Source: a virus
Lineage: Duplodnaviria > Caudoviricetes
Virus record (IMG/VR): IMGVR_UViG_3300037721_000035
Coordinates: 1 to 57,967 of that record
Length of the DNA stretch: 57,967 nt
Reading direction: 5' to 3' (one strand)
In this document: positions 1 to 57,967 of the stretch, in pieces
Layout of the letters: every line of letters begins with the position of its first letter
Position numbering within the stretch: the first letter of the stretch is position 1
Notes under the pieces: model-generated
Databases searched by the model: none
Told to the model about the DNA's origin: nothing
Seen by the model: only the letters and a program-made list of their open reading frames with translations
Position numbers and translations under genes: made by a program

Positions 1-127
1 CCGGTTGGCTTTTAATCAGGCATATGGTAAAAGTCAGGGGGAAATTTTAGCTAATGAGAAAGAGTTACTACTTGCCAGGCAATTAGCAAACAGCGAAAAG
101 TTTTTTGCAACCGGTGGGTTTACCGCG
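1..127. repeat. Terminal 127-bp overlap, identical to 57841-57967 (circular assembly)
   Basis: Exact match of ccggttggct...taccgcg at both ends; the TMP reading frame continues across the junction. Confidence 0.97.
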
Positions 128-2167
128 GCCGATAAATTAAAAAATGATCTACAAGATGCCACCCGCGCATATACCGAATTTATTAATGCGCAAACCAATG
201 CGGGGAAAGATCAAAAATTGAATGAAGCAGACTATAACGCCCAAAAGGATTTATTACAATCCCGGTTAGATCTACTGAAAGAAAACTACTCAGAACAAAA
301 ACAGGTAGTTGATGATTATGTAAATTACAATAATGATATAACTGCAAAAGAATTACAGATAGATCGACTCAATGCCGATGAAAGAAGGAAACTTACTTTA
401 GAAACTGCAACCATAACCGCCAATGCGCAGATTGATGCTAATAACCGGGGTTTAGAAAATGACCGGGCTACGCTATCGCAACGGATACAATTGTTGCAAA
501 GCAATGCAGAACAACAAAAGAAGATCGCACAGGCCCAAAATAAAAGTATCCAAAACGATCCCGGCGTTTCAAAGAATGATAAGAACATTGCAAGAAAACA
601 GTTAAAAGCAACCGAAACTAAAATTGAAAAAGACGGGGAAGAAGCTATAAGAAAGTTAAAAGAAGATTACAGGCGCCGGGATGTACAGGCTGAATTTACT
701 AGCGCTAAAACGGTAATCGAAACCAGGATGAAAGCAAGCGACGATATAAAGAATAACGAAAACAGATCGTTAGAAGATCGTTTATTTGCGGCGTATGACT
801 TCCTGCAAGCGCAGGAAACGATTATACAAGGCGAAGCTAATTTACAATTACAAACGGCCGGGCTGACCGCTACAGAACGTAAGGCCATAGAAGATGAAGC
901 GAATGCTAAAATCTTAGAATCTAGGGTGCAGTTTTCAAAAGACATAAACGCGATTACATTACAGGATCTGGAAAAGCAAGGGGAAAACCGTCTGTCAATA
1001 GCCGATAAAGAGAATTCGGAAGCTATTCTTAAATTGAATGAACAACTTTCGACAGGCTTAATAACCTACAAACAATACCATGAAGAAAGATTAAAATTAG
1101 AAAATCAATTCGGAGCACTGAGTTTAGCGATCCAAATTGAAAATATTCAAAAGGTTATAGAAGAATATAAAAAACAGGGTAAGGACACAACACAACTTGA
1201 AACAGATATTGCAAATAAACAGAAAGAAATAAGTGACGGATTAACACAACACCTGATCGAGAATTTAGAGAGAGTACGCGAACGACAAATAGAAATGGCC
1301 GGAGAGTTGACCGATCTATTTGTAACGTTAGATGCAGAAAGTGGGGAAAGGGAAAAAGAAAAAATAGACGCACAAATAGAAGAAATAGAAAAACGTAAGG
1401 AAAGGGAAACCGCCTTTGTCGAACAAACTATCCAGAACGAACAGGCCAAAGCCGAAGCGCTTACGGTTATAGATCAGAAAGCACAACGTGATAAACAAGT
1501 ATTAGCTGACCGACAGAAAAAAATAGATGCAGATAAAGCACGTACCGATAAGTTAGTTGCCGTCGGTAAAATCGCAGGGGATACCGCACAAGCGGTATTC
1601 AGATTATCAGCTGATGCGGCAGCTGCAAAAGCTCAGGGGGCATTGTTGGCATCCAACCCGGCTACCGCTGTATGGGCGCCTATTGCATACGCAGCCGCTG
1701 CAAGCATAGCAACACAAATACCTTTGGTAATTGGTTTAGGCGCCGTACAAGCAGCAAAAGTATTAGCCGTGAAAGCATTCAGGTACGGGGGTACGACAAC
1801 AGAAGATGGAACCGTATTAGTTGGAGATGGTTTCCAATCGGAGTTTGGTGTAACGAAAGATGGCCGGGTGATTAAAACACCTCCCGTTCCAACGCTTATG
1901 AATATGGAAGCCGACACAACAATTTACCCTAATCAAAAATCCCTCGAAGCGGCTATACTTCAGGATGTACACAGCGGACCGGTATTAACTGATACAGGTA
2001 CGCATTTCCGATATATGACCGAAAAACTAGGTGGGAAAATAGATAACGTTGGTAAGATAATTAAACGCAAGAAAGAAACACACATAAACCTGCCAAAGCA
2101 GGGATGGGAGATAATGACCCGATCAGGAGGTAATACGTATGAATATCTAAACCGGAATTTAAAGTAA
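1..2167 (+). CDS. Tape measure protein, 3' part (continues from 56219 across the circular junction; about 1262 aa total)
   Basis: Long Ala/Glu/Lys/Gln-rich helical ORF in frame with the 56219 ORF (1626 nt offset to position 5); hydrophobic segment and FRYGG motif near the C-terminus; followed by tail genes. Confidence 0.88.
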   Translation, partial: RLAFNQAYGKSQGEILANEKELLLARQLANSEKFFATGGFTAADKLKNDLQDATRAYTEFINAQTNAGKDQKLNEADYNAQKDLLQSRLDLLKENYSEQKQVVDDYVNYNNDITAKELQIDRLNADERRKLTLETATITANAQIDANNRGLENDRATLSQRIQLLQSNAEQQKKIAQAQNKSIQNDPGVSKNDKNIARKQLKATETKIEKDGEEAIRKLKEDYRRRDVQAEFTSAKTVIETRMKASDDIKNNENRSLEDRLFAAYDFLQAQETIIQGEANLQLQTAGLTATERKAIEDEANAKILESRVQFSKDINAITLQDLEKQGENRLSIADKENSEAILKLNEQLSTGLITYKQYHEERLKLENQFGALSLAIQIENIQKVIEEYKKQGKDTTQLETDIANKQKEISDGLTQHLIENLERVRERQIEMAGELTDLFVTLDAESGEREKEKIDAQIEEIEKRKERETAFVEQTIQNEQAKAEALTVIDQKAQRDKQVLADRQKKIDADKARTDKLVAVGKIAGDTAQAVFRLSADAAAAKAQGALLASNPATAVWAPIAYAAAASIATQIPLVIGLGAVQAAKVLAVKAFRYGGTTTEDGTVLVGDGFQSEFGVTKDGRVIKTPPVPTLMNMEADTTIYPNQKSLEAAILQDVHSGPVLTDTGTHFRYMTEKLGGKIDNVGKIIKRKKETHINLPKQGWEIMTRSGGNTYEYLNRNLK

Positions 2168-4314
2168 TGGAAAACAGGGGTTGGTTATATTATCTTTTAA
2201 ATAAAAGTGGACTGAGCTATTATAAAAAAAATGGCATAGTTCAATTAAGCAGTTTACCCAAACCGTTAAAGTACACTTCAGACGGTTGGCAAGATATCAA
2301 TATAGGATGGGAAAGGAGTTTGGAAACGTGGGGTAATAACCGAAATTTTAGTTTACCACAGGGGTTTGTATTGGATGGTGCTGAAATATTAGGGGAGATA
2401 TTCCATACAAAAAATATCGAAGAAACCGTATACCTTCTAATCCAAAAGCAAACGCTGGTTATAACACCAACCGAATATTATTTTTTCTATAAGTATTTTT
2501 ATAAGGGAGAGCTAGACTTAACAACCGCGAAAGATACGGAAACTAAGTTCACCGTTAATATAATGGAAGGCGGGTTAAGTAAATCATATAAAGCTTATGA
2601 ATCTACGAAATTCGAGATCAGCCCGGTGGATGTTAAAATAAAAATGGATGGTTTCCCATTCCGGGGTACCAGAAGATTTGTGGTTATTGAACCAGCATAC
2701 AACCACGCGATTTCTATCGGGGTACAGGAAATGATACCGATGGTGGAAACAAGCAGCGAAGGAAATTTTTTCAATTGGTATTTTAAACCAGAAGCTGCAA
2801 GTACAACGGATGTTGGATATAGTTTTATTACATCCTATGATATCGTTACTGATCCGGACGGGAAAGCGAATGGATCAGTAACGGCTGACTCCGAAGTAGT
2901 GTTTCACATGGAAGGTACCATTCAAAAAAATGTAACCGGAGGTGGACCTTTCGGTAATCGGGTAGGGTTAGACGTTAATGTAACCACAAGTTTAGGTAGA
3001 GATTTTACACTATTCTCTTTGAATCATACATTCGCTTTTCCTGGGGATACCTGGAAATTTTCCGTTGATTCGGCGCTTACGCAAATATTTAAAGACGAAA
3101 AGTTTTATGTATATACCACCCCTAACGCCAATCAAAGTAATAACGTTTGGGAGTGGAAAGACGATGTTCGTTTTGAATACCAAACCAGGGACGTGTATAA
3201 GACAACATTCGTAGACGCTAAAAGAGCGGTTATATTTTATAGTGACCTGGTGGATAAGGTCAGCGGCGTAACGGGGAAAGCGGTAAGTTCATTATTACAA
3301 GCCCATCAAAATTATACAATCACTTCCGGGGATGCTGTTAGAGGTATAGAGAATGCCGTTGTGAAAACGTCCCTTGTTGATTTTAGGAAAGCGTTTGATG
3401 TGGTAGAAACTGCGGGCGTTGGTATTATAAAAGACAAATTATATTTAGAAGAAAAATCTTTTTTTCTTAAGGATGAAAACGTCATCCCACTAGGTCATAT
3501 AAAAAAGCCGGAAATAGAAGAAGCAAAAGAGTTATTAGGTTCTACCTTCAGTATTGGTTATAATCATAATGATTCAGATGACGTAAACGGCAAGCTATCA
3601 TTTAATAACACATCAGTATATACGCTTCCAATAAAAAAAGTAACTACGGGAATTGAGAAGATAACAAACTATATCACCGATCCATATGTAATCGAATTGT
3701 ATCGGGCTAATTTAGAAGGGAAGAAAACAACCGATAACAGTAAGGATAATTCCGTAATAATTTTAAACATAGATTACGATAACCCGCAAACGTTAGCTGA
3801 AGAAACGGACGGCTTACCAGCTGGAACAGTTTATTATAATTTAAAACGAGAAGCATACGACTCCATTACGGGGGTGTTTAATGGTGATAGGCTATACAAC
3901 ATAGCTGATCTAACGCCCGCACGTTTAATGGAAAAACATATGCCGTATTTAAATAGCATTCTCTATAAATTCGAAGGGGAACAAATTGTTTTCCAAACTA
4001 CTGATAAAAATAGAGAATTAAGAACACAGGCAGGGGCAACCATATATGATGAAGATGCAAACTATATTATAGACGGTGTTAACCGATATTTCAAACCGTT
4101 GTTTTTCACCATAACGCCACTAGCCAGTAACGAAATTGTTGAATTGTTGGAAGATAACCCCAACCGGTGTTTTAGTTTTATACACCCTAACGGATTAACC
4201 TACCGGGGATTCAATATTAAAGTAGGTGTGGCCGCGAACGATTTGGAAGAACAGGCGTTTAAGTTACTTGCAGTAGCGGATCAAGATTTGACAACTTTAA
4301 AAAATTGGTACTGA
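2167..4314 (+). CDS. Minor tail protein (hub/baseplate-like), 715 aa
   Basis: Directly after TMP, start overlaps the TMP stop; beta-rich composition. Confidence 0.65.
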   Translation: MENRGWLYYLLNKSGLSYYKKNGIVQLSSLPKPLKYTSDGWQDINIGWERSLETWGNNRNFSLPQGFVLDGAEILGEIFHTKNIEETVYLLIQKQTLVITPTEYYFFYKYFYKGELDLTTAKDTETKFTVNIMEGGLSKSYKAYESTKFEISPVDVKIKMDGFPFRGTRRFVVIEPAYNHAISIGVQEMIPMVETSSEGNFFNWYFKPEAASTTDVGYSFITSYDIVTDPDGKANGSVTADSEVVFHMEGTIQKNVTGGGPFGNRVGLDVNVTTSLGRDFTLFSLNHTFAFPGDTWKFSVDSALTQIFKDEKFYVYTTPNANQSNNVWEWKDDVRFEYQTRDVYKTTFVDAKRAVIFYSDLVDKVSGVTGKAVSSLLQAHQNYTITSGDAVRGIENAVVKTSLVDFRKAFDVVETAGVGIIKDKLYLEEKSFFLKDENVIPLGHIKKPEIEEAKELLGSTFSIGYNHNDSDDVNGKLSFNNTSVYTLPIKKVTTGIEKITNYITDPYVIELYRANLEGKKTTDNSKDNSVIILNIDYDNPQTLAEETDGLPAGTVYYNLKREAYDSITGVFNGDRLYNIADLTPARLMEKHMPYLNSILYKFEGEQIVFQTTDKNRELRTQAGATIYDEDANYIIDGVNRYFKPLFFTITPLASNEIVELLEDNPNRCFSFIHPNGLTYRGFNIKVGVAANDLEEQAFKLLAVADQDLTTLKNWY

Positions 4315-5246
4315 TGGGTAGAATAATATTGCCGTTTGCAAATCCTGTGAATTTAATTGAGGCGTCCCCGGTGGAACTACCCCAATACGTTAGTAAATTT
4401 ATCGATCAGTACAGATGGTTCGAAAGGTTGTCCCCGCAACAACAATCGATAAAACCTTTTTACCAACCGTTCCAAAATTCCGACGTTATATCAACCCAAT
4501 TTCAAAGTAACGTTGGCGTGGCAAGTATATACTTAAGGAATTGTAAAGGACACATAATTGACAGTTTTGTTGCAACACAAAAACAGCGAAACAAATATGA
4601 TATAGATTATTATATTTATGAATCACATATAGCGGGGACTCCTTACCCGCCTGGTGTTTATTTTTTAACGTATTCTTTCGGTGATGTAACAACGCTTATT
4701 TCAGAACCTTTCCAAATAAAAGAAATACACGATAACAGTTTACTGTTTCAATATAAGCACAGACATTTCAAAGGGAAGATGATTTACGAAACCGGTATTG
4801 AACCGTGGATAAGGGTTACCGGTTATTTGAAAAAAGGAACTCCGGTTAGTAAAGACACCATGTATGAGGATCAGGTGTTAGATATGACACTGATCAAAAG
4901 CACACCCTACCGATTATTTGTTTTAACGTTGGAACAGATACCGGATTGGATGGCTGAGATTTTTAATGAGATATTGGGGTGTTCAGATGTGCGAATAGAT
5001 GGCCGATACTTTACTAAAAACGGAGACGATGCGAAATTTGAAAAAGACATAGAATCTTATTATGGAGCGTTAGCAAACTATACAATAGAATTAAGAGAGA
5101 GTATAAACCGAAATGCTAAGATCATCGGTGTTGATGAAAACACGAATGAGGAAGTAACTATAATGTTGAATGTTGATAGCAAAGGTTTCGCTGACACATC
5201 GGAAGAAGCAAGCAGCAGCGTGGTAACATTTGTTGATGTAGAATAA
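4314..5246 (+). CDS. Minor tail protein
   Basis: TGATG coupling to the previous gene; position in tail module. Confidence 0.55.
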   Translation: MGRIILPFANPVNLIEASPVELPQYVSKFIDQYRWFERLSPQQQSIKPFYQPFQNSDVISTQFQSNVGVASIYLRNCKGHIIDSFVATQKQRNKYDIDYYIYESHIAGTPYPPGVYFLTYSFGDVTTLISEPFQIKEIHDNSLLFQYKHRHFKGKMIYETGIEPWIRVTGYLKKGTPVSKDTMYEDQVLDMTLIKSTPYRLFVLTLEQIPDWMAEIFNEILGCSDVRIDGRYFTKNGDDAKFEKDIESYYGALANYTIELRESINRNAKIIGVDENTNEEVTIMLNVDSKGFADTSEEASSSVVTFVDVE

Positions 5247-5255
5247 TATAAAACA

Positions 5256-6656
5256 ATGGCAAAAATATTTGTATCATATACAATTGTAAGTACCGGTAAC
5301 TGGTTTTTAGTAATTAGAGAACAGGATGCTTTGGCTGAAAAGTATAGAAGCCCGTTACTAGTCCCGCCACACGGTTTGCGAAATGTGGCGGTAGATAATC
5401 TTAACCCGGTCATGCATCAGGTTGAGCTTTGGACTACCCTAGACGGTGTTACCCTGAATACCATGCGCGGCCGGTGTGAAATAGACGCATCTCAGTATTC
5501 AGACGTAGCCTTTGACACTATAACATTTATAGCAGGCAGAGGTTTAGGTGCACCGCACTATGATCCAGCACCAGACCCAAATGACCAATACGACAATGAA
5601 AATTTAGCGGGCGAAGATTACATAGTTTTCAAACCTGGTTTTGGACCGCTTATATGGGATGTGCATATAGAAAAAGTATTGACGGGCGGTTTTAAATACA
5701 TTAACGGGCAAGTGTTTGGAGACGGGGAAGAATACACGTTGATAGTTAATAATGCAACAACTGCACAGGTTACCCAATCAGGTAACGGGTATCCGGAAGG
5801 GGTTGTTGAAATTAATAACAACGTGGATTTATCGGCTGTTCATTATAAAAAGCTTTTAGAAGTAACCGCCTCAATGAACATTACGGTTACCATACCAGAT
5901 ATAGATACCATACCAGATGGTACGGTGTTCGGCGTTAATACGCATAGCCTACCAAATGCAAATTTAAAATACGTAACACTGCAATTACCTGTCGGGAAAT
6001 ACTGCATGGTAAACGGTCAACAGGAAAACGCTGTGTACGTAGGCAGGGCTGAAGAAATAACATTAATAAAGAAAGGGGACTACCTGCGGATTGTTAATTG
6101 GGACGGGGACTATAGACGGGTGGGGCAACGTGCAGACGGGGACGGGGTGGCGCCAACGAACAGTTTACCCCGTACAGGTGGGTGGTATTCACAATCCCAG
6201 TACCCCCGTATTTTCAATTGGCATGTTCTAAAAATACCACTCTCCGAATTAGGTACCGGCCTCGATGATAGTGTGCCGGATGAGGCGAACCGGGCCAGAT
6301 GGATTATCGGCGCTACTAAATTTTGGGTACCTGATCACGGAGGGTACGTTACCAGGGTGTTAGATCCTAATGCAGACGTAGACCCACAAGGGGGTAGCCG
6401 CGTAGCCAATAGTTTACAATTAGATGATAATAAAGAACACAACCACGTTATCGCGCCGTACAACCGGGCTATCGCGCGGGCGTCGGATGTGGACAATACG
6501 AATACCCCCAGCGGGGTTGATAGTTCAAACCCAACAACCGAATATCGGGTAGCTGCAATGGATTTAGCAAAATGGGGGTTAGCTACTATTGTAAATTCAG
6601 GCGGTTCTGAGGCGCGGATGAAGAATGTGGCCGCTGCCGGATACGTAATTATTTAA
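5256..6656 (+). CDS. Tail protein with C-terminal tail-collar / short-fibre domain
   Basis: Collar-type motifs GGWYSQSQYPRIF, FWVPDHGG, SLQLDDNKEHNH, EARMKNVA..YVII. Confidence 0.7.
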   Translation: MAKIFVSYTIVSTGNWFLVIREQDALAEKYRSPLLVPPHGLRNVAVDNLNPVMHQVELWTTLDGVTLNTMRGRCEIDASQYSDVAFDTITFIAGRGLGAPHYDPAPDPNDQYDNENLAGEDYIVFKPGFGPLIWDVHIEKVLTGGFKYINGQVFGDGEEYTLIVNNATTAQVTQSGNGYPEGVVEINNNVDLSAVHYKKLLEVTASMNITVTIPDIDTIPDGTVFGVNTHSLPNANLKYVTLQLPVGKYCMVNGQQENAVYVGRAEEITLIKKGDYLRIVNWDGDYRRVGQRADGDGVAPTNSLPRTGGWYSQSQYPRIFNWHVLKIPLSELGTGLDDSVPDEANRARWIIGATKFWVPDHGGYVTRVLDPNADVDPQGGSRVANSLQLDDNKEHNHVIAPYNRAIARASDVDNTNTPSGVDSSNPTTEYRVAAMDLAKWGLATIVNSGGSEARMKNVAAAGYVII

Positions 6657-6675
6657 ATTGTTTTAATTCAAATCT

Positions 6676-9600
6676 ATGTATAAGTTTCTTTTTTTATTAG
6701 TTGTTAGTTTTACATTTATACAGGCCGGTGCACAGGTAGGGAAACCCCGATCCGCTTTGCAAATAAATACCGCTACCGGGTACGATATGCAAAATTCAGG
6801 TACCAGGGGAATGAATTATATTCCTTTAGATACTTTAAGTAACAGCGATTCAGGCGCAATCGCTTTTAAGAACGGAACCTTTTACGGTAAATACCCAAAA
6901 TGGAAACCGTTAGGCAAAGGTGTTAAGTTAAACGACAGTACTATTATTGTAGGCGGGGATACTATTGTGATAGGCGGAGTCGGTGGCCGTCTTGGTATAG
7001 AAGATGTAACAGGTATACAGGACCGGTATTTAAATATGCAAGGCCACGCGTTGCAAATTGACAGTATAACTGACTTAAATTTAATAACAGCTGTTGCCGG
7101 TACTTCGGGTCAATTAGCACTGAGTAATGTGGCTAAGTTATTTTCTTATGATAATGTCGATGTACATAGCATAACATTATCGCCTACGCTTATGTCTATT
7201 AACGGAAGCACAAGTACCAGCCCGCCCAAAATTTGGGTTCAGGCGTCAGATAGTTTAAAAGTTCCTTCTCCATCGTCTATAGCCGCTTGGCATAATGATA
7301 CACTAAAGGCAGTAAGTATTGCCGACCTAACGGGATTGGTCGGCGGCGGCAGCGGCTCAGGCTTAAACGTCTACAATACAGATAGTACCTTAGCGGACAA
7401 CCGAACTATTACGCAAGCTGGCAGGTACTTAAGATTCCAAGACGGCGTAGACTACACTCAGTTCAACGGGGCACTTCAGACGATCCAACCAGATAGTGCA
7501 GGATCGTACTATATCATCAAAGAAATTAAATGTCCATTTGGTGGTTTACCAGCGGAAGGTATATTAAGCTGGTATGAGGGCATTGGGTTTAATGCGCAGG
7601 CCCCCGGTAGACACAATTACCCACGTATGGAGGGGTGGAATTTAGCGCCAGGCGGCGGAGCTATGGTTAGCGGATTACCGGCTATAGGTAATAGTTATGA
7701 ACCGCATTACTTGCCAGATGTAGGCAGTCCAACATTATGGTTAATGGAAGCCCATGATTTTTATATCGACCCAAACGGTACACAGTGGCGGTTAGAATCT
7801 ACAACAATAAATACAAGAGATAGCAGTTGGAATAGGTATCACGTAATACCTGCATGGTCTTTAAGAAGTACTAACCATACCGACTACTTTTCTTTGTCAA
7901 CTGCCAATAGATCTGACCACACTTCTATAATGGAATTGCAGTCTGGAAACATGACAACAAAGGTTCAACTTATTGCCAATGGCACAGAGGATGCTGTAAA
8001 TTTTAAATCCGTATCAGCGGGCCAATTGCAATTTACTGATTGGCTTAACATAGATTTTGGGAATGGTAACGGATATGATGTAACTAATAATATTTGGGGT
8101 GTTACAAGATTTTCGCAAGGATTCGATATTGTAAGGGCAACAAATCCTTACGGAATTAACTTTAAAAATAGCGCAGGAGGGAGCGCGGACGCATCGTTTA
8201 CGGTTGATGCAAGCACAGGCGAAGTGCGAAACTATGCAGGGGGCGGGTACTATAATTCGTTATACGGCGGCGGTGTAGAGGCATTTAGGGCAAGCACAAC
8301 AGGCAACATGCTTGTCGGGCAAACGACAGATAACGCAGATGGTAAGTTGCAGATAACAGGGGCTACGGTATATAATGGCACAGACGCAAACGCACTACAT
8401 ATAAAAGGCAGTAACGCGGGAAGAAGATCAATAATAATAGATAATTCAGATGCTACTGCCAGTGCTTCCTTATATGTAAGAAATAATAGAGCAAGTTTTG
8501 ACACATATGGCGGGATGCTAACCGGCGGAAGTAGTGACCCAAACACGTTATTTGGATTATCCGTAGCCGATCGGTCGTTTTTATTCCAGGCGGGCGCAAA
8601 TGGTACCGGATTAGCATTAGGCACACTAAACAATCAGGCGTTGTATTTCGGAACCAATGACACCGAACGCATGCGCATCACAGAGGCAGGCGCGATTACC
8701 TTCAATACATCATCCAATTCATACACGTTTCCAGCCGTGCGTCCAGTATCGGGGGAATATTTAGGGTATAATAGTGCCGGTGTGTTAGGGTGGAGTACTC
8801 CACCAGCGGGCACCTCCTACACCTTCACTAATGGGTTAACCGAATCCGCTGGTACTGCGAAGTTAGGCGGCACTCTTACTGAAGCAACTACAATTACATC
8901 TGCGGTAGGCACAAGAACCCTTACCATAAACGGAGCTACTAATTTTGCGGATAACCCATATGGTTTTATAAGATTTACTAATTCCGGAACCAATAGTACC
9001 TTAAGTCTATCGAACACGGGGGGTGCATCGGCGTTAAATGCCAGCTCTACAGGAACCGCAGCTACTGTTATCGGGAACACAGGGGCGGTGATCGGCGGGA
9101 CCGCTGGGCACGGCGCATCTATTTCAAACACGCAGGAAACACCATCGAGCAGCAATGTGCCACTGAACACATACAGGTATACGATTGCTAACAACAACGT
9201 GTTGCCTATCATAACTATTGGAAGACAAACCAGTAATGTTGCGGGTGGGACAACAGGGTTCGGCGGCGCTTTGCAATGGGTTGCACAGGTCGCAGGAGGT
9301 CCAACACAAAAGGAACAGGCTTTAATTTCGTCAGAATGGATTGATCCTACCGATGGTTCGTTAGACGCGGATCTTAGATTTTATACAGTTACAAACAATA
9401 CGAGTACGCAAAAATTGTATATAGCAAATACTGGGGTAATTACTATAAGTAACCTTGCGGGCACTGGAACGAGAATGGTAACGGCTGATGCAAGTGGAAA
9501 CATTAGTGTAGATGATCCGGTTACAAGTTTCGCGAAAGTATTAAAAGGTACCATTAATTGGACACCGGGGGTTGTAGCGGCTGGTAGCAGTACATCTACA

Positions 9601-9795
9601 ACTATAACCGTAACCGGCGCGGCGGTTGGTGACCCTGTAACGGTAAGTAAAAAGTCCGGACAAAGCAATGGCGAAATATATGATGGTCAGGTAACCGCCC
9701 CAAATACAGTTACACTACGAGTTCATAACGTTAGCACAGGTTCGGCTAACTATAGTTCGGCGGCGGATTACAATGTTATCTTGCTAAAGTATTAA
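6676..9795 (+). CDS. Tail-fibre/adhesin-like protein with N-terminal Sec signal peptide, 1039 aa
   Basis: Gly/Thr/Ser/Asn-rich; fibre-type motifs LYFGTNDTERMRIT and TITVTGAAVGD..TAPNTVTLR; N-terminus MYKFLFLLVVSFTFIQAGA|Q. Confidence 0.65.
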   Translation: MYKFLFLLVVSFTFIQAGAQVGKPRSALQINTATGYDMQNSGTRGMNYIPLDTLSNSDSGAIAFKNGTFYGKYPKWKPLGKGVKLNDSTIIVGGDTIVIGGVGGRLGIEDVTGIQDRYLNMQGHALQIDSITDLNLITAVAGTSGQLALSNVAKLFSYDNVDVHSITLSPTLMSINGSTSTSPPKIWVQASDSLKVPSPSSIAAWHNDTLKAVSIADLTGLVGGGSGSGLNVYNTDSTLADNRTITQAGRYLRFQDGVDYTQFNGALQTIQPDSAGSYYIIKEIKCPFGGLPAEGILSWYEGIGFNAQAPGRHNYPRMEGWNLAPGGGAMVSGLPAIGNSYEPHYLPDVGSPTLWLMEAHDFYIDPNGTQWRLESTTINTRDSSWNRYHVIPAWSLRSTNHTDYFSLSTANRSDHTSIMELQSGNMTTKVQLIANGTEDAVNFKSVSAGQLQFTDWLNIDFGNGNGYDVTNNIWGVTRFSQGFDIVRATNPYGINFKNSAGGSADASFTVDASTGEVRNYAGGGYYNSLYGGGVEAFRASTTGNMLVGQTTDNADGKLQITGATVYNGTDANALHIKGSNAGRRSIIIDNSDATASASLYVRNNRASFDTYGGMLTGGSSDPNTLFGLSVADRSFLFQAGANGTGLALGTLNNQALYFGTNDTERMRITEAGAITFNTSSNSYTFPAVRPVSGEYLGYNSAGVLGWSTPPAGTSYTFTNGLTESAGTAKLGGTLTEATTITSAVGTRTLTINGATNFADNPYGFIRFTNSGTNSTLSLSNTGGASALNASSTGTAATVIGNTGAVIGGTAGHGASISNTQETPSSSNVPLNTYRYTIANNNVLPIITIGRQTSNVAGGTTGFGGALQWVAQVAGGPTQKEQALISSEWIDPTDGSLDADLRFYTVTNNTSTQKLYIANTGVITISNLAGTGTRMVTADASGNISVDDPVTSFAKVLKGTINWTPGVVAAGSSTSTTITVTGAAVGDPVTVSKKSGQSNGEIYDGQVTAPNTVTLRVHNVSTGSANYSSAADYNVILLKY

Positions 9796-9797
9796 CA

Positions 9798-10049
9798 ATG
9801 CCAGAAAGCACAATCGAACAGCAAGACAAAACAAGAGCGGGTCAACGGCGTATAAATATAATGTGGGAGGCCACGCAAGGAATAATAGCCGTAGGAATAA
9901 CAGCGGCGAAAATATACTGTAGTGTGCACCAAATAAAAAGCGATGAATTAACAAATGCCTTTTTCCTTATAGTAAGCATGTATTTCGTTAGAACCAATCA
10001 CCATTTAATTGGAGGGGTTGGGGTCAAAGAAAGCAATGAACAGCGGTAA
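9798..10049 (+). CDS. Small 2-TM membrane protein (holin-like candidate)
   Basis: Two hydrophobic segments; first gene after the tail module. Confidence 0.4.
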   Translation: MPESTIEQQDKTRAGQRRINIMWEATQGIIAVGITAAKIYCSVHQIKSDELTNAFFLIVSMYFVRTNHHLIGGVGVKESNEQR

Positions 10050-10139
10050 AATGTATGTAAATAAAATTCTATACTCACATTTTTTGATTTATATTTAACC
10101 TGATTTATGGTAACCTACTGAAAATACATTTAAAATTCA

Positions 10140-10415
10140 ATGGAAAAAACAACAGGAAACAATAAGGCGAATGATTTAAAAATTGTGGCTTTCGATTGGG
10201 TATTTAAAGGGTTGATTGCTGTAGTTTGTTTTTTAGTAAAAGATATGCGCAATGATATAAAATTACTAATGCAAGCTGTGCCATCTTTGCAAGCTAAAGT
10301 GGATTACATAAATGATCAACGGTTGCTTGATAAATTTAGAACATTTCAACTTCTAACTGCAAAACAGGAAGATGAAATAACATATGATTCACTTAAACAA
10401 AAAAACAAAAAATAA
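10140..10415 (+). CDS. Single-TM coiled-coil protein (holin/antiholin-like)
   Basis: One TM segment then a coiled coil; lysis region. Confidence 0.4.
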   Translation: MEKTTGNNKANDLKIVAFDWVFKGLIAVVCFLVKDMRNDIKLLMQAVPSLQAKVDYINDQRLLDKFRTFQLLTAKQEDEITYDSLKQKNKK

Positions 10416-10735
10416 TGGCAACCCAGTTTAGTTCTAAAGGTTTGAGTAGACCCGCGCCTGCCTGGTGGCGTAATTTGGAAAGAGGTTTATTATTAGTTTT
10501 AATTCCCGCAGCCGTAGCGGTGATCAGTACCTGGCAATTCGCCAACGAAATATACGCGTTACGTTTACAATTAATAATTAACGTAGCACTGGTTGCCGTT
10601 ATAAAATTCATTGGGATGATGCTGGTGGATACGGAAGATAACTATGTTTCCAATCTTAGCGAAAGTGATCAAAACAAAATATCTGATGTAAATAATCCAC
10701 CTATAAAGGAAAAACCAGAAAACACAGGTACTTAG
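10415..10735 (+). CDS. Putative holin (2 TM)
   Basis: Two TM helices, polar C-terminal tail, lysis-region context. Confidence 0.5.
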   Translation: MATQFSSKGLSRPAPAWWRNLERGLLLVLIPAAVAVISTWQFANEIYALRLQLIINVALVAVIKFIGMMLVDTEDNYVSNLSESDQNKISDVNNPPIKEKPENTGT

Positions 10736-10752
10736 AATTAAAAATCATTTAT

Positions 10753-11091
10753 ATGGATATAATTAATAACATTACAAACTATTGTGATGGTGAAAAAATG
10801 TTAGACATACTCACTATTTTAAATTCAAAAATTGATACCATTATGACAAAACAGGAAAGATTCGACGCTATTTTGGCCCGCATGGATGTGGTGACTACCG
10901 ACATTGCAGGTGATTTTAAAGCCTTTGTAGAAGAATACAAAGAAGGTACTGTAAGCGAGGAATCCTTAGCAAAAGCAGAGGCCAACATTACTACTTTGGA
11001 AGAATTGGCTAAATCAAAAGAGAATCCAATACCTGGCGAAACAACACCGCCTGTCACTGATTCGAACACTGGCAGCGATACAAACGTTTAA
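10753..11091 (+). CDS. Hypothetical acidic coiled-coil protein
   Basis: ORF with AT-rich leader followed by a terminator. Confidence 0.5.
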   Translation: MDIINNITNYCDGEKMLDILTILNSKIDTIMTKQERFDAILARMDVVTTDIAGDFKAFVEEYKEGTVSEESLAKAEANITTLEELAKSKENPIPGETTPPVTDSNTGSDTNV

Positions 11092-11105
11092 TTCTTAACC
11101 AGGCT

Positions 11106-11137
11106 AACCCGCATCCCTACTGATGCGGGTTACTTTT
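11106..11137 (+). terminator. Intrinsic terminator
   Basis: AACCCGCATC-cctact-GATGCGGGTT hairpin plus T-rich tail. Confidence 0.7.
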
Positions 11138-11149
11138 ATTTTATCTACC

Positions 11150-11911
11150 ATGAAAATTCCAGCGCGTTGGGCTTTTGCCGGGGTATTGACCGGCATCATT
11201 CTTTATATGCAATTATGCGGGACTAAGGAAATTACGGAAGCACAAATAAAAGAAAGTGTATTTTTTAAACAGCTTGAACAGAAAGTACGTGATACGTCGA
11301 TGTATTACGAAACGCTTTTAAAAGCCGATAGTATCAATATCGATCTGGCAGTTGCTCAAGCTGAAAGATCAAGCGAGAAAGTATTACTGTATGAATCACA
11401 GTTAATAGATACGAGAACGCTGTTAGGCGTGTTATCACAACAATTAAAATTAGCCCGGAAGGATACAACAGATAAACACAAATGGGTTTCCGTTTCGCCA
11501 CGTTACGTAAACGCATGTGATTCATTTGAGATCGTAGCTATGGAACAGGATCAAAGGTTAGGCGGGTACCTGGTGGAAAATAAAAAACTTGCAGCGGATA
11601 TATTTATCCAAAAAACCGCCTTCGAAAAAGCACTCGATAATCAAAAGAAATTTAACCGGGCTTTACAATTTCAATTAGATACTTGTTTAGATAAAGGCAA
11701 GACTGTTGAAGCGCTACCTGAAAGACGTACACAGGTGTACCTAGGTGCGAACCTATACGGAAACAAACAAGATATTATTTCAGGCGGGCAGGTATGTTTG
11801 ACCTTGCTTACAAAAAAGCGAACTATGTTCGAAGTGAATGGTTTACTGATCAACGATAGAATACATGTGGGGGCAGGTACTAAAATATTAATTAGCTTTA
11901 GACGTAAATAA
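11150..11911 (+). CDS. Spanin-like membrane-anchored coiled-coil protein
   Basis: N-terminal TM ending in Cys, long coiled coil, C-terminal amphipathic beta-strands ending ISFRRK; lysis region. Confidence 0.5.
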   Translation: MKIPARWAFAGVLTGIILYMQLCGTKEITEAQIKESVFFKQLEQKVRDTSMYYETLLKADSINIDLAVAQAERSSEKVLLYESQLIDTRTLLGVLSQQLKLARKDTTDKHKWVSVSPRYVNACDSFEIVAMEQDQRLGGYLVENKKLAADIFIQKTAFEKALDNQKKFNRALQFQLDTCLDKGKTVEALPERRTQVYLGANLYGNKQDIISGGQVCLTLLTKKRTMFEVNGLLINDRIHVGAGTKILISFRRK

Positions 11912-11943
11912 ACCGGGGACGGGGTTTCCGAACACAATTTAAT

Positions 11944-12198
11944 ATGAAATCAGTAATTAAATATGAAATTTACGAGATAACAGAAGGCAAAGGGTATGCT
12001 GATGGTAAATCCGTACCAATGAAAATCGCAAAAATGCACGTTGTTTCAACGCAAGATAAAAACGACCCCAATTACGTGTATGGTCAGGTTTCAGGCGGTT
12101 CATACCAGGAACTTAAAACCACTAACGCGAACGTCTTCAATACCTGGTTTGTTGGCGCTATTGTTACCTGTGAAATGGAAGTAGAACCCGCCAAATAA
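11944..12198 (+). CDS. Hypothetical protein
   Basis: ORF followed by a terminator. Confidence 0.55.
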   Translation: MKSVIKYEIYEITEGKGYADGKSVPMKIAKMHVVSTQDKNDPNYVYGQVSGGSYQELKTTNANVFNTWFVGAIVTCEMEVEPAK

Positions 12199-12230
12199 AA
12201 AAGCCTTCCATAAAAATGGAGGGCTTTATT
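12199..12230 (+). terminator. Intrinsic terminator
   Basis: AAGCCTTCCA-taaaaa-TGGAGGGCTT hairpin. Confidence 0.6.
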
Positions 12231-12290
12231 CATGATTCGGGATAGACCCATTAATAATAGACCTTTCAAACTTAAACAAAAATAATCAGT

Positions 12291-12569
12291 ATGAAAAATT
12301 TTATTAAGTTCTTCTTAGCGGGGTTGGTGTTACTCGCATTGCCTGTTGTTCTATGGAACGTTTGGTTTTTGGATTATGTAGATAAACAGGGTAAGTTAGT
12401 ACCGTTCTTACTGACTCCTGTTTTCGCATTTGTATGCGCAGCAATTATAGTTGGTATGAGTGACGTTGAAGATAAACCTGTGATTAACGGAACCATTAAC
12501 CCTTTTTGGGGTTGGTTTATCGGTTCGTTGTTAGTGGGCATTATGATCGTGCTTTTATCAAATACCTGA
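12291..12569 (+). CDS. 3-TM membrane protein (possible class I holin)
   Basis: Three hydrophobic segments; two genes upstream of the endolysin. Confidence 0.45.
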   Translation: MKNFIKFFLAGLVLLALPVVLWNVWFLDYVDKQGKLVPFLLTPVFAFVCAAIIVGMSDVEDKPVINGTINPFWGWFIGSLLVGIMIVLLSNT

Positions 12570-12573
12570 TACC

Positions 12574-13116
12574 ATGATTTACAAAATACCAAAGGGTGGA
12601 CACCGCCCGTTTTGGCCACAATGGGGTTTCTGGTTTCATCAAAAGGCGTTTACCTGGGACGTATGTTTTCAGGAATCCTGCCGGTATGACGTAGGTAGTG
12701 TGGATCAGGGGGATTATAATAAATTATGTGGCGTTGGTTTCTTACCCCACCATCATGATGATAGCGCTCGTTTTGGTTGGCGGTTTTTAAAAGAAAAAGG
12801 AACTATTGAATTAGCGGGGTACTGCTATGTAAACGGGGTTCGGCAGGTAACGGTTATAGGTGAATGCGAAATAGATATAACGTACAGAATACAATTAATC
12901 TGCACGTCTGAAATGTATATGTTCAGTATGCACGAAAGAGCGGCCGACGGGTCTTTAATATCTCACCGGTTTATATGGGCAAGCATTCCAACCACTAACG
13001 CCCGTAAGTTCAAATATCGATTAGGGTTATACTTTGGCGGGCATAATGAGAAGTTAGGTAAAGACACCCCCGCACCGCATGACATTTATGTTGGGCTTTT
13101 AAAACTAAAAGAATGA
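12574..13116 (+). CDS. Hypothetical beta-rich protein
   Basis: ORF coupled to the endolysin by an ATGA overlap. Confidence 0.55.
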   Translation: MIYKIPKGGHRPFWPQWGFWFHQKAFTWDVCFQESCRYDVGSVDQGDYNKLCGVGFLPHHHDDSARFGWRFLKEKGTIELAGYCYVNGVRQVTVIGECEIDITYRIQLICTSEMYMFSMHERAADGSLISHRFIWASIPTTNARKFKYRLGLYFGGHNEKLGKDTPAPHDIYVGLLKLKE

Positions 13117-13547
13117 GAAAGATAACGCACATTGTGCTACATTGTACAGCTACCCCGCAGACTACAACCGTGGAAAGTATTGAACGGTTTTGGAAAGCGC
13201 CGAAGCCAAAAGGCAACGGGTGGAAATTACCAGGGTATCATCATATTATAAAGGCAGATGGGACAATAGTTGATTTGTTACCTATTGAACAGGTAAGCAA
13301 TGGGGTTGCCGGGCATAACGCTAATAGTATACACATAAGTTATATCGGCGGGGTGGACAAAAAAGGCAATGCAATTGATAACCGAACCGATGCGCAAAAG
13401 ACGGCACAGATTTGCTTGTTAAAGAAGTACCACGCAATGTTTCCGGACGTGATAATTTGCGGGCACAGAGATTTCAAAGGAGTGTCGAAATCATGCCCGT
13501 CATTAGATACGGATGCCTGGTTAAAGAGTATCAATTTTTATAGTTAA
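13113..13547 (+). CDS. Endolysin, N-acetylmuramoyl-L-alanine amidase (Amidase_2, T7-lysozyme-like)
   Basis: IVLHCTAT, GYHHII, SIHISYIGG, GHRDF..KSCP zinc-amidase motifs. Confidence 0.92.
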   Translation: MRKITHIVLHCTATPQTTTVESIERFWKAPKPKGNGWKLPGYHHIIKADGTIVDLLPIEQVSNGVAGHNANSIHISYIGGVDKKGNAIDNRTDAQKTAQICLLKKYHAMFPDVIICGHRDFKGVSKSCPSLDTDAWLKSINFYS

Positions 13548-13640
13548 TTAGCGCTATCTTCACATCCACATTTTAATTAATTCCTGTGACCGGTTTTTCT
13601 AGTTTCCAATATCTCCTACTTCCTATCGCCCATCCGCTAC

Positions 13641-13673
13641 ACCGCTGTATTTCTATACGGCGGTTTTTATTTT
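13641..13673 (+). terminator. Intrinsic terminator ending the late/lysis operon
   Basis: ACCGCTGTAT-ttct-ATACGGCGGT plus T tract. Confidence 0.8.
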
Positions 13674-13704
13674 AAAAAGAAAACCCGACATTGATATGTC
13701 GGGT
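13674..13704 (-). terminator. Intrinsic terminator of the leftward transcript
   Basis: Minus strand ACCCGACAT-atca-ATGTCGGGT followed by TTTCTTTTT. Confidence 0.75.
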
Positions 13705-13741
13705 GAAAGTTATAGAGCAACTTTTCGCTAAACCCCTAAAC

Positions 13742-13837
13742 CTAAAAAAGTAAAGTATACGGTAACTTAAAATAAGTTATATACGCGGCGCCGTAGACTA
13801 CTGCTAAAAATCCGATTGCAAGTAAAACTGTTTTCAT
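13742..13837 (-). CDS. 31-aa hydrophobic peptide MKTVLLAIGFLAVVYGAAYITYFKLPYTLLF
   Basis: Read by hand (below the ORF-track cutoff); has its own consensus promoter, A-rich leader and terminator. Confidence 0.7.
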   Translation of the reverse strand: MKTVLLAIGFLAVVYGAAYITYFKLPYTLLF

Positions 13838-13886
13838 GTTATTTGTTTTTAAAGGTTACTTTGTTTACGATTTGATTATTGATTAG

Positions 13887-13917
13887 CAAAGATAATGAAA
13901 CAATTCAATCTACCAAA
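13887..13917 (-). promoter_or_regulatory. Leftward Bacteroidota primary-sigma promoter
   Basis: Minus strand TTTG-N19-TATCTTTG, a perfect -33/-7 consensus; -33 overlapped by the operator variant at 13911-13926. Confidence 0.8.
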
Positions 13918-13952
13918 TTTCCGGTTAAATAATTAAGTAAATTATATTTGGT

Positions 13953-13993
13953 AACCAAAAATTTGGTATCTTAGATATTATAAATTACTTTCG
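13953..13993 (+). promoter_or_regulatory. Rightward promoter with overlapping operator variant
   Basis: AACC-N8-GGTA at 13953-13968; TTTG-N20-TACTTTCG ending 4 nt before ATG 13998. Confidence 0.6.
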
Positions 13994-13997
13994 TAAG

Positions 13998-14276
13998 ATG
14001 GACAAATATCAAGAATTAAAGCAGGCCCGACTTGAAAAAAGGGAGGTTAATATAAAAAGATCGCGGGCAATATGTCTTTTTTTTAAGAAAAGAAAAGATC
14101 TTAAAAAACTACCAATTTGTCAGAAGGTGGGGTATGATAGTAGCAACCTGGCAAAGTGCATCCGCAATACTAATAGACATATAGCCGCTAATTTTTTGTC
14201 AGATTTTGAAAGAGTATTGAAGGTATACGGTTTCATCCCATACCTTGAAGAGGACGCCGAAGGGGGGAAAGATTGA
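13998..14276 (+). CDS. Cro-like helix-turn-helix regulator
   Basis: Basic 92-aa protein with HTH-like KLPICQKVGYDSSNLAKCIRN; located in a divergent promoter region. Confidence 0.6.
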   Translation: MDKYQELKQARLEKREVNIKRSRAICLFFKKRKDLKKLPICQKVGYDSSNLAKCIRNTNRHIAANFLSDFERVLKVYGFIPYLEEDAEGGKD

Positions 14277-14395
14277 TTCTCACGATAACTATATGTAGTA
14301 TTGTGGCTATTCTGGAAAAAGTTACTAGCAAAAGCCGCAAAGCCTTTATTAAATTAAAGGAAGATGAATGCATTTTTCACAATCAAAAATAAATC

Positions 14396-14779
14396 ATGAA
14401 ACTGAAATTGGAAATTGAATTTGAAACATTTGGAGAAATGGTTGCCTGGGCTGAAAATCCCGACTTTGCAAATCTTAAAGCGGTTCAGGTATCCGCCACT
14501 GCGAACCAGGCGGCGAAAGCTGCTAAAGCTGAAGCTAATGGCGAAGTTAAAGCGACGGAATCAGATTTGCTGGGACAAATAAAAGCCGCGGGCATTGCTC
14601 TTTCTAACAAAGAAAGATATGACGGTGTGCAAGCTATTCTAAAATCTTACGGTGTAGTTAAAATAACTAAGATCCCAGAAGAAGATCAGCCGGAAGTTTT
14701 GAAAAAAATGAACAAGATGTTAGATGCCGATGGTGTGAAATATAAAAAGATGTTGGAAGCATTGAATAAAGTTGATTAA
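14396..14779 (+). CDS. Hypothetical replication-module protein
   Basis: ILKSYGVVKITKIPEE C-terminal motif typical of the gene preceding DUF2800. Confidence 0.6.
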   Translation: MKLKLEIEFETFGEMVAWAENPDFANLKAVQVSATANQAAKAAKAEANGEVKATESDLLGQIKAAGIALSNKERYDGVQAILKSYGVVKITKIPEEDQPEVLKKMNKMLDADGVKYKKMLEALNKVD

Positions 14780-14800
14780 TTAATTAATTATCTTTCCGCT

Positions 14801-15976
14801 ATGCTAAAAAAACATGCGCTCCTATCCGCATCGGGTTTAGAACGGTGGATGACTTGTTCACCATCTGCAAAATTAGAATCTAAGTTAATAGACGTATCTT
14901 CCTCGTATGCGGATGAGGGCACGTTAGCGCATGAGTTATCAGAATTGTTAATAGGTTACGCAGTGGGTAAGATCGACAAACACCAATACGAAATTGACTT
15001 AAAAATAATTAAGAGTCGAAAGTACTATAGTGTTTCAATGCATGAACATTGCGACGATTTTAAAACCTATGTGATAGAAATCTATAACACATGCCGGGTA
15101 ATCGATCCACACACGGTTATTTTTTTAGAAACAAGGTTAGATATCAGCGAGTTCATACCTGAAGGATTTGGAACGGCAGATATAATAATCCTATGCGCGG
15201 GTAAACTGATTATTATAGATCTTAAATACGGGCAAGGTATAACGGTTGATGTTGAAGACAATGGCCAATTGAAAGTATATGCCTTAGGAGCGCTTCGCAA
15301 ATTTGATTGCATATTTGATATTGACATTGTCGAACTTCACATTTACCAACCTCGAAAAGATAACATTTGCTCATGGCAAATAAGCACCCGTAATTTATTA
15401 AAATGGGGTATGGAAGAAGTCATACCCGGCGCATTAAAAGCATGGGCGGGAGAAGGGGAATTCGTACCGGGTGAACATTGCAGATTCTGCAAAGTAAAAA
15501 CCAAATGCGCGGCTTTCTCTAAATTTGTTGATGACTTGTATAAGCCAAAGCTATTGCCCGGTATGATGACACCTGAACAAATTTCAGAAGTATTGCGTAA
15601 ACATGAAATAGTAAAAGAGTGGTTAAATTCGGTTTACGAAATGGCTTTGATTGAAGCCGTAGAGAAAGGGGTAAAATGGCCGGAATTTAAATTAGTGGAA
15701 GGTAAAAGCAACCGTATTATATCGGATGAAATAAAAGCAATTGAGATTTTACAGGCTCAGAAATTAGCTAAAAGTGAATTCATGCGAACCAGTTTGAAAC
15801 CATTAGGTGAACTCGAAAACCTGGTGGGTAAAAAACAGTTGGCAGTTATTTTAGAACCTATCCTTTTAAAACCTAAGGGGAAACCTACGTTAGTCCCGGT
15901 TTCGGATAAGCGCGAAGAAATTAACAGCGCAAAAAATGCTTTTCACGATTTAGAGTTTGACACTTTAGATGATTAA
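14801..15976 (+). CDS. DUF2800 family Cas4-like PD-(D/E)XK nuclease
   Basis: HALLSAS..RW..C, EGTLAH, FGTAD, DLKYG, QLKVYALG, CRFC motifs. Confidence 0.88.
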   Translation: MLKKHALLSASGLERWMTCSPSAKLESKLIDVSSSYADEGTLAHELSELLIGYAVGKIDKHQYEIDLKIIKSRKYYSVSMHEHCDDFKTYVIEIYNTCRVIDPHTVIFLETRLDISEFIPEGFGTADIIILCAGKLIIIDLKYGQGITVDVEDNGQLKVYALGALRKFDCIFDIDIVELHIYQPRKDNICSWQISTRNLLKWGMEEVIPGALKAWAGEGEFVPGEHCRFCKVKTKCAAFSKFVDDLYKPKLLPGMMTPEQISEVLRKHEIVKEWLNSVYEMALIEAVEKGVKWPEFKLVEGKSNRIISDEIKAIEILQAQKLAKSEFMRTSLKPLGELENLVGKKQLAVILEPILLKPKGKPTLVPVSDKREEINSAKNAFHDLEFDTLDD

Positions 15977-15999
15977 TCAATTTTTAAAATTAAATACAA

Positions 16000-16671
16000 A
16001 TGTCTACAAGTATTGTAATCGGCCCTTGCAGGCTTTCATTTTTTCATGGTTGGGAACCAAAAGCCCCGAAAGGAAGTACGAAACTTCAGTATAGTACACA
16101 GGTACTGATTGATGTGAACGATAAGAAAAACATTGACGCGATCAACCAGGCCATAAACGAGGCAAGGGAAGAAGGTAAAGACAAGTTAGCCGGGGTAAAG
16201 GCGAATAAATTACGTCTACCGTTGTATGACGGTGAGGATGAATTCCCTGGTGATCCGAATTACGCGGGTATGATGTACGTCAACGCTTCGAATACCCGCG
16301 CACCTGAGATCGTTAAAAAGAAAAACGGAAAGATTACACCAATCATTGAAGAAGACGAAATGTACAGCGGCGTGTATGCGTTCGTACATGTAAACTTTTT
16401 CGCCTATAATAACGTAGGACAGGGGGTAGGTTGTAGCTTGCAGTCCATTATGAAGTACAAAGACGGTGAAAGATTGGACAGCCGTATCAATGCCGAAAAA
16501 GCATTTGAAAGCGTTGATTTCGAAACCGAAGAAGATGCCACCGGGGGTAAACTTACGCCGACTAAAAAAGCGGATGCCATTGCAACTGCTCCAAAACAAA
16601 ATAATAAAAAGGTGGCCGACGCGTTTGCAGATGATGAAGACGGCGAAGAAGTAGACCCGTTTGCAGATTAA
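16000..16671 (+). CDS. DUF2815 family ssDNA-binding protein
   Basis: LRLPLYDG, YSGVY, GVGCSL..I...KDGERL motifs; acidic C-terminal tail. Confidence 0.88.
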   Translation: MSTSIVIGPCRLSFFHGWEPKAPKGSTKLQYSTQVLIDVNDKKNIDAINQAINEAREEGKDKLAGVKANKLRLPLYDGEDEFPGDPNYAGMMYVNASNTRAPEIVKKKNGKITPIIEEDEMYSGVYAFVHVNFFAYNNVGQGVGCSLQSIMKYKDGERLDSRINAEKAFESVDFETEEDATGGKLTPTKKADAIATAPKQNNKKVADAFADDEDGEEVDPFAD

Positions 16672-16722
16672 ATAGTTAAAGAAAGTTGGTTGTAATTGTT
16701 AGTTGTAATTGTTAGTTGAAAT

Positions 16723-16772
16723 GAAAGGGTGCTAAAATTTATTCGTAAGTTTAAGCGCCCTTTCTAATTTTA
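16723..16772 (+). terminator. Hairpin/terminator between SSB and polymerase genes
   Basis: GAAAGGGTGCT...AGCGCCCTTTC inverted repeat. Confidence 0.55.
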
Positions 16773-16777
16773 TTAAT

Positions 16778-18748
16778 ATGGAGATTTTAGGAACGATCAG
16801 TATTGATATAGAAACGTACAGTGACCGGGAGTTAAAAAAATGCGGCGTATTTAAATACGCGGCTTCTCCTAATTTCGAAATATTAAGTATTGCATACTGT
16901 TATGATGATGGCCCTGTGCATTGGGTGGATCTGACAAAAGACCCTTTCCCGCAGCAACTGGAAATAGATATACAAGACGTTCGATATATTAAAACCTCTT
17001 ACAACGCGGCATTTGAATTAGAGTGCTTAAGCATACGTTTTAAAACCCGATTAGACCCCCGGCAGTGGCGTTGTACGTTAGTAAAGGCAGGGATGTTGGG
17101 CCTGCCCATGAACCTTGCAGAAGTTTCAAGAGTATTGAAATTAGTAGAGGGGAAATTAGAATCAGGGGTAGCGCTTATAAATTATTTTTGCAAACCATGT
17201 ACGCCCACACAAGCGAACGGTTTTAGGACGCGTAACCTACCGCATCATGCGCCTGAAAAATGGGCTGAATTTATGCGGTATATGGTACGAGACGTTGTAG
17301 CCGAAAGAGGGTTACTTAAAAAAATCAGTTGGTTTACCGTGCCGGCTAAAGAACAAAAACTTTGGGAACTGGATCAAAAAATAAACCGGTTAGGTGTTGC
17401 TGTTGATATCGACCTTATTAAAAATGCGATTAAAATAAATGAAGAATATCAGGCAGTATTGATAGAAGAAGCGGTAAAGATAACAGGGCTGCAAAATGTT
17501 AAGAGCGTGGCACAATTAAAAAAATGGTTGCAGAAAGAGGCGGAAGATGATCCAGATGAACTACACGAATTTGATGGTAAAGCCTCTTTGAAATCTGAAG
17601 ATCTACCTGCGTTAATAAAAAAGTTTGACAGTGAAAAAATAAAAAGGGTTCTACAGATAAGGCAAGAAACCTCCAAAACCTCCATTACTAAATATGCCAC
17701 CATGTTGAATGCGGCCGGTGATGACGGGCGGGTAAGAGGTACTCTACAATTTTGCGGTGCAAATCGTACATGGAGATGGGCGGGCCGGTTGATCCAACCG
17801 CACAACTATCCTAAAAATAATATGAAGGAGTTGGACCTTGCACGTATGGCAGTAAAGACCGGTCAGATGGGGATAGTTAACGCCTGTTTCGATTCAGTGT
17901 CACACGTACTTTCGCAATTATTACGAACTGCATTCATCCCGGCAAAGGGGCGTGAATTTATAATTGATGATTACAATTCTATCGAGGCCCGTATCCTTGC
18001 CTGGTTAGCAGGTGAGGAATGGGTGTTAGATGTTTTCCGGGGCCACGGGCTGATCTATGAGGCAACAGCCGCTAACATGTTTAAAGTGCCCATAGAGACG
18101 ATCGGTAAGAAAAGCCCGCTACGCCAAAGAGGCAAGATTTGTACGCTTGCATTAGGCTACCAGGGCGCAGTCGGGGCATTACTGAAGATGCGTGCATTAG
18201 AAATGGGTATACCTGAAAACGAATTACCCAAGTTGGTAACCCAATATCGGCAGGCAAACCCGAACATAGTACAATTCTGGTACACACTACAGGACAGCGC
18301 TATAACCGCTATTCAGACGGGTGAAGTGGTCCCTGTGACAAAAGGGATACGAATGCAATACAAACGAAATTGCCTTTTTATTACGCTGCCTTCCGGGCGG
18401 GATCTGGTATATTGTAACGCATCAATCAGCGGTAATAACCTCACCTATTGGGGGGTTAATCAAACAAAAAAAACATGGGTCAGACTTGAGTCGTATGGTG
18501 GGAAATTAGCGGAGAATATTACGCAGGCAATTGCCCGCGACATATTGGCCGAAGGGCTGTTAAATTTAGATGCACACGGGTATGATATCCCGCTACATAT
18601 ACATGATGAAGTGTTAATTGAACATCCGGAAGATCAGGGAGATTTAGCAACTGTTAGCCGGTTAATGTGCCCGCCTATCACATGGGCTAAAGGGTTGCCC
18701 CTGTCCGCTGAAGGGTTCAAACATCGGTACTATAAAAAAGAAGATTAA
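16778..18748 (+). CDS. polA: DNA polymerase family A (3'-5' exonuclease plus polymerase, no 5'-3' exonuclease)
   Basis: DIETYS (ExoI), YNAAFE (ExoII), DYNSIEAR (motif A), RQRGKICTLALGY (motif B), HIHDE (motif C). Confidence 0.95.
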   Translation: MEILGTISIDIETYSDRELKKCGVFKYAASPNFEILSIAYCYDDGPVHWVDLTKDPFPQQLEIDIQDVRYIKTSYNAAFELECLSIRFKTRLDPRQWRCTLVKAGMLGLPMNLAEVSRVLKLVEGKLESGVALINYFCKPCTPTQANGFRTRNLPHHAPEKWAEFMRYMVRDVVAERGLLKKISWFTVPAKEQKLWELDQKINRLGVAVDIDLIKNAIKINEEYQAVLIEEAVKITGLQNVKSVAQLKKWLQKEAEDDPDELHEFDGKASLKSEDLPALIKKFDSEKIKRVLQIRQETSKTSITKYATMLNAAGDDGRVRGTLQFCGANRTWRWAGRLIQPHNYPKNNMKELDLARMAVKTGQMGIVNACFDSVSHVLSQLLRTAFIPAKGREFIIDDYNSIEARILAWLAGEEWVLDVFRGHGLIYEATAANMFKVPIETIGKKSPLRQRGKICTLALGYQGAVGALLKMRALEMGIPENELPKLVTQYRQANPNIVQFWYTLQDSAITAIQTGEVVPVTKGIRMQYKRNCLFITLPSGRDLVYCNASISGNNLTYWGVNQTKKTWVRLESYGGKLAENITQAIARDILAEGLLNLDAHGYDIPLHIHDEVLIEHPEDQGDLATVSRLMCPPITWAKGLPLSAEGFKHRYYKKED

Positions 18749-18754
18749 ATATAA

Positions 18755-18797
18755 GTTACCGAAAATTTGGTAAATTCAATAGACTGGATTACTTTTA
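18755..18797 (+). promoter_or_regulatory. Operator-promoter repeat
   Basis: GTTACCGAAAATTTGGTAAA overlapping TTTG-N20-TACTTTTA. Confidence 0.7.
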
Positions 18798-18822
18798 TAA
18801 AAATCATTTGAAAATATAGAAG

Positions 18823-19326
18823 ATGCAGACCGTTCAAACTCCTGATCAAGTAGCATTCACTAATTTATTCCTGAAACATAAAGCGTGGGTGTGTGCCATT
18901 ATTCGAAATACCGGTGCTAGTCCTGATGATTGGGATGACATGTATCAGGAGATTGCATTACGAGCCTGGAAAGGATTTGCTAATTTTCGGTATGAATGTA
19001 CTTTCAAAAGTTGGTTGGGTAGAGTAGCTAAGTATACACTCATTGACCGGTTTCGTCGGCTAAAAGATAATATTATTCACCTTTCGCATTTTAATATATT
19101 TTTCGATATCGTTGATGAACCTTATGCGGAACATCGGTTGCCAGTAATTGAATCACTGTCTGAAGTAGAGCGACGAACTTTAGATTTCATTCTGCAAGGG
19201 CTTTCATATCGTGAAATAAGCGAACAACTGGGTGAGCCTGAAAACCGAATACGTGTAAGAATGCACCGTTTAAAAGGTCGATTAAATAAAAGGTACGGTA
19301 AAAATGATAGTGACAATAAATACTGA
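18823..19326 (+). CDS. ECF-type RNA polymerase sigma factor
   Basis: Region 2 (DDMYQE..LRAW...F...FKSWL.RVA) and region 4 (GLSYREISEQLG..ENRIRVRMHR). Confidence 0.88.
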   Translation: MQTVQTPDQVAFTNLFLKHKAWVCAIIRNTGASPDDWDDMYQEIALRAWKGFANFRYECTFKSWLGRVAKYTLIDRFRRLKDNIIHLSHFNIFFDIVDEPYAEHRLPVIESLSEVERRTLDFILQGLSYREISEQLGEPENRIRVRMHRLKGRLNKRYGKNDSDNKY

Positions 19327-19798
19327 TGCTTCATTTAACCATGACTATAAAATAGGCGCATACGCCTACTGGATAGTGTGCGACCGGGCACGTTTTAAAC
19401 ATGCCGGGGTATTAAAGAATTGTCAGAATAATATTGAAGCTGAAGTAAAAGCAATTGCAAATGCATTAGCTAAACTTAACACATTAAATTGGACAGATAT
19501 TTATTTTGTTATAATTAACACCGATTGCATACCTGCAATAAATTTAATTAAGGAAGAAGGCAAAACAAAAGTTACCGGAACCCTTGAAGCACTGGAAGCA
19601 ATTAATAAGTATGTTACCGAACTGCGAATAAAAAGTAAAAGTCAATTTAGTCAAAAACAATACGTTGATTACCGTCATGTGAAAGCACATAACGGGACAC
19701 CGGACACCCGCAGTTATGTAAATAATTGGTGTGATAAGGCCGCAAAACAAACACTTAAAAAATATATACAAAATGGAAAAAATAATAGAGCTGCTTAG
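19304..19798 (+). CDS. Ribonuclease HI-like protein
   Basis: INTDAS, NNIEAEVKAI, NTDC, HVKAH, NNWCDKAAK catalytic pattern. Confidence 0.85.
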   Translation: MIVTINTDASFNHDYKIGAYAYWIVCDRARFKHAGVLKNCQNNIEAEVKAIANALAKLNTLNWTDIYFVIINTDCIPAINLIKEEGKTKVTGTLEALEAINKYVTELRIKSKSQFSQKQYVDYRHVKAHNGTPDTRSYVNNWCDKAAKQTLKKYIQNGKNNRAA

Positions 19799-20111
19799 TC
19801 AGGTGGTTATTGAGTTTAAAAAATTAAACATCGATACACCTAAATCAGAATCCCAACCCGTAAGGTGGAAAATAGTCGGTGATTCAATTGGAACTACCGA
19901 AGAAATAAGCGGGAACGTTGTGTGTGAAGCGCCGAAACATTGGAAAGATAGCATGGAACATTGGGAAAAGAATGCGAAACAGATTGTTTTAGTTCCGGAA
20001 ATGATTAAGGTTTTAAAATTAGTTTATTCCGAAACCTACCATTTACATTATTTGGAACCTATGCGTGAAAAAATAGAGGATATTTTTAAAAGAGCGGGCG
20101 TTACTATGTAA
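19773..20111 (+). CDS. Hypothetical protein
   Basis: ORF with NAKQIVLVPEM motif similar to common phage proteins. Confidence 0.55.
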   Translation: MEKIIELLSQVVIEFKKLNIDTPKSESQPVRWKIVGDSIGTTEEISGNVVCEAPKHWKDSMEHWEKNAKQIVLVPEMIKVLKLVYSETYHLHYLEPMREKIEDIFKRAGVTM

Positions 20112-20155
20112 TTAGAAAAACCCGCTTACCTCTACCACTTTTTAAAACTTACCTT

Positions 20156-20308
20156 ATGATAATAATTTATATCTTAATTGCCGTATTTGTAGTACTGGTT
20201 ATTCTGTTAATAATTTTCGTAAAAAGAATATGGTTTAGAAACGATGATCCGCATATTGGCGATATTGATTACAGATACACAGAAAGACCATTTATAAATA
20301 AAAAATAA
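20156..20308 (+). CDS. 50-aa single-TM peptide
   Basis: Hand-read ORF MIIIYILIAVFVVLVILLIIFVKR... Confidence 0.5.
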   Translation: MIIIYILIAVFVVLVILLIIFVKRIWFRNDDPHIGDIDYRYTERPFINKK

Positions 20309-20314
20309 AATGGT

Positions 20315-20686
20315 ATGGAAAACAGATCAAGACATTTCTTAAGTTACATCATTGCTATAATCGCTGCCGTATCTTTATTATTTGCGATAAGCGTTTTACT
20401 TTGTTCCTGCAATGGTGATTACGGTTCAGGCCATGAATTGAGATGGACAACCGATAGAACAGATAGCGCGGTATACGTGCGTTATAAAGATGACGCGGGA
20501 ACCTACCACGCTTTCTTTATGAACTCCCGGCTTTTCGATAGCCTGTATAACGCGGGTGGGTATAGAGAAGTTTACGGCTATCCTGGTCCACGGTTAGTGC
20601 AAAGAACCCCGCGACATTATTCTAATTACAAAATGATGGATAGTGTAAATCCCTACATTCGGTATAAAACAAATTCTTTAAAATAG
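20315..20686 (+). CDS. Putative lipoprotein
   Basis: Hydrophobic N-terminus ending LLCS-C. Confidence 0.55.
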   Translation: MENRSRHFLSYIIAIIAAVSLLFAISVLLCSCNGDYGSGHELRWTTDRTDSAVYVRYKDDAGTYHAFFMNSRLFDSLYNAGGYREVYGYPGPRLVQRTPRHYSNYKMMDSVNPYIRYKTNSLK

Positions 20687-20700
20687 CTAATCAAGCAGAA

Positions 20701-20768
20701 GGTGAAATGTTTCTACATTTTACCAGTTTTTTAATCATAACCCAGCGCTACGTTTCTACGTTGGCGCT
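20701..20768 (+). terminator. Two tandem hairpins with TTCT loops (first is terminator-like)
   Basis: GGTGAAATGT-ttct-ACATTTTACC plus T6; AGCGCTACGT-ttct-ACGTTGGCGCT. Confidence 0.55.
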
Positions 20769-20810
20769 CTACTTTTAAAACAAACTTTTTAAATTAATAA
20801 ACTACCACTC

Positions 20811-21767
20811 ATGAAACATTTGCTTTTGTTACTGTTGCTGCCTTGTGTTTGTATTGCTCAAATACCGGACCCCAAACCAGGGACTTACGTAAACGATTTT
20901 ACGCGGTTGTTGGATAAGGCTGAAATTGATCGTATCAATATAGCCATAAACGAGGTAGAGAAAAAGTATAGTGTACAAATCGCCGTAGTGCTTTTAAACG
21001 ACCTCCCGGCTAATTACAACATAGAAGATTACGCACGGGAAGTAGGGCGCAAATGGCACGTAGGTAACGCCAGGAACGGGTTAGTGTATGTTGCTGCCAT
21101 CAAGCAACGTAAACAGCGATTGGAAGTATCCGCAAATTTAGAAGGCAGTATACCGGACATTACTGCTAAACGGCTTACTGATAATGTGAAACCTTTCTTC
21201 CGTAACCAGGCTTATGGATCAGGTATTATGAATTTAATCAAAGAGATCAACACGGTCTTAGATCCGGTTAAAGAGGAACAACAGCAATTAGGTGCGCAGG
21301 AACTTAGTAAAAAACAGGAGTCGAATATTTTAATAGTTGCTGGTTTGGTGCTGTGTGTATTAGGGGTAATTGCCGGGGTAGCCTTTTTTATGGAAAGGAG
21401 AAGACGCAGACAAGAAAAACAGTTAGAAGAAATAAGAAATAAACACCGCGCCGAAGAAAGGGAAATCGCTAAAGCTTACCGGGAAAAATTATATGCCGAA
21501 CGACTCAAAGACGAAAAGTTATCTAAGTTGCGGCAAGCGTATAGCGCCCCGTCAAAAATAAACGAAAACAAAAAGGAACAAAAAAATAAGGAAGAAGATA
21601 ATTATACCCCACCTATAATCCCGATACCAGACGTAACGCCCACTTATAAAAGTCCTAAATCGGATGACAACAGTAGCGACTATGGTAATTGGGGCGGGGG
21701 TTCAAGCGATACAACTAGTTCGTCAGATTCGGGATTCAGTGGCGGCGGCTCATCGAATGATTGGTAA
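20811..21767 (+). CDS. TPM-domain (YgcG-like) membrane protein
   Basis: Signal peptide, YVNDF..LL, QIAVV, W.VG...NGL, LEG.IPD, TM helix, Gly/Ser-rich tail ending SGGGSSNDW. Confidence 0.85.
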   Translation: MKHLLLLLLLPCVCIAQIPDPKPGTYVNDFTRLLDKAEIDRINIAINEVEKKYSVQIAVVLLNDLPANYNIEDYAREVGRKWHVGNARNGLVYVAAIKQRKQRLEVSANLEGSIPDITAKRLTDNVKPFFRNQAYGSGIMNLIKEINTVLDPVKEEQQQLGAQELSKKQESNILIVAGLVLCVLGVIAGVAFFMERRRRRQEKQLEEIRNKHRAEEREIAKAYREKLYAERLKDEKLSKLRQAYSAPSKINENKKEQKNKEEDNYTPPIIPIPDVTPTYKSPKSDDNSSDYGNWGGGSSDTTSSSDSGFSGGGSSNDW

Positions 21768-21770
21768 ACT

Positions 21771-21926
21771 ATGAAAATACCAAAAATATATTGGGTTGTT
21801 ATCGGGCGGGGATATTTAAAATTGATTCACATTCACACCGGTTTCAATGATAGGTGTCTAATTTGGTATTGCCACGGAAAAATAATGGATGTACTATTTA
21901 TAAAAATAACTGTATGCAAAAAATAA
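21771..21926 (+). CDS. 51-aa hypothetical protein
   Basis: Hand-read ORF filling the gap between two genes. Confidence 0.4.
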   Translation: MKIPKIYWVVIGRGYLKLIHIHTGFNDRCLIWYCHGKIMDVLFIKITVCKK

Positions 21927-22507
21927 TCTCTCTTTTTCAACGTAATTACGAGGGTGATCGACTGGTCAGAGATGAAGTAACATTCGGTGCTGACTGGGTT
22001 ATATATGGCGAAGGCGTTGCAACTCGTAAATGGGACGGACTAGCTTTGATGTATAAAGAAGGTATGTGGTACAAAAGATATGATGCAAAAGCGTTTACGG
22101 TGGACGGTGATAAGAAACGAAATTATAATCGAAAGCCGCCTGAAGATTTTATACCGGTACAAGATCCTGACCCCGTTACCGGTCATTGGCCTGGATGGGT
22201 ACCATGTGATAGAAATAACCCGGCTAATATGTTAATTATTCTGACTATTGATTTAGCAAGTCAGGTATTTTTGCCGGGTACATACGAGTTAGTAGGTCCG
22301 AAAGTAGGAACCAGGGGCGGCAGTAACCCCGAAAAATTAGATGAACATTTACTCATAAAGCACGGTGAACATGTGCTGGATGCCCCACGAACCTTTGATG
22401 AATTAAAGACGTGGTTTGCTGATAAAGATATTGAGGGTATCGTGTGGCATCATCCGGACGGACGAATGGTAAAGATCAAGAAAAAAGATTTTGGTTACAA
22501 AAGGTAA
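21914..22507 (+). CDS. RNA-ligase-like nucleotidyltransferase (DUF5565/RLIG1-like)
   Basis: ATRKWDG (motif I KxDG), GTYELVGPKV, IEGIVW, MVKIK. Confidence 0.7.
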   Translation: MQKIISLFQRNYEGDRLVRDEVTFGADWVIYGEGVATRKWDGLALMYKEGMWYKRYDAKAFTVDGDKKRNYNRKPPEDFIPVQDPDPVTGHWPGWVPCDRNNPANMLIILTIDLASQVFLPGTYELVGPKVGTRGGSNPEKLDEHLLIKHGEHVLDAPRTFDELKTWFADKDIEGIVWHHPDGRMVKIKKKDFGYKR

Positions 22508-22517
22508 AAAATAAATT

Positions 22518-22859
22518 ATGAAATTACTTGTGTTCGTGTTTTTGCTTATGGGTTTAAACGTTAGTGGTCAGGTTAATACCGATAGCCTATTTCATTCGGG
22601 CGGCGCGTTGCCTACCGATTCACTATCAAAGTATGCAACTGGATTCGTTAACATGATGCCTTATAACGACGTAATTGATACGGTTAAAGTAGTGTTTCTT
22701 ATTACCCATTCAACGTGTCGTAAAGGCATAGCACATGCGGAGAAAGGGTATCTTATTAGAAATACTAGATCCGGAATTTGTATCGTAACTTTTTTAAATC
22801 GTAAGAAAAAACCCTTTGATGAAGAATCAATAATTTGGGATTATAAATATAAACCATGA
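22518..22859 (+). CDS. Exported hypothetical protein
   Basis: Signal peptide ...VSG|Q. Confidence 0.6.
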   Translation: MKLLVFVFLLMGLNVSGQVNTDSLFHSGGALPTDSLSKYATGFVNMMPYNDVIDTVKVVFLITHSTCRKGIAHAEKGYLIRNTRSGICIVTFLNRKKKPFDEESIIWDYKYKP

Positions 22860-23194
22860 AACTGTTATTACTACTATTGCTGCCAATAACCTCATTTTGC
22901 CAGACAAAACAACATCAGTGCCGAATAGCCGCTACCGTAACGAGGGGTTATTCTGAAAGCACGTTTGAAAGAAACGAGCCTTTCACACGGCATGAGTTTA
23001 CTATTGAATATAATAGAATTAAGCAGAGTAAACATCCGTTATTTGTCGAGGTTGACAGTACGGTAATTTATTTCTACGCCCACACGTACAAGGACACGGT
23101 AGTGATCGATCCCAGTGGACTTGATAGCCTGGTTATAAAAAGCAAGTATATAAAGATATCAGGAATGCTATTTAAAAAGGAGGATAAACAATGA
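22856..23194 (+). CDS. Exported hypothetical protein
   Basis: Signal peptide ...SFC|Q. Confidence 0.6.
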   Translation: MKLLLLLLLPITSFCQTKQHQCRIAATVTRGYSESTFERNEPFTRHEFTIEYNRIKQSKHPLFVEVDSTVIYFYAHTYKDTVVIDPSGLDSLVIKSKYIKISGMLFKKEDKQ

Positions 23195-23571
23195 CAACGC
23201 AAGAATTATTAGTTCCCCGCTACAAGTGCCTAGCGCCGGTTTTATTTAATCAAGATAATTTATATAATGTAGGAGATGTATTTACCGATGATGGCAAGAC
23301 TGTACGTAACCAGCACGGTGATGCGGTATATCAAGTTGAATGGGGTAGATACCCGCACCTGTTCGAATCTCTCCCCTGGTGGAAAGACAGGAAGCCGGAG
23401 GATATGCCGGAGTATGTTAAATTTCGTGATAAATTTTATAAAGTATCAACGCCTTTAACAATTGTCGATGAATGGATATTTGTTGAAGATAAAAAAGAAG
23501 TTCCGTTAAGGAAATCCGCTCCCGTTACCAAAGAAGAATACGAATTATTTAGTCAAACCCCATTAAAATAA
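23191..23571 (+). CDS. Hypothetical protein
   Basis: YPHLF..L.WW..R..EDMPEYVK motif; coupled ORF. Confidence 0.6.
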   Translation: MTTQELLVPRYKCLAPVLFNQDNLYNVGDVFTDDGKTVRNQHGDAVYQVEWGRYPHLFESLPWWKDRKPEDMPEYVKFRDKFYKVSTPLTIVDEWIFVEDKKEVPLRKSAPVTKEEYELFSQTPLK

Positions 23572-23572
23572 A

Positions 23573-23615
23573 GTTACCCAAAATTTGGTAAATTGAATAT
23601 TAAGGTATAGTTTTA
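23573..23615 (+). promoter_or_regulatory. Operator-promoter repeat
   Basis: GTTACCCAAAATTTGGTAAA overlapping TTTG-N20-TAGTTTTA. Confidence 0.7.
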
Positions 23616-23636
23616 CTATACCTTAAATTTTTATAT

Positions 23637-23776
23637 ATGGGTTGGGATACATATTAGTTCGGGCCGCAGATTGGCGGGTATTTTATGATAAGGAAAACGC
23701 ATGGGCGTATTGGTCGGCCCGTAAATTTTTAGAAACGTGTGCAGAATTAAATTTATCAATTACTTTTAGCTGGTAA
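23637..23776 (+). pseudogene. Possible gene remnant
   Basis: ATG frame MGWDTY stops at once; a second frame carries ...ARKFLETCAELNLSITFSW. Confidence 0.3.
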
Positions 23777-23786
23777 AATTACTATT

Positions 23787-24155
23787 ATGAAAATCAATAA
23801 AAAACAATTACTCGAATGGATCAACGCGTTATACAGCGGGGAGTATAAGCAGATAAAGGCGCGGTTAAACAACGCCCAATCACCTAACCACAAAGCCGGG
23901 TATTGCTGTTTAGGTGTTGGCTGTAAATTGTTCATCCCTGAAGATAAATTACATTTTGATAGTTTGGGTCGAATATTGGGTATCCTTCCGGCCGATCAAA
24001 TGTATGCCCCCGCATGGTTGAAAAAAATAAATTATGATTTCAACATGCGTACAGGTACAGCGTTAATTGAATTGAATGATGGTGATGATCAATACACTTT
24101 CGAAGAAATAGGTATGCTTTTACAACTTGTTTACGTTCATAAAATGTTAGATTGA
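23787..24155 (+). CDS. Hypothetical protein, tandem paralog A (W..AL.SGEY.Q...CCLGV family)
   Basis: Paralogous to the next gene. Confidence 0.7.
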   Translation: MKINKKQLLEWINALYSGEYKQIKARLNNAQSPNHKAGYCCLGVGCKLFIPEDKLHFDSLGRILGILPADQMYAPAWLKKINYDFNMRTGTALIELNDGDDQYTFEEIGMLLQLVYVHKMLD

Positions 24156-24156
24156 T

Positions 24157-24516
24157 ATGAAAATCAATAAAAAACAAATGCTCGAATGGATCAACGCGTT
24201 ATACAGCGGGGAGTATACACAGGCCAAAAACTTTCTACAAGATTGTGATGGTGCTGGTTATTGTTGTTTGGGTGTTGGTTGTATATTATTCATTCCTAAG
24301 GAAAAATTGAATATCGATGAAGATGGTATCTTGATTGGCAGTGTACCTACCAAAAGAAATCAACCTTTTGTGCCTGAATGGTTAAGTGGAATTGCTAACG
24401 ATTTCCAAAGGGAAACCGGAACTTGTTTAACTAGTTTAAACGATAGCGGTAATTATTCATTCGAAGAAATAGGAATGCTTTTGCAACTTGTTTACGTTCA
24501 TAAAATGTTAGACTGA
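24157..24516 (+). CDS. Hypothetical protein, tandem paralog B
   Basis: 5' and 3' ends near-identical to paralog A. Confidence 0.7.
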   Translation: MKINKKQMLEWINALYSGEYTQAKNFLQDCDGAGYCCLGVGCILFIPKEKLNIDEDGILIGSVPTKRNQPFVPEWLSGIANDFQRETGTCLTSLNDSGNYSFEEIGMLLQLVYVHKMLD

Positions 24517-24517
24517 T

Positions 24518-24736
24518 ATGAAAGCGTCAAAACAACAACTATTAAACGATCTGGATATCCAACCCTTTGAACCCGATGAAACCTATATCTCGTTGTTACA
24601 GATTTATTCTAATCTGTCTAAAGCTGGTGTGAAGAACGAACAGTACCGAAGGGTACGCAGGCAATTAACGGCGTTTGAAAAAGAATTATCGTCTTTTGAA
24701 ATAATTCAAAATAGTAAATTGGCTTTTAAAAATTAA
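24518..24736 (+). CDS. Hypothetical protein
   Basis: Tightly packed ORF. Confidence 0.55.
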   Translation: MKASKQQLLNDLDIQPFEPDETYISLLQIYSNLSKAGVKNEQYRRVRRQLTAFEKELSSFEIIQNSKLAFKN

Positions 24737-24740
24737 AGCT

Positions 24741-24947
24741 ATGAGCAGGAAACCGGGTAACTATGTTGAATATACTATTTTTGGACTTAGGAAATTGGGT
24801 CGAACATATAACAGTGAGGAACCGATTAACGGTAAAACAATTGTTCACCTAGTAGATAATAATTTACACCCGATTTTAGTGGATGGGAAGCAGGTTAAAC
24901 GGTTAGTAAGTCCCGAAAATTTGAAAGTGATCGGGTTTGCCGATTAA
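24741..24947 (+). CDS. Hypothetical protein
   Basis: Tightly packed ORF. Confidence 0.55.
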   Translation: MSRKPGNYVEYTIFGLRKLGRTYNSEEPINGKTIVHLVDNNLHPILVDGKQVKRLVSPENLKVIGFAD

Positions 24948-25278
24948 AAATATGGTAAGCAGTAATTACGCAGGGGCAGGTAACCTGTTTATAACTGTAC
25001 ATAAACATCAAATTTACGTACCTCCTATTGTTTTTAAGTACCTGCAACTGGTAGCCGGATTGCGGTATCAAATAGATAAAATCGAGGATGATTATTTTGC
25101 GCTATACCTTAAGTACGATGGGAATATGGTGTTGAAAAAGAAACCCGATAAAAGCGAATTTTATTTTGTAGCTCATAAACTATCAAGTAAGCCCTATCTT
25201 AGATTAGGCAGGTACCAATACCAGTTAGTAAACAAAAAAGATCATTTTATTTTTAAATTCGATTACACATGGATTTAG
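24937..25278 (+). CDS. Hypothetical protein
   Basis: Tightly packed ORF. Confidence 0.5.
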   Translation: MPIKNMVSSNYAGAGNLFITVHKHQIYVPPIVFKYLQLVAGLRYQIDKIEDDYFALYLKYDGNMVLKKKPDKSEFYFVAHKLSSKPYLRLGRYQYQLVNKKDHFIFKFDYTWI

Positions 25279-26000
25279 AACAAAGGCAACAGTTAGCCGC
25301 TCAATTACGTAAAGGTAATTACGTGTATTATGAAAAACCGGTGCACGTATCGTTAGGTGAATTATTTACCGAATTACCGGGGGCGGTCAAACTATCTACT
25401 TACGGAATACATCTGGTAGAGTGTGACGCGCAAACTATTGTTCACCCAATCCTACTTACACATGCGTTATTATCTGATTTTGGTTTTACCAGGAATAAAA
25501 GAAAAGAAAGTATACTTGTTATAAAAATACCGCCTATAGGTGTTCTAAATATTACACAAATTTTTGTTGATACATGGCGATTAAGTTTTTGTTATTCCAG
25601 AACCACCGCTCCAATACGTTATAACATTAAATATCTCCATCAATTGCAAAATTACTTTTACTTTTTATCAGGTGGTCACGAATTGGAATTTAAAAAGCCT
25701 GAAGAAACAAAAAACACCTGTGAAGACACCCCGAAAAATATAACAGCAAATCCTGATTATTCTTTTACATTTCAAACCGATAACGAAACGGCTGCTTTCT
25801 TAAAAGAATTTAGCGCTGGTAAATCATTCGTAATACAAAACATACATGCGTTCCATGCAATATTAAAATTATTGTGGGAAAGAGGGTACCGACCTTTTAC
25901 TAACGGTATGTCCCGTGAAAGTACCGGCTGTTTATTTAGTTGGGAAGTTATAGCTAACTATGAAGATGTGTTACGGTTTCAATTACATTGGCCCGAATAA
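25269..26000 (+). CDS. Hypothetical protein with HQLQN..F..G.EL domain (paralog of 40428)
   Basis: PILLT..LL..FGF and YLHQLQNYFYFLSGGHEL. Confidence 0.6.
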   Translation: MDLEQRQQLAAQLRKGNYVYYEKPVHVSLGELFTELPGAVKLSTYGIHLVECDAQTIVHPILLTHALLSDFGFTRNKRKESILVIKIPPIGVLNITQIFVDTWRLSFCYSRTTAPIRYNIKYLHQLQNYFYFLSGGHELEFKKPEETKNTCEDTPKNITANPDYSFTFQTDNETAAFLKEFSAGKSFVIQNIHAFHAILKLLWERGYRPFTNGMSRESTGCLFSWEVIANYEDVLRFQLHWPE

Positions 26001-26013
26001 TTAAAAATAAATT

Positions 26014-26337
26014 ATGAAAATAATATTTTACAGCGGCGTACAATTGGAAGCTAAGGAGATTAATTTTACCCCTAACAGTGGGGCGTGTATCTCGTTATTT
26101 GATGGTGGGGTGTCCATTGTTCGTGAATTATATACCATTAAAGAAATCGTTACCCCAAAAAACGAATACGTGTTAACACCTTTACAGTGCGCATTAAAGG
26201 ATTGTTTAGAAAAAATGGGCTACCGATACGACCGTGATCATTCGTTGGCCGTTTGCGCAGTTATATTTAGACACCCCGTGAGTAATGATTTTTGGGCATT
26301 TGGGTTGGGTGGCGGGATAATGCATAACCCTGAGTAA
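26014..26337 (+). CDS. Hypothetical protein
   Basis: ORF with A-rich leader. Confidence 0.55.
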   Translation: MKIIFYSGVQLEAKEINFTPNSGACISLFDGGVSIVRELYTIKEIVTPKNEYVLTPLQCALKDCLEKMGYRYDRDHSLAVCAVIFRHPVSNDFWAFGLGGGIMHNPE

Positions 26338-26369
26338 TTAAAAACATTTTTAACACTTAAAAATAAATT

Positions 26370-27092
26370 ATGAAAACAACTGTTGATTTAGAAAAAGTTT
26401 TACGCAGGCAACATAGTTTAGCCATAACCGATAAAGGGTTGTTGGCTATTGAACAGTTTGACCGGCTGCATGAAGCGTCTGCATTGGCAATACTTGAAAG
26501 GTCTGGTTTTAAAGGTACTTATGAGGAAGGGCAGGAACTTAAAAATAAAATGGAATCATATAACGTGATGGTAGCAAAATATCCTCCTGATAAAATCTTC
26601 CATATCACACAGATCAAAGCGATTGCTGAAAAATACAGATTAAAATTCCTACCTACTAAATACTACAAAGGTAGTGTACCGTCTGAATTGGGTCAGGTGT
26701 TGTGTGATCATGAGGTAAAATACGGGTTAAAAATATCTAGCGAAACTAGTTACATCATGGCCCCGTCTTCCTCCTTCAATTTAGAAGCCAAACCAAAAGA
26801 CCCGTTACTCTTTCACCAATTAAACGATGACTATTATCTGCTTATGCATAAATGGGGTAACGATCTTAGTGTGTTCCGAAGCCTGATAAAGTATGAAATA
26901 TTTATTACTGCCATTGGCTTCGCCTTATTGACTTACATAGTAACCCTGTGCTTAACAATGAACGCTCCTGCTACTGAATCAACTGGTCGATCAATTACTG
27001 CAATGGTTTTATCGGGGTTGGCTGCTTTCTTTGTTATAATATTTGGGGTTGATGTGGTACGATTCCGCTACAACAGTCCGGTAGAAGATTAA
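26370..27092 (+). CDS. Hypothetical membrane protein (2 C-terminal TM)
   Basis: KDPLLF..L....Y.L.HKWGND motif followed by hydrophobic helices. Confidence 0.65.
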   Translation: MKTTVDLEKVLRRQHSLAITDKGLLAIEQFDRLHEASALAILERSGFKGTYEEGQELKNKMESYNVMVAKYPPDKIFHITQIKAIAEKYRLKFLPTKYYKGSVPSELGQVLCDHEVKYGLKISSETSYIMAPSSSFNLEAKPKDPLLFHQLNDDYYLLMHKWGNDLSVFRSLIKYEIFITAIGFALLTYIVTLCLTMNAPATESTGRSITAMVLSGLAAFFVIIFGVDVVRFRYNSPVED

Positions 27093-27142
27093 AGGTATTT
27101 ATTACAATAAACAATTTTTATTTAATCATTAAAAAATCAACA

Positions 27143-27766
27143 ATGACAGAACAGGAGGTTACTATTTTGGAAAGAATCGCACAAGTGGGAAAAGAAATTA
27201 AAACACTACCTCATTTAGGGGACAGTGATAAACAGTTTAAAAAGAAAGCTGTTCGACTTATCAATGATCTGCAAATGCTGATATTCGCGCGGGACGGGAT
27301 GGGGGCCTATAAAAGAATCGTTGCGGGTGATATACTTAACATGGAAAAACATGTTAAAGTAACTGAACAACAGTGGGGTCGTAATGTTCCGGCGCCGTCG
27401 TTAGAAATGCCTAAATTAACCCCTGAAGAACTAAACGCTGAATGGGACAAGATTAGTGAAAAATTGGAAAAGAAAGAGGTAAAACAAGTACCAGGCCACA
27501 CACCCATATCTGCTGATGAATTCAAAAATGAATTAAAAAGGTTAGCGGGGCTTCATGAAGGCGGTGATACAGGGGTGCCGGAAGTTTCCATACCTGCCAA
27601 AAGAAAATATAAATCTAGTGCGAGAAAGCCGGTTTTCTCAGAAACAACAAACGATATACAACCGGTCCGCAAAAAATACAAACCTCGTAAGAAAAAGCCG
27701 GTAGTTGCATCAACAACTAAAATAAAACCGGTAAAACGAAAAAAGCGACAACCAAAGAAAAAATAA
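27143..27766 (+). CDS. Hypothetical protein with Lys/Arg-rich (histone-like) C-terminus
   Basis: Repeated PxKRKYK / PVRKKYK / PVKRKK segments. Confidence 0.6.
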   Translation: MTEQEVTILERIAQVGKEIKTLPHLGDSDKQFKKKAVRLINDLQMLIFARDGMGAYKRIVAGDILNMEKHVKVTEQQWGRNVPAPSLEMPKLTPEELNAEWDKISEKLEKKEVKQVPGHTPISADEFKNELKRLAGLHEGGDTGVPEVSIPAKRKYKSSARKPVFSETTNDIQPVRKKYKPRKKKPVVASTTKIKPVKRKKRQPKKK

Positions 27767-27768
27767 TC

Positions 27769-27993
27769 ATGGGTCGTAAATCAAAAGCGATTTTTACACT
27801 TACTGAACAGACACATCCGAACGATCCTGCAATTAGAGCGGCTATACGTAAAAAACTAACAAACGTTAAACTTACCTTTTATCCCACCGATCATCTGCAT
27901 GCTGGTTGGGTGCTAGAATGTGATCAGCTACCGTGGAAACATATGAAGATAAAAAGGGAAGATCTACCGCGAAAAATTAAAGCATTGCTTTAG
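27769..27993 (+). CDS. Hypothetical protein
   Basis: ORF directly after the previous gene. Confidence 0.55.
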   Translation: MGRKSKAIFTLTEQTHPNDPAIRAAIRKKLTNVKLTFYPTDHLHAGWVLECDQLPWKHMKIKREDLPRKIKALL

Positions 27994-28077
27994 GTGTGTA
28001 TAATTTACCATTAATTTAATCACTAAACAAATATTATCGTATTAGCACAGTTCGTATATTAGCAGTCCTAACAAAGC

Positions 28078-28112
28078 AAAAAAGCGCATTTGTAGATAAT
28101 GCGCTTTTTTTA
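28078..28112. terminator. Bidirectional intrinsic terminator-like hairpin
   Basis: AAAAAAGCGCATT-tgtagat-AATGCGCTTTTTT. Confidence 0.7.
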
Positions 28113-28123
28113 ATAACAGTACT

Positions 28124-30709
28124 ATGAACACGACCCGAATAGAACTAAGCGTTGGAACGCACCGTAAAGATACAGCATGGACCGCAAAAAAATACACATG
28201 GGAAAATTTTTGTAGAAGGTGTAAAGAAGTAGTTACCGGAAAAGAAAAGTACGTTGATTATTTAAAGCTGCCTAAGGATCGTCAGGATGAACTGAAAGAC
28301 GTCGGCGGTTTCGTAGGTGCGATACTGTCAGGTGGCAACCGTTTAAAAAAAGCCGTCCTTTATAGAACCTTACTCACCCTGGATATCGATCACATGACCG
28401 CGCAACAAGGCGGTGAGTTCTGGGATCGGTTTCAACTTTATTTCGACTGCGCAGCCGTGATATATAGCACCCGCAAACATTCGCCCGAATCCCCCCGCTA
28501 CCGGCTTGTGATCCCATTCAGCCGTAACGTCCTTGCCGAAGAATACCCCGCTATTGCTCGTAAAGTAGCCGAAACTTTAGGCATTGATCAATTCGACATA
28601 ACTACCTACCAACCGGAAAGGTTGATGTATTGGCCTTCTGTGTGTTCAGATGGCCTTTTTTATTATAGGGTGCAGGAAGGCGGCGCCCTGAACCCCGATG
28701 AAATACTACAGCAATACATCGGTAACCCTGACCAGGGTAGTGGGTGGCGGGATATTACGCAGTGGCCTGCAGGCGCCCGGGAGTCCAAAGAGATCTTCAG
28801 GCATGCCAAAATGGTAGGAAACCCACTTGAGAAACCCGGCATCATTGGGTCGTTCTGCCGGGCATACGATATTCACGCAGCTATAGACCGTTTCTTGAAA
28901 GCCGCCTACGTACCCGCAGGGGATACCCGGTACACGTATCTAAAGGGCAGTACTGCCGGGGGACTCATTGTTTACGATTACGAGGAAGCCGGCGCTGTGT
29001 TCGCCTTCAGCCATCACGGTACCGACCCGGCAAGCGGCCGGCTGTGCAATGCGTTTGACCTGGTAAGGTTGCACCGGTTTGGTGATCTCGATCACGATGC
29101 GGAAGCCAAAGCGGGGACCGTTGATTTCGGTTGGGACATTACCAAAATGCCCTCTTATAAGGCCATGATTGAATACGCATCACTTGATGCAGGTGTGCGC
29201 CTGGAGATCGGCGCCAGAAGATTAGAAGCTGCCACGCAGGCCTTTGCGGGGATAGGGGATACGGTGAATGGCCGTAGCCATGATGGGCAGGATGAACAGG
29301 AAGAAAGTAAAGAGGTAGCTTTAAATAATGCGCCGGGCCCCGGCTGTTTGACAGTAGCGGAGATTGAAGAAAACGAGGGTCACGCCCTGGACAACGGGCA
29401 AGACTGGTTATCGAAACTCGACATTGAAAAAAAGACCGGGGTTATCCGGTCCACCATATTCAATGTTGTCACGATCCTGGAAAATGATCCCAATCTAAAG
29501 GACCGGTTCGAGCTTGACGATTTCAAACAGCAAGAGATCCTGAAAAATAAATTGCCGTGGCGCCGGGTCACTAAGCATGACATGTGGATGACGGATCGAG
29601 ATGAAGCGGCGTTACGTTATTACCTGGAAAAAGTGTATGGCATAACCGGGGTACAGAAGATCCGCGACGCCTTGGATACCTACATGGTACGCCACACGGT
29701 TCACCCAGTACGGGAATATTTGAAAGGGTTGGAATGGGACGGCCTGGAAAGACTCGATACCCTATTCATCGATTATTTGGGCGCACCTGATAACGAATAC
29801 GTGAGGGAGGTAACCCGCAAAGCTTTGCTTGCCTGCGTATACCGCATCATGCGCCCCGGGGTAAAATTCGACAATGCCCTGGTGTTGGTTGGTCCTGAAG
29901 GAAAAAAGAAATCGATGATATTGGATAACCTGGGTAAGGGTTGGTTCAGTGACTCCTTCAATACGGTACAAGGCAAGGAATCCTTTGAACAGTTGCAAGG
30001 TTGGTGGATTATTGAAATGGGGGAGTTATCAGCACTGCGCAAATCGGAAGTAGAGGCAGTCAAACATTTCTTAGCTAAACGTATAGACGCTTATCGGCCT
30101 GCGTTCGGCCGTAAGACAACCATCCGGCCGCGGCAATGTGTATTTTTCGGAACCACCAATGATATGGCTTTCCTGAAATCAGCCAACGGAAATCGGCGAT
30201 TTTGGCCTGTAACTGTATGGGCTACCATTCCGAAATTAGACGTAGCGAAAATGTCAACGGCCATTATCGATCAAATTTGGGCGGAAGCTATGGAAGGCTT
30301 CAGGGCAGGGGAAAAACTATGGTTAGATGAACGCATGTTCGAGGTGGCCCGCGACGTGCAGGAGCAACACACCGAACATGACAGCCGCTTGCCTGACGTT
30401 ATCGAATACCTGGAAAGGGAAGTACCCGCCAATTGGTATGACCTGGGGGTATACGATCGTCGGCAATTCCTGGAAAATCCGGAAGGGATAGATATGAAAG
30501 GCGCCTTTAAAAGGGACCGTATATGTGTACGGGAATTATGGATTGAATTGTTCAAAGGTCAGCTTAAAGACCTGGACAAACGGCAGGCTGGTGCAATTAT
30601 AGAACTCCTGAGCAGGGCGCCCGGGTGGTTCAAATCAAACAACCCTATACGCATCGAAGGCGCCGGCCGGCAACGCGGATTTTACCGCGAAGGGACGTTA
30701 GACCGTTAG
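28124..30709 (+). CDS. Primase-helicase (AEP-type N-terminus plus VirE/VapE helicase)
   Basis: LKDVGGFVG, LTLDID, YST.KH..ESPRYRLVIP; Walker A GPEGKKKS, WIIEMGEL, FFGTTN, GNRRFWPV. Confidence 0.9.
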   Translation: MNTTRIELSVGTHRKDTAWTAKKYTWENFCRRCKEVVTGKEKYVDYLKLPKDRQDELKDVGGFVGAILSGGNRLKKAVLYRTLLTLDIDHMTAQQGGEFWDRFQLYFDCAAVIYSTRKHSPESPRYRLVIPFSRNVLAEEYPAIARKVAETLGIDQFDITTYQPERLMYWPSVCSDGLFYYRVQEGGALNPDEILQQYIGNPDQGSGWRDITQWPAGARESKEIFRHAKMVGNPLEKPGIIGSFCRAYDIHAAIDRFLKAAYVPAGDTRYTYLKGSTAGGLIVYDYEEAGAVFAFSHHGTDPASGRLCNAFDLVRLHRFGDLDHDAEAKAGTVDFGWDITKMPSYKAMIEYASLDAGVRLEIGARRLEAATQAFAGIGDTVNGRSHDGQDEQEESKEVALNNAPGPGCLTVAEIEENEGHALDNGQDWLSKLDIEKKTGVIRSTIFNVVTILENDPNLKDRFELDDFKQQEILKNKLPWRRVTKHDMWMTDRDEAALRYYLEKVYGITGVQKIRDALDTYMVRHTVHPVREYLKGLEWDGLERLDTLFIDYLGAPDNEYVREVTRKALLACVYRIMRPGVKFDNALVLVGPEGKKKSMILDNLGKGWFSDSFNTVQGKESFEQLQGWWIIEMGELSALRKSEVEAVKHFLAKRIDAYRPAFGRKTTIRPRQCVFFGTTNDMAFLKSANGNRRFWPVTVWATIPKLDVAKMSTAIIDQIWAEAMEGFRAGEKLWLDERMFEVARDVQEQHTEHDSRLPDVIEYLEREVPANWYDLGVYDRRQFLENPEGIDMKGAFKRDRICVRELWIELFKGQLKDLDKRQAGAIIELLSRAPGWFKSNNPIRIEGAGRQRGFYREGTLDR

Positions 30710-30729
30710 TAAATTCTCTCTAAAGTACC

Positions 30730-31130
30730 TGGCAACTATCTTTTTTTATCAATGAGTTAGGTGGCAACTATCCTTTGTGCCATAGTTGCCAAAAACAAAT
30801 AAAACAGCTTCATATTAAAATATTTGTATATGAGTTCATTTACCAAATTTTTGGTACTTAGTAAAGTCTACTTAAATACTAGATTTCTTTGGCAACCAAA
30901 AAACGATAAAAGTTGGTTGCCAAACGGACATAGTTGCCGGCACTTGGTTGCCACTTTTTGGCATGATAATAAGGGTGTTACGTTGTTTGGCAACTATGTA
31001 AACTATATAATATTATAATATTATTATTATATATAGGTATATATTTGCAACCGTGTTGCATATTTATACATAGTACGTATATAGCAATACAGGTATAGAA
31101 AATCGTTGTCGATAGTTGCCAAGTTGCCAG
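30730..31130. repeat. Putative replication origin with GGCAAC/GTTGCC iterons and AT-rich core
   Basis: Ten copies (30731, 30763, 30891, 30989 forward; 30785, 30916, 30933, 30947, 31115, 31123 reverse) around an almost pure-AT tract at 31001-31045. Confidence 0.7.
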
Positions 31131-31183
31131 CGACCAAAAAAATGGTAAACCGGATTTAGTACCCAAGTATAACCGAAAACAGT

Positions 31184-31504
31184 ATGAAAAATTCACGTAA
31201 ACGTATAGACGCAATCGATGTTTCTGAGCATGATTTGGAAACCTGGACCTGTGAACGGGCCAAAGAACAGAAATATAAAACCATTAAATTTTATTCCCCG
31301 GTTGATACTGGTTGGATGGACCGGATATTTTTAAGCCCCCGCGGCTGCACGATATGGGCGGAGTTTAAGAAACCATCCGGTAAGCGGAAAGCCTTGCAGC
31401 GGGAAAACGGTAATTGGTTGATCCGACACGACCACTATTATTTTTTATTGGACACGGCAGATAAGTGCAGGTGGTTTGTTGACAAGGTATTGCCAACATT
31501 GTAA
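31184..31504 (+). CDS. VRR-NUC domain nuclease
   Basis: E.DLE, KFYSP..TGWMDRI, AEFKKP.G....LQ. Confidence 0.8.
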   Translation: MKNSRKRIDAIDVSEHDLETWTCERAKEQKYKTIKFYSPVDTGWMDRIFLSPRGCTIWAEFKKPSGKRKALQRENGNWLIRHDHYYFLLDTADKCRWFVDKVLPTL

Positions 31505-31528
31505 TCGAAAATTATTTTTGTACATTCG
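31499..31528 (+). promoter_or_regulatory. Promoter of the helicase gene
   Basis: TTG-N19-TACATTCG. Confidence 0.45.
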
Positions 31529-31542
31529 CTATATCACATACC

Positions 31543-32967
31543 ATGCAGATAGAAAAAACTAAATACGTCGCGGAACCTTACCAGGAGTACATTACCCAAT
31601 ACTTACTAGATAATAATTTTTGCGGCGAGTTTGTAGAAATGGGACTGGGTAAGACGGTCAGCACGTTGACGGCAATAGATCAATTGTTTTTCCGACACTT
31701 CGACGCCCATAAAGTTTTGGTCATTGCCCCTTTGTTGGTGGCACAAGATACATGGCCTGATGAAATTGATAAATGGGACCACCTGCACCGGCTAAAGTAC
31801 GTCCGTGTGTTGGGAGATCCGAAACAACGTATAGCCGCGCTGAAGCAAGAGGTACACATTTACCTGATTAATTACGATAACCTAGCGTGGCTGGTTGCCC
31901 ACATGGGCGGCTATTGGGATTTCGATATCGTTGTGTGCGATGAATCAAGTCGGCTAAAATCCCATAGCTCTAAAAGGTTCAAAGCCTTGCGGGAAATTAT
32001 GCCTTTCGTTGAACGGTGTTGGTTGCTGACGGGAACACCGATGGGCAACGGATACATAGATCTTTGGTCCCAACTGTATTTACTGGATAAGGGTAAACGC
32101 TTAGGCAAGAACATATCAACCTACCGAAATTCTTATTTCAATAAAAAATTCATGGGGTGGGGGTACGAACTGAAGTCAAAAAAGCATGCTACAGCGATTA
32201 GCGAGGCCATAGCCGACATTTGCGTGTCTATGAGGCAGAAAGACTACCTGAACCTTCCTGACCGCCTGGAAAGGGTTTTAAAGCTGAAGATGACCCCAGA
32301 CCTGAAAACATTGTACAAGAAATTTGAAAGGGAGAAGGTGTTGGAATTAATGGACCTATTGGAATCAGGCGAAAAAATTACGGCCATCAACGCTGCCGTA
32401 CTTACCAATAAACTGTTGCAGTTTGCAAACGGCGCGGTATACGATGCCGATAAAAATTATCACGAAATCCACGATATCAAAATCGAAGCACTGCGGGAGA
32501 TCCTGGAAAGTTCAACCGGTCATCCGGTCCTGGTAGCTTATCAATTCATATCAGATAAAGATCGTATACTTAAACATCTAGCAGCGTTCAAGCCTGAGGT
32601 GATTGGGGCGCACGACTTTACCAAACGCTGGAATGCTGGGGAAATTCCTTTCGCGCTTGCCCATCCTGCCAGCGCAGGCCACGGGCTGAACCTGCAAGCC
32701 GGTGGCCATATTGTGGTTTTCTTCGGGCATACATGGAGTAGTGAATTACGAAAACAGTTTATTGCCCGGCTCGAACGCAAGGGGCAGCAATGCAGTGTTA
32801 TTGTTACGGACCTGGTACTGGATGAAACGATGGACTTACGCGTATTACAGCGACAGGGTGAGAAAGTAGCAGATGAAGACTATTTACTTTCACAGGTAAA
32901 AGCGCTTATACATGAGTACGGAGGCGGGAAACTATTAAACGATACACCGAAATACGATTTTTTATAA
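31543..32967 (+). CDS. SNF2-family helicase
   Basis: MGLGKT, DESS, LTGTP, SAGHGLNLQ, Q...RL.R.GQ. Confidence 0.92.
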   Translation: MQIEKTKYVAEPYQEYITQYLLDNNFCGEFVEMGLGKTVSTLTAIDQLFFRHFDAHKVLVIAPLLVAQDTWPDEIDKWDHLHRLKYVRVLGDPKQRIAALKQEVHIYLINYDNLAWLVAHMGGYWDFDIVVCDESSRLKSHSSKRFKALREIMPFVERCWLLTGTPMGNGYIDLWSQLYLLDKGKRLGKNISTYRNSYFNKKFMGWGYELKSKKHATAISEAIADICVSMRQKDYLNLPDRLERVLKLKMTPDLKTLYKKFEREKVLELMDLLESGEKITAINAAVLTNKLLQFANGAVYDADKNYHEIHDIKIEALREILESSTGHPVLVAYQFISDKDRILKHLAAFKPEVIGAHDFTKRWNAGEIPFALAHPASAGHGLNLQAGGHIVVFFGHTWSSELRKQFIARLERKGQQCSVIVTDLVLDETMDLRVLQRQGEKVADEDYLLSQVKALIHEYGGGKLLNDTPKYDFL

Positions 32968-33072
32968 AACAGGTTGGCCGGGGTGACATGAGCAGTTGCC
33001 GGGCGCTGATCGGAGCATGCCGATAAAACCGGAGTTAAACAACCTGGTATCCTCACCGACCTGTTTTATAAA
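32961..33072 (+). ncRNA. Candidate structured RNA element
   Basis: 17-bp closing stem around a GC-rich multi-hairpin interior in an intergenic gap. Confidence 0.35.
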
Positions 33073-33089
33073 TTTTTAAATAAGAGAGT

Positions 33090-33254
33090 ATGAAAAAGAT
33101 CTTAGGGTACACCATATTAACAATTACGATCATAGGTCCGTTTATTTGGATGGGGTTTGAGTTTGGGTTCATACGTGTATTAGGTTTATTTGGGCTGGTG
33201 ATAGCCGGTGCCGCCCTGGTAGGATTAGGGATTTATTTAATTGATTCCGAATGA
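33090..33254 (+). CDS. 54-aa 2-TM membrane peptide
   Basis: Hand-read ORF MKKILGYTILTITIIGPFIWMGFEFG... Confidence 0.55.
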   Translation: MKKILGYTILTITIIGPFIWMGFEFGFIRVLGLFGLVIAGAALVGLGIYLIDSE

Positions 33255-33284
33255 TCGTTATATTTGTTTTATAAACAATTAATA

Positions 33285-33503
33285 ATGAGTAAAAAATTAA
33301 TTCCGGTTTACGCAACTAAAGATGATTCCGGGCATTGGTATGTAATACCTGTGAACATGAAAGAGGAATTCGATAAGCTATTAGAAAAATCCACCTCGAA
33401 TAAAGAGGGTTGGGAGACGGCAGAAACCCAGTTCATTGATACCTTCAGCCAGTACATGACCGGGGGTGATCTTAATAACGCGCAACTATATGCGAAAATA
33501 TAA
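33285..33503 (+). CDS. Hypothetical protein
   Basis: DDSGHWYVIP motif. Confidence 0.6.
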   Translation: MSKKLIPVYATKDDSGHWYVIPVNMKEEFDKLLEKSTSNKEGWETAETQFIDTFSQYMTGGDLNNAQLYAKI

Positions 33504-33515
33504 ATCCTTTATCCT

Positions 33516-34154
33516 ATGTCTTCCCTGAAATATCGCCCGGCAATCGTAGAAACGTTTTTGGATCACTATGCAACCGGGCTATACACTATTGCGGAGTTAT
33601 GTAAGCTGGTGAATATACACCCGAATACGTTTTACCATTGGCAAGCGAATGAGGAAGATTTTAAAAAGGCATTAGCGGTTGCGGATAAACGTAAGATAAG
33701 TAACATACACAGCATAGCTGTCAAAGGCGCGGTTAAACTATTAACGGGGGTAGAGTATGACGAAATATCGGAAGAATACGAGATGCCCCCCGCCCGACCT
33801 AAGTACGATTTCCTGGATGATGATGACGAACTGAATCAGTTGATCAAGCCGGAAGATCCAAAGCCGGTATTAAAAAGGCGGTTCATTACTAAGAAGATTA
33901 TTCTGCCGCATGCGAACACGGTAATGTTTACACTGCGTAACCTGGATAAAGAAAACTTCCCTGACAATAAAGACTTCAAACCTGGTAACACGCAACCGAT
34001 ACCCGTTGCTTTCATAGCACCTCCCGGAATGGTAATTAGTTTTCCATCAAATACCGATGACCCTAATGTCACAGACGCAATTAATAACAACACCACAAAC
34101 GCAGACGGCAATAATTCCACCGGTACAACAGACACCGGGGGTAGTACTACCTAA
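33516..34154 (+). CDS. terS: Terminase small subunit
   Basis: N-terminal HTH (IAELCKLVNIHPNTFYHW), G.EY.E..., TKKIILP...VMFTLRN; directly upstream of terL. Confidence 0.75.
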   Translation: MSSLKYRPAIVETFLDHYATGLYTIAELCKLVNIHPNTFYHWQANEEDFKKALAVADKRKISNIHSIAVKGAVKLLTGVEYDEISEEYEMPPARPKYDFLDDDDELNQLIKPEDPKPVLKRRFITKKIILPHANTVMFTLRNLDKENFPDNKDFKPGNTQPIPVAFIAPPGMVISFPSNTDDPNVTDAINNNTTNADGNNSTGTTDTGGSTT

Positions 34155-36402
34155 CGATCTCATACAACCGTTTGCCGATGAAAAACATCCACTGTTTTGG
34201 GCGAACCTTTGGGCAACTTCATTTATTGTAATTAATCAAGGGGGGTCATGGAGCGGTAAATGTTTAGGCGTGGATACGCCTATCCTTATGTATGATCTCA
34301 GTGTGAAAAAAGTACAAGATGTAAGAGTAGGTGATAAACTTATGGGCGTTGACGGTACCCCGCGTAATGTGCTTTCCACTACGAAAGGACAGGGGCAACT
34401 GTACGAGGTCCAACAAGGCAAGGGTATGAACTACGTAGTGAATGACGCTCATATTTTATGCCTGAAGCATTCGGGAAAAGATGTATACAAGACAATTAAA
34501 CAAAAGAAAATATACCAGGGTAGAAAATATTTTAATGGTATACATAAGAAAACAGCAGACGAATATTTTAAATTAAGTAAACGGGAAGCACGGCAGTACA
34601 ATGGTTTTAAAACCGGGGTTGAATTACCCGAAAGACCAGTGTTACTAGATCCGTATTTTTTAGGACTTTGGTTAGGTGATGGATTGAAAGCAGGAGCAAC
34701 AATTACTAATATAGACCCGGAAGTAAGAGAATATTTAAAACAGTTTGCGAAAGACAACGGTTTGAACTACACGCAGGATAAAAGTGATAAAAACAATATA
34801 CGGTTGGGTAAAACTTTCGGTAAGACTAACATAGTTACGCAAGCACTACGGTTTTACGATATTCTAAATAACAAACACATACCTCACGACTACTTACACA
34901 ATAATAGGGAAACACGTTTGCAATTATTGGCGGGTTTGATAGATAGTGACGGCGGGGTAGAAAACGGTATGTTCTGCATAACGGGGTGTGATAAATCTTT
35001 GATGCAACAGGTGGTAACTCTTTCACGGAGTTTAGGGTTTTACACTTGTTTTAGAAAAAAGATAGCCAAAATGAAACGTAAGGACGGAAGCGTTTACGTT
35101 TGTGATGCCTGGACAGTGTCTATATCATCGAATGATTACAGTATCATACCGACTAAAATAGCCCGGAAGAAATTAACAGGTACTTATAAATTCCGGGATT
35201 GCTTGCAAACTAAAATAAAATTACAGGATAAAGGTCAGGGGTGGTATTATGGCTTCCAGTTGGATGGTGATAAAATGTTTATGCTGGAAGATTTCACGGT
35301 TACCCATAACACGGAATGTATAATACGGGTATTATTTGCCTATGCGATAAATTTCCCACGCTATCGTATAACCGTAGTTACTAATACCATTCCCAAATTA
35401 AAGGAAGATGCGTTACGCATAGCTTTAGAGGTAGCAGACAAACCGAAAGTAGCCATGTTTATAAAACAATATAACATGACTGATCGGGTGTTTACGTTTA
35501 CTAATGGCAGTCATATAACATTCAAAAGTTTCGAAAACGAGTTACAAGCACAAGGGGAAAAGAGAGACATACTATATGTGGTAGAGATGCCACGTATAAC
35601 ATGGGCTACTTTTTATCAAGCGTACCTGCGTACCGAGGTACGGGTATTTGGTTGCTATAACCCTACCAGCTCATTCTATGTTCACCGTAACATACTGGCA
35701 AACAAAGTAGAATTTAACAGCGTGCAGGTGTTCCGTAGTTGGCACATACATAACCCGTATTTACCACAGCTTAAACATGATCAGCTGGAAAGGATCACCG
35801 ATAAGATCATGCATGCCGTATATGCCCGCGGGTTAACCGGCATGCTGCGTGGTACGATCTACCCCGATTGGGTGTTAGTGGAAGATGATGAATACGGCGG
35901 GCCTGACGGCTCGATATGGGGCGTCGATTGGGCATTCAGCGAAGACAAGCGGGCGGACCCGTCAGCGTGTGTTCGAGTTAAACGTAATCCACCTAACCGG
36001 TTGGACCTGGATTATATTATCGACCTGGTAGCCTACGATCAAGGTATATCGGCTCCCGAAATTGCGCAGGTGCAGAAAGCAGAAGGGTACAAAGATGGTC
36101 AGGCAACCTACTGTGACCACGCCCTACAACAGATCTACGAACTACAGCTGAACGGCATCACGGGCGCCACGACAGCTGTTAAAGGGCCAGGGTCACTACT
36201 TGCCCGTATTCTGTTTGTGAAGCGTAAACGGATCGGGGTAACCAGGCGCAGCCGGGCCATATGGGAAATAGAGCAACCCGCCTACAGGTTTTTGGAAGTA
36301 GAGGGCGTTGTTACCAATACACCGATAGATGAATACAACCACGCTATGGATGCGTCGGGGTACGCAATCTATTCAGATGCACTTACTTACGGGTATACAT
36401 AA
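34057..36402 (+). CDS. terL: Terminase large subunit (PBSX-like) containing an intein
   Basis: Walker A QGGSWSGK|T split by the intein; YNP, NPYL, GVDWAF, PIDEYNHAMDA.Y nuclease motifs. Confidence 0.92.
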   Translation: MTLMSQTQLITTPQTQTAIIPPVQQTPGVVLPNDLIQPFADEKHPLFWANLWATSFIVINQGGSWSGKCLGVDTPILMYDLSVKKVQDVRVGDKLMGVDGTPRNVLSTTKGQGQLYEVQQGKGMNYVVNDAHILCLKHSGKDVYKTIKQKKIYQGRKYFNGIHKKTADEYFKLSKREARQYNGFKTGVELPERPVLLDPYFLGLWLGDGLKAGATITNIDPEVREYLKQFAKDNGLNYTQDKSDKNNIRLGKTFGKTNIVTQALRFYDILNNKHIPHDYLHNNRETRLQLLAGLIDSDGGVENGMFCITGCDKSLMQQVVTLSRSLGFYTCFRKKIAKMKRKDGSVYVCDAWTVSISSNDYSIIPTKIARKKLTGTYKFRDCLQTKIKLQDKGQGWYYGFQLDGDKMFMLEDFTVTHNTECIIRVLFAYAINFPRYRITVVTNTIPKLKEDALRIALEVADKPKVAMFIKQYNMTDRVFTFTNGSHITFKSFENELQAQGEKRDILYVVEMPRITWATFYQAYLRTEVRVFGCYNPTSSFYVHRNILANKVEFNSVQVFRSWHIHNPYLPQLKHDQLERITDKIMHAVYARGLTGMLRGTIYPDWVLVEDDEYGGPDGSIWGVDWAFSEDKRADPSACVRVKRNPPNRLDLDYIIDLVAYDQGISAPEIAQVQKAEGYKDGQATYCDHALQQIYELQLNGITGATTAVKGPGSLLARILFVKRKRIGVTRRSRAIWEIEQPAYRFLEVEGVVTNTPIDEYNHAMDASGYAIYSDALTYGYT
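34261..35310 (+). mobile_element. Intein (350 aa) with LAGLIDADG homing endonuclease
   Basis: Starts CLGVDTPILM, block B VNDAHIL, LGLWLGDG and LAGLIDSDG, ends VTHN followed by Thr+1. Confidence 0.95.
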
Positions 36403-36406
36403 TTTA

Positions 36407-36438
36407 TTTGGTCAGGTTGGCAAGTGGTAGTATATTCG
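36407..36438 (+). promoter_or_regulatory. Promoter downstream of terL
   Basis: TTTG-N20-TATATTCG. Confidence 0.55.
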
Positions 36439-36498
36439 ATAGTCGTTAGATATTAAAAGTGAAAATCGTTTTTAAGCTTTCTTTAGGGTTTAGGGGTC

Positions 36499-36529
36499 AG
36501 CCGGGGTAACACCCGGCTTTTTTATTTTT
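36499..36529 (+). terminator. Intrinsic terminator
   Basis: AGCCGGG-gtaaca-CCCGGCT plus T tract. Confidence 0.85.
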
Positions 36530-36531
36530 AT

Positions 36532-36581
36532 AAAATAAGTTACCGAAAATTTGGTAACTCCGATTATTTCACATACCTTTG
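36532..36581 (+). promoter_or_regulatory. Operator-promoter repeat (long copy)
   Basis: GTTACCGAAAATTTGGTAAC over TTTG-N20-TACCTTTG. Confidence 0.85.
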
Positions 36582-36616
36582 ATAGATCAAACTGAAACAA
36601 TTAAAAACTTTGCAAA

Positions 36617-36751
36617 ATGACAAATACACAAAAGTTAGCTAAAGTAAAAAGAGTTATAATCGCAGTTTTAAATAGCCCAAATCAAAACGCCCAAAGGGCC
36701 GCGTTATGGGTTAGGTTGCAGAAATTAAAAGCGCAGTTGCAAAACGGTTAA
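36617..36751 (+). CDS. 44-aa basic helical peptide
   Basis: Hand-read ORF MTNTQKLAKVKRVIIAV...; has its own promoter and terminator. Confidence 0.65.
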   Translation: MTNTQKLAKVKRVIIAVLNSPNQNAQRAALWVRLQKLKAQLQNG

Positions 36752-36780
36752 AAATATTTATTGGGAGACGTTCAGAAATG

Positions 36781-36809
36781 AGCCGGGTGTTTCTACATCC
36801 GGTTTTTTT
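36781..36809 (+). terminator. Intrinsic terminator (TTCT loop)
   Basis: GCCGGGTGT-ttct-ACATCCGGT plus T tract. Confidence 0.85.
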
Positions 36810-36816
36810 ATTTCCA

Positions 36817-36866
36817 AAAATAAGTTACCCAAAATTTGGTAACTCCAAATAGTCGGATTATCTTAG
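36817..36866 (+). promoter_or_regulatory. Operator-promoter repeat
   Basis: GTTACCCAAAATTTGGTAAC over TTTG-N20-TATCTTAG. Confidence 0.8.
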
Positions 36867-36888
36867 CTGTATAATAAAGCACCCTTTT

Positions 36889-37278
36889 ATGATTTGTTAT
36901 AAATGCAATGGTACCGGATACATACAGGGATTTGCGCACGTAGCGCAGGGCGTTTGTTTCGATTGCAAAGGTAGCGGTGTCCGTCCGGATAAGGCTAAGA
37001 GCAACGTAGGATACAGCAAGGCTTTCGCAGAAGGTTTTAGGGGTGGAAAGCAGGATGATCCGTATTTCCCCGCAGAAGTACAACCTACTACCTGGGAAGT
37101 TATTGGGATGCCTGGACATCCTACAGCCGAACACCGGGCTATGTTTTGGGAAGGGTTCTATTACGTAGGACAACCGGTTTGCAGGTCCTCTACCTGGTAC
37201 AAGGTACCACCCGAACAATGGGGCGAATTTAAAAAGCACTTCAATAAGGCATACAAAAAAGCAATAAGTTTAGCATGA
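36889..37278 (+). CDS. CxxCxGxG zinc-finger protein
   Basis: CYKCNGTG...CFDCKGSG. Confidence 0.65.
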   Translation: MICYKCNGTGYIQGFAHVAQGVCFDCKGSGVRPDKAKSNVGYSKAFAEGFRGGKQDDPYFPAEVQPTTWEVIGMPGHPTAEHRAMFWEGFYYVGQPVCRSSTWYKVPPEQWGEFKKHFNKAYKKAISLA

Positions 37279-37493
37279 GTAACATAGGCAGGGTCATAAA
37301 AGATTTCTATTGCAACGGGTTCGCCGGTAGACGGTACGACCTGGAAGGCGGGGTGATTGAAGCTGAAGCACATGACTGGGTTATCGTAAGGACCGTAAGC
37401 GGATCAGCCGTGTGTATGACTTTTGAAGGGTGCTTACCTGCCGAAAAACAAAACTATATTGATAAGTGGTGCGGCGGTCAGGAAGATTATTAA
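37275..37493 (+). CDS. Hypothetical protein
   Basis: ATGA-coupled ORF. Confidence 0.6.
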   Translation: MSNIGRVIKDFYCNGFAGRRYDLEGGVIEAEAHDWVIVRTVSGSAVCMTFEGCLPAEKQNYIDKWCGGQEDY

Positions 37494-37508
37494 AAACTAA
37501 AATATAAT

Positions 37509-37754
37509 ATGAGCTACCAACTAGCAACATGCGCAGATACGAAAGTGTCTATAGCCAATCTAGTAAACAGCGTAAGACAGGCGAAAAAATACTGGGTACC
37601 AATTACCGGCGCGGATCTGGTGCATGTACAGGTAACGTATTCACATTTTTTAAAAGCCGTTTTTGCTGCCTCGTACCATTACGGAGCAACGGCGATATGC
37701 ACCTACCATTTTGACGGGGAAGATTTAATTTTAAAAAGAATTGATAAACCGTAA
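37509..37754 (+). CDS. Hypothetical protein
   Basis: Tightly packed ORF. Confidence 0.5.
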   Translation: MSYQLATCADTKVSIANLVNSVRQAKKYWVPITGADLVHVQVTYSHFLKAVFAASYHYGATAICTYHFDGEDLILKRIDKP

Positions 37755-37757
37755 GCT

Positions 37758-37913
37758 ATGTATAAAGTAGTAAGGGAAGATAATTTAGAAGCATTGGAAA
37801 AAGCAGTGGATGATCTTTTTAAACAAAATTATGTTTGCGTAGGTGGGCTTGCCGTATTGCATATTATTGATCAAGTAGTTTATTATTTTCAAGCTATGGA
37901 GAAAATAACATGA
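37758..37913 (+). CDS. DUF1737-like small protein (51 aa)
   Basis: Hand-read ORF MYKVVREDNLEALEKAVDDLF..Y..VGG.....YFQAMEK. Confidence 0.6.
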   Translation: MYKVVREDNLEALEKAVDDLFKQNYVCVGGLAVLHIIDQVVYYFQAMEKIT

Positions 37914-38158
37914 AACGATTTCTATTATTTGCTGGTGAATTATATTACCCTTGTGGCGGCTGGCGGGATTTTATTGATTCCTTTGACACGTTGGCCGAAG
38001 CCGAAGCTAAAGCGGATAAGTTACTAAAGATACCGCCCGGGAATCCTAATGACGATGCAGAAGATTACATTGACTGGTATGAAATAGTAGATACCAGTCA
38101 AATGCAGGTCAAAGTAGAAAGTACTGTAGGACGAAATCACATTTCAAGAAAACAATAA
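37910..38158 (+). CDS. Hypothetical protein
   Basis: FLLFAG..YYP.GGW.DF..SFDT..EA motif seen in many phage proteins. Confidence 0.65.
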   Translation: MKRFLLFAGELYYPCGGWRDFIDSFDTLAEAEAKADKLLKIPPGNPNDDAEDYIDWYEIVDTSQMQVKVESTVGRNHISRKQ

Positions 38159-38159
38159 T

Positions 38160-38513
38160 ATGAAAGCCTTAACTGATAAAGAATTAATGCAACGTTGCTT
38201 AACGTACCTAACGGATCTGAACGCGTCAAATTGGGGCAATGTTGGGCCTGAAGATTATTACCGGTTGGATTTGAGACAACGGGCTGTGAATCTTCAGAAA
38301 CGTTTGTATACCCAGTTGAACCCGGAAAAGATAGAGTACTTAGCGGTGTTCACCTGGGATTGCAAAAGAAGCGTGGTTATAAAAAACAAAACCAAATTTA
38401 AAATAAAGGTGCAGGATCTGTATGCTAACTTTTGGTTGGGCGCTGAATATTATTCAGACACTTTAGAGGAAGCAATTTCAGTAGCACAACAATTGATCGG
38501 GATAAAACCGTAA
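38160..38513 (+). CDS. Hypothetical protein
   Basis: Tightly packed ORF. Confidence 0.55.
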   Translation: MKALTDKELMQRCLTYLTDLNASNWGNVGPEDYYRLDLRQRAVNLQKRLYTQLNPEKIEYLAVFTWDCKRSVVIKNKTKFKIKVQDLYANFWLGAEYYSDTLEEAISVAQQLIGIKP

Positions 38514-38518
38514 CATTT

Positions 38519-38785
38519 ATGAAAATTGAAAAAATATATTTTAACCCTGATGAAGTTCAGGCAGTTGCAATGGGGCTGGCACGTATTATAGAAGATTTGA
38601 ACGCCATGAAACAAGGTGAATACATAAACACCCCGTGGACTCCGGAAGCCCGGAAAGCTCAAACCGAAATGCGTAACGCCGTATTATCCGCAGCCGCAAA
38701 AATAGAAAAGTTCACAGGCGTTAAATGTGAACTACCGCCATACATACCGGGAGATGAAAACGACTTTCTTACAAAGCCCTCATAA
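38519..38785 (+). CDS. Hypothetical protein
   Basis: Tightly packed ORF. Confidence 0.55.
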   Translation: MKIEKIYFNPDEVQAVAMGLARIIEDLNAMKQGEYINTPWTPEARKAQTEMRNAVLSAAAKIEKFTGVKCELPPYIPGDENDFLTKPS

Positions 38786-38833
38786 AATAAGTTACCGAAA
38801 ATTTGGTAACTCCGATTATTCCACATACCTTTG
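38784..38833 (+). promoter_or_regulatory. Operator-promoter repeat (long copy)
   Basis: About 52 bp with one mismatch to the 36532 copy; TTTG-N20-TACCTTTG. Confidence 0.85.
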
Positions 38834-38849
38834 ATCAAACATTGGACCT

Positions 38850-39077
38850 ATGCATCCATCTGATAAACTTACAGATCTAATTAACCAGGGGTACAGCCCT
38901 TTCCTGTATGATCAAATACCCCATGCGCATACTATGGACTACGTAGCTAGTAAAAACCATATACTGTTTTGGTGTGAGAAACAAAAAAGATACCTGGTAT
39001 TTGATCGAACCCGTATTGTAGGGGGCTTAAAAATATATTTGAAAACTGTGGTACTCAATAATTGGATACCGCGTTAA
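38850..39077 (+). CDS. Hypothetical protein
   Basis: First ORF after the promoter. Confidence 0.5.
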   Translation: MHPSDKLTDLINQGYSPFLYDQIPHAHTMDYVASKNHILFWCEKQKRYLVFDRTRIVGGLKIYLKTVVLNNWIPR

Positions 39078-39253
39078 TGAAAAAAGTCAAAACCATATGG
39101 TTGTGGTTTTCGTGGATCATATGTACCGTATACACGTTACTGGTGGTATGCATTGGTATCATATTAGCAACCGATAAAATAATTCTTCCTATAGCCCTTT
39201 GGCATTTGACCCATATCAATAATTTCTTAACCTCTCTAAACTTTTTACAATGA
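39062..39253 (+). CDS. Small membrane protein
   Basis: Hydrophobic ORF. Confidence 0.45.
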   Translation: MDTALMKKVKTIWLWFSWIICTVYTLLVVCIGIILATDKIILPIALWHLTHINNFLTSLNFLQ

Positions 39254-39612
39254 ACTTTTACACAGTGTTGGGGCTTATATTTCTAATTCTAAAATTATGC
39301 GGTGCAATAACGTGGCCCTGGGTGTGGGTAGTATGTCCATTCTGGATACCGTTTGTAATTCATAGCGTCGTGTTTTTATTTGCCATCTTAAGGGTGTACG
39401 TGTTTTCTACAAAACAGCAGCGGGAGCAAATGAGACGTATAAAAGAAAATCGGGAACATTTAAAAAGCTGGAAAGAGCGCATGGAAGAAATTCAAAAAAG
39501 CCGGTCCAACCTGGTAATACTTATATGTCTGTCGCTGTTGATAGGGGGTTGTTCAGTAAGTAAACCCGGCTTACGTTGTCCTGAAATTACTAAAGGTTCG
39601 TTTAAGAAATAG
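39250..39612 (+). CDS. Membrane protein
   Basis: IFLILKL.G.I.W.W.WV..P.WIP motif common in phage membrane proteins. Confidence 0.65.
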   Translation: MNFYTVLGLIFLILKLCGAITWPWVWVVCPFWIPFVIHSVVFLFAILRVYVFSTKQQREQMRRIKENREHLKSWKERMEEIQKSRSNLVILICLSLLIGGCSVSKPGLRCPEITKGSFKK

Positions 39613-39615
39613 AAT

Positions 39616-39894
39616 ATGTCTGAAACAATAACTACCGGCGATAATTTAGAATGGCGTGTATGCACTCCTGCGTTATTACAAGAGATACTTAATAACCCTG
39701 GTTGTCAAATACTGTTACGTCCGCTACAAATATTCGGGCATATTCTTGCTGAAGTAGGGGAGAGGGCATCTGAAATCAATGATCCTAAATTAAATGCGCT
39801 TATGTGCCGTTTGGCGATATACGATATCAGCGACCCGTACAACAAAGCGTACGATAAAGAATTGACCAATGAGATAATTTCTAAATTTTATTAA
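39616..39894 (+). CDS. Hypothetical protein
   Basis: Tightly packed ORF. Confidence 0.6.
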   Translation: MSETITTGDNLEWRVCTPALLQEILNNPGCQILLRPLQIFGHILAEVGERASEINDPKLNALMCRLAIYDISDPYNKAYDKELTNEIISKFY

Positions 39895-39898
39895 ACAC

Positions 39899-40159
39899 AT
39901 GCCACCCACAAGCGCTAATAGCTTTGTAAGCAGCTTCAAAAATTACCGCGTATATTATTCCGATATAAACGCATGGAGCATAGAAACCCGCCTCACAAAG
40001 CGCCACATTGGTATTATAAAGTATATTGGAGAAGGTGAGTGGTTGTTCATGCCTCTTGCTACTGAATTTAACCATTTACAGTTATTGGAGATTGCACATG
40101 CAGTTAAGACAGTAGAGAAGTGGAATCTACCAGGTACCGCGTCACTGTATAAAAAGTAA
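39899..40159 (+). CDS. Hypothetical protein
   Basis: Tightly packed ORF. Confidence 0.5.
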   Translation: MPPTSANSFVSSFKNYRVYYSDINAWSIETRLTKRHIGIIKYIGEGEWLFMPLATEFNHLQLLEIAHAVKTVEKWNLPGTASLYKK

Positions 40160-40163
40160 TTGT

Positions 40164-40424
40164 ATGAGAAGGAAAGTAGGAGCGTATATTAAAATAAATA
40201 AACAATCCGTAGAAGTGGAACCGGAGCATATAGATTGGCTGAAAAATAAAATACGGGCATCTCTAAAAAAAGCAACTCCTAAAGGATACGTACCAACAAC
40301 CCCTGTAAAATTTAAAAGCGGACAAGCTCATGATGATTTCATGTATAACTTAATAACGGTATTAGGTGAGCAATTTATTATCAAAGCGCCACGGATAGTG
40401 AGTAATAAATATCATAAAAAGTAA
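40164..40424 (+). CDS. Hypothetical basic protein
   Basis: Tightly packed ORF. Confidence 0.5.
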   Translation: MRRKVGAYIKINKQSVEVEPEHIDWLKNKIRASLKKATPKGYVPTTPVKFKSGQAHDDFMYNLITVLGEQFIIKAPRIVSNKYHKK

Positions 40425-40427
40425 ATC

Positions 40428-40829
40428 ATGGTAAATGCAAAAGAATTAATGATAGGCAATCTTGTATCGGTGATTGATGGGGGTGAAAGCCGGATACTTG
40501 TTATAGAAACAATTGATTTTCACAAGGCATACGTAGCAAGAGGCAGGAAAATACACTACATGTATAAAGAGATGGACCCAATACCCCTTACTCCTGAATG
40601 GTTGGATCGTTTAGGTTTAGTTGAAAAAGATTTAGGTATCATGAAATTACCAGGCACACTATCGGTAATAGGTAGAGGCGATATCACAATCCAGATAGTT
40701 AAGGAAGCCCAATGTTTGTTTTATTTACCGTTTGGTCTTGATACCGAAATCAGGTATGTGCATCAACTTCAAAATTTTTACTTTGCTTGTACGGGTAAAG
40801 AGTTAAAAATAAAAAGGAATAGAAAATGA
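40428..40829 (+). CDS. Hypothetical protein, ELMIGN...PIPLT...VHQLQN family
   Basis: Motifs shared with 25269. Confidence 0.65.
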   Translation: MVNAKELMIGNLVSVIDGGESRILVIETIDFHKAYVARGRKIHYMYKEMDPIPLTPEWLDRLGLVEKDLGIMKLPGTLSVIGRGDITIQIVKEAQCLFYLPFGLDTEIRYVHQLQNFYFACTGKELKIKRNRK

Positions 40830-41317
40830 AATACATATCACAACCGTTTAAGAAAACAGTAAAGCCGGAACAATACGAAAATGCAAAAAAGCATTGGACC
40901 AAATTAATTGCAGGTGAAATATCGGGAGCGTTTCATATGCTACGATATACAAAGGCAGGCGCCGGACAGGAGTACGGGAAATTGGGAGAATTGAATCCGA
41001 TGGTATGTGGTACTTCAGCGTGTAGCGCCGGGTACATACCTGAAACTTTACAAATACCACACGGTGAACTAAAGGCATACATCACCGATGGTTTTTTCAG
41101 ATTAGATTTTCGTAAGATAGTCCGTGATTATTTAGGGATTGCGTATGGGGACGCTTACCGTTGGTGTTTTGACGCACACTGGGGGTATGTGGATGACAGC
41201 GCTAAAGGAGCCGGTATACGAATGCGTATTTTATACGAAAACGGTTTACCTGAAAATTGGACCGATCAACAGGCGGGGGCCGAACCGTTAATGTATTTGC
41301 AAGAGTTACCAAAATAA
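40826..41317 (+). CDS. Hypothetical protein (CGTSAC.AG motif)
   Basis: Coupled ORF; its stop codon lies inside the next repeat. Confidence 0.6.
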   Translation: MKYISQPFKKTVKPEQYENAKKHWTKLIAGEISGAFHMLRYTKAGAGQEYGKLGELNPMVCGTSACSAGYIPETLQIPHGELKAYITDGFFRLDFRKIVRDYLGIAYGDAYRWCFDAHWGYVDDSAKGAGIRMRILYENGLPENWTDQQAGAEPLMYLQELPK

Positions 41318-41360
41318 GTTACCGAAAATTTGGTAACTACGATTATTCGGTATACATTTG
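41311..41360 (+). promoter_or_regulatory. Operator-promoter repeat (long copy)
   Basis: GTTACCGAAAATTTGGTAAC over TTTG-N20-TACATTTG. Confidence 0.85.
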
Positions 41361-41391
41361 AATATCGAATAACAATTAAAAACTTTGCAAA

Positions 41392-41637
41392 ATGAATACG
41401 CCTAAAAAATTAACAGACCTAAAAGTTCAAGACTGGGTTATCGATGTGAAAGGTTCGATCAGCGTTGAGGTGGAAGCAGATAGAGTGTTTTCCGAACTTT
41501 GGCCCGATGACACCAGGGATACGAAAGTAAACTTTCTTTTCCAGGAAGACGATACTGACGGAAACACTTATAAAGTATACGAGGCTTACAAGGATAGTGG
41601 TAGCGACGATTATATTTATTTGAAAGTAAGAGCGTAA
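41392..41637 (+). CDS. Small acidic hypothetical protein
   Basis: First ORF after the promoter; leader identical to that of 36617. Confidence 0.6.
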   Translation: MNTPKKLTDLKVQDWVIDVKGSISVEVEADRVFSELWPDDTRDTKVNFLFQEDDTDGNTYKVYEAYKDSGSDDYIYLKVRA

Positions 41638-41728
41638 CCCGCTGTTTCCTGCAAAGTTCAACGGGCGCGGGAACTGCGTTAGTGCCTCCCTTCCGGGATA
41701 TTAAATAATTCCTTTTTAAAATCGTTTT

Positions 41729-42019
41729 ATGGAAATTACAGTTATACAATCTAGTATACGATGTGAATGGACCGGCAGGCATGGCGGCGATGTAACAGTA
41801 TTCGGTGCAGGTTCAATTAAAGAAGCCCGCGAACACGCTTTAAAATTTTTCCGGGAAGATGAAGAAGGCGGGTGTGATGATGAAGGTATCACCTTAGACG
41901 ATGGGTGTTTTATCACCTGGAAATATGAAGAAGAACAGCCGTCCGATTGGCAAGATTATTATGTGTTTTCGTCCTGTGACGCCCATCCTGTAGATCAGCG
42001 CGAATGGTGGGAAAAATAA
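41729..42019 (+). CDS. Small acidic hypothetical protein
   Basis: Asp/Glu-rich ORF; its stop codon lies inside the next repeat. Confidence 0.55.
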   Translation: MEITVIQSSIRCEWTGRHGGDVTVFGAGSIKEAREHALKFFREDEEGGCDDEGITLDDGCFITWKYEEEQPSDWQDYYVFSSCDAHPVDQREWWEK

Positions 42020-42062
42020 GTTACCGAAAATTTGGTAACTCGGATTATCCGGTGTACATTTG
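42013..42062 (+). promoter_or_regulatory. Operator-promoter repeat (long copy)
   Basis: About 58 bp with four mismatches to the 41311 copy. Confidence 0.85.
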
Positions 42063-42166
42063 AATATCGAAATAAGTTAGAATATGATTTTGCTGCAAAC
42101 GTGAATCACTAATCGTACTTTTGAATTTCTAAACTAAACCAAACCATAATTTTAAAAATCACAAGA

Positions 42167-42742
42167 ATGAAACATTTTATTATCGCTCTCTTTTGTCTTC
42201 TCACAGTAGCCACGTATGCGCAGAACGGCGGGCAGGCCGATGAAAACGGCGCCCTGAAGATTCAGTACGTAGGTATCGTTAATGGCAACTACACGATCAA
42301 GGTAACCAGTAAGCAGGATTGTAATGCCGGTTATAAGTTTTCTTTAAACGGTGTCTTTTCAACGGCGCAGATCAATGCTTACGGGGTATACCTGTTCAAC
42401 CTGGGTACACAACCTCCCGGTGCTTTTACCTTCAAAGCAAAAGCAACTACTGATTGCGGATGCGGAGATCTAGGATGGGTTGAAATACAGCTTAACATTT
42501 TACCCTTAAACTTTAAAAGTATTAAGTTTGTACGTAACAGCACCAACACTAACAAGGGCATGCTTGTATTTGAGACAGCAGACGTGGTAAACGTTAACCG
42601 GTTTATTATTCGGGCTACCCTGTACAACAAAACAAAGATTGAAATTGGTGTGGTTTTGCCTGATGCACTACAACCCAACACCGTGTACCATTATCCAATT
42701 GAAGATATTAAAGCGTTGGCCATAAGATTACGCAATCAGTAA
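42167..42742 (+). CDS. Exported beta-sandwich protein with an LPV/LPL Ig-like module
   Basis: Signal peptide TYA|Q; ILPLNF....L.FET....V..F.I......IG.V......Y.Y pattern. Confidence 0.55.
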   Translation: MKHFIIALFCLLTVATYAQNGGQADENGALKIQYVGIVNGNYTIKVTSKQDCNAGYKFSLNGVFSTAQINAYGVYLFNLGTQPPGAFTFKAKATTDCGCGDLGWVEIQLNILPLNFKSIKFVRNSTNTNKGMLVFETADVVNVNRFIIRATLYNKTKIEIGVVLPDALQPNTVYHYPIEDIKALAIRLRNQ

Positions 42743-42808
42743 TCAACCCCTTGTAGAAATTCCCAACCAACGTATTAAAAAATTACTTAACTTTCAAATT
42801 AGCTTACA

Positions 42809-42994
42809 ATGAAACGTAAATATATCATAGCCATCTTATTTGCAGTAATCGGTTTTACAGCGTGTAGTAAAAAAGTAGATGCACCAGCTGAAGCACTGCC
42901 TGAACAAATTTACTTTGATGTTCTGGCAGTAGATAACGGTGAAGCAACTACAACACAAAGCCCATTGGTTACCGTAAAAACGAACCCGTATTAA
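42809..42994 (+). CDS. Small lipoprotein
   Basis: MKRK, hydrophobic core, FTA-C-SKK lipobox. Confidence 0.7.
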   Translation: MKRKYIIAILFAVIGFTACSKKVDAPAEALPEQIYFDVLAVDNGEATTTQSPLVTVKTNPY

Positions 42995-43060
42995 TCCTGA
43001 AATACTCTAACACAAATACCGGTGCCATCTTTGGGCCGGTATTATGTTAAAATAGAATTT

Positions 43061-43747
43061 ATGAAGGTACTAGTAGCTTGTGAGGAAAGTCAGACAGTGA
43101 CAAAAGCGTTTAGAGAGAGAGGACATGAGGCGTATAGTTGTGATATCTTACCGTGTAGCGGGGGGCATCCCGAATGGCATATCCAAAAAGATGTTACACC
43201 GATATTGTATGGATCGAAACTTAAAATAACGAACGCCTCTTATGATGACGGTTTTGATTTGATAATATCATTCCCACCTTGCACAGATCTTACCATAAGC
43301 GGTGCGCGGTGGTTTGATAAAAAACGATTATCAGGAGAACAGGAATCTTCTTTAGAATTTTTTTTCCATGTTTGGTACTATAGCCATTGCACTGAAAACC
43401 CTATTGGTATAATGAACGGCGGCGAATATATAAAAAAATGGTTTCCTAAGATATACCGTAAATTGAATGATAACTGTTTCCCATTCAAACCAACCCAAAT
43501 AATTCAACCGTGGCAGTTTGGCCATATGGGAAATAAAGCTACTTGTTTATGGTTAAATAAATTACCGGAATTAATACCGACGAACATCGTTGGTCCGATG
43601 CAGGGAGGAAATATAAGAGCCGAAAGACTAAGGCTTAAAAGGGAATGGAACAAAGTACATTACGCGGCTCCCGGGCCTGACCGCGCTAAAATAAGATCTA
43701 AAACATATACAGGTATTGCAGAAGCTATGGCAGATCAGTGGGGTTAA
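43061..43747 (+). CDS. DNA cytosine-C5 methyltransferase-like protein (phage type)
   Basis: VLVACEES, FPPCTDL (catalytic PC), ENP, QPWQFGH..K.TCLWL, RSKTY.GIA.AMA.QWG. Confidence 0.75.
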   Translation: MKVLVACEESQTVTKAFRERGHEAYSCDILPCSGGHPEWHIQKDVTPILYGSKLKITNASYDDGFDLIISFPPCTDLTISGARWFDKKRLSGEQESSLEFFFHVWYYSHCTENPIGIMNGGEYIKKWFPKIYRKLNDNCFPFKPTQIIQPWQFGHMGNKATCLWLNKLPELIPTNIVGPMQGGNIRAERLRLKREWNKVHYAAPGPDRAKIRSKTYTGIAEAMADQWG

Positions 43748-43755
43748 AATTATAT

Positions 43756-43785
43756 TTTGCAGATACCTTTTAATCGGTATCTTAG
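43756..43785 (+). promoter_or_regulatory. Promoter with operator variant
   Basis: TTTG-N18-TATCTTAG overlapped by the palindrome AGATACC-N8-GGTATCT. Confidence 0.55.
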
Positions 43786-43791
43786 TAAATA

Positions 43792-43888
43792 AGTTATCCA
43801 ATTACTTCAGCGGTGGGGCATTTGGATAGTCATAAACAACAAATGGAACCCGTTCTGTAAACACCGCTTACAGGCGGGTTTTAGTTTT
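43792..43888 (+). ncRNA. Candidate two-hairpin kissing-loop RNA / attenuator
   Basis: Hairpin loops AGCGGTG and CACCGCT are complementary; the second hairpin has a T-rich tail. Confidence 0.45.
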
Positions 43889-43893
43889 ATAGT

Positions 43894-44280
43894 ATGGCAA
43901 AGAAGAAAAAACAAAGTAAGTGGCGGGAATACGTTAGCAGTGGTCAACGTGATAAGGATAAAGAAGAGTTTGCTAAACGACAGTGGCGGGACTTCCATAG
44001 ACATATGCACGAAAAACACGTTAACGGTGAATGGGGTCAATCGAAAGCCTGGTTTGATGAGACAAACTCAGGAGAACAAATAGAGGTAATGATATGGATT
44101 GCCGATATACCGGGTGAAAAAATACCACACGGTTTATTAGCACCTGTTGGGTGGGATAACTACAGTTCCGGAGAAATAACGGGAAGTCATATACGAATAC
44201 ATAAAGACAACCAAATTAATACAAACGTATTTGAGACACTTAATTTTGAAATGGTTAAAGACATTGACATATGGGAGTAG
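43894..44280 (+). CDS. Hypothetical protein
   Basis: ORF after the RNA element. Confidence 0.55.
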   Translation: MAKKKKQSKWREYVSSGQRDKDKEEFAKRQWRDFHRHMHEKHVNGEWGQSKAWFDETNSGEQIEVMIWIADIPGEKIPHGLLAPVGWDNYSSGEITGSHIRIHKDNQINTNVFETLNFEMVKDIDIWE

Positions 44281-44426
44281 ATAGAACCGAACCTAAAACA
44301 AAACAGGAGATTGAACAAGAGCGAAATAGCATAGATGAAGAATACGAAAAATATGTCGATCAACACGGTACTAGTGAAGACGCGGACAATTGGCGCGACG
44401 CAGCGCATCAATCGATTGAAAACTAA
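44271..44426 (+). CDS. 51-aa acidic peptide
   Basis: Hand-read ORF MGVDRTEPKTKQEIEQ... Confidence 0.45.
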   Translation: MGVDRTEPKTKQEIEQERNSIDEEYEKYVDQHGTSEDADNWRDAAHQSIEN

Positions 44427-44441
44427 TTTTTATTAATTGTC

Positions 44442-45134
44442 ATGATTACAGATATCGTAATACCGTACCGGTTTAGTCAGGTTACCCGTGATCAGGAATT
44501 GCGGTATGCCTTAAGAGGTGTTGAAAAACATTTGTCGAATGTCGGTGACGTGTACTTAATTGGAGATAAACCGAAATACGTAACCAACTGTGGACACATT
44601 CCTTATAAGGAATACAACTGGTACACCCAGTTAACAAGAAACATATACGCCAAACTTGTTGCCGCATGTTTGCACGCGCACGTATCAGATCCGTTTTTAT
44701 ATATGAACGATGACCATTTCCTACTAGCAGATTTTGAAGCCGATAACATACCTTACTATCACAAAGGAAACGACTGGACTGGTAAAGGTAAGTACCTGGT
44801 TACGCTTGAGCGTACCCGAAAGATTTTCCCAGCTACGAATAATTTCGATACACACGCCCCCATGTTAATACATAAGAAAATGTTTTTGGAAGCCATGCGT
44901 ATGTTAAACTGGAAATTGGATTTCGGGTATGCAATTAAAACGGCGTATTGTGCCTCTTACGGTATTCGCGGACAGTATGCCCCGGATTACAAATTGGACC
45001 GTGCCCCGACATACCAGGATCTATTTGACATAGATCAACGTATGTTCTTTTCCGTTGGAGATAAGGCTATGACCTTACAAATGATATTTTTCCTGGAATC
45101 CAAATACCCGAATAAAAGTAAATACGAAATTTAA
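44442..45134 (+). CDS. Stealth-family sugar(-phosphate) transferase
   Basis: DIVIPY (CR1-like), ELRYALRG..K...DVYLIG..P and FLYMNDDHFL (CR2), HAPM (CR3). Confidence 0.75.
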   Translation: MITDIVIPYRFSQVTRDQELRYALRGVEKHLSNVGDVYLIGDKPKYVTNCGHIPYKEYNWYTQLTRNIYAKLVAACLHAHVSDPFLYMNDDHFLLADFEADNIPYYHKGNDWTGKGKYLVTLERTRKIFPATNNFDTHAPMLIHKKMFLEAMRMLNWKLDFGYAIKTAYCASYGIRGQYAPDYKLDRAPTYQDLFDIDQRMFFSVGDKAMTLQMIFFLESKYPNKSKYEI

Positions 45135-45140
45135 AACACC

Positions 45141-45527
45141 ATGCACCCCGTAGATTTTAAAGAAAGCAACGCTACGTTAGTAAAACCCGAAAACATGACC
45201 GCTGAAGAATGCGGAGATTTACGGGGGCGCTTAATTCCTACTTTCCGGGGTTCGCAATACACAACTTGTTGGGAAGCGAATTATGAAGATATTGAATTGT
45301 TAAATAATGGTCAGGCCTTGATCATTGAATTCCATTCCGATGAATACATTTACACAGCTATAAATACACAGTTGATACAATATCCCGCTTTGCAAGCCCA
45401 TAAAAGCGCAGTGGTTTGGTTACCTGGTGCGGATGATATGTTCAATATTAAGTCGGGTAAACCTATTTATATAACATTTCTTAGTGTAGGTTTTCCCGTT
45501 ATTTCAGTATACGTAAAAGAAAAATAA
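45141..45527 (+). CDS. Hypothetical protein with internal duplication
   Basis: MHPVDFKESN..L.KP.NMT..EC..L; two W.[AP]..[ED]D.....G....I.F units. Confidence 0.6.
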   Translation: MHPVDFKESNATLVKPENMTAEECGDLRGRLIPTFRGSQYTTCWEANYEDIELLNNGQALIIEFHSDEYIYTAINTQLIQYPALQAHKSAVVWLPGADDMFNIKSGKPIYITFLSVGFPVISVYVKEK

Positions 45528-45529
45528 TT

Positions 45530-45760
45530 ATGCAAGATCAAGAAATACAGGAACCCGAACAGACAGTGCAATCAGTAGAGAAGGAAACGGGAGTAATCTT
45601 GCCTGTCTCTTTAATTCGGTGGCTGTGTTACACAACAATATTCGGGTTGATGCTATTACCTTTCTACATACAGGATGGAATTAGTTTCGGCAAATATTTC
45701 GGCGTGTGTTTAGTGTTAGGTCATTTCGCGGGGCAGCTTAATAAAATAATAGACAAATGA
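45530..45760 (+). CDS. Small 2-TM membrane protein
   Basis: Two hydrophobic segments. Confidence 0.5.
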   Translation: MQDQEIQEPEQTVQSVEKETGVILPVSLIRWLCYTTIFGLMLLPFYIQDGISFGKYFGVCLVLGHFAGQLNKIIDK

Positions 45761-46068
45761 GTAGATATAACATGTGCACAGATCAACCGGCGCAAATAGA
45801 TTGCAGGAATACAAGGTGTAAATTCCATACGGATAAGGGATGTAGTAACGTTTCGCCGGCGCTTACTATATCGCCGCAACCCGGCGGAGGATTAGACGTC
45901 CGGTGTTGGAGCTTTGAAGAAAAACCTAAATGCTTAACAGAACGAATATTAGAAATATTACGTGATCATACTGAAACCCGGTGCGGAATAACACATATTG
46001 GTACGTATTCGTTTAGAGAAATAACAGAACAAATAACCAAACTAATAAAAGATGAAAACCCTGGATGA
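45757..46068 (+). CDS. Cys-rich hypothetical protein
   Basis: C...C.F....C pattern; coupled ORF. Confidence 0.5.
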   Translation: MSRYNMCTDQPAQIDCRNTRCKFHTDKGCSNVSPALTISPQPGGGLDVRCWSFEEKPKCLTERILEILRDHTETRCGITHIGTYSFREITEQITKLIKDENPG

Positions 46069-46750
46069 ATTAGGTTTACAATACGAAACGGACAAAGCAA
46101 GTAACGGGCATAACTACTTGCAGTTCTACGAAAGATTTTTAGAACCGTTACGTGACAAACCTATAACGCTTGTAGAAGCGGGGGTAGGCGGTTACGAATA
46201 CCCGGATAGAGGGGGTGAATCATTACGGATGTGGCGGCAATACTTTCATAATCCACATGCTTATATTGCTGGTTTTGATCTGCATGATAAATCAGGAGTG
46301 AGTATATTAGGGGTCCATATTTTAAAAGGTTCACAGACAGATCGTGAATTTTTAGAAACTAATTTCGGGTATGGCCCATATGATGACGTGCCTGACAAAC
46401 CGTACATTGATATTTTTATTGATGATGCCAGTCATGTAAACCCCCTATCCATTGAGACGTTTAAAATAATGTTCCCGTTGGTTAAACCAGGAGGAATCTA
46501 TATTTGGGAAGACATACACACATCTTATTGGGTCGAAGGGTACCGGGGGTTGCCTGACCCCGATGTGAATAATTATATGAATAATTATCGCCCACCACAC
46601 GAATCTACAGCGGCAACGTTCCTGCACCGTCTACAAGACGGTATGCAGGTAGATACTTTAGAGGAACAATACCGGGGGCCATTTGATGGGCATATTGCCG
46701 AAATGCATTTCATGCGGAACACCTGCGTAATTATTAAACGAAAACAATAA
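46052..46750 (+). CDS. SAM-dependent sugar O-methyltransferase (MycE/TylE/OleY-like)
   Basis: TDK...HNY, EAGVGGY, GGESLRMW..YF, GSQTD, DIFIDDASH, KPGGIY..EDIHTSYW. Confidence 0.8.
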   Translation: MKTLDELGLQYETDKASNGHNYLQFYERFLEPLRDKPITLVEAGVGGYEYPDRGGESLRMWRQYFHNPHAYIAGFDLHDKSGVSILGVHILKGSQTDREFLETNFGYGPYDDVPDKPYIDIFIDDASHVNPLSIETFKIMFPLVKPGGIYIWEDIHTSYWVEGYRGLPDPDVNNYMNNYRPPHESTAATFLHRLQDGMQVDTLEEQYRGPFDGHIAEMHFMRNTCVIIKRKQ

Positions 46751-46756
46751 ACCACT

Positions 46757-46960
46757 ATGGTTATTGAATGTACCATACGGACGCCCCAATTTAAAGGCAG
46801 TCAGGAAGTTTTCGAAATGAAAGATCAAACCGGTACATTCGATACGGAGTCTTTACTATTTACACCAGATAATAATTTTAAAAACAATGACGGGTCTGTA
46901 TTTGCACACAAAGTACAATTTCACAGCCGGGAACAATTTAATAAATACCGAATAAAATAA
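46757..46960 (+). CDS. Hypothetical protein
   Basis: Tightly packed ORF. Confidence 0.5.
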   Translation: MVIECTIRTPQFKGSQEVFEMKDQTGTFDTESLLFTPDNNFKNNDGSVFAHKVQFHSREQFNKYRIK

Positions 46961-46965
46961 TTAGT

Positions 46966-48543
46966 ATGCTCACGGTAAAGTTTAATGGAAATTTAGGAAA
47001 CAAGTTATTCCAATTGTGGTCTTTGGTGGGGGTTGCTAAAGAACTAAAACACAACGTTGCTTTCCCTGCTAGTGAAATATACGATTATTTTGATGGGTCA
47101 TTTACAGTTCACACCGTGCCCCTTGATCTGGAATATAAAGAACCAGCATTCAACTTTACCCCTGTTGAAATTGATACAGTAGAAGGGGCAACATTAAACG
47201 GATACTTCCAATCAGAACGGTATTGGTCACGCTGTGAGAAGGAACTTAGAAAAATGTTTACGTTTAAAAAAACATTCGTAAACGAAACAAAGGACAAATT
47301 ACCGGGGCTGTTTAACAAGGAAGTAATTTGTATTTCCATACGACGCGGTGATTTCGTAGGGAATAAAACCTACTACCAATTACCAATTACGTATTACCTG
47401 GGTGCGCTGCTTACTGAGTTTCCGGATTTCCAAACAAAATATAATTTACTGGTACTGTCAGACGATCCAGATTATTGCAAAGCTCATTTTGATTGTCTTG
47501 ATAACGTTTATTACGGTGCGGATCTAAATGCATTTGAGCAACTTTGTTTAGGATCGTTAGCGCAATACCATATCATCAGCAACAGTACTTTTTCCTGGTG
47601 GACCGCATATCTTTCCAAAAGTAAAAAGGTTATACGTCCTAAACATAACTTTGGCGAGGAATACCGCAAGACACACCCGGAACATGATTATTGGCCTGAA
47701 TGGAAAAATTGGCAGGTGTTCGATCATGAAGTGTATAAAATACCTTTAAAGGATACTACGTTTATGATTCCGGTTTTCTTTGACCATTCAGACAGGAAAG
47801 CTAATTTAGATCTCACGGTGTGTATGTTGCAGCGGGACTTTGATACCAATGTTTCTGTAATGGAAAACAACGGTACTAAGTTCGCATACATGAAACAATG
47901 GACCGAATACGAATCAGTATCTAACCCGTATTTCCATCGTACCCGAATGTTAAATGAGATGGCAGTAAAAGCAAGTACACCGTACATTGTAAATTGGGAT
48001 GCTGATGTAATTGTGCCGCCCCTTCAAGTGTATTTATCAATCCAATTATTACGTAACGATTATGCTAATTTCGCATACCCATACGACGGTAGATTTGTAC
48101 GGGTGTTACGCAAGCCTTTCTTTAAACAAGTAAGTATGGGCCTGGATATTGGTGTATTGAAAAATGCTGACAATTTTCAGTTCGGTCCTATCAAAGGTAA
48201 GATCATGGCAACGTCATCCGTAGGCGGCGCGGTTGCTATGCAGCGGGAGTGTTTCATTGCGTCCGGTATGGAAAATGAAAACATGATCAGCTATGCACCT
48301 GAAGACTGTGAACGTTGGGACCGGTGGCATAAGCTGGGGTACGTTGTAGTACGGGTACCTGGGAAGCTATACCATATGGATCATTTTTGCGGCCCAAACA
48401 GTTGCAGTAAAAACCCTTTTTTTAATAAAAATCATGATGAACTGGACCAACTACGCGGGATGACAGCAATCGAATTAAGAAAACGTGTGGATAGTTGGCC
48501 GTGGCGGGCGAAAGCCTTACCTGTGGCGGATTCTACAGATTAA
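46966..48543 (+). CDS. Bifunctional glycosyltransferase: GT11 (alpha-1,2-fucosyltransferase-like) fused to a GT-A fold GT2/GT7-like domain
   Basis: GNLGNKLFQ, GYFQSE, IRRGDF, SDD, NSTFSWW (GT11); DAD, VGGA, ENENMISYAPED, LYHMDH (GT-A). Confidence 0.85.
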   Translation: MLTVKFNGNLGNKLFQLWSLVGVAKELKHNVAFPASEIYDYFDGSFTVHTVPLDLEYKEPAFNFTPVEIDTVEGATLNGYFQSERYWSRCEKELRKMFTFKKTFVNETKDKLPGLFNKEVICISIRRGDFVGNKTYYQLPITYYLGALLTEFPDFQTKYNLLVLSDDPDYCKAHFDCLDNVYYGADLNAFEQLCLGSLAQYHIISNSTFSWWTAYLSKSKKVIRPKHNFGEEYRKTHPEHDYWPEWKNWQVFDHEVYKIPLKDTTFMIPVFFDHSDRKANLDLTVCMLQRDFDTNVSVMENNGTKFAYMKQWTEYESVSNPYFHRTRMLNEMAVKASTPYIVNWDADVIVPPLQVYLSIQLLRNDYANFAYPYDGRFVRVLRKPFFKQVSMGLDIGVLKNADNFQFGPIKGKIMATSSVGGAVAMQRECFIASGMENENMISYAPEDCERWDRWHKLGYVVVRVPGKLYHMDHFCGPNSCSKNPFFNKNHDELDQLRGMTAIELRKRVDSWPWRAKALPVADSTD

Positions 48544-48548
48544 AGAAC

Positions 48549-48591
48549 TTACCAAAAATCCGGTAACCTCCTGCATTATACGCAGGGGGTT
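48549..48591 (+). promoter_or_regulatory. Operator variant plus hairpin upstream of the portal promoter
   Basis: TTACC-AAAAATCC-GGTAAC; AACCTCCTGC..GCAGGGGGTT hairpin. Confidence 0.55.
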
Positions 48592-48613
48592 ATCGTCGTT
48601 TGTACAATTTATA

Positions 48614-48643
48614 TTTGGTAAGGTGAAAAATATCATATATTTG
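48614..48643 (+). promoter_or_regulatory. Promoter of the head operon
   Basis: TTTG-N18-TATATTTG. Confidence 0.6.
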
Positions 48644-48668
48644 AAGTTAAGACACCTACCAATATTAA

Positions 48669-50201
48669 ATGTCAAAAGTACTCGAAATCGTAAAGGCGGT
48701 TGTAAATGGAGACTTCCAAACGGCTATTAAATCAGTCGGCGTGCAAACCATCCCCCTCACCGCTTCCACATATCGAGGGGATAGCATGGGCAATGGTTGG
48801 TCTTTTTCTACAAGCGGGGGTATCAATTCTTACTTCAAATATCAAGACCGTCACAGCTGTACAACTGCATACGATCGTTGCCCGGGTTTGAATGCCGTGA
48901 TCAATAAAAAAGCACAGGCATTTATAAACGGTGAAGTGTGGGTATTGGATAATGACGGCAAGGTTGCTAACGGTATATTCGCAAAACAACTACGTAAACT
49001 TTTAGATAAACCGAATCTCTTTCAGAGTTGGGACCAATTTCAAGCACAGCAATACATCTACATACAGACCTACGGATTTTGCCCGATGTTAGCGATTAAG
49101 CCGGAAGGTTATAAAAAGAACATAGACGCATCAAGTTTATGGAATATACCACCAACCATGTTCAGCCCGCACATGACGGGTAAAATGTTACGGCAAACCG
49201 ATATTGAAAAAGTAATTGATTACGTAGATATTACTTTTAACGGTGAGACTTCGCAGGTATCCATCAAGGATATATGCATCCTAAAAGATTTAACAACCTC
49301 TACCACTTCCCCGATATTTCCAGATTCCCGTATCAAGTCTTTAGAAATGCCGATCAACAATCAGATCGGAGCGTATGAGTCACGTAATGTATTAATCAAT
49401 TATCGCGGCGCCCTGGGTATTTTCTCAAGGGATTTAGGTAACAATGGGCAGGTGGGTGTACCTCCTATTACCGATAAGGAAAAAGAAAATCTACAAAAAG
49501 ATTTCAAAAGATACGGGATACGTAACAATCAGTGGCAGTTTATCATCACATCAGCCGCGTTAAAGTGGCAACAGGTTAGTGTAGCTACTAAAGACCTGAT
49601 GTTATTTGAGGAAGTTAAATCTTCGAACGAGGCTATTTGCGATAAGTATTCATACCCCTTTGAATTACTTGCCAATGAGAAAGGGACCACGTTTGATAAC
49701 CGCACAGAAGCAGGTAAAGACCTGTATCAAAATGCAATCATACCTGAAGCGTTAAGCATATACAAACAGCTTAACGTTTTTTTCGAAACGGCAACTTACG
49801 ACATAAAATTAGATGTCGATTACAGTAAAGTCCCTTGCCTTCAGGAGAATGAGAAAGCGAGAATGGAGGCGCGGCTTACGCGTAACGAGGCATACAAAAT
49901 AGAATGGGATAATGATCTTATTACACGTAACCAGTGGCGTATTGCTAATGGAGAAGATCCCATTGAGGGGGACGATTTCAGAAGATCAGAAATTGCAGCG
50001 CTGACTAAAGAGCCACTAGTGAATAGTATAGGTGTTGGAGGTGTGCAGGGTATAGTAGCATTGTTAACTACGCCAGGTATTCAGCAACAGGCCATGCAAG
50101 CTACTTTGGAAATTGTATTCGGATTGCCACCCGCAGACGCTGCAAGAATGGCCGTACCAGCCGTAGCACCTGTAACCAATCAAACCCAAAATAATGAATA
50201 A
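48669..50201 (+). CDS. Portal protein (HK97-like)
   Basis: L.KPNLFQSW..F, DLMLFE, IC..Y..P.ELL, TFDN, IIPEA, ITRNQWR...G..PIEGDD. Confidence 0.88.
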   Translation: MSKVLEIVKAVVNGDFQTAIKSVGVQTIPLTASTYRGDSMGNGWSFSTSGGINSYFKYQDRHSCTTAYDRCPGLNAVINKKAQAFINGEVWVLDNDGKVANGIFAKQLRKLLDKPNLFQSWDQFQAQQYIYIQTYGFCPMLAIKPEGYKKNIDASSLWNIPPTMFSPHMTGKMLRQTDIEKVIDYVDITFNGETSQVSIKDICILKDLTTSTTSPIFPDSRIKSLEMPINNQIGAYESRNVLINYRGALGIFSRDLGNNGQVGVPPITDKEKENLQKDFKRYGIRNNQWQFIITSAALKWQQVSVATKDLMLFEEVKSSNEAICDKYSYPFELLANEKGTTFDNRTEAGKDLYQNAIIPEALSIYKQLNVFFETATYDIKLDVDYSKVPCLQENEKARMEARLTRNEAYKIEWDNDLITRNQWRIANGEDPIEGDDFRRSEIAALTKEPLVNSIGVGGVQGIVALLTTPGIQQQAMQATLEIVFGLPPADAARMAVPAVAPVTNQTQNNE

Positions 50202-50448
50202 CGAACTGCGGTTGAAACAGGAACTGCGGGCAAGTGTTAAAAATATTTGCGAATTATACGGCATACCGGAAATGTTAATACAACCACTAGCAACTATCAA
50301 TCTAAATACGATGAAAAACAAAGATAAAAAAGCCGACGATAAAAAGCAGGAGGTTAAAAAATTAACCGATGAAGAAAAGAAGTTGATCCAACAAGAGGAT
50401 CAAAAAAAGAAACTTAAAGCTTTCAATAAAGAAAATATAATTAAATGA
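50194..50448 (+). CDS. Small Lys-rich hypothetical protein (start may be 50311)
   Basis: Fills the gap between portal and protease. Confidence 0.45.
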   Translation: MNNELRLKQELRASVKNICELYGIPEMLIQPLATINLNTMKNKDKKADDKKQEVKKLTDEEKKLIQQEDQKKKLKAFNKENIIK

Positions 50449-51305
50449 GCCGCGTACTTTTGGAAATCGATCACAGCTTACCGAAGTCGGAACTGTTCAA
50501 ATTTTTAAAGGATAACAAAAAGGCATTGATTGCCCAAAAGAAAGCAACCTTTAAAAGATTCGACGGCGCCCCTAATTTCTATTCTAATTTCAATGTAATA
50601 GAAAAAGACGGTACCACAAAAGCCGTGGGTGATACGGTTATCCCTGAAGATGTGGACTCAATAATGGTAGATGTGGCAGCAAACACTTCATTATGGTGCG
50701 ATACTGCAATGGATGTTTTATTACGTGATTCTGCTAAAAAATCTATCCGCGAAAGGAAAGGTCTGATACCTCACATACACGATCACCTGTATGAAGTGTT
50801 GGCCGAAGTGGGGGATGTTAAGAACATTTTCTACCAGGACGTACCGTTGAAACAGTTAGGGTTGAAACAGGAGGGAACCGGGCAGGTGCTGACTTTCAGA
50901 ACGGAGATAGTGAAAGAATATAATGAAAAAATATTTCATAAGTACCGGCTTAAGAAAATTAAACAACACTCAATAGGCTTACGCTACATCGAGTTGTTAT
51001 TAGCCATTAATGAACCGGACGATGATTATTATGAAGATGAATACAAAGTTTGGAAGAAATATTTTGATCAAATTATAAATAAAGAAGTACCAGAAGAAAG
51101 GGGTTTCTTTTGGGCTGTTCCGCAATACATGTTACTGGAAAACAGTTGCGTGTTAATCGGTGCGAATCAGTTAACCCCAACGCTATCAACATCAGAAAAG
51201 CAATCCACCAACGAACAGCCGTCCGATGATGACACTGAGAAGGGGCCGGAAGATAATGTGGTATTTGATGTAGAAGAAGCACTGAAGACAGTAAAATTTT
51301 TCTAA
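50445..51305 (+). CDS. Prohead maturation protease-like protein
   Basis: HIHDH, QHSIG, ENSCV..GAN.LTP; between portal and capsid. Confidence 0.7.
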   Translation: MSRVLLEIDHSLPKSELFKFLKDNKKALIAQKKATFKRFDGAPNFYSNFNVIEKDGTTKAVGDTVIPEDVDSIMVDVAANTSLWCDTAMDVLLRDSAKKSIRERKGLIPHIHDHLYEVLAEVGDVKNIFYQDVPLKQLGLKQEGTGQVLTFRTEIVKEYNEKIFHKYRLKKIKQHSIGLRYIELLLAINEPDDDYYEDEYKVWKKYFDQIINKEVPEERGFFWAVPQYMLLENSCVLIGANQLTPTLSTSEKQSTNEQPSDDDTEKGPEDNVVFDVEEALKTVKFF

Positions 51306-51323
51306 TCAAAAAGTAAAAACATT

Positions 51324-52571
51324 ATGTTAACGAAAGAGCAAATGGACTCCCTGGTAGCTGATTTAGGCAAACAGGCGGCAGTCGAAATTAAAACGCAGGT
51401 GGATGCACTTGATTTGAAATTGGATACTAAGTATAAGGACGTACTAGCGGGTACGGTTACCATCAAGGACTTCAACGAGTTTAAGGAATCAAACATTAAA
51501 CAGTTAAATGAAGCACTGAAAAAATTGGAAGATATAGCCGAAGCCAATAAAGCACAGGCTGAAAAAATTTCAGGTTTACTGGAAAATCCAACCGGTAAGA
51601 AAGACGTTTCAATGGCTGAATTTTTAACACCGTTCATCCCTAAGTTAGCGGAGTTGAAAGCCAAAGGAACCGGATACATTGAGGTAACCGATACCGAAAT
51701 GAAAGCGGCCGGTATTACCTCTATAGGTGGATCTATTACACCAGGTACGCCGTACCTTCCCGGTTTGGCTGGTACGCCGCTTGAAATGTTCGACATTGTG
51801 CAAGCACCTGATTTCATGATCACGCGCGTTGACCTGGGTACTACCGATCAATACAAATTAGCGTGGGTGAACGAAACCGGTATGGAGGGCGCAGTCGATA
51901 CGAACATTGCGGAAAGCGGTCTGAAACCATTGGTTCAACATAAATTTTCAGTGGAAATTTCCACGGCTGAAAAAGTTGCAGCCTATTCAATTCTTACTGA
52001 AGAATTCGAAGAAGACGTACCGGGTTTAGCGTCTGAGGTTCGCGGTATGTTGCAACGCGACGTTATGCGGGCGCTTGATAATGCGATACAGACCAAAGTA
52101 TTTTTGGCCGCAAAAGCGTTTAACCTCACTCAGTTGGATGCTGATATATATCAAGCCAGTTTGTGGGATGCTGCGTATGCATTGCTTACACAAGTAGGGT
52201 TTAATAACTTTACTCCCAATACGCTTGCAGTAAACTGGATCACCAACGCCAAAATGCAGATGGCCAAAAATGCGAATGGTACATATTTGTTACCTCCTTT
52301 CAAACAGGAGATATTAGATATGTTGGTTCGTGCTAACAAGATCGAAACTAACGTAGGTTTGGCCGGTGACTTGAAACAGTTCCGGGTACGTATGTACAAA
52401 GGGTACACCCTGCGTATGGGTTGGATCAATGATCAATTCATAAAGAACGAGTTCGCTATTTTGGGTGAACTGCGTTATCATGGATTTATCAGTGATAACC
52501 GGAAATTCGCATTAGCCAAAGGCGATCTGAATGCAATCGCTGTACAGATCAACGGAACACCTGGTTCATAA
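51324..52571 (+). CDS. Major capsid protein (HK97 fold, N-terminal coiled-coil delta domain)
   Basis: AESGLKP, KVAAY..LTEE..ED, K.ANG.YL, AGDLK, F.KNEFAILGE.R; ends TPGS. Confidence 0.92.
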   Translation: MLTKEQMDSLVADLGKQAAVEIKTQVDALDLKLDTKYKDVLAGTVTIKDFNEFKESNIKQLNEALKKLEDIAEANKAQAEKISGLLENPTGKKDVSMAEFLTPFIPKLAELKAKGTGYIEVTDTEMKAAGITSIGGSITPGTPYLPGLAGTPLEMFDIVQAPDFMITRVDLGTTDQYKLAWVNETGMEGAVDTNIAESGLKPLVQHKFSVEISTAEKVAAYSILTEEFEEDVPGLASEVRGMLQRDVMRALDNAIQTKVFLAAKAFNLTQLDADIYQASLWDAAYALLTQVGFNNFTPNTLAVNWITNAKMQMAKNANGTYLLPPFKQEILDMLVRANKIETNVGLAGDLKQFRVRMYKGYTLRMGWINDQFIKNEFAILGELRYHGFISDNRKFALAKGDLNAIAVQINGTPGS

Positions 52572-52586
52572 TAATTCGATAGCATA

Positions 52587-53120
52587 ATGTTGATAGATAA
52601 GTCATACTTTGTTTTGGAAATAAATATACCTACCGGGTCGGTACCAGTATTGGATCGACTCAATGGGTTTATTGAACAATACGAAATCGAATTCCTTCAT
52701 AAAGTGTTAGGGTATCCGTTAGCCGATCAATTCATAGCAGGGTATGCCGCTGTGCCTCCTGCACAAAAATGGGTTAATTTGGCTACGGGTACCACTTACA
52801 CTTTAAACGGGAAGACGATTAAATGGAACGGGTTATTAATGACTACACCTAAACGTAGCCCAATTGCAAACTACATTTACTATTGGTATTCCCGCGACGC
52901 CCATACAAAGACATCTACTATGGGGGAAACGAAAGCCAAAGTGGAAAACAGTGAACCTATTACGCCCGCCTGGAAGATGGTAGCGGCATGGGCAAAAATG
53001 CAATTGTGGATTAATGATCTGTTTAATTTCTTAGAAGCCCATAAAGACACATACGGTTTCACCAGAACAAAGTATGACATTCAATGTGAGTTTGGTAATA
53101 TAAACGAGTTCAATATATAA
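52587..53120 (+). CDS. Head-tail adaptor
   Basis: Directly after MCP; I..YE..FL..VLG, IANYIYY. Confidence 0.65.
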   Translation: MLIDKSYFVLEINIPTGSVPVLDRLNGFIEQYEIEFLHKVLGYPLADQFIAGYAAVPPAQKWVNLATGTTYTLNGKTIKWNGLLMTTPKRSPIANYIYYWYSRDAHTKTSTMGETKAKVENSEPITPAWKMVAAWAKMQLWINDLFNFLEAHKDTYGFTRTKYDIQCEFGNINEFNI

Positions 53121-53641
53121 TGGGTAAAACGGTTTTCATAGTTGAAGAAATTGAAAAAGTAGTTGCTAAAACTAATACTGCTTTAACAGCTGCCGGTTTC
53201 ACTTCAACCGTGTATTATGATTATGGGCATATCAAAGAAATAACACAACGGTTGCAAGAGTTAACCGATAGCCCGAATCATAGTCATGAAAAATTCCCGT
53301 TAATAATTTTGCTCACGGATGTTCCTATACAACGCAACATACCAGGGTTTTACGGAAGCGCTAAAATGCGTTTCTTAATTTGCAATATCACACAACCGGA
53401 ATACACGTCAAAGCAAAGAACGGCTACTAATTTTAAACCGGTTCTACATCCCATTAAGGAAGCGTTTATTGAAGCCCTTACGCAACATGGACAGTTTGTT
53501 TTTGAAAGCATACCCATGTTTACTGAAACCGACTGTTACTATTACGGCTCACAGATAAATGATAAGAATGTTTTTAATGATCACATTGATGCTATTGAGT
53601 TAGACGGTCTATCCGTAAACGTTACAGAATTTATTTGCTAA
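53120..53641 (+). CDS. Head closure / tail terminator-like protein
   Basis: Position; R...NFKPVL.PI..AFI, D.IDAIE motifs. Confidence 0.55.
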   Translation: MGKTVFIVEEIEKVVAKTNTALTAAGFTSTVYYDYGHIKEITQRLQELTDSPNHSHEKFPLIILLTDVPIQRNIPGFYGSAKMRFLICNITQPEYTSKQRTATNFKPVLHPIKEAFIEALTQHGQFVFESIPMFTETDCYYYGSQINDKNVFNDHIDAIELDGLSVNVTEFIC

Positions 53642-53659
53642 TTTAATAATCTTCTCCAT

Positions 53660-54616
53660 ATGGCTACATTAAGACTAAACAAACCGGTGTGCGCTGTTTC
53701 TTACGGTAACGTCGGTTATGGTAACTGCTATTTGGACCCTAAAAAAATTGTTGGGGCTTTCCAGGTAACAGAGGATTTTCTCATTGATCAGGATGCTTTA
53801 CAGGATCTTCAAAGTTTCTTAGAAGAAAAAGTATTAGCGGTTATCGGTTCTCGTATTTTCCCATATCACAAGTTCATAGGTATCACGGATAACACGGAAG
53901 ATACTCAAATTGAAACCACTGATTACGGAACAAAAATACCTACCCGTGACGGTGATTACGATCTTACTTTCAGGTTCACCGAAGGCGGGGTACAACTGTT
54001 TCAGGAAATGCAGAAGAACGCCGGACCTGGTAAGTATTTTGTATTCTATGATCAGGACGGTGTGTTATACGGCTATAAAACCAAAGCCGGTTTAAGAGGC
54101 ATACCTATGTTATTCCTTGCAAAACCGTGGAAGTTTGCAACCGGTAGCACTTCAGCGCAGTATCTGTTACAGTTCATCTTTGCGCCGATTTACATCAACT
54201 ACGGTAACCTGGGTTTTGTTAAAGCAATTGATTTCAATTTCTTTGATATTAAAGGGTTGCAAGATGTTACGTTAGAATTGGTGGATCTGACAGGTAATGT
54301 GGCTACGGTTTTAGCGCTTACTTCTATCAGCGCTGTAAACCTGTATACTGCCTTCAGCACTAACTTGGAACAGGTAGCGGCCTGGGTGGTTAAAGATGAA
54401 GACGGTAATACCGTACCCGTTACAGGGGTGGCAGCAGTACCGGCCGCACAAGGTGATCAGGGCGGCTTTGCAGTGACTATGGGGTCCACGGAATTTAACG
54501 CTGCCGATAAGGTATATATGCAATGGGCCGGGCCGAATGTATTGGCTGAAACACCTATACTGGTAAACGGTTATGATGTTTCCATACCGCTGGAAATAGA
54601 GGCGCCAGGTTCGTAA
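53660..54616 (+). CDS. Major tail tube protein
   Basis: Position after connectors and before chaperone/TMP; size 318 aa; ends APGS. Confidence 0.75.
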   Translation: MATLRLNKPVCAVSYGNVGYGNCYLDPKKIVGAFQVTEDFLIDQDALQDLQSFLEEKVLAVIGSRIFPYHKFIGITDNTEDTQIETTDYGTKIPTRDGDYDLTFRFTEGGVQLFQEMQKNAGPGKYFVFYDQDGVLYGYKTKAGLRGIPMLFLAKPWKFATGSTSAQYLLQFIFAPIYINYGNLGFVKAIDFNFFDIKGLQDVTLELVDLTGNVATVLALTSISAVNLYTAFSTNLEQVAAWVVKDEDGNTVPVTGVAAVPAAQGDQGGFAVTMGSTEFNAADKVYMQWAGPNVLAETPILVNGYDVSIPLEIEAPGS

Positions 54617-54789
54617 TGGTAACTACTATAATTATACTGAACACCGGTTTTAATGTAAACTATTGGAACCGGTGTTCTTTAGAATACTTTTTAAAAGAGA
54701 CAATAAAAAGCGGTTTCTTTAAGGAATATGATCCGGATAAAAGACTACATATTTTAAAAACAGCGTACCGGTTAATTTGTGAGGCATGA
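54616..54789 (+). CDS. 57-aa hypothetical protein
   Basis: Hand-read ORF coupled on both sides (TAATG and ATGA overlaps). Confidence 0.55.
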   Translation: MVTTIIILNTGFNVNYWNRCSLEYFLKETIKSGFFKEYDPDKRLHILKTAYRLICEA

Positions 54790-55244
54790 CATTGCACGAA
54801 TTTCAAAGACGGATACATGATTTCAGTATTGAAGATGAAATTGTAAATACTGTTAATGCAACGGAAAGCACCATTACCGGTTTAATCCGTACACAAATGG
54901 CTTTTGGTTTGAAGGGGGCTGGGAAAATAAAAAACGTTTTTACTAAGAAATACGATTACTCGTTATGGTGGGGTGATCATCGACAAACTTTAGGTTTACA
55001 GATTGATTTCTTTGATTTTAAAGTGACCGGTGAATTTTATAAAAGTATCGGGGTGTTTAAGGTTACATCAACAAGTTATGAGATATACGCCCGAAGTGTA
55101 AAGACCCGGAACCTGGTTAAATTATTCACTGAAAATATTTTTAATTTGAATGATGATAGTTTAGACGAATACATACGGGATAGTTTTTTTCCTGAATTAA
55201 AAAGAAGAATTGAAATGAAACTAGGGGTGGGGTTTGGTGCATGA
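54786..55244 (+). CDS. Neck / tail-completion-like protein
   Basis: Q...G..G.G and VTGEFYKSI motifs; tail-assembly region. Confidence 0.5.
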   Translation: MTLHEFQRRIHDFSIEDEIVNTVNATESTITGLIRTQMAFGLKGAGKIKNVFTKKYDYSLWWGDHRQTLGLQIDFFDFKVTGEFYKSIGVFKVTSTSYEIYARSVKTRNLVKLFTENIFNLNDDSLDEYIRDSFFPELKRRIEMKLGVGFGA

Positions 55245-55525
55245 GTCATTACGGTAATTATCCTAACCCTGAATTATGCGCGAAGTATGGGTGTTATAAA
55301 TTGAGAAACGAATTTCACTTTCTTATGTGTGAAGGTTGTTTAATAACTGAAAAAGAAAAACAAGCGTTAATAAATTCAGTGCAACAGAAAGCACAAGTTT
55401 ACGCGAATGAAATTAAAAAGCTCGTCATATTATACGAAACTTCGGAAGGCGTACCGGCTTATATGGAAGCCGAAGCCGCGCGACTTGCAGGTGTACGTAT
55501 CCTCGGATATATACCGAACTTGTAG
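55241..55525 (+). CDS. Hypothetical protein (start may be 55325)
   Basis: Coupled ORF; overlaps the next gene by 119 nt. Confidence 0.45.
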   Translation: MSHYGNYPNPELCAKYGCYKLRNEFHFLMCEGCLITEKEKQALINSVQQKAQVYANEIKKLVILYETSEGVPAYMEAEAARLAGVRILGYIPNL

Positions 55526-56114
55526 GGAATTAATGATGAACAATTTTTTAAGGTGTTTATGTTATAAAGATTATTCCTCGCTAATTAAATCGGGCGCACC
55601 AGATAAGGAGGAATTGTTGTCTGCCTGGTATTTAATCATAAGTGAGTACAACGAACTTAAAAAGATAGATATATCTGAAAGCAAGTATTGGAGCATAACG
55701 CAGGAGCTTACACGATTACATAACCATCTATTTTTGTTACAACAGTGTATCGACTATTTATCTTTTGAATATAGTGAAGAAGTAGCAAAGTCATTAAGAA
55801 GTTTAGGCTATAGATTCAAATGCCCATCCAAAGACCCGGCAGATTATATAGGGGAACTTTATAAAGTAGCTGAAAAAGCAAAAACAAAATACGTACAAAT
55901 ACAACAATACAATAAACAGCTTAAAGATTTTTTAGCAACGCAGGAAGGTATCGAGCCGGATTACGCGACTTTTGAAACACGGTTAATCGCTATAGAAGAA
56001 ATGCAACATACCGTTTATGATCTGGAAACTTTATCTGTAAGTAAGTTTATAGCGTTGGAAAATAAACAACGCGATATGATTTTAGCATTAGAATTAAAAG
56101 CCGCAAGAAATTAA
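55407..56114 (+). CDS. Tail assembly chaperone-like protein
   Basis: Helical protein just upstream of TMP. Confidence 0.5.
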   Translation: MKLKSSSYYTKLRKAYRLIWKPKPRDLQVYVSSDIYRTCRELMMNNFLRCLCYKDYSSLIKSGAPDKEELLSAWYLIISEYNELKKIDISESKYWSITQELTRLHNHLFLLQQCIDYLSFEYSEEVAKSLRSLGYRFKCPSKDPADYIGELYKVAEKAKTKYVQIQQYNKQLKDFLATQEGIEPDYATFETRLIAIEEMQHTVYDLETLSVSKFIALENKQRDMILALELKAARN

Positions 56115-56119
56115 AAGTT

Positions 56120-56209
56120 ATGTCTGAAAATAATAGCGCTTTTCAATGTGGTATAGTTATCGGGGTTGCGGTAAGCATGCTTATAGGTTTTATATTAACA
56201 CTATTGTAA
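56120..56209 (+). CDS. 29-aa TM peptide
   Basis: Hand-read ORF MSENNSAFQCGIVIGVAVSMLIGFILTLL. Confidence 0.4.
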   Translation: MSENNSAFQCGIVIGVAVSMLIGFILTLL

Positions 56210-56218
56210 TATTAAAAT

Positions 56219-57967
56219 ATGGCTAACGAAAAAATAGAACGGATTGTAAGTAAAGAGGCCATAGGTTCTTTCCAGGAATTACGCGAATTAGTAGACGCGA
56301 ATGTAACGGGTTTTGAAAAACTAATTGCAATGGGTGTTCAACTTAACACCTCATTAGGTAAAGCAAAAACATTTAAGGAATTTAATGAAGAAATAGCAAA
56401 GCTACGGGCTAATGAATCGGCGCTATCGGGGCAGGTCCAACAGCTTACCGTAGCTTTAGAAGCCTTGCAAAAACAAAAGGCGAAAGGTACCGGCGTAACT
56501 TCTGATTTAGATAAAGCGGAAAAAAGATTAAGTGATTCTTACAGCGCTGCCGGTAGAAAGTTAGCTGAAGTACGGGAGCAACAGATCTTAGTAAACGCGG
56601 CCAATAAGAAATCGGCACAGGAAACATTAGGACTTGTTGATGCGTACAAGCAGTTAGAAAACGAATATAAAAAAGCGTCGCGCGAAGCGCAAAATCTTAC
56701 GTTGCAATACGGGGCTAACAGTGTTGAAGCAAAAGAAGCTATTGCGCTTGCTGCCTCGTTAGATGCCCGGTTAAAAGAAGCGGATTTTAGTATAGGCAAG
56801 TACGGCAGAAACGTAGGTAATTACGGCAATTCGTTAAAGACCTTAGAAAAGTATTTGGCCGATGTGCGAAACGAATTAACTGCAACAAAGCAGGCAGCGG
56901 GTACGGGCCTTTCTATAACCGTTCCTACGGGACCCGCGTCCGTAGGTGCGCGTAACCCACAAGGACCATTAAGAGGCAATGACCAGGCAACCCAGCAAAT
57001 GGTAAGGTATAGCCGGGCGGTAGGGGAATCTTCCGAAAAAGTTCAGGCGCTACAGAAGCAGGAAGAATTGTTGACGCGTATTGTTAATAGTCAAATTGCC
57101 GGCTATGCTTCAGCTACGCAAGAACTAAAAAGTAATGAAAAAGCCTTACAAGCGTTAGGCGCTGCCGGTCTTCAGAATACCGCATTTTATAAAGAACTAT
57201 TGGCCGATACTGCCCGATTGAAAGATGGTGTGGGGGATTTGAAAGCTGAAATAAAAGCCCTTGCCAGTGATACCCGTCAATTTGATTTAGTTGCCGGGGC
57301 GGTCACGGGTTTAGTCAGCGCATTTCAAGTAGGTGCAGCGGTAACTGAAGTATTCACAACAAACAATGAAGATGTACAGGAGAGCATACAACGCCTAACC
57401 GCTTTGCAGAATATAGCACAGGGTGTGCAAAGTTTAGCAAACGAATTGACCACCAAAGGTACCGCCTTAAATAAGCTATATAATTTCGTAATTGGAGAAG
57501 GGGCAAAAACAAAAGGGGCGAGTACGGTAGCAACCGGTGTGAATACGGTAGCTACTGAAGCAAACACCGTAGCCACTGAAGCCGCTACGGTCGCTACTAC
57601 GGGGCTATCTACAGCAACGAAAGTATTACGAGGTGCTTTGATTGCTTCAGGCATTGGGGTTCTTATCGCGGCTGTGCTATACCTGGTAAGTAAATTGCAG
57701 GATTGGAAGAACGCGGATATAGAGCTTATCAAAAAACAAGCTGAATTAAATGCCACTACTTTAGAAACCATAAGGGTTAATAAGGAGTTGGCCTCGTTGA
57801 CACAAACCGATGTTGGTACCTACATTCAAGGAATTAAAAACCGGTTGGCTTTTAATCAGGCATATGGTAAAAGTCAGGGGGAAATTTTAGCTAATGAGAA
57901 AGAGTTACTACTTGCCAGGCAATTAGCAAACAGCGAAAAGTTTTTTGCAACCGGTGGGTTTACCGCG
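56219..57967 (+). CDS. Tape measure protein, 5' part (missing from the ORF track because it has no stop in the window)
   Basis: ATG 56219 MANEKIERIVSK...; contains RNVGNY and LIASGIG motifs; joins ORF 5..2167 in frame. Confidence 0.88.
   Translation, partial: MANEKIERIVSKEAIGSFQELRELVDANVTGFEKLIAMGVQLNTSLGKAKTFKEFNEEIAKLRANESALSGQVQQLTVALEALQKQKAKGTGVTSDLDKAEKRLSDSYSAAGRKLAEVREQQILVNAANKKSAQETLGLVDAYKQLENEYKKASREAQNLTLQYGANSVEAKEAIALAASLDARLKEADFSIGKYGRNVGNYGNSLKTLEKYLADVRNELTATKQAAGTGLSITVPTGPASVGARNPQGPLRGNDQATQQMVRYSRAVGESSEKVQALQKQEELLTRIVNSQIAGYASATQELKSNEKALQALGAAGLQNTAFYKELLADTARLKDGVGDLKAEIKALASDTRQFDLVAGAVTGLVSAFQVGAAVTEVFTTNNEDVQESIQRLTALQNIAQGVQSLANELTTKGTALNKLYNFVIGEGAKTKGASTVATGVNTVATEANTVATEAATVATTGLSTATKVLRGALIASGIGVLIAAVLYLVSKLQDWKNADIELIKKQAELNATTLETIRVNKELASLTQTDVGTYIQGIKNRLAFNQAYGKSQGEILANEKELLLARQLANSEKFFATGGFTA
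57841..57967. repeat. Terminal 127-bp overlap, identical to 1-127
   Basis: Exact duplicate. Confidence 0.97.

Follow-up and report, generated by a model that had tools for sequence, protein, structure and literature searches.

To our knowledge, self-glycosylation of a phage particle has so far been demonstrated only in phages of mycobacteria. Freeman et al. 2023 (Cell Host Microbe 31:1216) reportedly described O-glycosylation of the mycobacteriophage virion, involving Che8 gp108-110, Corndog and Myrna. [quoted passage not shown] Glycosylated Che8 and Corndog virions are reported in PMC12363180 and PMC12619734, and PMC11600133 describes cluster O phages in which an O-methyltransferase is added to the transferases. 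The mycobacteriophage glycans are reported to lie on the C-termini of capsid and tail-tube subunits.

The window, which is the whole 57,967-nucleotide stretch of DNA analysed here, comes from an uncultured phage of Bacteroidota-type bacteria, a host phylum different from the Actinomycetota of the mycobacteriophages. Between a DNA methyltransferase gene and the portal gene lies a cluster of closely packed ORFs, all on the + strand (Table 1), in which, as in the mycobacterial systems, soluble phage transferases (and an O-methyltransferase, as in cluster O) stand beside structural genes. The first-pass annotation had recognised here a Stealth transferase, a MycE/TylE-like methyltransferase and a GT11 domain fused to a GT-A domain, all soluble and next to the portal and head genes. 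Pfam, PHROGs, PDB and fold matches bear out the three enzymes, a hydropathy scan found no membrane segment in any of them (maximum 19-residue hydropathy at most 1.03), and the portal gene does come next. Terminator-like hairpins lie on either side of the cluster, in a region where such sites are not in excess (4, vs 4.4 in shuffles). It is plausible that the three enzyme genes belong to one operon.

Table 1. Features in and around the cluster of glycan enzymes (44442-48543)
Feature	Position	Strand	Size or basis
DNA methyltransferase, directly 5' of the cluster	43022-43747		phrog_757, 7e-59
Second terminator-like hairpin, between DNA methyltransferase and cluster	43864-43877		
Compact Stealth-type transferase (P0004)	44442-45134	+	230 aa
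Small ORF, no significant family	45141-45527	+	Pfam, PHROGs searches
Small ORF with two hydrophobic segments, no significant family	45530-45760	+	hydropathy 1.66
Small ORF, no significant family	45757-46068	+	Pfam, PHROGs searches
MycE/TylE-like sugar O-methyltransferase (P0005), catalytic domain only	46052-46750	+	232 aa
Small ORF, 67 aa, no family found	46757-46960	+	Pfam, PHROGs searches
GT11 + GT-A fusion (P0003)	46966-48543	+	525 aa
GT11 (alpha-1,2-fucosyltransferase-like) domain, P0003 residues 1-258	46966-47739	+	Glyco_transf_11, phrog_2644
GT-A (GT2 / Glyco_transf_7C-type) domain, P0003 residues 259-525	47740-48543	+	phrog_15655, Atlas neighbours
Terminator-like hairpin, cluster/portal boundary	48561-48595	+	14-bp stem, 8/14 pairs G-C
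Portal gene	48669-50201	+	Pfam Phage_portal, 6.8e-19
HK97-type major capsid protein (P0001)	51324-52571	+	415 aa; phrog_10, PF05065
Tail-tube protein (P0002) with additional C-terminal domain	53660-54616	+	318 aa; fold and position

All characterised Stealth enzymes, as far as we know, move hexose-1-phosphate from a UDP-sugar onto a hydroxyl group; the capsule polymerases of N. meningitidis serogroups A and X are members of the family, as are GNPTAB and CpsY of M. tuberculosis. The phage protein matches Stealth_CR2 at E 3.3e-07 and 30.9 bits, below the Pfam cut-off of 39.4 bits, with no CR1, CR3 or CR4 match in the same search, and it matches phrog_7999 at 4e-22. A profile built from 11 relatives finds the catalytic domains of GlcNAc-1-phosphotransferase (GNPTAB) in the PDB at 1.1e-07 to 2e-05 and CpsY at 0.0019, and the AlphaFold2 model (pLDDT 94.8) has CpsY as its nearest Foldseek neighbour (8j2n, E 1.5e-11, TMq 0.67), together with GNPTAB (~1e-9). 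The GT-A-like Stealth fold and profile similarity across the CR2-CR3 region are therefore held in common with GNPTAB and CpsY, from which the phage protein differs in its size of about 230 aa, in having neither accessory domains nor a membrane anchor, in its sub-threshold CR2 score and in being encoded in phages beside head and tail genes. R21, R25, D90, D91, D136, H138 and P140 are invariant in the phage family; the DD aligns with the 'catalytic NDD motif' of Stealth enzymes and the His lies in a CR3-like D-x-H-x-P motif, the known motif and CR3 His being described in PMC11418123. Unlike in Che8 and Corndog, whose transferases are unrelated to it, the conserved enzyme here is of Stealth type; it is non-homologous to Che8 gp110 (hhalign probability 0.1), and the GT-A domain matches Che8 gp109 over 39 residues only (E 0.003 when 8 proteins are searched). 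That the enzymes needed in Che8 are non-homologous, and that the Stealth-like protein is sub-threshold in Pfam, were both counted against virion glycosylation.

For the methyltransferase the Pfam match is weak (Methyltransf_24, 0.078), while phmmer against the PDB aligns residues 4-171 with 3ssm (2.2e-30) and 8ia9 (9.8e-26, titled 'Demethylmacrocin O-methyltransferase'), which we take to be MycE and TylE respectively; phrog_21658, 'methyltransferase', is matched at 2.1e-33. In the fusion protein Glyco_transf_11 is found at residues 78-247 (5.4e-21, 75.5 bits vs a cut-off of 23.9) and phrog_2644 at residues 7-247 (3.4e-44). The GT-A domain matches phrog_15655 at 9.4e-41, and the Atlas feature and structure neighbours of residues 259-525 are Glyco_transf_7C/GT2 clusters (TM 0.86-0.90). 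Glyco_transf_7C itself is sub-threshold at residues 412-473 (0.0042, 17.1 bits; cut-off 23), and PF02709 is present in many fusion homologues according to precomputed Pfam assignments.

The shared Pro-Gly-Ser end of capsid and tail tube, also claimed at first pass, is present: the major capsid protein ends in NGTPGS and the tail-tube protein in EAPGS, the last three residues being encoded at 52560-52568 and 54605-54613. These sequence ends match those of the Che8 and Corndog subunits. Only 4 of the 84 complete + strand ORFs end in Ser, and a Gly-Ser end is seen in these two proteins only. The capsid is identified by phrog_10 (4.4e-12) and by a precomputed PF05065 assignment. The 318-aa protein is the tail tube by fold and by position: its AF2 model (pLDDT 87.0) finds lambda gpV (2.1e-4) and the Bxb1, T1, SPP1 and monocin tubes in Foldseek, with low TM-scores of 0.24-0.32, and its gene stands immediately 5' of the chaperone and tape-measure genes, in synteny with the gene for gp092, a structural protein of Cellulophaga phage phi19:1 that has been confirmed by MS. 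Capsid relatives of at least 60% identity all end in PGS (15/15), the tag being constant and the residues before it variable. At 37-73% identity, 66 of 99 end in Ser and 78 of 99 have [GS]S within the last five residues.

Loci L002-L161 hold 123 distinct complete capsid relatives, of which 34 have a known Stealth-like gene status, making 35 with the window; the other 89, with the flank uncovered, were left out of the count. The capsid ends in Ser in 12 of the 13 cases with the Stealth-like gene and in 0 of the 22 without it. The tail tube is Ser-terminated in all nine Stealth-positive loci holding a complete homologue, in 4 more complete genomes and in L345. The first-pass annotation had proposed co-occurrence of the cluster with the Ser ends as a test. 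The outcome is positive for the Stealth-like gene, the one part of the cluster to accompany the tag: neither the GT11/GT-A fusion nor the MycE-like methyltransferase occurs in any of the 160 capsid-relative loci. A blind prediction for G001, in which both proteins end in GS and the upstream region lay outside the locus, was followed by the finding of the gene in that genome (2.4e-31). Two complete records have no Stealth-like gene and lack the tags, G002 with ends LINAA and NWIAQ and G003 with ALETA and DIVVS; the Ser-terminated tail tube of the latter was counted against virion glycosylation. On the capsid tree, Stealth-negative L010 stands beside L004 and the window, and L093 beside L014, and both tags are missing in L010 and L093. 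The tree holds 4 gene changes and 3 tag changes. The number of independent pairs is at most 4, and 2 if starred branches are counted, so few that a sign test could not reach significance; that the association involves few events was likewise counted against.

The pairing recurs in other capsid families, where Stealth-positive loci have a Ser end in 9 of 12 distinct complete capsid proteins, a figure biased by five seeds initially chosen for their Ser ends; the background among all ORFs of these loci is 75/1185 (6.3%). Five of the capsids are 'major head protein' by PHROGs, and, as a check on this bias, 112 of the 126 ORFs without a Ser end were compared with PHROGs; the best 25 of the 186 families matched include no major-head family. 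Two of the remaining three capsids have GSS or GSGS near the end; one Stealth-positive group has a capsid ending in AGSSCPA, which was counted against. Among cultured phages, the Stealth-like protein finds matches in actinophages only (16/16 records) and in no coliphage. Capsid and tail end in ..SSGS and ..VVGS in Gaia, ..GSGS and ..VGSV in Eponine, and ..GSTS and ..CVAS in TurkishDelight, where the Stealth-like gene is flanked by the major tail gene and the adaptor gene. The same pairing is found in a Paraflavitalea prophage.

The preferred reading, to which a probability of about 0.6 is given, is that the cluster is a cytoplasmic module glycosylating the phage's own particle, with the C-terminal Pro-Gly-Ser-COOH of capsid and tail tube as acceptor; the earlier interpretation of virion glycosylation is partly supported. 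Since characterised Stealth enzymes transfer hexose-1-phosphate to a hydroxyl, the simplest reading is that the Stealth-type enzyme, the conserved core of the system, would place a sugar-1-phosphate on the terminal serine, or alternatively on a first sugar put there by the GT-A domain. The GT-A and GT11 fucosyltransferase-like domains and the MycE-like O-methyltransferase may then extend and cap the glycan. Judged from family membership, a virion-attached glycan would contain fucose, an O-methyl group and possibly a phosphodiester, and might shield the particle. We know of no report of such a sugar-phosphate link, implied here by the Stealth family, in mycobacteriophage glycans. The proposed acceptor, a protein serine or protein-linked sugar, also differs from those of known Stealth enzymes, which are polysaccharide or N-glycan mannose. 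Sugar-1-phosphate on a serine hydroxyl, the product if the enzyme acted directly on the tag, is found in Dictyostelium (GlcNAc-1-P-Ser) and Leishmania (Man-1-P-Ser), there as a eukaryotic secretory-pathway modification of Ser-rich repeats; nothing comparable is known to us for a virus particle or the bacterial cytoplasm. If true, particle self-glycosylation would extend beyond mycobacterial phages, to a Bacteroidota-type phage.

Phage-encoded sugar transferases are also familiar from GtrABC-type serotype conversion, with membrane-bound enzymes of temperate phages, and from DNA glucosyltransferases, whose substrate is a modified base; the window showed neither of these features. The enzymes might act during infection on glycans of the host envelope, altering lipopolysaccharide, capsule, exopolysaccharide or glycoproteins of the host, for example to block superinfection or keep progeny off debris, with the Ser ends unrelated. 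This would fit the general knowledge that capsule and O-antigen loci typically encode Stealth, GT2-type and GT11 enzymes, which was counted against virion glycosylation, and the PDB entry of CpsY, deposited as 'Exopolysaccharide phosphotransferase'. GtrB-like families occur in some Stealth-positive loci, and the cluster itself includes a small hydrophobic ORF (45530-45760), another point counted against, a homologue of which follows the Stealth-like gene in L014/L015. Serotype-changing phage transferases are described in PMC12619734. This reading is nonetheless unlikely: the three enzymes have no membrane segment, and a scan of about 58 of the 84 ORFs turned up neither a flippase nor a polymerase for glycans nor a priming transferase for a lipid carrier. 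The same scan showed no integrase, and the genome encodes its own polymerase and primase-helicase, so lysogenic conversion is improbable; the joint gain and loss of the gene and two tags, and the TurkishDelight gene inside the structural module, would be left unexplained. That co-variation is equally unexplained if the enzymes glycosylate modified bases of the phage DNA against restriction, with the adjacent DNA methyltransferase as the first step. Phage transferases that hypermodify DNA with diverse glycans are cited in PMC12619734, and glycosylated 5-hydroxycytosine is the subject of a published paper. This explanation is very improbable: neither a thymidylate-synthase-like hydroxymethylase nor a TET/JBP-type dioxygenase was seen in the scanned ORFs (the remaining 26 or so being small), a terminator-like hairpin parts the methyltransferase from the cluster, and among the relatives the methyltransferase does not accompany the Stealth-like gene, the sole DNA-methyltransferase match being in Stealth-negative L134.

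The Ser-COOH ends may instead be an old structural trait of the capsid and tail-tube lineage, co-occurring with the gene by shared ancestry, while the enzymes have some other target, be it another protein of the virion, a protein of the host or a small molecule. Both HK97 proteins are Ser-terminated (capsid FSSGS, tail subunit TLTIS) in a phage without the Stealth-like gene, so a Ser end alone is insufficient, which was also counted against virion glycosylation, and the capsid tree offers just the 2-4 contrasts. That the nested L010 and L093 lost both tags together, that the pairing is seen again in unrelated capsid families and another host phylum, and that phages reported as glycosylated (Che8, Corndog) have the tag, makes this quite unlikely.

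Under glycosylation of the particle, the relatives would have kept the Stealth-like gene and tag, with the extending enzymes exchanged or missing as in variable glycan loci. Three complete tagged genomes with the Stealth-like gene have no GT2, GT1 or GT11/GT-A match and no other transferase, and in one relative different transferases and methyltransferases (two GT2, FkbM) stand in place of the fusion and the MycE-like enzyme. Among 80 loci with a GT11/GT-A fusion, 19 have a Stealth-like gene and 28 the methyltransferase. In L281 a single 784-aa ORF combines the GT11, GT-A and Stealth-like domains, and a MycE-like methyltransferase precedes it.

The three glycan-building enzymes that the first-pass annotation had placed immediately upstream of the portal and head genes are borne out, as a tight run in one direction encoding a Stealth-like protein of 230 aa, a MycE/TylE-like methyltransferase of 232 aa, and a GT11/GT-A fusion of 525 aa. 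By hydropathy, all three enzymes lack hydrophobic segments, and the strong hairpin 3' of the cluster suggests that it is its own transcription unit. The window is an entire IMG/VR virus record (57,967 bp; CheckV completeness 67) bounded by direct terminal repeats, with all genes on the + strand. It otherwise carries replication, packaging, head, and tail genes, and among the ORFs scanned, about 58 of 84, there was no integrase.

Features of the window, with the scans that identified them
Feature	Position	Strand	Basis
Primase-helicase, helicase, DNA polymerase, exonuclease, ssDNA-binding protein	within the window	+	PHROG/Pfam scans
Amidase_2 lysin	within the window	+	PHROG/Pfam scans
ECF-type sigma factor	18823-19326	+	PHROG/Pfam scans; family scan
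RNase H	19304-19798	+	PHROG/Pfam scans; family scan
TPM-domain protein	20811-21767	+	family scan
RNA-ligase-like protein	21854-22507	+	family scan
Small and large terminase subunits	33516-36402	+	PHROG/Pfam scans
Large terminase ORF (781 aa)	34057-36402	+	PHROG
Small Tmemb_185A-like membrane ORF	39250-39612	+	
DNA methyltransferase	43022-43747	+	phrog_757
Stealth-like protein	44442-45134	+	
76-aa ORF	45530-45760	+	
MycE/TylE-like methyltransferase	46052-46750	+	
GT11/GT-A fusion	46966-48543	+	
Hairpin	48561-48595		
Portal	48669-50201	+	PHROG/Pfam scans
Major capsid protein	51324-52571	+	PHROG/Pfam scans
Tail-tube protein (318 aa)	53660-54616	+	
Tail genes, then tape measure running past the window end	downstream of capsid	+	PHROG/Pfam scans

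The closest cultured relative of the capsid protein, at 33% identity across 60% of the protein, is that of Cellulophaga phage phi19:1, which has a genome of 57.4 kb with a matching gene order and a host in the Flavobacteriaceae (Bacteroidota). Phages of Leeuwenhoekiella and Olleya come next, and a blastn search of positions 44001-52000 against cultured phages gave no match. Stealth-like matches are present in 11 bacterial genome contigs, mostly phage-size MAG contigs, with Bacteroidota-type names for 8 of them. In an isolate of Paraflavitalea pollutisoli (Chitinophagaceae), the Stealth-like gene lies on a 4.27-Mb contig, where it adjoins a terminase, a portal, and a capsid-like protein ending GNSSQS.

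The Stealth-like protein does not reach the curated Pfam thresholds, with 30.9 bits for Stealth_CR2 (cut-off 39.4) and no match to Stealth_CR1, CR3, or CR4 at E values up to 0.1. As a single sequence it gave only weak matches in the PDB (0.11–0.32); a profile of 11 phage Stealth-like sequences, searched against solved structures, matched the catalytic domains of GNPTAB (1.1e-07, 5.1e-07, 1.8e-06, and 2e-05) and CpsY (0.0019), both of them Stealth enzymes. The best Foldseek matches of its predicted model (pLDDT 94.8) are likewise to CpsY 8j2n (1.5e-11, TMq 0.67) and to GNPTAB (3.5e-09 to 1.5e-07, TMq 0.68–0.72), with GT6 enzymes ranking behind. By profile similarity and by the Stealth-type GT-A-like fold of the model, the protein is a predicted member of the Stealth group at the superfamily level. 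One report on GNPTAB describes a 'catalytic NDD motif' and a catalytic His-956 (PMC11418123). Residues D90-D91, invariant across the phage family, align to this NDD, and the invariant H138, within a D-x-H-x-P motif, aligns to one His of the GNPTAB H-M-P-H stretch, making it a candidate counterpart of His-956. The family is large, with 5212 clusters at 50% identity in the protein library (E up to 0.001; 1024 at E up to 1e-30), mostly of 220–250 residues, and 200 confirmed stretches in IMG/VR. Fused forms of 708 and 784 aa also exist in the protein library.

In the 525-aa protein, residues 78–247 match positions 127–295 of the 298 in Pfam Glyco_transf_11 with 75.5 bits, against a gathering threshold of 23.9, and the N-terminal part is on this basis a predicted GT11 domain of the alpha-1,2-fucosyltransferase family; the C-terminal part is a GT-A domain of Glyco_transf_7C/GT2 type. 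A profile of the fusion found nothing significant among PDB sequences, and a search for related loci with the fusion as a single sequence found none, alignments being required. The methyltransferase matches 3ssm, which we take to be MycE (2.2e-30; query 4–171, chain 184–340), and 8ia9, 'Demethylmacrocin O-methyltransferase' and presumably TylE (9.8e-26). Similarity of the MycE/TylE type runs across the catalytic domain, and the phage protein lacks the N-terminal region, about 180 residues long, that those enzymes have.

The cluster probably works as a single functional unit, with parts that are unequally conserved. There are 859 homologues of the GT11/GT-A fusion (E up to 0.001), many on phage-size contigs and many with an extra N-terminal methyltransferase domain; in 80 viral loci that hold the fusion, a Stealth-like gene is present in 19 and a MycE-like methyltransferase in 28. 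In one of the fetched loci (L281, 9974-12328) a single ORF of 784 aa, directly 3' of a MycE-like methyltransferase, combines GT11, GT-A, and Stealth-like domains, and two near relatives of the window (L259 and L325) match it in both gene order and Pro-Gly-Ser ends. In the equivalent slot of L015 there are two GT2 genes with FkbM- and Methyltransf_24-type methyltransferases, L009 has a methyltransferase and a HAD hydrolase, and matches to GT2, GT1, or GT11/GT-A are altogether absent from three complete genomes in the IIGS/VTSS subclade. As the partner enzymes vary or are missing in relatives, the Stealth-like enzyme is the constant component and the others are variable extensions. The 76-aa ORF inside the cluster has two hydrophobic segments, and a relative of it lies directly after the Stealth-like gene in L014 and L015 (about 848-1060).

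The capsid protein of the window ends NGTPGS and the 318-aa protein EAPGS, and these are the only Gly-Ser ends among its 84 ORFs. The 318-aa protein stands in the tail-tube gene position and has a tail-tube fold, with matches to the tubes of lambda (gpV), Bxb1, T1, SPP1, and monocin, at TM-scores that are low because of an extra C-terminal domain. The tag is conserved among capsid relatives. Pro-Gly-Ser ends all 15 of those with at least 60% identity, while the residues preceding it differ, and the 99 relatives at 37–73% identity include 66 with a Ser end, 54 with a Gly-Ser end, and 78 with [GS]S among the last five residues. Nine distant relatives (24–39% identity) mostly have other ends.

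The first-pass annotation had proposed testing whether the cluster co-occurs with Ser-ended capsid and tail-tube proteins in relatives. Among the 160 loci around capsid relatives, taken from viral and metagenome contigs, this holds for the Stealth-like gene, which adjoins the portal gene in many of them, but not for the fusion and the methyltransferase, relatives of which are present in none (0/160). These loci gave 123 distinct complete capsid proteins, and for 34 the Stealth-like status is known, from a match within the locus, from a search of the whole record, or from coverage of at least 9 kb upstream and at least 5 kb downstream without a match. With the window included, the gene accompanies a Ser end in 12 cases and another end (AGSSCPA) in one, and in its absence all 22 capsid proteins have other ends (12/13 versus 0/22). 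The tail-tube homologue ends in Ser in 9/9 gene-positive loci where it is complete and in 1/7 gene-negative loci. For one record (G001), with GS ends on both proteins and an upstream region outside the fetched locus, the gene was predicted beforehand, and it is indeed present about 5.7 kb upstream, across the record ends. Four more complete gene-positive genomes have DSGS or ASGS on the capsid and SASS on the tail tube, and whole-record searches found no Stealth-like gene in two complete records in which the two proteins end LINAA/NWIAQ and ALETA/DIVVS. On a capsid tree made without the last 12 residues, two gene-negative loci (L010 and L093) lie among gene-positive rows, and the pattern is explained by four gene changes and three tag changes; this leaves just 2–4 independent pairs, so that the tree test is without statistical power.

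Beyond these relatives, the 80 Stealth-positive loci that were kept yielded 12 distinct kinds of complete capsid protein, of which 9 end in Ser, a count biased by five seeds that were first noticed for their Ser ends. Five of the Ser-ended kinds are 'major head protein', spread over three PHROG families, and the three others end AGSSCPA, DFGNV, and SSGSGSEV. As a check on the bias, 112 of the 126 capsid-size ORFs without a Ser end were scanned (10 near-identical terminase-like ORFs and 4 known capsids were left out), and the 25 commonest of the 186 families found include terminases, portals, transferases, helicases, and methyltransferases, but no major-head family. The background rate of Ser ends in these loci is 75/1185 ORFs. 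In a distant lineage (L197, also L198-L200 and L125/L126), the Stealth-like gene lies directly 3' of the capsid gene, the product of which ends AGSSCPA; 3' of the Stealth-like gene, L197 encodes a 258-aa protein ending GSGSGS (12705-13481) and a 329-aa protein ending IEVSSS (13550-14539), neither with a PHROG match.

A tblastn search with the Stealth-like protein matched 16 cultured-phage records, all 16 of actinophages, and the protein ends were looked at in three. In Mycobacterium phage Gaia the capsid ends APSSGS and the tail protein QVVGS, with a Ser end in none of the six other structural proteins checked; in Mycobacterium phage Eponine they end DAGSGS and QLVGSV; and in Streptomyces phage TurkishDelight SPGSTS and FCVAS, the Stealth-like gene here lying between the major tail gene and the adaptor gene and adjoining an annotated glycosyltransferase. 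For Yvonnetastic the gene surroundings alone were considered, and the further matches include Nebkiss, Cece, OneUp, BrutonGaster, Juliette, and Boilgate. Cellulophaga phage phi19:1 has neither a Stealth-like gene nor Ser-type ends. The portal protein of Eponine (L252, 3912-5507) ends DDAGSS, and more than two particle proteins may be tagged in some phages.

The closest known parallel is in mycobacteriophages. Two reports describe glycosylated virions in Che8 and Corndog, with glycans on the C-terminal ends of the capsid and tail-tube subunits in Mycobacterium phages (PMC12363180, PMC12619734), and the former also describes shielding of the particles from antibodies (PMC12363180). The ends are alike, NKTGS and YSDGS for the capsid and tail tube of Che8 and PLVGS and IKGDS for those of Corndog against Pro-Gly-Ser on both in the window, as is the location of soluble phage transferases beside structural genes, in Che8 across the genome ends. 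The enzymes, however, differ. The Stealth-like profile aligned to Che8 gp110 with an hhalign probability of 0.1, that is, as unrelated, and among the cluster proteins only the GT-A domain gave a blastp match to gp108-110 (gp109, 39 residues, E 0.003 in a tiny database). By sequence comparison, the Che8 and Corndog transferases are evidently unrelated to the Stealth-like protein.

The findings are most simply explained if the phage glycosylates its own capsid and tail-tube proteins at the C-terminal serine tags, a reading to which a probability of roughly 60% can be given. The alternative that the enzymes remodel host envelope glycans is unlikely: serotype conversion of the Gtr type uses a membrane-embedded flippase, a bactoprenol transferase, and a serotype-specific transferase, whereas the cluster enzymes are without a hydrophobic segment and the Gtr families were not found in the window ORFs scanned. 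Glycosylation of DNA is highly improbable, as no base-hydroxylating or hydroxymethylating enzyme was found by Pfam or PHROGs in about 58 of the 84 ORFs, the rest being small.

That the Ser tags are unrelated to the enzymes is a slightly weaker contender than envelope remodelling. It would accommodate HK97 (L338), in which the capsid (4028-5185) ends FSSGS and the major tail subunit (6733-7437) TLTIS; no Stealth-like match was found in coliphage records by tblastn, so Ser ends are possible without the enzyme, which counts against glycosylation at the tags. On this alternative, the association of gene and tag among the capsid relatives would reflect shared ancestry. A serine end serving as a protease or cross-link site was also considered, and evidence for it was not found. 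A predicted complex of the Stealth-like enzyme with the tail-tube C-terminal domain, scored at 0.00 and run without controls, carries no weight either way.

If the tags are glycosylated, the Stealth-like enzyme would act at or near the serine. To our knowledge, the Stealth enzymes characterised so far are all sugar-1-phosphate transferases, and a phosphodiester link would therefore naturally be expected, while the Stealth-only genomes suggest that sugar-phosphate is perhaps set directly on the serine. A more tentative proposal, on balance doubtful, is that the compact Stealth-like proteins are a phage enzyme family recognising a tag of the Gly-Ser-COOH type and putting sugar-1-phosphate directly onto the serine of the capsid and tail tube. 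Virus particles would then be modified by protein serine phosphoglycosylation in the cytoplasm, a chemistry that has not been described in phages. It would span two or more bacterial phyla, and variable extending enzymes would give rise to virion glycans that differ from strain to strain.

We know of no virion glycosylation that is experimentally established outside mycobacteriophages, and the literature searched, supplements being outside its scope, contains no report of it in a Bacteroidota phage and nowhere describes phage particles as a target of Stealth-type enzymes. If glycosylation at the tags is right, phages of Bacteroidota and of other bacteria would make wide use of the same strategy, in which each of the two most abundant proteins of the particle has a short serine tag, served by a distinct enzyme, a sugar-phosphate transferase, with probably different chemistry. 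It would bear on phage surface chemistry, on immune recognition of therapeutic phages, on adsorption to mucus and polysaccharide matrices, and on the mass-spectrometric or cryo-EM interpretation of virions. The cultured carriers of both gene and tags, Gaia, Eponine, TurkishDelight, and the P. pollutisoli prophage, make it testable.

Elsewhere in the window, the PHROG matches of the large terminase ORF fall in two blocks (residues 61–425 and 619–775), and the unmatched stretch of about 190 residues between them may have arisen by insertion, for instance of an intein or a homing endonuclease domain. The DNA methyltransferase is without a Pfam match and has an F-P-P-C stretch; its start in the ORF list is a GTG, with an in-frame ATG 13 codons downstream. 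A small Tmemb_185A-like membrane ORF like that of the window is present in L024 (6225-6560), directly downstream of the Stealth-like gene, and an RNA-ligase-like gene is near the Stealth-like gene in that locus too.
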